A DNA stretch of 64,000 nt from assembly GCF_964204645.1 (NCBI RefSeq), contig NC_134034.1, positions 10,986,962 to 11,050,961 of the forward strand, given 5' to 3'. The translations under genes were made by a program, and so were the position numbers. Origin of the DNA: Tubulanus polymorphus. Its lineage: Eukaryota; Animalia; Nemertea. Positions 1-64,000 of the stretch are shown in pieces (the first letter of the stretch is position 1; each line of letters starts with the position of its first letter). A model generated the notes under the pieces. That model searched no databases. It worked only from the letters and a program-made list of their open reading frames with translations, and was not told the DNA's origin.

Positions 1-175
1 AGACGGATCCTCAGCAGACGGATCCTCAACAGACGGATCCTCAACAGATGGATCTCAGCAGACGGATCCTCAGCAGACGGATCTCAGCAGACGGATCCTC
101 AGCAGACGGATCCTCAACAGATGGATCTCAGCAGATGTATCCTCAGTAGACGGATCCACAGCAGACGGATCCTCA
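1..175. repeat. 15-bp minisatellite (CAGCAGACGGATCCT)n
   Basis: Direct tandem copies visible. Confidence 0.9.
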
Positions 176-394
176 TGAAGCTAGCTCTGTGCACGAATCA
201 GCGACCATTTTGTTTGAGTTTTTTATACCATTAATTTTTTTCGCGTATGATTCGACACGACTGGAAAACAACTCAACCGTGTCTATGAATCAAGCCGTTA
301 CCGTTAACGATGATGACAATGATTAGTTTACGTGCAGACGGACGGACAGACGGAAGTCAGTTCGAATATCATCGTGGCAACCATTGTTGCTTTA

Positions 395-559
395 GGGATC
401 ATTCATTAATTACGTACGCATGAAATTTGAATTTTTCAACCCCCCCTCCCCCTCAGTACGCAAAATCGGCCATTTTTTCGTATACATTAAGCATTACAGT
501 ACGCAATTGCACTGACCTCTCCCCCTCCCCTAATGTGTACGTAATAAATGAATGACCCC
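395..559. mobile_element. MITE, PIF/Harbinger-like
   Basis: TIRs GGGATCATTCATTAATTACGTAC and GTACGTAATAAATGAATGACCCC, flanked by TTA on both sides. Confidence 0.7.
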
Positions 560-1399
560 TTAACGTTTAATCTACCAAGTCTTTCAAGATGTCTGCATCT
601 ATAGAATCCCCCTATGACATCATCAAACGCCTAATGATTTGATCTATGAACCTTTCGGATAAGATGGCAGCATCTATAGAATCCCCCTATGACATCATCA
701 ATTGGCAAAGGATTTGAGAACCTTGCGTATATGATGGCAGCATCCATTGAATCCCCCTATGACATCATCAATTGGCAATGGATTTGACATACGAGCCTTC
801 TGGATAAGATGGCTGCTGAATTCCCCTATGATATCATTATTGTCTAATGAAAAGATGATCTTAAACTCGGTATCATAAATTCTAAACCAGGGCCACAGTT
901 GGACTAGTCACGACTATTAGAGCATTAGGGTGGCGCCACTGATGTGGAAAATGTGAAAAATTCTGGGAATAATGTAATTGACCACCTATTTCTTTATCGA
1001 TACGTGATTCAATGAAAAATGAATGAATTATAAGATTTTAAACCTAGAAATTTCTCTGATTCACTCGAGGAATTTTGTTCAATCGCACGGGAAAAATCTT
1101 AAGAAAACTGAAAATGTTACATTAACCCAGATTGAGGAGGAGGTGAATCCTTAAAACGACCAGGACGTCGTCTGAAATCTGATAACGTCGACGATTTTCC
1201 GTGAATTAAAGATTACGACTGAGTTGCAACGAGTCGTCCCGCGCTAATTCAATGGAAGACGATCTTCTTTGATGTGAAGAAAGCGTTCGACCAGCGCAGG
1301 ATTAGCCGGCGTCGTCACAATTTTTATATCTAGGGTGAAAGAGGACGCGCATTCAAAAAGGTGCACAGGAAAAAAAGATTCTGGGATCGGTGGATGCGG

Positions 1400-1810
1400 A
1401 GAGCTCGGAGAAGGACGGCAGAAAGAATCTCTGACACTTTCAGGATTCAAACTATCAATTGTCGGGGGTGGAGAGCTCAGAGAAGAACTGCAGAAAGAAA
1501 CTGTCACTGTCAGGATTCAAACTATCAAATGTCAGGGCTGGAGAGCTCAGAGAAGAACTACAGAAAGAATCTCCGTCACTGTTAGGATTCAAACTATCAA
1601 TTGTCGGGGCTGGAGAGCTCAGAGAAGAACTACAGAAAGAATCTCCGTCACTGTTAGGATTCAAACTATCAATTGTCGGGGCTGGAGAGCTCAGAGAATA
1701 ACTACAGAAAGAAACTCTGTCACTGTCAGGATTCAAACTATCAATTGTCTGGGCTGGAGAGCTCAAGGGTTGCAGAAAGAAACTGTGTTACTGTCAGGAT
1801 TCAAACTTGT
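1400..1810. repeat. ~72-bp tandem repeat, about 5.5 copies
   Basis: AGGATTCAAACT core recurs near 1441, 1511, 1583, 1655, 1727 and 1795. Confidence 0.9.
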
Positions 1811-2169
1811 AGCTATAGATCTAAGGCTGAGTGTGTTATTGATACAGCTAGACGGATGTAGTATGTGCGAGATAGTGTTCACAGAGAATGAGAGAAACTT
1901 GACAAACATCAATCCATATCAATCATTACAAACCAAAAACACAAGTGTCCGTGTCACTGGCAGCTCGTTCGCAGTCTCTCGCCGTAGATATCGCCGCGTT
2001 TCATCGATGTAATCGTACATGTTTTCGACCGAAACAATTCCCCGGACCTCGTGAATTAGCCGATACTAGTTTGACGTCCCGGTGGTATTGTCTGTCTATT
2101 AACGGTGTAGGAGTTAGATCCACGGGGAAGTGGCCAGCTGATAGATTGATTATCTATTAGAAATATCAA

Positions 2170-3225
2170 TCATGGGAAGGGGGAGTAGGGGGAGTAGGGG
2201 AAGAGATGGGAGGCAGGGGTGACAGATTGGAGGAGGGGGGTGGTAGATTGGAGGGAGGGGAGGGGTGATAGATTGGAGGGAGGGGAGGGGTGATAGATTG
2301 GAGGAGGGGGGTGGTAGATTGGAGGGAGGGGAGGGGTGATAGATTGGAGGGAGGGGAGGGGTGATAGATTGGAGGAGGGGGGTGGTAGATTGGAGGGAGG
2401 GGAGGGGTGATAGATTGGAGGGAGGGGAGGGGTGATAGATTGGAGGAGGGGGGTGGTAGATTGGAGGGAGGGGAGGGGTGATAGATTGGAGCGAGGGAGA
2501 GGGTGATAGATTGGAGGGAGGGGAGGGGTGATAGATTGGAGGAAGGGGGAGGGGTGATAAGTTGGAGGGAGGGGAGGGGTGATAGATTGGAGGGAGGGGA
2601 GGGGTGATAGATTGGAGGGGAGGGGTGATAGATTGGAGGGAGGGAGAGGGTGATAGATTGGAGGAAGGGGGAGGGGTGATAAGTTGGAGGGAGGGGAGGG
2701 GTGATAGATTGGAGGGGAGGGGTGATAGATTGGAGGGAGGGGAGGGGTGATAGATTGGAGGAAGGGGAGGGGTGATAAGTTGGAGGGAGGGGGAGAGGTG
2801 ATGGATTGGAGGAAGGGGGAGGGGTGATAAGTTGGAGGGAGGGGAGGGGTGATAGATTGGAGGGAGGGGAGGGGTGGTAGATTGGAGGGAGGGGAGGGGT
2901 GGTAGATTGGAGGGAGGGGAGGGGTGATAGATTGGAGCGAGGGAGAGGGTGATAGATTGGAGCGAGGGAGAGGGTGATAGATTGGAGCGAGGGAGAGGGT
3001 GATAGATTGGAGGGAGGGGGAGGGGTGATAAGTTGAAGGGAGGGGAGGGATGGTAGATGAAAGGGAATGGGGAGAGGTGATGGATGAGAATGGATGGGGA
3101 GGAGTGATTGATATGAAGGGAGGAAGGGGGGTGATAGATTAGAATGAAGGGGGTGATAGATGAGAATGGAAGAGGAGGGTGATAGATGAGAAGGGAAGGG
3201 AGGAAGGGATGATAGATTGGAAGAG
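2170..3225. repeat. G-rich ~25-bp minisatellite (GATAGATTGGAGGGAGGGGAGGGGT)n
   Basis: Strongly purine-biased tandem array; its Pro-rich ORFs are artefacts. Confidence 0.95.
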
Positions 3226-3439
3226 ACACCGGACACATGTCCTTCTCTCTTTTACGTCACGCACAGAAAATAATTCATCACTCACAAAATTACGGAAACA
3301 CTTAACGGCATACGTTTAAACGCTGCGTGCTGATTGGTCAATTACGTGATGCGTATACGCGGTATCTATCAATCTCTCGAAGGATGTAGAAATACAGCGA
3401 GAAATACGATTACGAGATCGCCAGCAGCGATGACAGGCA

Positions 3440-3800
3440 GCGTATGAGGGCCAGACAGATTGAGGGGCAGACAGAGTGAGGGGTAGACAGCGTGAGGGGT
3501 AGATAGCGTGAGGGGTAGACAGTGTGAGGGGTAGATAGCGTGAGGGGCAGACAGAGTGAGAGCCAGATGGACTGAGGGCCAGAGTAATGGTAGACTGCAT
3601 GAGGGACAGACAACGTGAGGGGCAGACGAGTGAGGGCCAGACAGAGTGATGGGTAAACAGCATGAGGGGCAGACAGAGTGATGGTAGACAGCGTGAGGGG
3701 TAGACAGAGTGAGGGGCAGATGAAAAGAGGGGCAGACAGTGTGAGGGGTAGACTGAGTGAGGGGCAGACAAATTGAAGGCCAGACAGTGAGGGCCAGATG
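3440..3800. repeat. Degenerate ~17-bp repeat (GTGAGGGGCAGACAGA)n
   Basis: Visible tandem copies. Confidence 0.85.
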
Positions 3801-4568
3801 AAATGAGGGAGTTTTTGAAATAGTAAATTATACTGAGCCTTGTTGATAAAATCATAGTAAACAATAGCGAAGTAAAAACTTGAATCAACAGTTTTTCGTT
3901 ATTTGAGGGTTTTGTTGTAATAGAATTGCCGAATGACGCGGTCCTGATAGACGGTTCAGATCGGACAGTTTTATTGATGGTATATCGAAACGTGGAGACA
4001 GGCCGCGATAGGGCGGCTGCGCTCTTAAAATCGAATTCGTAGAAAAGATATCCGCGTATCGCCCGAGGGACGGCGTGTAGCGACAATAAATGCCAGTAAA
4101 ACATCGTCGTCGATGGCGATGTGAATGAGAACACTTTACGTTCGTTTAGATCTGCGTTTATATCCGTCGAGGCCGACGCCGCTCCTCGAAACCGTCGACG
4201 TAAAATTGATGAAACGCCGCGGCGTTAACACACGACGCGCAGGACCGCGACGATAGCAACCTCTCGAAGAAATAATAACCGAAGGGAGTTGTCACGACGA
4301 TGGAAGGGAGCAGGAGGGAGCGGGGTGTAAAGGTGGTCGAGGGGGGGGGTATACGGGCTGTAACAGGAAATTAAAAGTGCAGCGCTGCGCAGCGCGATGT
4401 ATTAAAGAAGCGATGTATGAATTGACTCGGGAGGAGTTGAATTGACTCCGGCACCGGCTAATGAACAGGAATATATAGAACATGAAGACGCTTACAGTTA
4501 ACAGTTGACTCTAGAAGAGCTATGGGAACCATCTGACCCATCAGGAACCCGTCCGGCAGTCACCCACG

Positions 4569-5020
4569 ACACATAGCATCCCTACGACTCCTTGATTCCT
4601 CATGAACTCCTTTCAAAACCGAAAGTGCTTTTAAAGGTGCTTCAAATCCTTCTGTTTTAGCAAAATGCTTGAAACTCAGGACACATAGCATCCATTTGAC
4701 TCCTTGATTCCTTATGAACTCCTTTCAAAACCGAAAGTGCTTTTAAAGGTGCTTAAAATCCTTTTATTTTAGCGAAATGCTTGAAACTCAGGACACATAG
4801 CATCCCTTTGACTCCTTGATTCCTTATGAACTCCTTTCAAAACCGAAAGTGCTTTTAAAGGTGCTTAAAATCCTTCTATTTTAGCGAAATGCTTGAAACT
4901 CAGGACACATAGCATCCCTTTGACTCCTTGATTCCTTATGAACTCCTTTCAAAACCGAAAGTGCTTTTAAAGGTGCTTAAAATCCTTCTATTTTAGCGAA
5001 ATGCTTGAAACTCCTTTAAA
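4569..5020. repeat. 112-bp tandem repeat, 4 copies
   Basis: ACACATAGCATCC recurs at 4569, 4681, 4793 and 4905. Confidence 0.92.
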
Positions 5021-5929
5021 ACTCTATTTTTTAGACATAAGCAAATAGAAATGTTCGTAGTTGTACAGCGAACTAACACCTGACTCATTACAGTTTGGAC
5101 CTGGTGTTTTTTAGAAACTGAGCTATATTGTGTAAAGGATAAAAATTTGCTTACTAAACCACTGAAATAATGGTTTAACGAGATAAACAGTACCGATTTA
5201 GGAGGAGTCTACAGTAATTGGGATACATGAAAGTGATGCAGACGCTTCCTCGAAATTTGACATTTACTCCTTTCAAACTGCTTGAAAACTCTTTATATCC
5301 AGGAATAATTGATCTGTAGGGACCCTGATGACTCAAGTTACAAAGGACTCAGTTCCCCAAGATCCAGTTCTCTGGACTGGGCTCCAAAGTTCACATCCAG
5401 TTTACATTTGACCCCTCCCACCTGAACTGAGTTATCTGAACCCGGTGAAATTTGTTGGTCAAAGGTTAGAATATGCTTAACCTTAATCTGAAGATTGAGG
5501 AGCAGCCTGAGGGTGTGGATTGTTTGTAGTGGAATATAGACCCCCGAGGTTAGTCGGGAGTTTGACGGATCTTGAACGGAAAAATCTAATAAACTATTGT
5601 CGTATTTTTTGATCATGTGTTTTTGCGTCGCGTATTAATACGGATTATGGTCGATGGTTGCTTCGTGGAGAGCTCGGTAATTGTCTGACTAGCTATCTTT
5701 ATCTCTCTACTCTCTCTTTCACTCTCTCTCTCTCTCTTGATCCTCGGGGAAATTAACTGTAATTCTTCCGGTTCGGTTACCCCCTGGTGTCGTGTTCAGC
5801 TATTGTGTAAGGTGTCCGGACGATCTATCATCCTGCGCTGATCGCGTTGTAAATCCATACGGCTGCTGCTGGCAGACGGCCCGACCGCCGGCAGAAACAT
5901 CGACCATTTTACCAACGAATATATGATTA

Positions 5930-6480
5930 TATTGGTTTGATACAGTTTGATGCACAGGATCATATGGGTTTGATACAGTTTGATGCACAGAATCATTTGG
6001 GTTTGATACAGTTTGATACACAGAATCATTTGGGTTTGATACAGTTTGATGCACAGAATCATTTTGGTTTGATACAGTTTGATACACAGAATCATTTGGG
6101 TTTGATACAGTTTGATATACAGGATCATTTGGGTTTGATACAGTTGTTTGTTATGAGATTTGTTACAGTTTGATGCACTGAATCATTTGGGTTTGATACA
6201 GTTTGATACTCTGAATCATTTGGGTTTGATACAGTTTGATACACTGAATCATTTGGGTTTGATACAGTTTGATATACAGGATCATTAGGGTTTCATACAG
6301 TTGTTTGTTATGAGATTTGTTACAGTTTGATACACTGAATCATTTGGGTTTGATACAGTTTGATACAAAGAATCATTTGGGTTTGATACAGTTTGATGTA
6401 CGGTTGTTTGTTATGAGATTTGATACAGTTTTAAACACAGTATGGATTATATGGGTTTGATGTATGTGGTATCATCTGGG
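5930..6480. repeat. 33-bp tandem repeat (TTTGATACAGTTTGATGCACAGAATCATTTGGG)n
   Basis: Visible tandem copies. Confidence 0.9.
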
Positions 6481-8701
6481 TCCAGTTCCACAGTTCCGAG
6501 TTAAGATTTGACCCAGAGTTTACTCATTGAAAATGAACTATTGTTACTCAAGAGTTAACTCTACCTCACAACTGTGGAACTGGGTCCAGGGTTTAATAAA
6601 TGTGTCATGGGACTTGATACAGTTAGATACATGGTGATCTGCGTGTTTGATACAGTTGAAAACAGTTTGATGCCTTACTTATTTTTAATAACACCCCTAA
6701 CATTCTTACTGGAAATTTCAAAACTGAAAATTGGCATTACCGCGATATTGGTCGGGCCAGTTTCATATGAACTGTCACATTAGTTAGCCCTGCGTGTGCC
6801 GTATTATTTTTGAAATTGAGACATGAGTCGTATTAGTTTTCTGTCATGTAATCGAATGGATTACAAATGTCAAACGACGAAATGCGTCTCAATCGATTAC
6901 AGTATGTTCTGACGTTGCCGAGATAACTGCCGCTTCAAGATCTACATATAACGACGTTGACCCATTAACGCGCTCTTGTTTAACGCCGCGTTTTCGTGAC
7001 AAACAGATTTGTGACTCTTTGCTGCAACACGGGTTGAATAACGGATGATTATCCATAGACTCTTGTGTCACTTCATAGAGTTTATGATTTATCTTAAGAT
7101 ACAGTCTTGTTTAACCCCTTCCTGCCGTACGCGGTTGCTCTGACGATATCGAATTTTCCTTTAACCTCATTTAATAGCGGTAAGGTGGTGTCCTCTAAAA
7201 ACTAACTTCAATTGACATTCATCATTGATGAAACATCCCCCTCGAATTTTTGGAAATTTTTGAAAAACGTAACTTTGAAAGATGGGTTCTGCGAGCCTCA
7301 AGAGTACCAAATTGAGACAAATCATGTTATGTTTAAAAAAGCAAAATGATGGACGAAATTAAGCGAGGAGAGAACATTGGGACGACCTGGTTCTGTCGCC
7401 CTTTTGATATAGTCATCTCCAGAATATGGTTGAAATGTTGAATAAACTACAAACTCGCGGAAACATTTCAAACTATATTTTTCATTCTTCGCGTCTGATT
7501 TTCTATGTAAACAGTTTAACAGGTGATATTTCGGTCGAAGATTGTATTTTCATCGAGGAAGTAAAAAATTGAAAACGTGCCGCTGCAAAACACCTAAATC
7601 CGGCCACAGTTATCAGAGTTAAACGCTCGTCACAGTACTCAGAAACGGACAATATTGTCTTGTTATCACAACCTTGTTTAACGCCATGTTTTTCTGATAA
7701 ATCGTTTGATAAACAGAAGATATTCGTTCGTCAAACATGGTGGCTTTCGTGTGACAAAACAAAGAGACCCCATTAACGCAGCCTCGTTTGACACCGTGTA
7801 TTCTCTGTATCCGCCGCGTGCAAACACGAAACGGAAGACGAGCGATTTATTTTATTTCCCCGAAGATTTCCCGAATTGAATCCGCGTCATCGATTCATTC
7901 TCGGCGACGCGTCGGCAATTGTTGGAGAATCGCGCGGTTGTTGCCGCGGTAGTGGTTCGATAGAATAAATTACGCCGATTCGGTCGCCGCGGTTTATCGA
8001 AAAAAAGTTTGTCGGAATTTTTCGGTTATAATAAGTTCAACAATTTTCAATTGATGTTAATCCTCGAAAAGTTCATAACAAAGCAGTTAAAATCGAAATT
8101 TTGGTTAAGTTTCTTCAGGTTATAGGCGTTTGAAGTGCAGCGACATGATTTACTGAATGACGTTTTTTTTTTAATCTTTGAATATCACATTTCTTATGAA
8201 ATTGAAGTAAATTCGCCGCAGCAACGTATAAGAACCTGTCAAAAATCGACGATTGGCCGCAGCTATCAAAAATTGCTTCCAACGCGCCTGGTTTTAAGTT
8301 GACACTATTTGAAACGTGAAACTGTGACCAGGAGCGAATTTCACGATAAGGAAATTAAAAGTCATAGCTAATGACAGCCTTAGAACTTGTTCGTGAATAA
8401 ATTTTTGTGCCATTACGTAGTTCAAACTGGAACTTAAAGCTTCTGAATAGCAGCTATCAGCTGATTATTAGCTTAAAGGGGTCCACAACGCTGAGAAACG
8501 CCGAAATTATGACCAGTCATTGCTAACGACAGCCTTCTCATGAACTCGGCAATTAGAACTATTAGTGAAATCAGATGCCAGAATTCTCATCCATTGATTA
8601 GTCGGTGTAGATAGGTCTCATCCAGTGATTAGTCGGTGTAGATAGGTCGTCCTTGAATATGTTTCATGTTGGCAGATTGACAGACGGACCGGAATATACC
8701 C

Positions 8702-8702
<1 letters not shown>

Positions 8703-8760
<58 letters not shown>
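8703..8760. repeat. (TA)n microsatellite
   Basis: Perfect dinucleotide run. Confidence 0.98.
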
Positions 8761-8762
<2 letters not shown>

Positions 8763-9154
8763 CAATATGCGATTATTGATTGATTGTTGATGCGTCTTGT
8801 GGACAATAATAAAGTTTCCGTGACGACCATTTATTAAGCTTTTACCGCGGCCACGAGGACGCCGACGACGACGACTTATTGTCGAGTTCCGTCTGTTCGT
8901 GAGTTACGTCTGCTGGCTGTGAGTTGCATCTCGCTGCTGGTGACTGTCTCCGCACTCCACGACGACGCTACATCGGCTTATTGCTTTTATATACAACACT
9001 CCAGAGACTGTTAACGGTGATGGAAAAAAGTGTCGCGCGCCGTTTCGAAAAAAAAAAAAAATCGGTGATTTATCGACGCGACTGAAAAAAAGGTGCAGAG
9101 AATTGCGGTGATTATTGAGAATTTATGAGTTTCGGTAAAAATTGCAGCCAATCT

Positions 9155-9490
9155 CAGTAAGAGACAGAGTTTACTGTATTCATCAAACTCTTACTCAACT
9201 TAACCGCAGTAAGAGACAGAGTTTACTGTATTCATCAAAATCTTACTCAACTTAACCGCAGTAAGAGACAGAGTTTACTGTATTCATCAAACTCTTTCTC
9301 AACTTACCCACAGTAAGAGACAGAGTCTATTTTCACAAACTCTTACTCAGTATTTGACACAAACTCGGGGTAGAATTTTACCGGTCTCAATTTTACCGCA
9401 GTAAGAGACAGAGTCTACTGTATTTTCACAAACTCTTACTCAGTATTTGACACCAACTCGGGGTAGAATTTTACCAGTCTCAATTTTACC
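9155..9490. repeat. ~52-bp tandem repeat (CAGTAAGAGACAGAG...)
   Basis: About 5 copies with internal variants. Confidence 0.85.
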
Positions 9491-9552
9491 CGACCCTTGC
9501 AGTTTTTTTAGATCTGTTGTTGAGGTTATGATATCCAGTGATAGTTAGCCTA

Positions 9553-9595
<43 letters not shown>
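9553..9595. repeat. (CTG)n trinucleotide repeat
   Basis: About 14 perfect units. Confidence 0.95.
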
Positions 9596-9596
<1 letters not shown>

Positions 9597-10147
9597 CTTA
9601 AGAAGTTGTTGTTCCAATCTTTCGTCTCCCGTTACTTTCCGTCATTTTCTGCCTTCGAACGAAGACTTTAAAAGAGAAGCGAATCTCGGTGATTTTTTTT
9701 TTGTCGTCTTCATCGTCGACTGATGGTTTTATAGCGTGACGATAACGCAGCGATGAACTCTCCCCTCCTCCCTCCTCCCTCCTCCCCACTCCCCCTCACC
9801 ACTCCCCCTCACCCTCCCCGGTGGGGATTGTAATGTCCACTGCAGGCAATCATCGCGTCTTAGATGTTTTTCCGCTGTTCTGTAAATGGCTTTTTTCGTG
9901 TCGATCGACACTTATTGAACTCCCTGAGAAATTTAGTTAACGCCGTTATTCGACCTCTACAGTTAGATGTTTTTAGATCTCGAGGCTCACAAACAAATTT
10001 TTACTGAAGCTTATCAAAGCTTATCAAAGCTTATCGAAGCTTATTTGAAGGAATTCCTGAATGGACACGACATCACCGCGTAACCACATTATACCTACTT
10101 TACGATTCAGTTCAAATCTTGATTGATCCTTGAATAAGGCATGCCGA

Positions 10148-10419
10148 CAGTGGCGGATCCAGGTGGGGGTGTACACGGTGTGCCCCCTGCCCCCCCCCCC
10201 ACATATTTTTTGCGGAGCTAATGTATATAAAAAACTAGTTTGCTGGATACTAGCCCCGAATTTGAATCGCGTAACGGAATATTGATTGATCAAGTGAACT
10301 AGTTTTCTTTCTATTATATCGCAAAACTACGCTCAGAAAGCACCCCCCCCCCCTAAATGGCTGAAACATCCAATTGCCTTAATTTGTGCCCCCTTTTTCA
10401 AAATGTTGGATCCGCCCCT
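10148..10419. mobile_element. MITE with CAGTGGCGGATCC / GGATCCGCCCCT termini
   Basis: Terminal inverted repeats; related ends near 33602, 39270 and 42780. Confidence 0.6.
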
Positions 10420-11192
10420 TGCTTACGTGACAATTTTTGCCCCCTGTAATGGGACCCTTAATACCGCCAGGCAGAAACATACCATGTCACAGCTGCAGGT
10501 ATGTTGTATGACACTGTTACAAGAGACACGATAGAATAGCTGAGGGTGTAAGGTCCCGTTATTCTTTGTACTGTACTTGTATGTATTTCGGAACTGTTTT
10601 AAGTTCATTTGTTTGACGACTGAAATACCGGGTCTAGGGCTAGATTTTAAACGTTATCTACGACTGAGTTAAGAATCTAAGACTGTTCAGCTGTTCGTCT
10701 AGTGTTCCTTCAGAAGAACGGAGCTTAATCGGGACGGAATTTGATATATCGCGGAGAATTTGAGATTTTACAGATCTGTCTCGTTGCGGAGACACCGAGG
10801 AGTGTGAGATACAGAGAGAGAGATAAGGGAGAAAGAAGAGACCGGCGGGGGAGAGAGGAGAAAGAGAGGGAGACATTTCAATCACTTTCTCAATCTCCTA
10901 GTTGAGATGGGATCATGCGATTAGTTGATATTGACATTTGGGAGGTGGATCCAGTCCCTGTCACTCACAACTCACTGAAATTCCAGTGGATTTCAGTTTT
11001 CGTTTTGAATATATTGCAACCTAACAGGGGCTGCAGTTGCTGTAAAGTTAGAAATGTGTTTTGTAAACGTTCGGTCGACCCAACGATTAATCTTAATCAG
11101 GGGCTGCAGTTGCTCAAAAGTTGGTTTGAGTAAACCAGTGGATAGTTGACATAGTGATAATTAAAAAGTTTATTGTTACTATGGTATCAATC

Positions 11193-11327
11193 TGGGGCTG
11201 CATTTGCTGAAAAGTTGGTTAGGGTTAATCAGCGGATAGTTAACATAGTGACGATTAAAAAGTTAACTTCACTATGGTAATCATTCCACTGGTTATCTTT
11301 TACCAACTTTTAAGCAACTGCAGCCCT
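11193..11327. mobile_element. Palindromic MITE family (GGGCTGCA.TTGC...GCAACTGCAGCCC); other copies near 58500-58610 and 59690-59833
   Basis: Long inverted repeats, dispersed copies. Confidence 0.65.
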
Positions 11328-11357
11328 GTGCATTTACTAATAATGCCTATGATGATG

Positions 11358-11560
11358 ACTCTCTCTCTCTCTCTCCCTCTCTCTCCCTCTCTCTCCCTCT
11401 CTCTCCCTCTCTCTCCCTCTCTCTCCCTCTCTCTCCCTCTCTCTCTCCCTCTCCCTCTCCCTCTCCCTCCCTCCCTCCCTCCCTCCCCTCCCTCCCCTCC
11501 CTACCTACCTCCCTCTCTCCCTCCCTCTCTCTCTCTCTCTCTCTCCCTCTCCCTCTCTCT
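11358..11560. repeat. CT-rich low-complexity tract
   Basis: (CT)n/(CCCT)n run. Confidence 0.95.
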
Positions 11561-11689
11561 CAGTGATCACTGTTCTCTTCTAGTTGCTATAAAGTCGTAA
11601 TAAGGCAATTTCTCGAGCAATTCACGTTACGTTTAAAGAGAGATTCTCATGCATAAAATATACACGAGTCTTTGATGAACAGCACTTCA

Positions 11690-14090
11690 CTGAATACAGA
11701 CATCACAGACAATATCTCCTCGGGTACCTGCAGCTGTGAGGTGAATACAAACAATACCTCGGGTACCTGCAGCAGTGAGGTGAATACAGACAATACCTCC
11801 TCGGGTACCTGCAGCGGTGAGGTGAATACAAACAATACCTTCTCGGGTACCTGCAGCGGTGAGGTGAATACAGACAATACCTCCTCGGGTACCTGCAGCG
11901 GTGAGGTGAATACAAACAATACCTCGGGTACCTGCAGCAGTGAGGTGAATACATACAATACCACCTCGGGTACCTGCAGCAGTGAGGTGAATACAGACAA
12001 TACCTCCTCGGGTACCTGCAGCGGTGAGGTGAATACAAACAATACCTCCTCGGGTACCTGCAGCGGTGAGGTGAATACAAACAATACCTCCTCGGGTACC
12101 TGCAGCAGTGAGGTGAATACAGACAATACCTCGGGTACCTGCAGCGGTGAGGTGAATACAGACAATACCTCCTCGGGTACCTGCAGCGGTGAGGTGAATA
12201 CAGACAATACCTCCTCGGGTACCTGCAGCGGTGAGGTGAATACAAACAATACCTCGGGTACCTGCAGCAGTGAGGTGAATACATACAATACCTCCTCGGG
12301 TACCTGCAGCAGTGAGGTGAATACAGACAATACCTCCTCGGGTACCTGCAGCGGTGAGGTGAATACAAACAATACCTCCTCGGGTACCTGCAGCGGTGAG
12401 GTGAATACAGACAATACCTCCTCGGGTACCTGCAGCGGTGAGGTGAATACAAACAATACCTCCTCGGGTACCTGCAGCGGTGAGGTGAATACAGACAATA
12501 CCTCCTCGGGTACCTGCAGCGGTGAGGTGAATACATACAATACCTCCTCGGGTACCTGCAGCTGTGAGGTGAATACAAACAATACCTCGGGTACCTGCAG
12601 CAGTGAGGTGAATACATACAATACCTCCTCGGGTACCTGCAGCTGTGAGGTGAATACAGACAATACCTCCTCGGGTACCTGCAGCGGTGAGGTGAATACA
12701 GACAATACCTCCTCGGGTACCTGCAGCCGTGAGGTGAATACAGACAATACCTCCTCGGGTACCTGCTGCGGTGAGGTGAATACAAACAATACCTCCTCGG
12801 GTACCTGCAGCAGTGAGGTGAATACATACAATACCTCCTCGGGTACCTGCAGCAGTGAGGTGAATACAGACAATACCTCCTCGGGTACCTGCAGCGGTGA
12901 GGTGAATACAAACAATACCTCCTCGGGTACCTGCAGCGGTGAGGTGAATACAGACAATACCTCCTCGGGTACCTGCAGCGGTGAGGTGAATACAGACAAT
13001 ACCTCCTCGGGTACCTGCAGCGGTGAGGTGAATACAAACAATACCTCCTCGGGTACCTGCAGCGGTGAGGTGAATACAGACAATACCTCCTCGGGTACCT
13101 GCAGCGGTGAGGTGAATACAAACAATACCTCCTCGGGTACCTGCAGCAGTGAGGTGAATACAAACAATACCTTCTCGGGTACCTGCAGCGGTGAGGTGAA
13201 TACAGACAATACCTCCTCGGGTACCTGCAGCAGTGAGGTGAATACAAACAATACCTTCTCGGGTACCTGCAGCGGTGAGGTGAATACAGACAATACCTCC
13301 TCGGGTACCTGCAGCGGTGAGGTGAATACAAACAATACCTTCTCGGGTACCTGCAGCGGTGAGGTGAATACAAACAATACCTTCTCGGGTACCTGCAGCG
13401 GTGAGGTGAATACAAACAATACCTCCTCGGGTACCTGCAGCGGTGAGGTGAATACAGACAATACCTCCTCGGGTACCTGCAGCGGTGAGGTGAATACATA
13501 CAATACCTCCTCGGGTACCTGCAGCTGTGAGGTGAATACAAACAATACCTCGGGTACCTGCAGCAGTGAGGTGAATACAGACAATACCTCCTCGGGTACC
13601 TGCAGCGGTGAGGTGAATACAGACAATACCTCCTCGGGTACCTGCAGCGGTGAGGTGAATACATACAATACCTCCTCGGGTACCTGCAGCTGTGAGGTGA
13701 ATACAAACAATACCTCGGGTACCTGCAGCAGTGAGGTGAATACATACAATACCTCCTCGGGTACCTGCAGCGGTGAGGTGAATACAAACAATACCTCCTC
13801 GGGTACCTGCAGCAGTGAGGTGAATACATACAATACCTCCTCGGGTACCTGCAGCAGTGAGGTGAATACAGACAATACCTCCTCGGGTACCTGCAGCGGT
13901 GAGGTGAATACAAACAATACCTCCTCGGGTACCTGCAGCGGTGAGGTGAATACAGACAATACCTCCTCGGGTACCTGCAGCGGTGAGGTGAATACAGACA
14001 ATACCTCCTCGGGTACCTGCAGCGGTGAGGTGAATACAGACAATACCTCCTCGGGTACCTGCAGCAGTGAGGTGAATACATACAATACAT
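11690..14090. repeat. 2.4-kb minisatellite with a 42-bp unit and 39-bp variants, roughly 57 copies
   Basis: Unit TCGGGTACCTGCAGCGGTGAGGTGAATACAGACAATACCTCC; accounts for four overlapping ~800-aa ORFs. Confidence 0.98.
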
Positions 14091-14212
14091 AGGTTACAGT
14101 CACCCACATAAATGTTGTTGGAACTCGAAGTCAAATTAAATCCACACAACTGTGTTTACACTACAGTCAAATTGGAACCACGTAACTGGAACTAGATTCA
14201 GAGTTTAATTAA

Positions 14213-14486
14213 CCCTTTCAGTGTTGACTTAATAATACCCTATAGTGCTGAAGATAATTTGAAAATATTTAAAAATTCCACCTTAGAGTGCCGAATAACA
14301 GGATGACACTATAGTGCGTCTACACCGCGGTGCAGTGTATCGTTAGTTACTAATATCATTATGTTTGACAGGTGCTGTCATCTTTCATTAGAGATAAAAA
14401 CTAATTACTAATTACATCAATACACTGCAGTGCGGTGTACTAGCAAAATCCATCACTGATTTATACACCGCAGTGCACTGATAAGG
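14213..14486. mobile_element. piggyBac-like MITE copy
   Basis: TTAA|CCCTTTCAGTG...CACTGATAAGG|TTAA. Confidence 0.75.
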
Positions 14487-15184
14487 TTAAAGTGTGTAGA
14501 TGGCATTCACGGCCCTCACTGCTGTAAATTGTGACAATCTCATATTTAAGACGAAGCCGTAAATGACGTCGAGGAACGAACGCGTCGTTAGTTAAACGTC
14601 TGTTCCTCAGCACCTCATTACTCCTCGTTCTCACAGTACCTCGTTACCCCTCGTTCACACGGTTCTCAGACATCTGTTACGACGATCTCAGAACCGAGCG
14701 TCATAAACTCGTCTGATCTACCGCGTGTCGTCGTAATGAAGCTATTTGACGGACCGACCGAGCAGACGGACCGAGCAGACGGACGAACACGACGAGAGAA
14801 TGCGTCGTCATTAGTCACAGACGCACGTAAACCAGCTGTCCACGGCAGCAGACGTAATCCGACGAAGGAAACACGTCATCACGACAACATTCCACCGATA
14901 CGAGAAACCTGTTTCCGATGACTTGTTTAAGCGTTACCGCGGAAGCGATTGTTGGTCATTTTATAGCGTGCGTCGCTAGGGAAATGGTCGTGTTTCGCGG
15001 CGGTAATTGCGAGCGGAGATCGGACGCAGTAGCTCAGCGGTGTCTGAAACATCTATCAGCAAATCCAATCATCAACAGTACAGGGGGTGGGGAGGGGGAG
15101 TACCAGGGGGACGGGAGGGGAGTACCAGGGGGATCATCTGTGAGTATGGATAGATTTTTTTTTCTATACTTATAATCACTCAGA

Positions 15185-15560
15185 AAAACTGCTGACACCT
15201 ATAAACACTCCCTGACACCTGCAGATTACTGCTTACACTCCCTGACATCTGCAGATGACTTTCGACACCTATAAACACTCCCTGATACCTGCAGATAACC
15301 GCTGATACCTGCAGATAACCACTGACACCTATAGACATTCCCTGACACCTGCAGATTATTGCTGACACTCCCTGACATCAGCAGATGACTGTCGACACCT
15401 ATAAACTCTACCTGACACCTGCAGATTACTGCTGACACCTATAAACACTCCCTGACACCACCAGATTACTGCTGACACCTATAAACACTCCCTGACACCT
15501 GCAGATTACTGCAGATACTCCCTGACACCTGCAGATAACTGCTGACACTTTCAGGTAAAC
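15185..15560. repeat. Degenerate tandem repeat (CTGACACCTGCAGATTACTG / CTGACACCTATAAACACTCC)
   Basis: Visible tandem copies. Confidence 0.85.
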
Positions 15561-16157
15561 ACCTGTCATCTATAGTCTACCTGTCTATGCTACCACTGAC
15601 ACTTTCTGGCAACACCTGCACCACCACTGATTCAGACAACTACAGAATGGGAGATGAGGGATGGAAGAGGTGGGAAAGAAAAAGAGGGGAGAGAGGAGAT
15701 TGAGAAGATCGGAGGGGGGGGGTTAGAGAGAGGCGAAAATAGATGAGAGAAAAGATTTGTTGTTCTGATAATAACTAGCTTATAAAACCCTCTTACTTTT
15801 CGTAAACTTCTCAAATGTCGGACCGATGTAAGCTGTAAATACGGCTTACATCGTCATCAGCTTCTTTCATCGAAGCTTATATCGATAACATGAGAGTTGA
15901 TGATGAAGTGAGGTGTGTTCAATAAAATCCATCGAAACACCTTCGATCGACGTAACGCGACGTCGAGCTCTCATCAACGGGGTAACACTATATTCTCCAT
16001 CGAGTCCGTCGTCGTTATTGCCATCGCGGTCAAATTTCGCACGCAGGTCAGCTGGTCTACCGATCGAATTGTCGCGATGTGAGTTTTATAAATCCTGATC
16101 TTAAATTGCGCGCGATGAGATAGTTAATCACAGCTGCAGATGAACAGAGTTACTTAA

Positions 16158-16438
16158 CCCTTTCAGTGCTGACTAGTTAATACCCTATAGTGCTAGAGAT
16201 AATTTGAAAATTTTGAAAAATTCCACCCTTGAATAACGAGAATACCACTTTAATGGGTCTACTCCGCAGTGCGGTGTATCGTTAGTTACTGATATTTCAC
16301 TATGTTTGACAGGTGCTGCCATCTTTCAATAGAGATAAATACTAATTACAAATTACATCAATACACCGCAGTGCGGTGTACTAGCGAAATCTATCACTGA
16401 TTTATACACCGCACTGCGGTGTAGACGCACTGAAAGGG
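16158..16438. mobile_element. piggyBac-like MITE (~280 bp), best-preserved copy; a degenerate second copy follows at ~16480-16700
   Basis: TTAA|CCCTTTCAGTGC...GCACTGAAAGGG|TTAA; internal palindromes TACACCGCAGTGCGGTGTA. Confidence 0.85.
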
Positions 16439-17699
16439 TTAAACGATTCCTCGGTTGATATTTGACTATAGATTTAAAGCCCTCTCGGTGCTGGCTGATT
16501 GATACTTAAAAGTGCTGGAGATGATTTGAATATCTTTCGAAAACCTCAGTGCGGTGTATAACGCATATACCGCTATACAGGTGCTGCCATCTTTCGTTAC
16601 AGATACGAACTAATTTCTAATGACTCAATACACGGTGATGCGGTGTACTGGCGAAGTCCATCACCGATCGATACACCGCACTGCGGTGAAGATACATTGC
16701 AAAATGCTGAAAAATTGGAAATGGACTCTTAATTTCTAGTGTCAAAGATTATTGTGGAAGCATTTGAACTATACTTATGAGCATTTTATAACTTGTCCAG
16801 TTTCAGGTTAAACTCAAATTTTTGGCCAACTTTTCAAACTCGACCGTTTTTGCCGTTGAATTTTTCATGAAACTGAACCCTGGGCCGGGTGTACATTTAT
16901 GAAACCCCTGTAATAGACTCTGATGAGATCTCTTCGATCAAGCTGTTTGTTTTGTTAGGAAAGGAAAGTGTTTTCGCACCTGTACGCGAAAGTAACTCGA
17001 AGCGGCAGGAAAAATTCCCACAGAAATCCATCGTTGAATAAAATCTTAAATCACACCCTCGAGAACCGTAGAACTTCGGCGCTGGATCGCTGATAGCTGA
17101 ATATAGGAGCAACTTTTTCGCCTTGTGGACTGGTTCCTATACACGCAGCCCCTCACTGGACTGGTTCAGTAATGTAAATCGATGATCCATTACGTGGTCA
17201 TCAATCTTGCGATAAAACCACAATTGACCGCGGCTGCTGCTGCTGTCTGCCGCAAAAAAAAAACGTTTTATCGCTCAACAATAGTCTCGTTCCGTGGCAA
17301 CGAAAACCATGACAACAATACAAATGTAATATTTATTGGCAGACGCGGGTAGCGGGTAGACTGGTTTATTGGCGTTTTATGTATCCGATGGTAAACAGTT
17401 TTAAGAGTCATTTGACCTGAAATATTGCGTAGTGGTTTCCCTCGCGAGGAACGCATATATCTCATTTTCATCTTATAGTATAAAAAACACTGAATAATGT
17501 TTCACTGAATACATTCACCGCAGACTCTTGTATGGATAATAGATATCATTTATAAGTATATTATTTCTCGACTTATGACTGGATCCGGTTCCACAGTTTC
17601 TGCTGTTATATGGTTTTAGTGGATCTCCGCATCCAGTTCCAGTTTCTATATGACTCTGAACTCAGTTCCACAGTTGTGTTAATTTGACACTGGGTCTAA

Positions 17700-18010
17700 T
17701 TCCAGTGTGTGGGTTTAATCTGACCCTAGACCCAGTTCCACAGTTGTGTGGGTTTAATCTAACCCTAGACCCAGTTCCACAGTTGTGTGGGTTTAATCTG
17801 ACCCTAGACCCCGTTCCACAGTTGTGTGGGTTTAATCTGACCCTAGACCCAGTTCCACAGTTGTGTGGGTTTAATCTGACCCTAGACCCAGTTCCACAGT
17901 TGTGTGGGTTTAATCTGATACTAGACCCAGTTCCACAGTTGTGTAGGTTTAATCTGACCCTAGACCAAGTTCCAGTTGTGTGGGTTTAATCTGACCCTAG
18001 ACTCAGTTCC
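17700..18010. repeat. 39-bp tandem repeat
   Basis: CCAGTTCCACAGTTGTGTGGGTTTAATCTGACCCTAGAC, about 8 copies. Confidence 0.92.
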
Positions 18011-18544
18011 ACAGTGGAGGGTGTTTCATTTGACTGTGGACCCAGTTCCACAGTTGTGTAGAAAAATAGAATCTTCTTGTGTAAGAAATGCTGGATTGTT
18101 CTGCCTCGCGTTGAAAAGTGGCGTTTAGCTTCACGTGTGCTAAGTACTGTATAATGAACGTAATAAATTGTCAGCGGCGGCCATGTTGATGGTCTGCTGG
18201 GTTGGCGTGGTGACAAAGCATAGTTTGATGAAGAGCGATTGGTCGTTTATGGTTAAACGTGATAATTAGCATCCGCGTTAGTAGCAAGTTTCTGGATGAC
18301 TTCGTGAGGCAGGATTTCATATCACTCACTTAACACTGAACAGGAACTGAGCAGAAACTGAGCTGCAACTGAGCTGCAACTGAGCAGGAACTCGATGTCT
18401 CAAATGAACGACAAGTTTTTGCTAATTGCAAATAATTAATTACATGAACAGATGAAGTTTCATTGTAACCCGGGTTCCTGGGTATTGGTTCTGGTATCTG
18501 TTCCAACTATAGAACTAGAGAGTTCTGGATTCATTTAAACAGCC

Positions 18545-19180
18545 CTGTTCCACAGTTCCACAGTTGTGGACCCTGTTCCACAGTTGTGGACACAGTTCCA
18601 CAGTTGTGGATACAGTTCCACAGTTCTGGACTCAGTTCCACAGTTGTGGATACAGTTCCACAGTTCTGGACTCAGTTCCATAGTTGTGGACACAGTTCCA
18701 CAGTTCTGGGCTCAGTTCCACAGTTCTGGAACCAGTTCCACAGTTCTGGACTCAGTTCCATAGTTGTGGACACAGTTCCACAGTTGTGGACACAGTTCCA
18801 TAGTTGTGGACACAGTTCCACAGTTGTGGACACAGTTCCATAGTTGTGGATACAGTTCCACAGTTCTGGACTCAGCTCCATAGTTGTGGACACAGTTCCA
18901 CAGTTCTGGACTCAGTTCCACAGATCTGGGCTCAGTTCCACAGTTGTGGACACAGTTCCACAGATCTGGGCTCAGTTCCACAGTTGTGGACACAGTTCCA
19001 CAGTTCTGGACTCAGTTCCACAGATCTGGGCTCAGTTCCACAGTTGTGGACACAGTTCCACAGATCTGGGCTCAGTTCCACAGTTGTGGACACAGTTCCA
19101 CAGTTCTGGGCTCAGTTCCACAGTTCTGGAACCAGTTCCACAGTTCTGGACACAGTTCCACAGTTCTGGGCTCAGTTGCT
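18545..19180. repeat. 20-bp tandem repeat (CAGTTCCACAGTTGTGGACA)n; related arrays at 51330-51590 and 57980-58500
   Basis: Visible tandem copies sharing the CAGTTCCACAGTT core. Confidence 0.95.
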
Positions 19181-20114
19181 GAGCAGGACCCTGTTTGTCT
19201 GTTTGTTTTGGCGTTACGTAGTCGCTTGGATCTTCGTTTCCCACGACTAACGCTATTGGATTATTCATTTAACCTCACAACGACGGGATCACGGCCTTTG
19301 AAGTGTTGCCGCACATTGTAAGCAGCCAACATGACTCGAACCCACTTGTCACTCGGCACTGATAGATACTTCGACATAAAAATATGACAAATGATAAAGA
19401 TTAAAGGATTAAGATTAAAGTAATTATTAAATAACAAAAACCGGAACACTAAGGAAGAAAACAAAGAAGGCAAACGACAAACTAAGGGGATGTAGTCAAG
19501 ATTATAGTAATCAAAAAACAAAGCCCAGAGGGTTCAAAGGCAGACAAACTAAGGGTTAATCAGACAAAAACAAAAGGCAAGAACATCGAAGGGATAATCA
19601 AGAAAACTATCATTCTGATATAGAATTTTTCAATCTTGGCTTCGTTATTGTGGGATTTCTCTCTCGTCATACTTCGACATGGTCAGGTGTATCAGGAATC
19701 AGTTGGTGTGGATACATTGATCAGCCACTATTGTATCAGTAATCGGCAATGTGCTGTTGATACTACGTATCAAGAACGTGGATACGGCGATAACGCGCTG
19801 GTTGGTGTATTATTGATGAGATTCGTGTATTCAGTGCCGGTTCAGTGAAACAGGAAATATTGAATCACGATTCGACGATTCATCTAAATTAAATCGTTCA
19901 CACTTCGCATGATTCCTCGCGACCCCCGCTCCCCCTCCCCCTCTCGCTCCGCTGCGTGATGGTATAAAACTGATTTGAATTACGACGAAACAATGAGTCT
20001 AAATCGATATCGCGTTTAATTAAATGTTTCTGCGTTAATTGGTTAATGCACTGTGTATTGATTTTTAAATGAAACCCCCGCGATTCATTAGCAGCAGATT
20101 CCATCAAATCAGCA

Positions 20115-20510
20115 TCTTACTGGTACCTCTATAGCAGCTAGTGCAGCAGCTCTTGGCTTTACTGGTACCTCTATAGCAGCTAGTGCAGCAGCTCTTGGCT
20201 TTACTGGTACCTGCAGTAGCCGGCACGGCAGCTGTGGGCTTTACTGGTACCTGCAGTAGCCAGCACGGCAGCCCTGGGCTTTACTGGTACCTGCAATAGC
20301 CGGCACGGCAGCTGTGGGCTTTACTGGTACCTGCAGTAGCCGGCACGGCAGCTGTGGGCTTTACTGGTACCTGCAGTAGCCAGCACGGCAGCCCTGGGCT
20401 TTACTGGTACCTGCAGTAGCCAGCACGGCAGCCCTGGGCTTTACTGGTACCTGCAGTAGCCAGCACGGCAGCTGTGGGCTTTACTGGTACCTGCAGTAGC
20501 CAGCACAGTC
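20115..20510. repeat. 40-bp tandem repeat (CTTTACTGGTACCTGCAGTAGCCAGCACGGCAGCCCTGGG)n
   Basis: TTACTGGTAC recurs every 40 bp. Confidence 0.92.
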
Positions 20511-20745
20511 GTAAATTAATTCCAAAAGTGTTCATAAGTTTTAGACTGGCTTTAAGTTGTAGATTGGATATCGAATTAAGTTGGTCTAATGTGGTCTTTA
20601 ATCTCAGTATTGTCTTTGCAACTTGGCCTAGGGTTTTACTGGTATCCCTAGCTAGTGCAACAGGCCTGGGGTTTACTGGTACTCTAGAAGCTAGCACGGC
20701 ATCCCTGGAGTTTACCGGTACCCCAAATAGCGAGCTCACCAGCCC

Positions 20746-21030
20746 AGGGGCCGATTCCTCAGTTGAGACTTAAGTCCAAAAATGGTCTTAAATTTTAAGG
20801 CTGGTCTTAAGTTGTTAGATTGGCTTAAGAACTAACATGGTCTTAAATTGGTCTTAAGTCTAAGCCGTGACTATGGAACCAGCCCCTGGGGCCAGTTGCA
20901 CAGTCGTGACTTAAGTCCAAAAGTGGTCTTAAATCTTAAGACTGGTCTTAAGTTGTTAGATTGGTTATAGAACTAAGTTGGTCTTAGACTGGTTTTAATT
21001 CTAAGCCATGACTATGGAACCGGCCCCTGG
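20746..21030. mobile_element. Two tandem copies of a MITE (GGGGCC...GACTTAAG...GGAACC.GCCCC); derived fragments and arrays at 30400-30450, 41080-41300 and 61380-61800
   Basis: Inverted termini and shared GACTGGTCTTAAG internal repeats. Confidence 0.6.
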
Positions 21031-21794
21031 GGCTTAACTGGTAGCCATTATAGTAGCCATCTCATCTGGAACTGCAGCTAGAATCATCTCATTCCTCTCA
21101 CACTGTTCACTGATGACATCAGCCGTTTCTACTGATGATATACTTGAGTAATTAATGTCAATAGAATGAATGTTTGATCGAATACCAGGTTTCAGAGGAA
21201 GAGGAGAGAGAAGAGCGATGAGGAGAGAGAAGAGATGAGAGAAGAGCGATGAGGAGATGTATAATTGAATGTAACTCACACCTCTCTCTGATCTATCATT
21301 AATAGTCTCTGTAGATGATGTAACTGACAAGTCTCACGTCACCCGACACCCCCCTCCCCCCCGAGACCCCCTGAGAAACTCAAACGACAAATTGATCGAA
21401 TGGTTAACCACTTTCGCGTCGTCCTACCGATTCATTCTCCGATTCATTCTCCGATTCATACTCGGCGCACAGTGCGAGAGAGATCTCGACAATTTTGAAG
21501 AGATCTCGAGAAGTTGATCCGGTGAAATTGAGATGTTCCATTCGTCGTCGTCGTCGTCGTTAAGCGAAGTGCGTAAATTGAGAACCGTCATTTTTTTTAA
21601 AGAGTTTCGCTATTAAGTTGAAAGTACCGAGATATTTGTCACACAAGAACATCTCGAAAAGTTTTCATCTCAAGAGTTTCATTGGAAAAAAAACGTTTTA
21701 CTCCGAAATGGATTTCATTTCTTCAGAAATTCATTTAGCAGTTTTAGTGAATCTGCTTCTGGGGGTCGTGTTTCATGAAAATGTTTAAGCTCAA

Positions 21795-21980
21795 AACCAC
21801 CTCACCTGATGAGGGGGCCATCACCTCACCTAGAGAGGGATATCACTTCACTGATGAGGGGTATCACCTCACCTGATGAGGGGGGTATCACCTCACCTGA
21901 TAAGGTGGTATCACCTCACCTGATGAGGGGGGTATCACCTCACCTGATAAGGTGGTATCTCCTCACTGATGAGGGGATAT
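21795..21980. repeat. ~22-bp tandem repeat (ATCACCTCACCTGATGAGGGG)n
   Basis: Visible tandem copies. Confidence 0.85.
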
Positions 21981-22569
21981 GATTGCAAAAAAATCTGCAT
22001 TATTCAATAAACTGTTCAAATGCTCATTAGAAAATGAACTTCATTTTGTTACCATTTTCACACATTTTTTGTCAGCCTCCCTCAACCGAAGTTAAACCAA
22101 AAGATTTGGTTTTGATGACGTTTTCTCAGTAAACGGTTGTCATTTTTTCTCTAGTCAATGTTTGTCGATTCTGTTCACGTAGTTTACGCAGTTTATTCAG
22201 GAAATAACAACCTCCGTTGTCGGTACATGACAAACGGCTAATGTCCGTTACTCACTTGCCATTGCCTGCTGCCATTACAACGCTCGTTATCTGCGTAAAA
22301 ATTTACGTCGAAATCTGAACGTACGCCTGCAGGGAATTAGACGCACTAATTTTTGGAATATTTTTTTCCGCCATTTGCAAGCAGGTATGCCTGAGTTTCA
22401 TACAATTTGAGTGAGCGCAAAATAATCCTAGCCAGGAACATTTTGAAATTTGTCGGTTATTACCATGGTTTCTCATTGTTGGTGTCGTTGTCACACGGGT
22501 TGAGGATTTACCCCTAGGGGTAACTTTGATGTAGCCGGTCTATAAAACTAGGCCCAGGACTTGAGACAT

Positions 22570-22960
22570 GAGAGAGGGATAGAGGAGAGAGGGGAAGAGG
22601 GAGAAAGGGGAGAGAGTGAAATAAGAGAGAGGTCAGTCGGAGAGAAACGAGGGATGAGAGAGAGGAGAGACTGGAGTTGAGAGGTCAGTGAGGGGAGAGT
22701 AGAGAGGAGATAGAGGTCAGGGAGAGTTGAGAGGTCAAACAGGGAGAGAAGAGAGGTGAGAGAGGTCAGTCAGGGAGAGTAGAGAGGTCATTCAGGGAGA
22801 TTAGAGACGAGAGGTCAGTCAGGGAGAGTACAGAGGTGAGAGGTCAGTCAGGCAGAGTAGAGAGGAGAGACTAGGGTGGTGTGAGAGGTCAGTCAGGGAA
22901 AGAGAGGTCAGGGAGAGTAGAGAGGAGAGAGAGGTCGGGGAAAGTAGAGAGGTCAGTCGT
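22570..22960. repeat. GA-rich degenerate repeat (GAGAGGTCAGTCAGGGAGAGTA)
   Basis: Low-complexity purine tract. Confidence 0.85.
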
Positions 22961-24167
22961 AGGTTAACTACCGATCTGTGTCTAATGATTGTTTGAATGT
23001 AAATCAGATTTTACCCGTGATGTGAAATTATTTCACGTTTCGTTAAACAAAGAGATTTATTTCAACATCCGTCCGCCTTCAACGACGCGTGGCTCGAATT
23101 CACAATCGCGAAACTTCAAACGGGAAAACAACTATTTGAAGTTTACACAGAAGCACGATGGAATGAATTCATTCGTTTTATGCTCAATGCATGCACGATG
23201 CAGGGAAACACAGGATGAAACAAGTTTCATCTCGAAAACGCTGTTTACTGAAACTGTGTTTCTCGTATGTACATACGGCACAGGGAAACAGAAACGCAAT
23301 GAAACATGTTTCATCTAGGAAACTTTGTTTCCTGAAACTGTGTTTCTCGTAAATATACACAATACAGGGAAACCTTCAGAAACGTTCTGTTTGTCTTCTG
23401 TTTCCATGTTTCACACACAAAGCATAGCAACACAGAAACACAGAATGAAACATGTTTCATCTCGGAAACTTTGTTTGGACCCTGAGAAACTCTCGGAAAC
23501 ATCGTGTTTCCCTACGTTGATCTTAACTTCGCGCCTCCCTTCGCTGATTTCTGAAAATGTCTGGGTTTAGATTTTCGAGACGATGATATTTAAAACTGGG
23601 CGTTTTGAACGTCTGTAGTTGTATATAAAGACTGTACCAGCGCTGTTGAAACGCATTTTCTCTCTCTCAGACTCCACTTATCGGTTTTATCTCAGTTTAT
23701 GATGTAATCAACACTTAAAGCGTTCGATAATTAATGACTTACATTGATTACACAGGTTTACTGGTTTCAATCAGCTCAGGAGCGCTAGTGATAACTTTTG
23801 AGATTAGTAGCCTTTTTCACAAGGGAGGAGTTATATATAGACTGACAGCTAGGTTGAGAGTTAGGCTGAGGGGGGAGATAGGCTGAGAGTTAGGCTGTGG
23901 GGGGGGGCAAGGTTTAGAGTTTGGAATGGCGAACCACCCGACTGAGGGCGGTCGCTGTAGTTTGGAACTATTTCCAATATGGCCGAAACTGAGGCTGAGA
24001 GTTAGGCTGAGGGGGAGCTAGGCTGAGAGTTAGGCTGAGGGGGGAGATAGGCTGAGAGTTAGGCTGTGGGGAGCTTGGCTGTTGGGGGAATTAGACCTAG
24101 AGTTTGGCTGTGATTGCTGATTCGGCATTATTCTCAAAACTCATGTGAAATTGTTTGTATTTTGCAG

Positions 24168-27100
24168 ATTTTTTATACAGAAATGAAGATTTCTACGTGA
24201 ATCATTGTCACACAGCGAGCGGTTTTACGGTCTGTAGTCAACATGTTTCATTGTTGCATCATCGACGTAAAAGAGCGGATACCGGCGGCAACAATACAAC
24301 AATACCCGCTCCTACGTTACCTGTAGCGACCGAGAATCCGCCTGCTTTCACTTCACCGCGGCAACCGTCGACCGTAACCGCGGGCAACAATGCGTCGTCG
24401 TCGATGGCGACGACGGAGCAACAACAGCGGTCATCGTCCCCGTTGCCGACAGCGACCTCGACAATATCGACCGGTAAACCAACGACGACCTTGAAGCCGA
24501 CGACGCCGGCGCCACCTACGTTATCACCGTGGAACTTCACCGTTCTAGAGGTACCCGATATATGAAAGAAACCTCCTTCAATCCCCCTATGACATCATAA
24601 TCTCATTGCGGTATCGTGTTTGTATTTCAGGATAAGAACCACACGTATTACGTATCTCAACATTTCGCTGCTGAAAAAGCGAAACCTTATTTAATCGATA
24701 TCAATAACATTCCAAACGGCAAAGTGAAAACACATTTAGTTCTGTCAGAGTCGCACCGGACAGCAGGGGTGAGTACTCATACTCAGGGGGCAGCAGGGGT
24801 GAGTACTCATAGTCAGGGCCGCAGCAGGGCTGAGTACTCACATTCAGGGCCGCAGCAGGGGTGAGTACTGACACTCAGGGGGCAGCAGGGGTGAGTACTG
24901 ACACTCAGGGGCAGCAGGGGTGAGTATTCATACTCAGGGGGCAGCACGGGTGAGTACTCAGACTCATGGGGCAGTACGGGTGAGTACTCAGACTCAGGGC
25001 TGCAGCAGAGCTGAGTACTCAGACTCAGAACAGCAGGGGTGAGTACTCAGACTCAGGGCCGCAGCAGGGCTGAGTACTCAGAGCTGCAGCTGCAGCAGGG
25101 CTGAGTACTCAGGCCAATGGGCTGAATAAAGATGTAAATAAGCTTGGATGGTGTTAAGCAGGGGTGAGTATAACTCAAATATGGACACTGGGCGAGGGGG
25201 GATGGTGAATCGGTATCGAGTTGAATTCATTCATGTAAAAATGAAATCAATATTTAAAAATGAAAACATTTTGATGAAACTCTGCTTTGTACGACGCGTT
25301 ACAAATCCACGTTCTATTCATGCATCGCGAACAACGTAAATGAATTTTCTGTGTTTCTCAATTTTTGTAGACCGTCAAATTATCGTTCAAATTCTCTTTT
25401 TACGGGCACGAAATCGAACAAGTAACCATAGCAACGGGAGGTGAGTACTATACGGCGTCGGTCTACGGCCTGATTCTCAAATCGTTTTATTTGATTTCCT
25501 CCAAATTAATTTAAAATCAATTCAATTTTACTCCCTCTCTCCCTCTTCATCCCTCCCTCTCGTTTTGACTCACACTATCGTCCTCTCCCTCTTTCCTCTC
25601 TTTCCCTCTCACTCTCCCCCTCTCACTCTCTTCTCTCTCCCTCTCACTCTCTTCCTCTCCCCTCCTCTCTCCCTCTCCCAAGAAATATTCAATTATTTTG
25701 AAATCGTCGTCTGCCAATCAATTTAAAACGGTGCTGATTGTTGAAAACGGAAAGTATCCAATAGCGACTAAACTGCAATTTCATCAGAAATTCCCCGCCC
25801 CCTCGAGATGAAAACACTCGAAAACTTCGACGATCACAATCATTTTTTAATTTTCAATTTCTCCACGATTTCTGACTTCGAAATCTCGATTATATCCATA
25901 GAGCGTTTAGTGTCGGGTTTTATGACAGTGTTTAATTGGAATTCGAATGTCATCTTAACTTCGGGCTTCAGGCTGTAGACGGATAGAGTTCACTTCGGTC
26001 TAACGAGTATTTTCTAACGCTCTCGAAAGAGTTCAGTCTGAGATGATAAGAAAACTCTACGCGAAGTGTTCGTAACATTAGCGTGCCGTTGATTCACAAT
26101 CGTCTGCTAGGCCGATACGGTAAACTGCGTTTCAAGTCGAGATGAGAATTTAGAAAAAAAGAACAAAACATTGATTACCGCCATCAAAAGGGCATACATT
26201 TTACCAACACGCCATCTATTAATTTTTCGCCATATCAGTAACTATATTCAGCCGCCCACTTTAATTTTGAAAAGAAAACATATTTTCACAATATTCATTT
26301 TTCCCTATCTACCTACGCTACAAAATTTTGGGCATAAACCGTTAACAAACATATTATTTCACTACGAAATTGTGAAAATAAGTAAAATGCAACATAGAAT
26401 AGAGCTTCGTACGCTAAAAACTCTGAAGAGGAATCGTGCCCTTGTCAAACAAGCTCCTGTTTTCGAGGTAAACCACTTTGCCCGTGGGCAATTTATTTGC
26501 CATATTAGTAACTAACTATATAAATTAGTAACGAGTCTATCTGTTACTGACTTTTACCGAATCTATCTGTTACCGACTATGAGTGTATCTGTTACTTTAT
26601 CTGTAATTATAATTAACTGTAACGGTAACTGTAACAGTAATTGTAATTGTGAATGTAATTTCACTTGCTCTATACTGGTCTCATCTGTGATGATAGTTAT
26701 ATAATGTATATCAAATTACACGATGATGATAGAAGATTAGATCAATGTATTTGGCTTCATTTAATTTGTTGTTCGTTTGAGTGAAGCCTTAAAAATTCTC
26801 TCCGAGTTGATTTAATCACTCGCCCCGCGGCGGTGGCGGCTTATACCACCGCAATTTGAGTCGAGCAGATCATATCAGAGAACATATCTGCCTCCATTAA
26901 TCCCCCTACGACATCATCAAATTGATCTATGGCACTTCCAGAAACGATGTCCGCCTCAATAAATCACCCTATGACATCATCAAATTCAATTATCGACACT
27001 TCCAGAAAAGATGGCTGCCTCTATAAATCCCCCTATGACATCATCAAATTGATCCGAACCCACTTCCAGAAAAGATGGCTGTCTCCATAAATCACCCTAT

Positions 27101-30100
27101 GACATCATCAAATTGAATTATCGACACTTCCAGAAAAGATGTTTGCCTCTATTAATCCCCCTACGACATCATCAAATTGATCTAAAGAGACTTCGAGATG
27201 ATGTGATCCGTAGATTCATGCAAAAGATGGCTGCCATCACATAAATCCCCGGATGACATCATCACCTTGATCTGTAGACCATACAAGTGAAGATGGCTGT
27301 CTCCATTAATCCCCCTACGACATCATCAAAAACAATCTATCTGACCAAAAAAGATGTCCGCCGCCATCAATCCCCATATGACAATGCAAAGATCCATCTG
27401 ACCTAGAAACTCTGTTGCTACCAGAAATTCATGATGATTGAAAATGTTGTTTTATTTTGCAGGATTTTTGTATATGAGTTCATTTCTGCACCAGTGGTTG
27501 ACAGCGACGCAGTATATCGCTCCACTGATGGCAAACTTCGATACCAGAATCGGAGACAGTTCGCATATAAAATACGTCGATAATGGTATGTAACATTTAT
27601 ATATCATCCAATCAGCAACGTCGACCCTGTCATATCATCCAATCAGCATCCTCAAACCGGTGATATCATCCAATCAGTAGCCTGGACCTAGAGATATCCA
27701 ATCAGCATCCTCAAACCAGTCATATCATCCAATCAGCAGTCTGGACCCTGTCATATCATCCAATCAGCATCCTCAAACCAGTCATATCATCCAATCAGCA
27801 GTCTGGACCCTGTCATATCATCCAATCAGCATCCTCAAACCAGTCATATCATCCAATCAGCAGCCTGGACCCTGTCATATCATCCAATCAGCAGTCTGGA
27901 CCCTGTCGTATCATCCAATCAGCATCCTCTGCTGCCGAACTGGTTCCGAAGTTTCCAATGAAATTTGATTTGAATCGGTTTATTTCGAATGTTTCAACAA
28001 ACCGTGCATTTTAAACCACAACCAAGATCTATTGAAGTCGAAGATTTGATTCCTCGTATGGGCTCGTAGATATTGTTCCTATATCTGTAAACTTACCACT
28101 CGAAACTCGTTATTTTCAGGCACCCTTTTTGTCGTTCAATGGGAAAATGTCCACCTTAAAGATCTTGCTCCCGGTAGGTTTTTTCGAATGGATAACGAAA
28201 TTACGACCCGATTATTTACCGCAAAATTATATCGTCTTGAACGAAATCGTTTTGAAAATGTATTTCTTAATATATTGAATTTATTTTTTCATCGCAGTCG
28301 GATCGTTCAATTTCCAAGCAGCATTATTCAAATCAGGAAAAATTATATTTTCATATATCAAAGTAAGTTTCAAACGATATTGCCGTCTCGTTGCCAGCGC
28401 CATCTGGTGTTGCCGGTATCTCGTTGTTTTTCGTAATGGCGCCCGGGAGAGGTAAGGTTTGATTTTCTATCGTTTTCCGTTCGTTTAGGTTCCGTACGCG
28501 ATACAGAATATTCCGGTCGGTCAACATCCGGTTAAAGTGGGCGTTTCAGACGCGTTCTACAACGACACCGATCACTACGTACCTCAAGGAAGTAAGTTCG
28601 GTCTCCTCTCCCCTCCTCCTCCCCCCATCTCCCGACCGGCGTATGGGGAAATCTGTAATCCGAAAGAGTTGAAAATTTCTCAAGTTTTGATAAATTCGTG
28701 TCCGTTTAAGCCTTTCAGTGCCGACCAATTGATACCCTATAGTGCCGGAGTTAATTTTAAAATGTTGAAAATTCTGCCCTAGTGTGTTTAATAACGGGAA
28801 TAGCACTATAGTGCGTCTACACCGCGGTGCGGTGTATTGTTAGTTACTAATATTTCACTGTTTGACAGGTGCTGACATCTTTCAATAGAGATTAAAACTA
28901 ATCAATTACTAATGATACCAATACATCGCGATGCGGTGTACTAGCAAAATACATCACCGATTTATACACCACACTGCGGTGTAGAGGCATTGAAAGAGTA
29001 AAGTCGGACAAAATTTCTCCGTGATATTGATATCAGGGTTAACTTGTATGCAATTCATGCATAGGATCAAAAAAATATTGCTATAAGCATCGAAGATAAA
29101 TGAGTAAACTGGTTATTTCTGTTGTTCAACAATAGTTAAAGTTTTCTCGAAGGTAACCTGTCATTCCTCGGTTCCGCCAATACAGGGTTAATTCGAACGG
29201 TATTGTTTTTTTTTTGGATTCTACTCTTTCATTTGCGAGTTTTGAATTGCAGAATTTCGAACGCGTAAAATACAGGAGTATCATCGAATAGAGATCCAAG
29301 GCAGTTTAATAGTATCGGGTTCAGTGATTGTACTGAACCCTGTTCCAAGTAAATAAACCGATCAATAATCCCCCCCTTGTTTTACCGTCATATATACTGA
29401 TCGTTGTCTGATCGCATGCCTTCTATGCTTATACAACATGAGGCAACCTGTCCAGAGACCTGCCTCTGAAAATACTGAACTGTACCCCCTGACGCACAAA
29501 GAGCTGTCAACCATCACCGATTGCTAGGAACAGCCTCTGAAAATACTTAACTGTACCCCCTGACGCATGCAAAGCTGTCAACCATCCCTGATTGTCAGCA
29601 ACAGTCTCTGAAAATACTTAACTGTCCCCCTGATACACACAGAGCTGTCAACCACCCCTGATTGTCAGTAACAGTCTCTGAAAATACTTAACTGTCCCCC
29701 CTGACGCACAAAGAGCTGTCAACCATCACCGATTGCTAGGAACAGCCTCTGAAAATACTTGACTGTCCCCCCTGACGCACACAGAGCATCCTTGATTGTC
29801 AGCAACAGTCTCTGAAAATACTCACCTGTTCCCCCCCCCCCCCGACACACACACACAGAGCTGTCAACCATCCTTATTGTCAGCAACAGTCTCTGAAAAT
29901 ACTCACCTGTTCCCCCCCCCCCCCCCCGACACACACACACAGAGCTGTCAACCATCCTTATTGTCAGGAACAGTCTCTGAAAATACTTAACCCTCCCTCC
30001 TGGCTGTCAACAATCCCTCATTGTCAGGTACAGTCTCTCACTATTTCCCCTGATGTAACAAGTCTTGGGTAATGGTTTATTATCCCCTGATTGTCAGGAA

Positions 30101-33100
30101 CAATGTCATTAACATAAATTATAAGCATAGAAGGTTTTTTTTTTAAATTCTTGTCTCATTTAAACCCATAGAATGCAACAGATTTTACTTACGAGTTTTA
30201 TTTTTTTTGTACTGTAGACTTTCCTTTACCACAGCGCAGAGCAGTCTCAAGACTGAAGTTATGTGCGAGTTCAGAGGCTATTTATACGGTCAAAGTCTAC
30301 CAAAACAATCAGTCATGACTGGCGTCTGTGGCGTCAAAGCAGATTCTACTGTAATATTTGAAACCCTGCATGGTTGTATCTTATATAGCCTAGAACTCTG
30401 GAGCCAGTCGTGCAGCAATGGCTTAGACTTAAGACCAGTCTAAGACCATCTTAATTGTATGGTGTATCAGTGTTCTCCCCGTGCTAGAATTTTAAAGGGG
30501 CTGATTTCAATTAGCATTGATAGAATTTTGAAATCCACTCTCTGGTAGGTGCAGGAGATATTTCATAAATGGCCATTCATTTGGGGTGGATGTAAAAATG
30601 AAATAGGGTGGTCGCCCCTCTAAAACCTGTTGCGGAGAACACTGCTTATCTAATTAAGATTGAAGATCACTTCCTGGACTTGCATCACGACTGGCGCCTG
30701 GCCCCCCTGCATCCTTCCAACCTCCATCGCTCGTGTGGCATGTTTTTTCATTTACGATTATTTTCGATTTGTTTTCTGTATTTGTAGGGCGGCGGACTCG
30801 TCTGATTCGCGAATACCACCGAGTCGCTTTATCATATAAATATATAGTCAGTGGCGCCGTCTATGTTTTAAATCCCGTCGAGAGTATGTATTAGTGTTTG
30901 GGATCGTGGATAGGGGGCGCTTGAATACGGTTTACGTAGTTGTGGCTCGGTTGTCATGAGCGGGATCCAGTTTGAGCAGTCGGTCCTCCGTCGGTTTAAA
31001 ACATTGAAAATGAATGAACGTTACCACTAGAGTCAAATTTCACCGATGGCCGTGAAACTGTGTCCAGGTTTTTGATTGAAGTTGTGGCAGCGGTTCTTTG
31101 TCTAAAACGTTACCAGCTTTTTTGATAATTAAACCGTACTATTTCTTCTCTTACCGCACCGCTCTACGCATCTGCACTTCACAAGTTCGATTATGACGAT
31201 CGGAAATTGATTTCACTCTGAACCTTTCGTTTTTCATCTAAATGTTTTTCTAATATATCATCGTTGTCGAAATCTATGTGTAATGTTTATATTCTATCTG
31301 TAATATCTGCTGTTTGTTAGGTACCGGTATAATACCTACGTGTTCAGCTATACTCAATGAACGTTAAACAACTCAGCCAAATATCTTCCGATAAAATTCT
31401 TCGATATCAATTTCCAAAATTTAAGGGATTTCATCTTGGTAACGATGATAATGGTAATAACGCAGAGATTCCAGCTGATATTTTTAGAGATAGGCCTAAT
31501 AATAATAATGATAATGACAATAATGATACTAAAGGTAACGATGAAAAAGATAAAGACAATGATAATGATGATAAAGATAATGATAAAGACGATGATAATG
31601 ATGATGACAATAATGATAGTAAAGGTAACGATGATAAAGATAAAGACAATGATAATGATGATAAAGATAATGATGATAAAGACGATGATAATGATAATGA
31701 TAATAATTATGGTAATGATACTGATGATAACTGATGTTTGTTATTTCAGCATGTTTAATGCAGAAGGACTGCAGCACGTGTTTAACGAAGAGTCTTTCGT
31801 TCAGCTGTTCGTGGTGCTCCGCGTTGGAGCACTGCTCCGACGGTATGGATCGTAAACGTCAGTTGTGGTTCAAGAAAGGCTGCGCTAAACAGGTACGTCG
31901 CCATAGCGATCATTGTCGCCGTCGTGAACGAGGGACCGTTCATGCTGGGTATAATGATGAATGTTATCCTTGCATGTTTGCGTTTGTTCACGCTTTTAGA
32001 TGCATGAAATGTGTTTTTTACAAGGTTTTCTCAGTGTTGAAATGGATATCGATATACGTTTTCTAGATGTAATTTTTATTGATTTCCTAATGAGATTCAT
32101 GTAGACTTACGTAATTAGGTTTCGATCGGTTTCTACCGATTCTCGAATTCTCTTCTGGCGCATTCGACCGGAATACGCTCAACCTATTCCGAAATAGCAT
32201 AATCTGTAAACCCGATAGAAGCGGCCGGTAGAGAGTTTGTAATCTGTAAACCTGATAGAAGCGGTCGGTAGAGAGTTTGTAATCTGTAAACCCGATAGAA
32301 GCGGCCGGTAGAGAGTTTGTAATCTGTAAACCTGATAGAAGCGGCCGGTAGAGAGTTTGTAATCTGTAAACCTGATAGAAGCGGCCGGTAGAGAGTTTGT
32401 AATCTGTAAACCTGATAGAAGCGGCCGATAGAGAGTTTGTAATCTGTAAACCTGATAGAAGCGGCCGGTAGAGAGTTTGTAATCTGTAAACCTGATAGAA
32501 GCGGCCGGTAGTTAGTTTGTAATCTGTAAACCTGATAGAAGCGGCCGGTAGTTAGTTTGTAATCTGTAAACCCGATAGAAGTGGCCGGTAGAGAGTTTGT
32601 AATCTGGCATCGCTATTCCTAAATGGGAATACATCCAATCAAAAGTTGCATTTGCTAGCTTTGAAGCTTTAAAAAATGTAAATAGATGTAACAGAGACAT
32701 TGAATGATTACCATTAAACGAGTAAGAATTTGGATCATTTTAAAATGTAAATAGATGTAACAGAGACATTGAATGATTACCATTAAACGAGTAAGAATTT
32801 GGATCATTTTAAGTTTATCAAAATCGAACATGAAAAAAATTGTTCTCATCTTGCTCATGTATACTTCTGCTAGTTTATCACCAAGTGACCTTGACCTATC
32901 CTGCATGATTATTAGAAATTTCTGTCGAACCGTATTTTTATAGGGATTGAAAGTCGCTTCGATGTGTAATCGCGCGACAACAGTGGCGCCATCTCGTAGC
33001 AAACTGACTACGTATCGCAGGCCACAACCTGCCACCGGTTCACCCACAACTCTTACAAAAACCACTCAATCAACCTCTAAACTACTCGGTACCACTTGGA

Positions 33101-36100
33101 AAACTACCGGTCACGTGACTTCTAGGAAAACTACCAAGGATATGAATACTTCCCGGAAGACGTCTGCTCGTATGGCGACTTCCAGGAAGACAACTCCTGC
33201 TCCTGAACCATCCGTTACAACTCAGACTACTCGGAAAACTAGCCACCTGGTGGTCACAATGTCAGGTACCAAACGACCGATGAGACGAACCACGCCATCT
33301 CTGAAACGGTCAACAGCAACGAAACTCAAACCAACAACAATTACTGCGGGCAAAACTTCACCATTATCGTCATTGACAACGGGCTTAGGAAAAATCGGTG
33401 GTTCACCAGCAGCGCAGACGGACGGATGTGTCGTAGACGCTGATGTAACTATGGAGATTTGTAGATCCTTGAAGAAAAGATGGCCGCCTCGTTTAATCCT
33501 CCAATGACATCATCAGCACTGAAAACCTCAAATTCCGGAGCGGCCATCTTTTTTGGAAAGGGTTCTTATCTACCTGCTTGACTGATTGGCTATTTCATCA
33601 TCAGGGGCGGATCCGTACAGTTACTGGCCACACCCACTCAACTCCTAATATGGCAATTTTCAACAACCTTGACACATTGGAGGACAACATGGATCTGACC
33701 CCTGAGTTTTCAAATACTGACTCCGACACACCACTTTTAAAGCGCACTTCTGGATTGATTAATCTTTCTCGTACTGTTTCATTTGCTTCCTAAAAACATT
33801 CTAATATTTCATCACGAGCATTCACTCATAGTCGTAGATACATGTTGCCAGTGTAACTGTGTGAAATCATGTATTCATCAATATCTCGTATCGTGTAATA
33901 GATTTACTAATTGTGATGAGTTGTAATAAATTTACTAATTTCGATCCCCAGGACGCTGTTTTTAACTATAATCTATGACCGGTTTCAGGCGCGTTGGAAG
34001 CAATTTTTGAATGCCGCGACCAATCGCCGATTTTTTGACGAGGTTCTAATATTCAGCCGCGGCGAATTTACTTCAACTTTGTCAAAATCATAGTAGAGAA
34101 AAAAAAACGTCATTCAGTAAATTATTGCCACGGCGTTCACCCCTGCAGTCACTACGGTTCCAACGGCCACTAGTTCTGGGGCCAGTCAATGGCCTTCAGT
34201 CGTTAACGTAATCTAGTGAATTAAGACTGGTTTAAGCCCCTGTTCAAACTCAATTCACGGCCGTACATTTATTATAGACTGCATTTCTAAACTGAAGAGC
34301 CATATTTTAACCCGCACAACTCTGCGCGTCCTGGGGGTATAAAACAATTCGTGCGTTGTTTTTCTGCGTTGTCAAAAATTTCCTCTTCGTGTATTTTTTT
34401 TGATGTTATGTATTGTCAAGAAGGATAAGGTCAAGGTCGTAATGTTGCTCGAAGTCCAGTTCATTCAGTTAATGTAATTAGTAAAGATGAGATTTTGTGT
34501 CGATATCGAGTCCCCGATAATTCGAAGAATATTTCGTTCGTCTCGTTCTAATTCTTTTTTCGTCTCTATTTTCAGAACAACAAAACATGTCCAGGTAAGA
34601 TGAGAGAGATTATTTAAAGTTTGTCAGTAGTTAGACGGTACGCGTACAGCTCTTATCGCACTGTCGAAATACTCGCGCACTGCTACTGCGGTTATCGGTC
34701 GTTACCACCGGGGCCTAATTCTGAACGGTTTGAACGTGGTGACGAGGGTTCGACTCCTAAGGACGTTAGTTCGTTTTGCAATGATTTAACGCTCGCGCGA
34801 GTCAAATTTCTAACAATCGCTGCAGTTGTTGAGAAGTTGGTTAACCCTTTCCGTGCTGACCCTATAGTGCTTGAGAAAATGTGCAAATTTGGGAAAATTT
34901 CACCCTAGCGTGTTGAATAACAGGAATACCACTATAGCGCGTCTACACCGCGGCGCGGTGTATCGTTAGTTACTAGTATTTCACTATGTTTGACAGGTGC
35001 TGCCTTATTGAGAGATTATCACTAATTAAATCAATACACTGCAGTGCGGTGTACTAGCAAAATCCATCACCGATTTATACACCGCACTGCAGTGTAGATG
35101 CACTGAAAGGGTTAACCAGTAGATAGTTAACATAGTGACAATTAGAAGTTCATCGAGCATTGAAAATTGGTCTGGGCTTCTCGTGGCCTACCCACAGAAC
35201 AATTAGGACTAAAGGGGTATTTTCTGGATGCCATTTGAATTAATTTTCTGTCGTTTTAGAATTTTCTTGGCGAAAAAAAGTTTCCTGATTTTTTGTAGGG
35301 CACATTCGAATACTGAGGGGTCCACCCCCTAAATCCGCCCTTAGGTTGTCACCCATATCGCTTACATTTTGCTCAAGAAATGTGAAAATCGAACAAAATA
35401 AAATCGAACTGAATAAATGAATATCCAGGGTAGTAAAAGACGTGCGTTTGAGAACTAGGCTCTGAGGGGTTCCCTAACCGTTTGTCTCACACACCGAGAG
35501 TTTACAGCAATCGAGATCGTTCTTCTTTTTTAGATACTACTAATTTACGGACCAGCCGTCCACCAGGTGGCGCTACCTCCACACGGTCTCGTACTGGTAT
35601 AGATTACCTAAATAATATATAAGCTTAATATTACATTTCACAGTTTCTGATCGATATCTGTTCTCAATCTTATGCGAATCGAATTGAAGCTGTTTTCTTT
35701 CGTCTGATTGCTGGAAACTCTTTTCTACTGTGTCTATTGCATATATTATTACGAACACTTCTGACGCGAAATTGCTTTTCTGCCGAATAAAAATAAACAT
35801 AAATTCCATGAATTGGCAATAGGTGACAGCACTAAGACACTGAACAGTTGAGCCTGGTATCGCGAACAAGTTTTATGATTTTGGGCTTGGGCTGATTATG
35901 GGCTTGGACCGATACCAGGTTTGGACTGATACTTTAGACTCAGTTAACTGAACAATTAATTGCAATTGCCGATTCATGAAATTTTACAAATAACAAAATG
36001 ATGTTCTTCGTGACCTTGACCTATATGTGCGCACTGAGTGACCTTGCTTGTGACCTTGTCTTTCAGCGGCGTCGGCTAGCAGACGGATATCTTCATCGTT

Positions 36101-39100
36101 GACCAGTTGTATGTGTCGACTCTCTCACGCTTCTAGTGTTCGTTCGTGTTGTCGTTATCGATACCTTTAGAATATTTCTAGTAGACACCGCTAGAGGGCG
36201 CCGCAAGTCCTTAACCTGCCTTCCAAATCAACAAAAATAATCTCCAACAATTGTCGAGTAACTTTTCGCCAGTTCTGGTTAGATTCAGGGTCAGTTTCTA
36301 AGGGGGGTTTGGGGGTGGCAAATGGCAAATGGCTGAGAAAGTGTCCCTTTTCAACTGCCCATTTCCTTGAAATAGAACTAACCCTCAAGAAAGCTTGGCA
36401 CGCACGGGCCCGAGTTTTACCGTCAAGGTTAAGCCTAAAAACCGTATGAAGCTTATTTCAGTTTTTTGGCTTATCTCTTACGGTATGAAACCACTTTCAT
36501 TCTCGAGCCAAGTACGCGGTACTGAGCCTCGCGAGTATTGATACTCGGTACTCTGATATAGCTTTCCTGTCCCGAATTTAAGCTGCTTTCTCTTTTGTTA
36601 CAAAAAAGTCCGCGGATATCATTTCCACAAAACGGCGGTATTAGTAACAAAATACGGATGATTTTCCGCCAATTTTTTTTGAATCGTCTTAATGATTATC
36701 GTCTGCTGGGAACCTCAGATTTCGGAGATTCAGTTGAAAGACTTGCGGTGTTCGCGTGTTGATATTTTTTTTTCTAGAGAGCATGTCGAAATAATAAAGA
36801 GATTGGTGCAGAGCGTTTAGGCTATTAAAAAAAATGATACCTTATTTCTCCTAATCGGGGGCAAGACATTTTTGTAAAACTGCCACAAAATTTGTTCATT
36901 TCTATAACTGCCGGGTCTGTTGTTGTTCGCCTGATCGCGGTTTGAAAAAAAGTGTCGTACAGGGTAGATAGGCGGCCGACCGGGGTCAACTTAAAGCTCG
37001 GCAGATGGAGAAACAAAGGTATCAATTTCTTTTACGAGTATAGATGGCAGCTCTGCATGAATCTCTGAAATAGCCAGAATTCACGAGTGATATTTGATTT
37101 GGACAGTCTTTGCGTAAATTGCACACCTTCTTCTTTAGAATTAAGATTTCATTTGAATGGGAATCTGGCTAGGATTTAGAAATTCCTTCGTTTTTATCCC
37201 AGTTGCGACACCCCCACCTCCTTCCCTCCCTTCTCCCTCCTTTCGTGACATTTTCAGGCAGCAGTTTTCATTATTATTATGATTTCAGCATATTTTATAT
37301 CGAGAATTATGCCCCTCCGGCGACAGACGGCTCCTCCTGAACGGCAGACGGAATATTGGAAAACGACGATTTTTTTTTTCAAATCGAAATAAACAAATGA
37401 GGCGTCAACTTTTCTATTATTAGACTCCGATCAATGAACACGACAACATATTTTTTGTTGATATTTCTTCGTATCGTATATGAATATTTTGCCACCGATT
37501 TCCGATATTCCTTCCCTCTCGCTATCGTTGAAATCGGTTTGAGAAACGCATGTTTATTTACTGCTGTTAGCTTCGAGCTCACCGACGAAATAAATTGAAA
37601 AAAATATACCGAGCTGCCAACTGTTCCTGATTATCAGTATTTGTTACTATTTCACAGCGAGAAATACTGATTTGATTTGTTTGATGCATACAGAAATATG
37701 AAACATGTTACTGATGGTTTTACCCCCCTTGATGACTGATTAATTTGAACATTGTCATATTGCAATGAAATTTTGCCGAAAAAATTCAATTTGTTACTGA
37801 TAGCATTTTTCAGAGGTTGGCAGCCCTGAAAACCTAACGATAGGTTTTTGACAATGACAATGTTTTAGAGATACTTCCAGAAAAATGACTGCCTCCATAA
37901 ATCCCCCTATGACATCATGAAATCATCAGGGTGATTATGACGGTTGCCATCTTTGGATAGAAGAGGTAACCTGCCTCCATAAATCCCCCTATGACATCAT
38001 GAAATCATCAGGGTGATTATGACGGTGGCCATCTTTGATAGAAGAGGTTACCTGCCTCCATAAATCCCCCTATGACATCATGAAATCAGGGTGGTTGTGA
38101 TGGTTGCCACCTTTGGATAGAAGAAGTTACCTGCCTCCATAAATCCCCCTATGACATCATGAAATCATCAGGGTGATTATGACGGTGGCCATCTTTGGTA
38201 GAAGAGGTTACCTGCCTCCATAAATCCCCCTATGACATCATGAAATCATCAGGGTGATTATGACGGTTGCCATCTTTGGATAGAAGAGGTTACCTGCCGC
38301 CATAAATCCCCTTATGACATCATGAAATCAGGGTGGTCGTGATGGTTGCCATCTTTGGATAGAAGAAGTTACCTGCCTCCATAAATCCCCTTATGACATC
38401 ATGAAATCATCAGGGTGATTATGACGGTTTCCATCTTTGGATAGAAGAGGTAACCTGCCACCATTAATCTCCCTATGACATCATGAAATCAGGGTGGTCG
38501 TGATGGTTGCCATCTTTGATAGAAGAGGTTACCTGCCTCCATAAATCCCCCTATGACATCATGAAATCAGGGTGGTCGTGATGGTTGCCATCTTTGATAG
38601 AAGAGGTTACCTGCCTCCATAAATCCCCCTATGACATCATGAAATCAGGGTGGTCGTGATGGTTGCCATCTTTGATAGAAGAGGTTACCTGCCTCCATAA
38701 ATCCCCCTATGACATCATGAAATCAGGGTGGTCGTGATGGTTGCCATCTTTGATAGAAGAGGTAACCTGCCACCATAAATCCCCCTATGACATCATGAAA
38801 TCGTCTATTGTCTATAGACTCGTTATTGGGGGGATTTACGGTGCAAAAACTCTTAGAGAAACTTTAAAAAACTGATTGTTTATTAATGTTCCTGATACTA
38901 ACATTTTTTCCATCCTGATATAGAATCCTCGATATTTATTCATTTGGATTTCTCGATTCTTTCATCTGTTTTTAGCAACTCTTTTCTTTCGTTAACCGTG
39001 TTTAGACGATATTCATATCGGGGGTCAGTTGTTTAGAGTAATTACGGTAACGTCGAAATGCAATATTCGCTCGCACCCTCCACATTTAGACCGGGAGCTC

Positions 39101-40667
39101 GCATCCAGTATCTGCACCCCTTAAATAGGGCATATCATATAACTTAAAGGAGCTTATGAATTTAAAATTTTTAGGTATCAGTTTAATATTTGGCATTTCC
39201 CTGTAAAATATCAGGGTAATTAAACATTTTAGGGGGAGGGGGCGAGTACGTGCAACCTTCCTGTGTATCCGCCGCTGTGGCGCCCCCTGCATTAAACAAC
39301 TGCCCCTCTGATATTTGTAGCTTCGAAGTTTCCATATTTTTTCCTTCGCGCCCGTTCTCACTTTTATCGTTCATTTATTGCGACGAATTCGACTAATTTT
39401 TTCGTTTTTTTTTCTTTTTCGTTTCTATATTTTCAGCGAATATGATCGGAGTCGTGGTGGGAATATTTATAATCGTGTTTGTTGTTTGTATAGTAGTAGG
39501 ATGGGTGTGGTACGCGTATCGAAATCCTACGTCACGTTCCGGAATGTGGTTGATGGAAGTAAGTATCCATACAGCTGCTGCTGCTGCTGCTGGTATTACT
39601 GTTCCTGATTTTTTGATCCAGTCGCCAACTGTTCCTGATTTTCAGTATTTTGTCCCAAAAAGTGCTGATGCGATTTGTTTTATGGGTACAGAAATATGAA
39701 ACATGTTTTACTGAGGGTCTTAACTGTTGATTACTGATTGATTTGAACAGAAATATGAAAGATGTTACCGAGGGTCTTACTGTTGATTACTGATTAATTT
39801 GAACAGAAATATGAAAGATGTTACCGAGGGTGTTACTGTTGATTACTGATTAATTTGAACAGAAATATGAAAGATGTTACTGAGGATCTTACTGTTGATT
39901 ACTGATTAATTTGAACAGAAATATAAAAGATGTTACTGAGGGTGTTACTGTTGATTACTGATTAATTTGAACAGAAATATGAAAGATGTTACTGAGGGTG
40001 TTACTGTTGATTACTGATTAATTTGAACAGAAATATGAAAGATGTTACTGTGGGTCTTACTGTTGATTACTGATTAATTTGAACAGAAATATGAAAGATG
40101 TTACTGAGGGTGTTACTGTTGATTACTGATTAATTTGAACAGAAATATGAAAGATGTTACTGAGGGTCTTACTGTTGATTACTGATTGATTTGAACAGAA
40201 ATATGAAAGATGTTACTGAGGGTCTTACTGTTGATTACTGATTAATTTGAACAGAAATATGAAAGATGTTACTGTGGGTCTTACCCCCTCGATAACTGAT
40301 AAATTTGAACAGAAATATGAAAGATGTTACTGTGGGTCTTACCCCCTTGATTTCTGATAAATTTGAACAGAAATATGAAAGATGTTACTGAGGGTCTTTC
40401 CCCCTAGATTACTGATTAATTTACGCACAAATATGCTAAAGGAGTCACATCGTCAAAGTGTTTGCGATTCAAAAACGCCACCCATAAAGTATCGAACCAG
40501 TCAGTGTGTCATAGGTCGGTATTGATAACTCTCATGATTTATTTCTATGATTTCAGCACCGTCCAAGTCAGTTAAAAATGAAGATGAAATTCTGGAAACG
40601 CGGCGATTCCGGCGGCGAGAAATACCAAGTGTCGGTCGAACCATCCGGAACGGAGAGCGTGGCGTAA
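24168..40667 (+). CDS. PLXDC2: Plexin domain-containing protein (PLXDC1/2, TEM7/TEM7R-like), multi-exon; signal-peptide exon not identified
   Basis: Exons with GT-AG boundaries and consistent phase: 24168-24550, 24631-24768, 25371-25440, 27463-27585, 28120-28173, 28298-28362, 28489-28591, [29253-29348 or 30788-30883], 31750-31892, 32944-33444, 34576-34594, 35534-35596, 36067-36108, 39437-39558, 40557-40667 (TAA). Family motifs: LSESHR, LSFKFSFYGH..VTIATGGF, LTATQYIAPLMANFD, HPVKVGVSDAF, EYHR; PSI domain CLMQKDCSTCL..CSWC..CSDGMDRKRQLW..GC; TM helix followed by YAYRNPTSRSGMWLMEHRPS; RRKR furin-like site. Confidence 0.93.
24760..25112 (+). repeat. ~30-bp minisatellite containing the exon end plus splice donor (CAGCAGGG|GTGAGTACTC)
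   Basis: About 12 copies, starting inside PLXDC exon 24631-24768. Confidence 0.92.
26880..27400. repeat. Dispersed/tandem family AATCCCCCTATGACATCATC...AAGATGGC; also at 590-850, 37875-38800, 55518-55590 and 63600-63950
   Basis: Shared core in many copies and both orientations. Confidence 0.9.
27600..27930. repeat. ~30-bp intronic repeat with an ATATCATCCAATCAGCA core
   Basis: About 11 copies. Confidence 0.9.
28710..28998. mobile_element. piggyBac-like MITE copy
   Basis: Same internal sequence as 16158-16438; TTAA at the left end. Confidence 0.75.
29253..29348 (+). CDS. PLXDC alternative exon A (FRTRKIQEYHRIEIQGSLIVSGSVIVLNPVP)
   Basis: ttgcag acceptor, gtaaat donor, 96 nt, phase 1-1, contains the EYHR motif. 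Confidence 0.85.
29450..30110. repeat. ~68-bp degenerate tandem repeat (CTCTGAAAATACTTAACTG...GAGCTGTCAACCATC)
   Basis: About 8 copies, lying between the PLXDC alternative exons. Confidence 0.85.
30235..30372 (+). CDS. Possible third, divergent PLXDC alternative exon (QSSLKTEVMCEFRGYLYG...GVKADSTVIFETLH)
   Basis: accacag acceptor, 138 nt open in phase 1-1, weak donor (gttgta, or gtatct 3 nt later), loose similarity to exons A and B at both ends. Confidence 0.4.
30788..30883 (+). CDS. PLXDC alternative exon B (RRTRLIREYHRVALSYKYIVSGAVYVLNPVE)
   Basis: ttgtag acceptor, gtatgt donor, 96 nt, phase 1-1, aligns to exon A without gaps. Confidence 0.88.
31490..31730. repeat. (GAT/AAT)n low-complexity tract
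   Basis: Trinucleotide-rich intronic sequence. Confidence 0.9.
32200..32605. repeat. 40-bp tandem repeat, about 10 copies
   Basis: AATCTGTAAACCTGATAGAAGCGGCCGGTAGAGAGTTTGT. Confidence 0.95.
34845..35111. mobile_element. piggyBac-like MITE nested inside the palindromic GCTGCAGTTG family element
   Basis: TTAA|CCCTTTCCGTGC...GCACTGAAAGGG|TTAA; the flanks match the 11100-11330 element. Confidence 0.8.
37609..37828. mobile_element. hAT-like MITE (GCTGCCAAC...GTTGGCAGCCCTG)
   Basis: Inverted termini; internal segment homologous to the 39620-40430 array. Confidence 0.6.
37875..38800. repeat. ~80-bp tandem repeat, about 11 copies
   Basis: CCTCCATAAATCCCCCTATGACATCATGAAATC...GGTTACCTG. Confidence 0.95.
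39690..40430. repeat. ~56-bp tandem repeat, about 13 copies
   Basis: GAAATATGAAAGATGTTACTGAGGGTCTTACTGTTGATTACTGATTAATTTGAACA. Confidence 0.95.
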
Positions 40668-42243
40668 TAACAGCTCAACACTGTCCCCCCTCCCTATTCC
40701 CCATCTGTTCCCCCTCTCCCCCCCCCCCACGGTTTTCGAGATGTTACTACCGCACTAGTGCTAGTGTTTTACTCATATCGTATTATTGATTAATGTGTAT
40801 AGTTTTGTGTAATATGAAGTTTTTCGACCTTGACCTCTTACTGTTGAATATCGTCTGCCAACGAACAAAACGAAAGCACGTATCATTAATTCCTTACAGA
40901 TCTTATTTCATATATATGTGACGATATTTTTATTCGTTTGAGTTTACAATTTTGTATCGAGACGAGTTGTCTACGAGTCCGCCGAGTCCTGAGACGTCGG
41001 TCATCGATTAAGATCGATATGAGTTTGGATTGGGTCTTATTTCAGGACACCGGTCTTGATTTGTTAGATCAGTTTTAAAACCAAAATGAGCTTAGACTGG
41101 TCTAAAATTGCTAAATTGGTTATAGAACCAAAACGAGCTTAGACTGGTCTTAAGTTGTTGAATTGGTTATAGAACCAAAATGAGTTTAGACTGGTCTTAA
41201 GTTGTTGAATTGGTTATAGAACCAAAATGAGTTTAGACTGGTCCAAGATCTAAGCTTTTTAACCACAAAATGAGTGTAGACTGGGTCTAGGTCTAGGCCA
41301 TATTCGGATTTCTGCTTTTTCACGCTAGCTTTATCGGTAATTTATTTATAGCTTTAATATTTATTAATATATATATATATTTATTATTTATTGTACAGCG
41401 CGTTGAAGAGACGAAACCTCTCTTTCTGCACGCGTTCGAATCTCAGTGTAATTTATAGTTTTTTCGTCCATATTCCAAGCGGTACCTCCGTGCAACGTTT
41501 ACTTATTTCATAATCTTCGTTATGTAAAACATTCCAGATTTAATATTTTCAGGGTCCAGAATCTGATTTCTTTTTTCGTCGAAACGATTCGAATCTCGGT
41601 GATAATTTTACTGAATACATATCACAACTTGATATCCATTATGCTACGAGAGCAGGGTTTATTTTCTACGATACAGATTGGGCACTCTACCCCCAGTTCT
41701 TTCAGATCTCCAGAATCTTTTAGTTATATTTCCGTTCATGTATCGGTTGATTTCGCATTATCGAACTCGGCTTTGAATTAATCGTTGTTTCGATCGACTA
41801 CGAGTCAATTGTAGAATTTAGAGATTCAGTCTACTCCAGAGAATTTTGACACGTAGGGCGTCTGATTTCACGGGCAGTTCATTTTCATAGAAATGTGGAA
41901 ACTTTTTTGAAACGGGGCTCGAAGGTAAAAGGGTCTCATTGTGAAGACCAACATTGTGTCCCCACCCTGATTTAGTTGTTGTGACCCCCACAAGAAGAAT
42001 AACTTTCATTTCCTAAGTAAGCAATGTTGCGAAATGGAGTCTGCCGTCTCATTGAACTTGATTAAAGTAGACTCTTGTATCTGGGGTTGACTGTTATTAA
42101 ATCAGTAATCGCGCTATAAAGCTCGATTCCGACGAAAATTAACTCATGATTTATATTTATACCGCGTTAAGAAATATTCACTTTATCCGCCACGTGGTAT
42201 CAATGTAATATCATAGTAATATTTATTTAATTTGTTCTGTAAA

Positions 42244-42246
<3 letters not shown>

Positions 42247-42318
<72 letters not shown>
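42247..42318. repeat. (TA)n microsatellite
   Basis: Perfect dinucleotide run. Confidence 0.98.
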
Positions 42319-42321
<3 letters not shown>

Positions 42322-44848
42322 TGGTAAATAAAACACCGAGTTTGACTAACTGACCCACCGACTTTTGGAAGCGGTCGAGAGATTGTTTCGGTCGTTTATA
42401 TTTAAAAGATGTAGATTTGATAAACGTTTAAAAAAAATGACTCCGATATCGAAAAAATAATACTAAACCACTCGTAAAGTAGGGGTTCTACCTTATAAAA
42501 TTCGGTTTTGAGACCTCTTTTTCGAAAAAGATTGATTTCTTTATTCGACGTACAACATTTGAAAACGATGATTTGTTGTTTTTAAGCGAGATTTTATGTA
42601 ACATTTTGATTATTGAGTGGAGATGATTAATTATTAATTTATGCGGAGAGGACGGTTGCTCCTCCCTGATTTATGTAGATGATGTGCTGTAGAGGTTCGA
42701 GTTCTTTTCACAAAGTTTTGTCCGACGACGAACAAAACGATGTGAATGTTTTTATCTTATGGGTGACCGTTTAAAGTCAGACACGGATCCAGGGCACTTT
42801 TTCCACCCGCACTCTAAAGATACCAGTCTGTAACGCAATATTTAGCTAACATTATCTTAAATGTCCCTCAAGTGCCTAAAAATTCTATGAAAATGCGCTG
42901 GAATTTCTAAATTTTCCAGACCCTTGATTTGGCTGCGTGGATACTTGCCCTTTTCATTTATCTTTGTGCTCCGGTTAAAGTCTGCCCCTGGATCCTCGCC
43001 CCTGACTGAGTTGATCAGTACGGAGTTCGAATTCCGACTGCGGCAAGCGAGTGTGCATATTATTGTTGAATATTGTGATACGAAACGAATATGAATTTTA
43101 GGTATTTGTTGTAAATAGAAACGATGGCATAAATCGAGAAGACAATTATTCGAAATTGTCCGCGAATACAATTGTGCATCTCAGTTCCACAGTTCCATGA
43201 TCCACAACCCAGTTCCATGGTTATAGGTTCAACCCCATGTTAAAATGAGTCCAATATTTCGTATTCAATTCTAAGGATAAAAAAAAGGATACAAAAACTG
43301 ATAGCTTGTTTCTCATTTCTACTGAGTTTTAAAGTTGACACAGCCGGCCGCCTATATACCTTGTACATTACCTTTTCAAAAATTAAGATCAAGCTAACAG
43401 CGGGAGGGTTACTTTATCAGACCAGGCTGCTACAGAAATGAACTGATCAATTTCATCGCAGTTTACTAAGTTACCCGGCCGGATTTGAAGAAACGAGGTA
43501 TCATGTTTTAACCTAAACAGTTGAAAAATGAAACCCTGACAGTGTGGAATCAAATTCTGGGTGTGGAACCGGTTTCTGGATGTGGAACCAGTTTCTTGGT
43601 GTGGAACTGGTGTTTGTGGATGAATATGCCTGTGACTGTATTATTTTCGGTGTAATTTACTATCAATCAATTTATATTCATTTGTATTAATTGCGTGTGT
43701 TTTTTCTCTAACGAATCATCACTGATCATTTGACTGCAGTTTTTACAAACATTCGACGAAATTCATTCTTTGAAATGAGACAAAAAAATCAAATCGATAC
43801 TCAATTTGTCGCCTGCCATATCACGCACAATTCTGATGAATACTTAATTGTCAATTCTTGTATGAGGGCACCTCGCATCATGAGGGCACCTCAGTTCGAC
43901 AGCTGTGATTTGAAAATCCCGAGGTTGGATTAAGAAATGAAGCAGATTTTAGATTACCCTGTCTGGATTTTATACAGTCAAAACTGCATAAGTTGTCATC
44001 AGATACAAGTCATCGCATTGCTTTATTGTAACCGCTAATTTTGTCCCCCGATTCGTAATTCCAATTCAATTTGCTCTAAGTCTAAGTTGTGATTTGGATA
44101 AGTCATCAACGTATGATGACTCTCCAGACTACAGCGAGCTTTAGTTTCGAAATGGCGAATGATTCTTGTCATTTTACCGTCAAACCGTCAATGGTTCGGT
44201 TCATATGAACCATCTGCCCCTCGCGTAGAAATTCTACTGAAATATAACATTCCTTAATCGTAAACATATCACTTACAGTCGTTTTTGTCAATGAAATCAA
44301 CATTTCAGTTTTTGAAGGAATAAATTTCGGGACATTTTTCTCTTGTATCTGTTTTTATCCATGATAAACAGATCCTTGAATATAATATGATATTTTTGTT
44401 AGCATCAGTGATCGCCATTGCCACTGGTCTTCTTCGTAATGTATATCTGTTAAATCCTATTCGTGTGACCTCACCTGATTAAGAAATTATTGTATAAAAA
44501 CAACCTTTTACACTAAGAAAAATTTAATTATGACTTGATTGGAAAATCTATCAATGAATCATGAAACGAATTATGGAATTATAATTTATTAATATTAATA
44601 TTGAATTAGATATATTTATTGTGATTATAATTATGATTTATTTAATTATTAATTGTATGTAAATTATTATTAATTATAATGATAGTATTGTGTATTGCAC
44701 TGTGGGTGTGTGTAATTAGTTGGTCATCAATAATATTTCTATGATAATAAATAAATCTTTGATATCCATTGTTAACAATAAATTGAATTGTTGTTTTATT
44801 TATCTGGTGCTGGCTTCCCGTACGACAATAAGTAAGGCATGAGTGTCC

Positions 44849-45474
44849 GGCGCTATTGCACTTTCGTACCCCCCTCCCAAAAGTTTTTATTTCAGCATAT
44901 TTATTATCAGGGAGGTCTGTAGAGTCAAAATAAATTACTTTTGACCAAAAAAAAAAATTTTTTCCAAGCCAAAATTCTGATAATTTGGGGTCGATTTCCT
45001 CGATTCAAACCGACGGGTCGGCCATGTTTCGGCACTAATTACCACCTAAAAACATCTGAATAAATATATCTCAATAAATGGAATTGAATTGAATTGACAT
45101 GATTTCGTTTTTGGGTACATAACTTTTCTTCATCAGGACATCTTTAAATCAATAGCTAAGTATGAAAATAATGCAATCATACGCGTTATTTTCAGAGATG
45201 GTTATGTTTGAAAACATGGTTTTTTGCAAAGTTTTTATGTCATGACATTTCAGTGGAGGGTTAGCAACTTTGATTGACTTCCAATATGGCGTTGTTGACG
45301 TCGCAAATCGGCGAATTTACACGCGATTTAGGGCCCAAAATAACAAAATTTTAACCTAGAAAAAGTAAGTTTTTTGGATCAAAAGTTACTGATTTTGAAT
45401 CTCTAGACCTCCCTGATAATAAATATGCAGAAATAAAAATTTTTGGGAGGGGGGTACGAAAGTGCAATAGCGCC
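44849..45474. mobile_element. Non-autonomous Mutator/MULE-like element with ~110-bp TIRs and a 9-bp TSD
   Basis: TIR GGCGCTATTGCACTTTCGTACCCCCCTCCCAAAA...; TSD TGAGTGTCC at 44840-44848 and 45475-45483. Confidence 0.9.
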
Positions 45475-46185
45475 TGAGTGTCCCAGGTCCGAACTCGATC
45501 TTCGGCTTAGTTCAAAGAAATTACACCAAGTGGCAGCACCATACGGTTCCCTGGCGGAGCTTCTCGGAACTAATCTAATGCCACCTGCAAACGACCTTCG
45601 GATAGAATTCTGAATGTTTTATTAACCTGAACCAGGTGGCAGCACCGTACGGTCACCTAGCGGAATTTCTGTGAACTAATAAAAAAATGAGTGTAGACTG
45701 GTTACCGGTGTCAATTATTGAATGGGACAGGCAACCAGTCTAGTCAATCGTAAGAATTAGCAGAACATGGCGTCACAGGCCCAAGGGCTTGTCACGCCAT
45801 ATGTGATATGGCGTCACAGCGCGGCGTCACAAGCCCCGAAAAAATGCAGACTATATGTACTTCACGCGGAACGAAGATATATGGTCGCGTCGAACGGACC
45901 ACGTTTTTAAGTCCAATTATACGGCGTGTAAAACCTGAAGAGATAAATTCAAGTACCGGTATGTCAATGTGAAATGAATTTCTATTTGTTGTTAATTCAT
46001 AAGTAAATAAATTATTATTATTATTATTATAAAATTATTGTCTAAATTTATACGCAGTAGGCCTACCGGTACTTTCAACAAATTTTTGCATGATACGTTA
46101 TTTTGAAGTATTCTTCAGTGGAACCACTTTGAAAGAAAATTATATCCCGTTTTTACTTCATAACTATGAGTCAGTTATGCATATA

Positions 46186-46947
46186 CAGTCATACCTCGAT
46201 TTAACGCCCCCCGATTCACCGCCAAGCTCCAACCTCGCCTACCGCCTGGATTTCATGGGAAACTGAACATTCGTATCTAAAATGTACAGGAAAATCCCGA
46301 TTTACCGCCCCTTGCATACCGCCACCGCCAACGTAATCTCCTAGCACAATCCTATTACAATATATTTCCCGATTTAACGCCATCGTAAAAGTTGAGTAAC
46401 TTGATCTTTAATAATATTACGATACGCCACCATAAAACAATACCAATTACCTCGTTCATCGACCCGATGACCTCACTTTGTTGCAAGTCTAATATTAGCC
46501 CTCCAGTAAGGTACGGTAATTAAAACTATTTCATTAGATGGCACCGACACAATTGAAATAACGGTAAAAGAAAAACGGGAGGAATAAAGATCCATCGCAA
46601 TAGAAAATAGCTGACCATTATTTTCCATTCAGAGGAATGTGATTTGCAGCGATACCTGGTATTTGCAGGTGGCGTACAGTGGCGTGTCTATTTACGAATC
46701 GATGCAGCGATTGTTAGTATGAACAATCAATGTTGCATGTGAGATGATGTACCCCGATGTTTATTATGGAAGAAAGTTTTTAATTGTAAAAGGATGTTTT
46801 TTCTTTATTCATCACATCAATAAACACCGTAGCCTACTGAGCAGATCGGTTAGTTATTTAAGTGACTCGACATTAACCGCGATTTACGCCACACTCTACC
46901 GCCAAAATCAGGAATCCCCAGGGTGGCGTTGAATCGAGGTATGACTG
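46186..46947. mobile_element. Tc1/mariner-pogo (Tigger-like) non-autonomous element
   Basis: TA|CAGTCATACCTCGATTTAACGCC ... GGCGTTGAATCGAGGTATGACTG|TA; 23-bp TIR with one mismatch. Confidence 0.88.
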
Positions 46948-48469
46948 TATATCATATGCATATCGAAAGATTTTTATGCCAAATTGTTCGAATATGTTTT
47001 TTACAGATTGCCGTTGGTGCGAGACGCCGATCAGAAGATCATCATGCAGCTAGACCAAAAGCGATTTTTTAAATATCTTACATAACAAAATAAAAACAAT
47101 GATTTATAAGAAAAACAATCCTTTGTAATTAATCATGTAATGACGCCATATGCAGCAGGTTGCCCTGGATGGAATATCTGGACATTAGAAACGACTAAAG
47201 AACTTCTCGTAGCCCCTGGCGGCGGTTCCTCCTCACTAGTAAAACGATTGTAACTCGGAGACCTATGATTTACTAATTATTTACTTCGGTTGATCCTCCG
47301 ATTGCATGAATATGATCGTAATTATTATCAATTAATGATAGTATTGTGTATTGCACTGTGGGTGTGTGTAAATTGTTGGTCATCAACAATATTTTTATGA
47401 TAATAAATAAATCTTTGATATCCATTGTTAACAAAAAATTGAATTGTTGTTTTATTTGTCTGGTTCTGGCTTCTCGTACGACAATAAGTAAGACAATGAG
47501 TGTCCCAGGTTCGAACCCTATTTTCGGCTTAGTTCAAAGAAACTACACCTGGTGGCAGCACCATACGGCGCCCTGGTGGAGCTTTTCAGAACTAATCTAA
47601 TGCCACCTACAAACGACCTTCGGATAGAATTATGAATATTTTTGTTAACCTGAAGCAGGTGGCAGCACCGTACGGTCACCTAGCGGAATTTCTGTGAACT
47701 AATAAAAGAAAATTTGCATACTATTCGGACTTTAGAAACGACTGTGGAACTTCTCGTAGCCCCTAGCGGCGGTTTTCCTAACTAGTAAAACAACTGTACG
47801 ACTGCTCCTCGTTCCCTTCCTCTGGTTAATCCTCAGATTGCATAAATATGCTCGAAAATACAGTAATAAGTCACTGATTGAAATACGATACATGACATTT
47901 ATTTACTTTCAAAACTTTCTGACATGATTATAAAAATGCATAGATTGTAAATAGCGGTAAATCTTTCATCGTAAATATCAATTTATACACGCAGTTAACT
48001 CCGGAAAATACATTAGAAAATTAGAAAAATCATTTTGTTTTTGTCTGAATTAGTAAAAAATTTGAGTCGGGGGAGGTTTACTGCATAACTTATTGCGACT
48101 ATAATATAAAAAGAAGATCGCCACAGCAATTAATACTGTTTTACTGAACACTTACAATCACAGAGTTATAACTGGAATATCCAACATCACCGTCCACTGA
48201 TACCCTAAAGTTTGTAAAATGTAAAATACAATTAACACCTTCGCTGCCAGCTTGATGATACAGTGCTGCCCCCTAGTGCCACTACGAATATACCAGTAGG
48301 TTGGCACTGGAGTAAATGTAGCCAGCAGCGAACGTCTGACGTTAAAGCTTTACGGTTCATAGTTGGTTAACGTAAAATTTTGATTCATTGATATGATTCA
48401 CTGCTCACTAAGATCGTACTAATAACATTTGCTATATCCCTCGATAGATCACATTCTGAGGTAGATATT

Positions 48470-50059
48470 CTAGTTGGTATCGGAAACGTTGTAATAGTCG
48501 ACGTGATCTCCCGTTTCAAACGTGTCGCGTTCTAGAACTAGCACCAAACGTCGAGCGGAATCCATCGGGCTTAACAGACCTCCCTTCTCAAACATATCTG
48601 AAATAAAATCGTAATCAAAAATCTCACCAAAAAACCTTTTCATGTATTAACACTTTGCAGAGTCCCATCCCAGTTCATGAGTAATCTAAGATTCAAGGTT
48701 TATTTTTCAAAATCCTACCGTTAAAGCCTTGTTTCAGATCATTATCAGCCGAATCACAACGCGCTTGTTTGTGCATATCGGTATCGAGTGGTCCCGGCGC
48801 GTAATTCAAAACTCGTAAACTCGAATCCTCGGCCGCGAGCGTCCGGAAAAACATCTCACGAGCCGCTTTACCTGCAAGTAAACAAATAAATTAATTCTTC
48901 AAACTAGACTGCGATGTAACAGCCGCTCTGATTTGTGCATAACCAAGGTCTGATTTAAGCACTTGTCCGATTGCCCGGGACAAGTACGTGTATATTCTAA
49001 TCAGGGCAAGTAGGTTATCATTATCACTTGTCCACCGCGCTAGTGAAATTCAATGTCAGAAAACTTTTTTCCCACTCGATACAACGGATGATGGTGCCAC
49101 CAATCAGACTGCCTGTATAGGGCAAGTAGTTTTTGGAGGGGGCAAGCGAAATTTCAGATATGCTTGCCCCCCCCCCCCCCCCCCCCCGGGCAAGTGGCTT
49201 TCATTCCTTTGATCGGACCCTGATCACCATAAGCAAGGTTACATAATTCTTTAAATCCATGCAGTCTTATTCTTAAAATAATCCCTTCTTTCTATGATTT
49301 CTAGAATCTGGATGTTTAATCATAAACAACTATGTGAATGTCAAAAAAATTTGATAAATGGTTGGATGATTCCAGTATCTAACCTACACAGGGCTGGCGG
49401 CTCAAATCGGCACAAGGCATTAAAATTTGCACCTATTTTTCAAAGGGTTCAGGGTCGTCCCCGGAGAAATCTCTTTCAAATGGATGCATTTCACAAGTGA
49501 AAGGCACTCGAGTCCCATAATACTCACCGGTGCAATAAAGTGACCATGATTTGTACGGCTGAACCGCGCTAGATGATGAGATATTGACAATAATTCTACG
49601 ACTGACAGTCGACTTCGAAAACTTCTCTAGAAATATCGAATTCAACACGATACATGACGTTAGATTCAAACTCCAGTATGACTGAAGTTCGGATGAATCG
49701 TTGAATTCACGAGCGTGTTTCGTGATATCGCCTAAACTGGCCGCATTATGGATCAATATCGCTTGTTCGTAACTATCAGCACCGTCGCTCTCTAAAACCC
49801 CGTCAAATACAGCCCTCAGTTCACCGCCATCAGCTGATCCCAGATTTATACCGGCGACGGTAACGCCCCCTGGAGGTAGACCCTTTATTTCGGCCTTCGT
49901 TTGCTCTAACCCGTCGCGATTTCGAGCCAGTAAGAGTACATGCGACCCGGCACCGATTTTTTCCGTCAGGCAAAGAGCTATAGCGCGTCCCAGACCTTTA
50001 CTGGCGCCCGTTACAGCCACTAATGTCTTCAAGCCATTCTTCAAGCCGCACGACGCCAT
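48470..50059 (-). CDS. SPR: Sepiapterin reductase paralog B (SDR family)
   Basis: Exons 50059-49528, 48871-48719, 48597-48470 (TAG). Motifs [42 protein letters not shown]. Confidence 0.93.
48944..49222. mobile_element. hAT-like MITE in SPR-B intron 1
   Basis: CAAGGTCTGAT / ATCGGACCCTG termini with internal GGGCAAGT repeats; absent from the SPR-A intron; no clear TSD. Confidence 0.55.
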
Positions 50060-51052
50060 ATTGAATATTTAGTGCGTAGAAACCCCGTTAGGGCACCGTG
50101 AGGTGCTGCCACCTAGTTCACGTGAGAGTGACTACTGTCGAGGGTGAAGAATGTATGGAAAAATGAAATTATTATGAAACTTGTACTGATTTTTCCTTGC
50201 TGTAACAAGAAATGAATGAATCTTAAACTTGTTTTTTTCAAGATAGATTCAATTCCCACCATCAAAAGGGCTTCGCTAGTTCAAACACATCTGATTATAT
50301 TTGTGTTAATAGGTCATTTAGACAACGTATTTCAAGTTCGAATAGTAATTAGAAACGACTGTAAGACTGTTGTACATTATGGAATAGCTGAAGGGCCATT
50401 GCCAGTTGCTAGTTGCAAAAAAGCGAAGTTTTATAAACAAATGAACAAAACATAACTTTTATTTGTGAAAATATCGATATCCAATATCAGAAACAATTGC
50501 TGAAATATGTTCCTGGCGCGTGCCTTCATCGCTTCCATACCAAATATCTTATCTCCTCGACAAATCCTCCGATTGCATCATTATGAATGAAATATAGTAA
50601 TAAGTAACTGATTGTTAATCAAAATACATAGGCCTAAATCTTTTTATTTTCAAAACTTAAAATACCTCACGATTCATAAATTATAAATAAATCTTTTTTT
50701 CTTAAATAAAATGGAATAATATATAAGGCTTTTTATTTAAGCAACTCGAATCAACACGGATCGAAATGCCGATTTATTTAAGCAACGCGCCTACAACGAT
50801 TTGCCTACATTTGTATGAATCATATGATTTAAAAAACCAATTATCAACACAATTAATACTGTTCTACTAACACAACACTGATAATCACACTAATGACTGG
50901 AATGGTATCAAATATTTCGTTCAGAACGGCACCTACAGGTTGGCACATGATTTATTTGTAGTCGCCAACATTTTGGCTTTAAATTCAGCTGACTGGCATA
51001 ATTGAATATTGCGTATTGTATCTGTTGGAAGCGGTTTCTCTTTGTCGATAGA

Positions 51053-52673
<1,621 letters not shown>

Positions 52674-53199
52674 CTTGACAGCAATTTGGGCAATGTTAAA
52701 CTGATGTCAAACCGAAGTAGTACCGGTCCGAAAAAACAAAATGGCGGCTTTTTGAACTGTAGAAAGGGTCTATTGAATTGGTCCAGGTTTAGGGTAAAAG
52801 GGTCCAGAGGATAAGTGACAAGTAGCTTCTTGACACAGATGTTTAAATTTCCCCATAATAGATTCTTACGTAATTGTTCAACCACCGTAGTCAACAAAAT
52901 GTCAACAAAATATTTCTCGATTGTATCAAATTTTTAAATTAAGTACAAGAGTTTTCAGTATTTTCTTGTTTTCTTTCTGCATTTTGTTGTCAAGAGCAAA
53001 TAATGTCAACAATATATTACTACTGTGCAATAGAGATACTGATTTGAATTGGATTTAAATTGTATTTACTACCGCGTCGGCGTAACAAAGTCATCATATT
53101 CACGTCACGTGACCACTTCCTCGATTTCGAGTTGTGTAAAAAAAAATCCACGGTGCGATTTCCCTTTCAATCAGCCGTCGCTGCTAATTGATTATTCAG
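52674..53199. promoter_or_regulatory. Probable bidirectional promoter between SPR-A and UBE2D
   Basis: Head-to-head genes ~0.5 kb apart; YY1-like AAAATGGCGGC near 52738, palindromic GTCACGTGAC E-box at 53104-53113, adjacent ETS-like CACTTCC. Confidence 0.6.
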
Positions 53200-53906
53200 G
53201 TAATTAGTCATATCGTTAATTAAGCTGTTTCAGTCGTAGGTTCATCGTGTATTCAACTCCCGATCTGAGTAATTCTCGGCCTTGGGGAGAGTTTTGGATT
53301 CTCAGAAATAACGTCACGCTTCAGCGAGCAAGTTCACCCTCGCTCGACCACCACCCACCGACGACTTCTCTCTCCCCCTTCCTCGGCAGGGATTCGAACC
53401 TCATAGCATCGCGACTGCCGCGGTAGCACCGGTGATCTATGGTCAAAAGTGGTTGAAAACTGACACGACCGAAAAAACTCCGGGAATCAGAAGAATCTAG
53501 AAAGAATCAGGAATATGACAAATTCTACTAAACTTATATGCTTTATCGACCACACGTTTTTATCACTGTTAATTGATTCATAGTAGAAAATGGATGAATT
53601 GAATTTTAAACCTTGAAATTTATCTGATTCATTCGGGCGGGGAATTTTGTCAGTGACTGTTTAATCACATCGAAGAATCATGGAAAACTCCGAAAATGGC
53701 GCAACCCTTTAGAAAATAACTAATATCTTTTAACTACTGATATTTCCACCTTTTTTTAGCCAGAATGGCCACGCCGACCCCACATTCTGGAGCCTCCCTG
53801 AAAACGCTATCGCCTATAAATCACTCATCTTCAATATCGTCTTGTCTTTCAGAAGAAGTTCAAATCTTGCGAACGAATTTAATCGAAACCGGATAAAAAC
53901 AGATAA

Positions 53907-54353
<447 letters not shown>

Positions 54354-56269
54354 TCGCGCGGCCGGTTTTTTTTCTTTCCCGACGGCCGGACGAACGCATT
54401 CGACGCGTTAGATAAAGTAGACTGCACTGATTGCCTTGGAGTCGAACGAGAGTACAATCAACCTCCGATATACCCCGGCGTCGGTAGATTTAGGATTTTT
54501 GGCTGGTATATCGGCGGTTCATTATCGACTTGTTGCAAAAATGATTAAACGCCGAATGTTTTCTTCTCGAGAAAGAACCTGGTGTTCGGCAGGGGTGTGT
54601 ATTTGGGCGTTGACTGTATATCGTAACTTTTCCTGCTCTTTATTCACGCGAACCAGCGTTGTCGCGTGCTGCTCAGTTACTCGCGGATCCAAACAACTCA
54701 GTTATAAACCTCGTCACTCCTCGTCAGGGCTACCTCTAGTGAGAGGACCCAAGAGGCTGGAACCCTCGGCTTTACCTCCGAAGGCTCACGACTCGGTCCC
54801 GATGAAACTTATTTAGAATCTAGAATTTATATCTAATTCAAAATCTAATTTCGCCGATATACCGGATCAACGACCTTCCTTTCGCGCTGAAATCACTACA
54901 AACACGCCACCTATCGGTCGAACATAACACTAAGGCAGTTAACGACGGCTGAGTAACGCGAAGTGAAGACAACGAATTAAGCAGCGGTTTTTTCAACGGA
55001 CGTTTTTTGAAAACCACGACATTTCTACGACCAGAAATGAAACAAATAACCTTCGGACGCGAATTTTTTTTCTACAATGTATAAATTAGGGCGAGTTTAA
55101 ACAGCATTGTGTTGTGGCATTATTCTAATATTTCAAAATCTAAAATTGTTTATCAAATAAATGTGTGTGTGTGTAGAGGGAGTATACCTGTATTTTTTTT
55201 TCTCCGGAGAAAATGCCGATATTTGGTGTTTAGGTAACTAGTCGAGTTTGTCTAACCGCATTATTCTCAATACTAACCTTTCGAAGATGCTTATACAGTA
55301 TCCGTAACTTTCTACTTTAATTTTGAAATTCTCTTCGAAACTTGCGTTTTGTATTTTTATCTTATTCTCTTGAAGCAGCTGCAGCTGCAGAAGGCATCGG
55401 AAACCGGTTTCACTGTTACTCGATTTTCAAATTCGCTACTCGTTACTCGCAGTTTTCAATAAACGAGTAACAATCGAAATCGTAACACCCGCAGGCCCTG
55501 GATTTATTCGTAAAGATCCCCCTATGACATCACTAACTACCTAACGGTGATGTCATAAGGGGAGTTATGGAGGCAGCCATCTTTTCTGCGGGTAAAGTTT
55601 CATCACTGATGCAGGATTTTCAGCGTGGAATTTATTGCTTTGTTTTTAAATTGTATTAATTGTGTATAGTACAATAATAAAGTGTCTACTATATTTCACT
55701 AAATAAGTTACTTTCTTAGTTATTTGATAAATATCTCGAGCTACCGGTAATCAGCGGGCCGTCATTCAGTATACTGCAATGAAATTTGCGATCAGTTCAT
55801 TTCTATAACTCTGGTTTCTGTTACTGTTAGCTTGATCACGTAATGTGTAGGCTGGATAGGTGGCCAGCCGAGTCAACTTTTCAGCTTGGCAGAAATGAGA
55901 AACTGGGCATCAATCTTTATTGGCCTTATTACTTTGGACAAACTTCAGTACGCCATGCAGCTGCCAGTACCCTATACCACAATTTGCGGTTCTGTCTCCA
56001 GTCGGACTGTCTGCGTCTGCTGTCTTAACTAGGTCCCTGCAGTTGTTAAAGAAAATGCTGTTAAAGGAGCTTGAAATTTGAGCAATATGCCCACAAGACT
56101 GGTTCAATTCTTAGAAATAGGCAATTAGAAATGTTTTTATGGACTATGGCTGAATTAATACAGTTGGGACCAGGATTTATGTTCACCCAATTGGGCAGTT
56201 ACAGAATTAGAAACATAGTCTGGGAGCATTGAGGAAAAAAATATACTACCAAGTCTACTGTAATTGAGA

Positions 56270-56545
56270 AGTGAGGGTAGGTACGGACAGCAGATTATCT
56301 GAGGGGGTAGGTACGGACGGCAGATTATCTGAGGAGGTAGGTATGGACAGCTGTGGTATTATCTGAGGGGGTAGGTATGGACAGCTGTGGTATTATCTGA
56401 GGGGGTAGGTATGGACAGCTGTGGTATTATCAGCGGAGGTAGGTATGGACAGCTGTGGTATTATCTGAGGGGGTAGGTATGGACGGCAGATTATCTGAGG
56501 GGGTAGGTATGGACAGCTGTGGTATTATCTGAGGGGGTAGGTACA
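56270..56545. repeat. ~33-bp tandem repeat (GGGGTAGGTATGGACAGCTGTGGTATTATCTGA)n
   Basis: Visible tandem copies. Confidence 0.9.
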
Positions 56546-56791
56546 GATTGATAGCTAAACAAGGACAATAGAAATATCAGGCAACAACGACAAATTTTCA
56601 GTTTTTATATTAAAACAGTTTATTTAACAGTTATTTAAACAACAGATTTTCCCAGGAACTGAGTGCATTACACAGCAGTCTTAAAGCAGTCAAGCCTTAG
56701 TCAGCGTTAGGGACCGAGATGAAATACCACTGATCTTTGATTGAAGTCGAAGACTGTATCACAATCATACGCGATTTATTAATTATTTTAA

Positions 56792-57072
56792 CCCTTTCAG
56801 TTTGTCGATTAATATGTGGAAGTGCAGAAGATAATTTTAAAATTCTAAAACCATTCCCCAGTGTGTTGCATAACTGGCACACCGCTATAGTGCGTCTACT
56901 CCGCGGTGCGGTGTATCGTTAGTTACTAATATTTCACTACGTTTGACAGGTGTTGCCATCTTTTAATAGAGATAAAAACTAATTATAACATCAATACACC
57001 GCGATGCAGTGTACTAACAAAGTCCATCACCGATTTATACTCCGCACTGCGGTGAAGACGTACTGAAAGGGG
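56792..57072. mobile_element. piggyBac-like MITE copy; another truncated left end at 62050
   Basis: TTAA|CCCTTTCAGT...ACTGAAAGGGG|TTAA. Confidence 0.8.
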
Positions 57073-57345
57073 TTAATAATTTTAGTTGGATAGCTATGAT
57101 TTTGTTTTACGTAGGTCAACACTTTGTGAATTAATTACTGGTATTGTTTTTTCAGTGCAGGCCGACATGTTTACTGGGATACTGAATAAAATACACCCCC
57201 CTCAGGAGAGCAATCATCATCATCATTATATTATCATAATTATTATCATTAATTAGCGTAGAAAATGAGATTTTTCTTTCGGTATGAAATTTCTTCTAAT
57301 ATTTTTACATAATAAATTCATCAATTTAATACAAATATTCATTTA

Positions 57346-62972
<5,627 letters not shown>

Positions 62973-63085
62973 CTGATAATACGTATCAAAAGAGTCTTTA
63001 CTTAACGTTTTTGCTCCGATATATAATTCGTTCTAAAATAAGTCTATATTACACAAGTAAGATTACAAACTTATACATGTCATAT

Positions 63086-63369
63086 GAGGAGCGGTGTGGC
63101 CGAGTGGTTAGCCAGGTCGTTGGTTCGAACCCCGTACATGGCAAGACACTTATCCTCATTGCCTCTCTCCACCCAGGAGTAAATGGGTACCCGGTCTAAT
63201 AGATGACTCCTGAGCGCCTAGCAGCTGCTCGGATGTTACCTCTCCCCAGGGAGAGATGACTAATACATGGAATAGAGTTATAGGCTGGGGTAATAATACC
63301 AAGTTTGGAGCACATTCGAACAGACTCTAGTTTGGATACCTGCGCTATATAAATGTCAATTATTATCAT
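63086..63369 (+). mobile_element. tRNA-derived CORE-like SINE
   Basis: A box TGGCCGAGTGG at 63097, B box GGTTCGAACCC at 63122, core GGCAAGACACTTATCCTCATTGCCTCTCTCCACCCAGGAGTAAATGGGTACC, tail GCGCTATATAAATG..ATTATT. Confidence 0.75.
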
Positions 63370-64000
63370 ACCACATGCTACACGGCACATTTTAGACATA
63401 TTTTTACAGATGTGAAAAAAAAGACAAAAGATCTAAAAGTAGTCGACATGTTTCAAATTGGATGAGTCGAAGTCAAAAGTTAAACAGATAGCAGACAGGA
63501 AGTTAAATATGCTTTGTTGACACTGCACAAGGAAATGATGGTTTTATTGCGGTACACACAGTTAGGGTTTAAAGGCGAAAGATTAAAAAGTTGGCCCCGA
63601 AGGTGATCTGATATTTGATGATGTCATAGGGTGAATAATGGAGGCAGACACTAGACAATCTGATGATGTCAAAGGGTGATTTATGAGGGCAAACAGAACA
63701 CAACCTGATGATGTGAGGCAGACACTAGACAATCTGATGATGTCATAGGGTGATTTATGGGGCAAACAGAAGACAATCTGATGATGTCATAGCGATATTC
63801 ATGGATGACATTGTTTCTCCAGGACAGGTTCTAGAGGAGCGGCCACCTCTTTCATTTTTACATCCACCCCTCTAAAAATCAGCGACCTCTTATCTGCATT
63901 ATTGAGACAGACGCCTAAGACAATATTATGATGTCATAAGGGGAAACGAACCTTTGATGATGACGACGGTTCTCCGGATGTTTCCCCATTCGCTGTAGAT

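What the first reader, a model, noticed from the sequence alone, without database searches (positions are those of the whole stretch)
29253..30883. Duplicated, probably mutually exclusive exons in the PLXDC (TEM7-like) ectodomain
Seen: between the HPVKVGVSDAF exon and the PSI exon lie two 96-nt, phase 1-1 exons with intact splice sites. They align without gaps (FRTRKIQEYHRIEIQGSLIVSGSVIVLNPVP vs RRTRLIREYHRVALSYKYIVSGAVYVLNPVE). About half the residues differ, while EYHR, IVSG and VLNPV are kept. Established: vertebrate PLXDC2 has this segment only once (RRRTIYEYHRVEL...TPLPT, recalled). Inference: including both would duplicate a domain segment, so they are probably mutually exclusive and diversify the ectodomain. 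I am not aware of this being described for PLXDC.
Basis: partly seen in the sequence, partly recalled or inferred. Interest (0 to 1): 0.85.

Follow-up and report, generated by a model that had tools for sequence, protein, structure and literature searches.

The report
Duplicated alternative exon in ribbon-worm PLXDC
The only PLXDC receptor gene of the ribbon worm Tubulanus polymorphus holds two old, intact copies of one 96-base exon, so it can probably make two receptor versions, but no RNA data were available to show that the unannotated copy is used.

Summary
Exons A (29253-29348) and B (30788-30883) are both 96 nt and phase 1-1, with AG/GT splice sites. They lie between the HPVKVG exon and the PSI exon of the single PLXDC gene of Tubulanus polymorphus.

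- **Similarity:** 18 of 31 residues are identical (E 2e-12). Nothing else in the 268-Mb genome matches.
- **Age and selection:** The duplication is old, and both copies were kept as protein. Synonymous sites are saturated (pS 0.94) while pN is 0.37 (Fisher p 3e-6). Exon A fits a family profile better than B does (31 vs 20 bits).
- **Annotation:** The one RefSeq protein (XP_074658690.1) contains B only. A is unannotated.
- **RNA:** No RNA covered the gene, so use of A and mutual exclusivity remain inferred. Frame, intron length, splice-site type and RNA pairing do not enforce exclusivity.
- **Relatives:** Owenia has three intact copies of this exon and three of its upstream neighbour. RefSeq isoforms of Lineus and Dreissena swap duplicated neighbouring exons, never using both copies.
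- **Structure:** In an AlphaFold model, the two duplicated exons form the two arms of one long beta-hairpin next to the PSI domain.

Verdict: a new member of a known kind (tandem exon duplication), of moderate interest. This scan has already noted many exon pairs of this kind in other genes of this genome.

The parts
27463..27585 (+). T exon of the PLXDC gene (..TATQYIAPLMANFD..), 123 nt, single copy in this genome; used as search query
28489..28591 (+). H exon (..HPVKVGVSDAFYNDTDHYVPQG), 103 nt, phase 0 to 1, donor GGA|gtaagt. It encodes the first arm of the predicted beta-hairpin. Single copy here, but duplicated in Lineus, Owenia and Dreissena.
29253..29348 (+). Exon A, 96 nt, phase 1-1, acceptor ..gagttttgaattgcag, donor CAA|gtaaat. 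Intact reading frame. Absent from the RefSeq protein. Scores 31.1 bits against the family profile of this exon.
29349..30787 (+). A-B intron, 1439 nt. Holds a minisatellite (about 29440-30000) and an interspersed repeat (about 30418-30453). Too long for steric exclusion.
30788..30883 (+). Exon B, 96 nt, phase 1-1, strong pyrimidine tract, donor AGA|gtatgt. This is the copy present in RefSeq XP_074658690.1 (residues 352-383). Scores 19.6 bits against the family profile.
31750..31892 (+). PSI-domain exon, 143 nt, phase 1 to 0. It joins in frame to A or B, or directly to the H exon.

Best explanation
An old tandem duplication in the Tubulanus (palaeonemertean) lineage doubled the 96-nt exon that lies just before the PSI domain of the single PLXDC gene. 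That exon encodes the second arm of a long beta-hairpin, the loop after it, and the last strand before the PSI domain. Both copies have been kept as working coding exons. B, with the stronger 3' splice site and a place in the RefSeq model, is the default. A is a regulated alternative that replaces B, giving two receptor ectodomains. These differ on one face of the hairpin arm (positions 353, 357, 359) and in the following loop (365-370), while the packing residues I358, E360, Y361, H362 and R363 and the motif IVSG..V.VLNPV stay the same. Shown: the duplication, its age, selection on both copies, B-only in the public model, and either/or use of duplicated neighbouring exons in relatives. Inferred: that A is spliced in at all, that A and B substitute for each other, and that the swap changes what the ectodomain binds.
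For: Both exons have intact frame, phase and AG/GT sites. A vs B gives E 2e-12. Nucleotide identity is only 46/96, with 26 of 31 third positions changed; pS is 0.94 against pN 0.37, Fisher p 3e-6. A keeps every family-invariant residue and scores higher than B on a profile built from 78 homologues (31.1 vs 19.6 bits). RefSeq XP_074658690.1 has B only. A and B are sisters in a tree of this exon (SH-aLRT 91.9), and the gene is single-copy. The Lineus H1/H2 exon pair, which RefSeq isoforms use one at a time, has the same signature (pS 0.84, pN 0.35). Dreissena isoforms combine two T and two H exon versions in all four ways and never use both copies of one exon. Owenia has three intact copies of this same exon. 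In the AlphaFold model (pLDDT above 90 over 165-430), strands 333-348 (H exon) and 351-365 (E exon) form one hairpin. None of 185 homologues carries the segment twice.
Against: No RNA evidence exists for exon A. The runs labelled with this species laid no contig on any exon. The protein collections hold no A-containing protein or fragment. RefSeq lists a single isoform. Nothing enforces exclusivity: 96+96 nt or 0 nt both keep the frame, the intron is 1439 nt, all sites are U2-type, and no RNA duplex beats shuffled controls. A has a purine-interrupted pyrimidine tract and lacks G at donor position +5. No closer relative of Tubulanus was available to test whether the pair is conserved.
Confidence: 0.55

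Rival explanations
1. Exon A is a cassette, not a substitute. It is included together with B (A+B), or all four in-frame forms (A, B, A+B, neither) are made.
For: Both exons are multiples of 3, so every combination stays in frame. The 1439-nt intron permits A-to-B splicing. No competing RNA structure was found. Oysters and scallops insert an optional 16-17-residue cassette at this very H/E junction, so the hairpin tip tolerates insertions.
Against: A is a homologue of B, not a linker. A+B would repeat two beta-strands of a compact domain. None of 185 homologues has the segment twice. In Lineus and Dreissena the duplicated neighbouring exons are used one at a time, although frame enforces that in Lineus, where both H exons were measured.
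Confidence: 0.2
2. Exon A is no longer used. It is a silenced relic that still looks intact, and B is the only working copy.
For: The only public model skips A. No RNA or protein fragment holds A. A has the weaker pyrimidine tract and an A at donor position +5.
Against: With synonymous sites saturated, a neutral copy would also be saturated at replacement sites (about 0.75) and would probably carry stops or lost splice sites. Instead pN is 0.37, the frame is open, and both splice sites are present. A also matches the family profile better than B. Silencing could only be recent.
Confidence: 0.15
3. A is the main exon and B the minor one, meaning the RefSeq model chose the wrong copy without RNA support. 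This is the same mechanism with the roles reversed.
For: A is closer to the family consensus. No RNA from this gene was visible to me, so the RefSeq choice may rest on prediction alone.
Against: B has the better 3' splice site. I have no evidence either way on expression.
Confidence: 0.1

Closest known systems
Lineus longissimus PLXDC2-like gene, RefSeq isoforms X1-X6 (XP_064648317-22)
   Same: Same gene family and same phylum. It has a tandem pair of diverged exons in the same part of the ectodomain, with the same divergence signature (pS 0.84, pN 0.35). Isoforms carry one copy or the other.
   Different: The duplicated exon is the upstream neighbour (HPVKVG exon, 97 and 94 nt), so double inclusion breaks the frame. 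The EYHR exon is single in Lineus.
Owenia fusiformis PLXDC gene (CAH1789013.1, locus L004)
   Same: The same EYHR exon is multiplied: three intact phase 1-1 copies of 102, 105 and 105 nt with AG/GT sites.
   Different: It has three copies, not two, plus three copies of the HPVKVG exon. The copies group by species rather than with Tubulanus A or B, so the duplication is probably independent. I had no isoform or RNA evidence there either.
Dreissena polymorpha PLXDC1-like, RefSeq isoforms X1-X46
   Same: Annotated isoforms swap duplicated exons of the same domain in all combinations and never use both copies.
   Different: The swapped exons are the TATQYIAPLMANFD exon and the HPVKVG exon. The EYHR exon has one version in the isoforms seen. 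The genomic DNA could not be fetched because the gene is too long.
Classical mutually exclusive exon pairs from tandem exon duplication (human ATE1 7a/7b, SCN alpha-subunit 5a/5b; surveys PMC8373072, PMC5740500)
   Same: Adjacent homologous exons of equal length and phase that would replace one structural segment of the protein.
   Different: In those cases exclusivity is demonstrated, and for ATE1 it is explained by competing RNA structures (PMC7797038). Here neither the exclusivity nor a mechanism is shown. PLXDC is not named in the main text of PMC8373072.

Membership tests
PLXDC (TEM7-like, plexin domain-containing) receptors | Full-length similarity to named PLXDC1/2 proteins across animals | tested here: met
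   The window's exons translate to P0005 = XP_074658690.1, 'plexin domain-containing protein 1-like [Tubulanus polymorphus]'. It is 40-51% identical to PLXDC homologues of molluscs, annelids, insects and vertebrates.
PLXDC (TEM7-like, plexin domain-containing) receptors | PSI (plexin repeat) domain after the nidogen-like domain | tested here: met
   Pfam PF01437, E 6.8e-5, 23.6 bits against a cut-off of 23.1, on exon 31752-31892. The cysteines are invariant in the 48-sequence alignment.
PLXDC (TEM7-like, plexin domain-containing) receptors | Single transmembrane helix and a conserved short cytoplasmic tail | tested here: met
   Helix 440-466 in the model. The TM exon is 39436-39558, and the tail motif (YAY.NP..SG) is shared with homologues.
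Tandem exon duplication | Adjacent exons homologous to each other, with the same length and phase and intact splice sites | tested here: met
   These are the only two matches in the genome.
Tandem exon duplication | Both copies under purifying selection | tested here: met
   pS 0.94, pN 0.37, Fisher p 3e-6. Both copies match the family profile.
Mutually exclusive exon (MXE) cluster | Mature transcripts contain exactly one of the copies | not testable with these tools
   No RNA run or contig covers the gene's exons. Only a B-containing public protein exists.
Mutually exclusive exon (MXE) cluster | Exclusivity enforced by reading frame (double inclusion or skipping gives a premature stop) | tested here: not met
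   Each exon is 96 nt, so A+B and neither both stay in frame. By contrast, the Lineus H exons are 97 and 94 nt.
Mutually exclusive exon (MXE) cluster | Exclusivity enforced by a too-short intron or by U2/U12 incompatibility | tested here: not met
   The A-B intron is 1439 nt. The donors are gtaaat and gtatgt and both acceptors end in ag, so all are U2-type.
Mutually exclusive exon (MXE) cluster | Competing intronic RNA pairings (docking and selector sites) | tested here: inconclusive
   The best intron-intron duplexes reach -31 to -32 kcal/mol, within the range of shuffled introns (-29 to -38). A 15-nt perfect inverted repeat at 29419-29433 / 30120-30134 flanks a minisatellite and has a weaker third partner at 29082-29095. 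No related species was available to test conservation.

The most novel reading that the evidence does not exclude
The long beta-hairpin beside the PSI domain of PLXDC is a recognition surface that spiralian animals have diversified repeatedly and independently by multiplying its exons. Tubulanus has 2 E copies, Lineus 2 H copies, Owenia 3 H and 3 E copies (up to 9 ectodomains), and Dreissena 2 T and 2 H copies. One receptor gene would then give a small combinatorial set of ectodomains with different partner specificities, doing what PLXDC1/PLXDC2 gene duplication does in vertebrates.
Probability: 0.3. Interest if true: 0.6.

Novelty: new member of a known kind. Interest (0 to 1): 0.4.

Why it matters
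PLXDC1 and PLXDC2 are poorly understood receptors. Reported partners include PEDF and nidogen (cited in PMC7959344). ADGRD1 binds through the PSI domain (PMC7902839). A rhadinovirus gH/gL complex also binds them (PMC7959344). No solved structure matched their nidogen-like domain.

Selection has kept alternative versions of one hairpin next to the PSI domain in several spiralian lineages. That points to this hairpin as a functionally important and probably ligand-facing element, and it supplies natural variants to test.

For genome annotation, it shows an intact, selected exon missing from the RefSeq model of T. polymorphus, and several unannotated exon copies in Owenia. The mechanism itself, tandem exon duplication giving alternative exons, is well known. 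This scan has already flagged many such pairs in this genome.

Tried and rejected
**RNA evidence.** The look-up of sequencing runs found DNA holders only. Laying contigs of the four other runs labelled with this species put nothing on any exon. The only matches were to intronic interspersed repeats at about 28766-28900 and 30418-30453. This is absence of data, not absence of expression.

**Protein collections.**
- The 90% cluster of the RefSeq protein has one member.
- A search restricted to residues 300-440 found no closer relative than oysters at 50% identity.
- A 135-residue piece (H+B+PSI), meant to catch transcript fragments, found nothing.
- A search for Owenia isoforms found none.

**Competing RNA structures.** The duplex scan of the three introns did not beat shuffled controls. 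The 15-nt inverted repeat is most simply read as the ends of a repeat-bearing insertion.

**Fold comparison.** Foldseek against the PDB gave no match at E <= 0.001.

**Apparent exon arrays.** The arrays in a moth protein (P0001, 6-7 copies) and a sea-urchin protein (P0002) are near-identical repeats with intron read-through. I rejected them as assembly or annotation artefacts.

**Loci that could not be fetched.**
- Pecten, Dreissena and Solemya: the gene range is too long.
- Mya and Liolophura: not on record.

The A isoform was therefore neither folded nor searched. The B isoform was taken as the public protein that the search returned.
Full report
**What is there.** The window comes from the ribbon worm Tubulanus polymorphus. 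The identification was confirmed when the gene's exons matched RefSeq XP_074658690.1, 'plexin domain-containing protein 1-like [Tubulanus polymorphus]', 514 aa, at 100%.

The gene runs on the + strand from about 24150 to 40670. Reading the DNA gives these exons:
- the H exon, 28489-28591 (..HPVKVGVSDAFYNDTDHYVPQG, 103 nt, ending with one extra base)
- exon A, 29253-29348 (cag|AA...CAA|gtaaat)
- exon B, 30788-30883 (tag|GG...AGA|gtatgt)
- the PSI exon, 31750-31892 (Pfam PSI, E 6.8e-5)

A and B are both 96 nt and phase 1-1. They complete the same split codons and align without gaps. Eighteen of 31 residues are identical (BLASTP E 2e-12). Six-frame searches of the whole 268-Mb assembly with A, with B and with the highly conserved T exon find only this locus. 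The gene is therefore single-copy and the pair is not a dispersed repeat.

**Age and selection.** At the DNA level the copies are only 46/96 identical. Twenty-six of 31 third codon positions differ, against 11 each at first and second positions. Nei-Gojobori proportions are pS 0.94 (saturated) and pN 0.37, with Fisher p 3e-6. The flanking intron sequence shows no residual similarity.

If A had drifted neutrally for that long, its replacement sites would also be saturated, and it would probably have lost its frame or splice sites. Instead A keeps the family-invariant I, E and Y, and the nearly invariant H and R. On a profile built from this exon in 78 homologues, A scores 31.1 bits and B 19.6 bits. 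Both copies have therefore been maintained as coding sequence for most of their history.

In a tree of this 32-residue segment, A and B are sisters (SH-aLRT 91.9). Both lack the N-x-T/S sequon found in many, though not all, homologues. This fits a duplication inside the Tubulanus lineage. With 32 columns, however, concerted evolution cannot be excluded.

**What is known about use.** The only public protein for this gene contains B and skips A, and its 90% cluster has one member. I could not obtain RNA evidence:
- No listed holder of the stretch is on record as an RNA run.
- Contigs of the four other runs labelled with this species lie only on intronic interspersed repeats, never on an exon.
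- Searches for transcript-derived proteins or fragments with A found nothing.

That A is spliced in, and that A and B exclude each other, therefore remain inferences.

**Is exclusivity enforced?** I tested four known mechanisms:
- Frame: not enforced. 96 nt is a multiple of three, so A only, B only, A+B and neither are all in frame.
- Steric hindrance: not enforced. The A-B intron is 1439 nt.
- U2/U12 incompatibility: not enforced. All sites are GT-AG of U2 type.
- Competing RNA pairings: no support. The best intron-intron duplexes (-31 to -32 kcal/mol) fall inside the range for shuffled introns. The one perfect 15-nt inverted repeat (29419-29433 / 30120-30134) flanks a minisatellite and looks like the ends of an insertion.

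B has a clean pyrimidine tract. A's tract is interrupted by purines, and its donor lacks G at +5. That fits B as the default and A as a regulated minor exon, but the argument is soft.

**Relatives.** I scanned six PLXDC loci with profiles of the T (TATQYIAPLMANFD), H (HPVKVG) and E (EYHR) exons.

| Species | T copies | H copies | E copies |
|---|---|---|---|
| Tubulanus polymorphus | 1 | 1 | 2 |
| Lineus longissimus | 1 | 2 | 1 |
| Owenia fusiformis | 1 | 3 | 3 |
| Ridgeia piscesae | 1 | 1 | 1 |
| Haliotis asinina | 1 | 1 | 1 |
| Lymnaea stagnalis | 1 | 1 | 1 |

- The three Owenia E copies (102, 105 and 105 nt) are all phase 1-1 with AG/GT sites.
- In Lineus, RefSeq isoforms X1/X3/X5/X6 carry H1 and X2/X4 carry H2, never both.
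- The Lineus H exons are 97 and 94 nt, so frame enforces exclusivity there.
- In Dreissena polymorpha, 17 distinct proteins drawn from isoforms named up to X46 combine two T versions and two H versions in all four ways, never using both copies of one exon.
- The same T pair appears in Mya arenaria.
- Oysters and scallops have an optional 16-17-residue cassette exactly at the H/E junction.
- All duplicated pairs share one signature: pS 0.67-1.04 and pN 0.22-0.46. That includes the Lineus pair, which RefSeq isoforms use one at a time.

So the Tubulanus pair is one case of a recurrent pattern in spiralian PLXDC genes. For the neighbouring exons, either/or use is already annotated.

**Structure.** I made an AlphaFold2 model of the public B-containing protein with a 48-sequence alignment. 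It is confident (pLDDT above 90) over residues 165-430.
- The H exon supplies strand 333-348.
- The E exon supplies strand 351-365, which pairs with it as one long hairpin. The tip of the hairpin is the exon junction.
- The E exon then gives a short loop and strand 375-381, which leads straight into the PSI domain.
- A and B differ non-conservatively at 353, 357 and 359 (alternate positions on the strand), in the loop 365-370, and at 377 and 383.
- The intervening positions and the last strand are kept.

From the sequence pattern and the predicted secondary structure, I infer that the swap changes one face and the loop of the hairpin without disturbing its packing. Exposure was not computed. 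The H and E duplications in the different animals thus vary the two arms of the same element.

In mouse Plxdc2, the adjacent PSI domain is sufficient to bind the pentraxin domain of ADGRD1 (PMC7902839). No solved structure resembles the nidogen-like domain.

The A isoform was neither folded nor searched.

**Verdict.** The best reading (0.55) is an old, selected, substitution-type alternative exon pair, with B as the default. The rivals are:
- A as a cassette added to B, or free combination (0.2)
- A as a recently silenced relic (0.15)
- reversed roles, with A the main exon and B the minor one (0.1)

Full-text searches found no paper describing duplicated or mutually exclusive exons in PLXDC, and PLXDC is not named in the main text of a survey of human tandem-exon substitutions. 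The mechanism is a familiar one, RefSeq already shows it for neighbouring exons in two relatives, and this scan has flagged many such pairs in this genome. I rate it a new member of a known kind, with interest 0.4. The more interesting possibility, at about 0.3, is that the hairpin is a recurrently diversified recognition surface.

Noticed in passing
window 24760-25112: Directly after the donor of the exon ending at 24768, the intron starts with about a dozen tandem units that each repeat the exon end plus the splice donor (..gcagggg|gtgagtactca..).
   Followed up: no
window 29440-30000, with 29419-29433 and 30120-30134: A minisatellite of roughly 80-nt units lies inside the A-B intron. It is bracketed by a perfect 15-nt inverted repeat, and a 13/14 copy of one arm lies at 29082-29095 upstream of exon A. 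It is probably an insertion with terminal repeats. As an RNA pairing it is no stronger than chance duplexes.
   Followed up: partly
window 31440-31725: A GAT/AAT-rich microsatellite-like stretch gives an open D/N/K-rich frame and ends about 25 nt before the PSI exon's acceptor. Read laying skipped it as a repeat.
   Followed up: no
window 32944-33504 (+): A 187-codon open frame rich in T, S, K, R and P lies in the intron after the PSI exon and is absent from the RefSeq protein. Lineus and Haliotis PLXDC proteins have an extra stretch between PSI and the membrane (T- and P-rich in Haliotis), so this could be an optional stalk exon. Splice sites were not checked.
   Followed up: no
window 49436-50068 and 52110-52706 (- strand), with second exons near 48473-48890 and 51056-51803: Two tandem copies of a gene for a short-chain dehydrogenase-like protein ([12 protein letters not shown]..). 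By my recollection it looks sepiapterin-reductase-like. No family search was run.
   Followed up: no
L004 (Owenia fusiformis CAIIXF020000007.1) 16843-17573 and 19238-20293: There are three intact copies each of the HPVKVG exon (94, 97 and 97 nt; the H2-H3 intron is only 58 nt) and of the EYHR exon (102, 105 and 105 nt). The deposited protein uses the middle copy of each, and the others are unannotated.
   Followed up: partly
P0001 (Choristoneura fumiferana KAI8431204.1) and P0002 (Lytechinus variegatus XP_041456386.1): These gene models contain 6-7 near-identical tandem repeats of the TATQYIAPLMANFD exon, in the urchin with intron read-through between them. They are probably assembly or annotation artefacts, or very young tandem repeats.
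   Followed up: partly
window 28766-28900 and 30418-30453: These intronic stretches match dozens of contigs at 90-99% in two runs labelled with this species (X8, X9). They are interspersed repeats present at many places or transcribed elsewhere.
   Followed up: no
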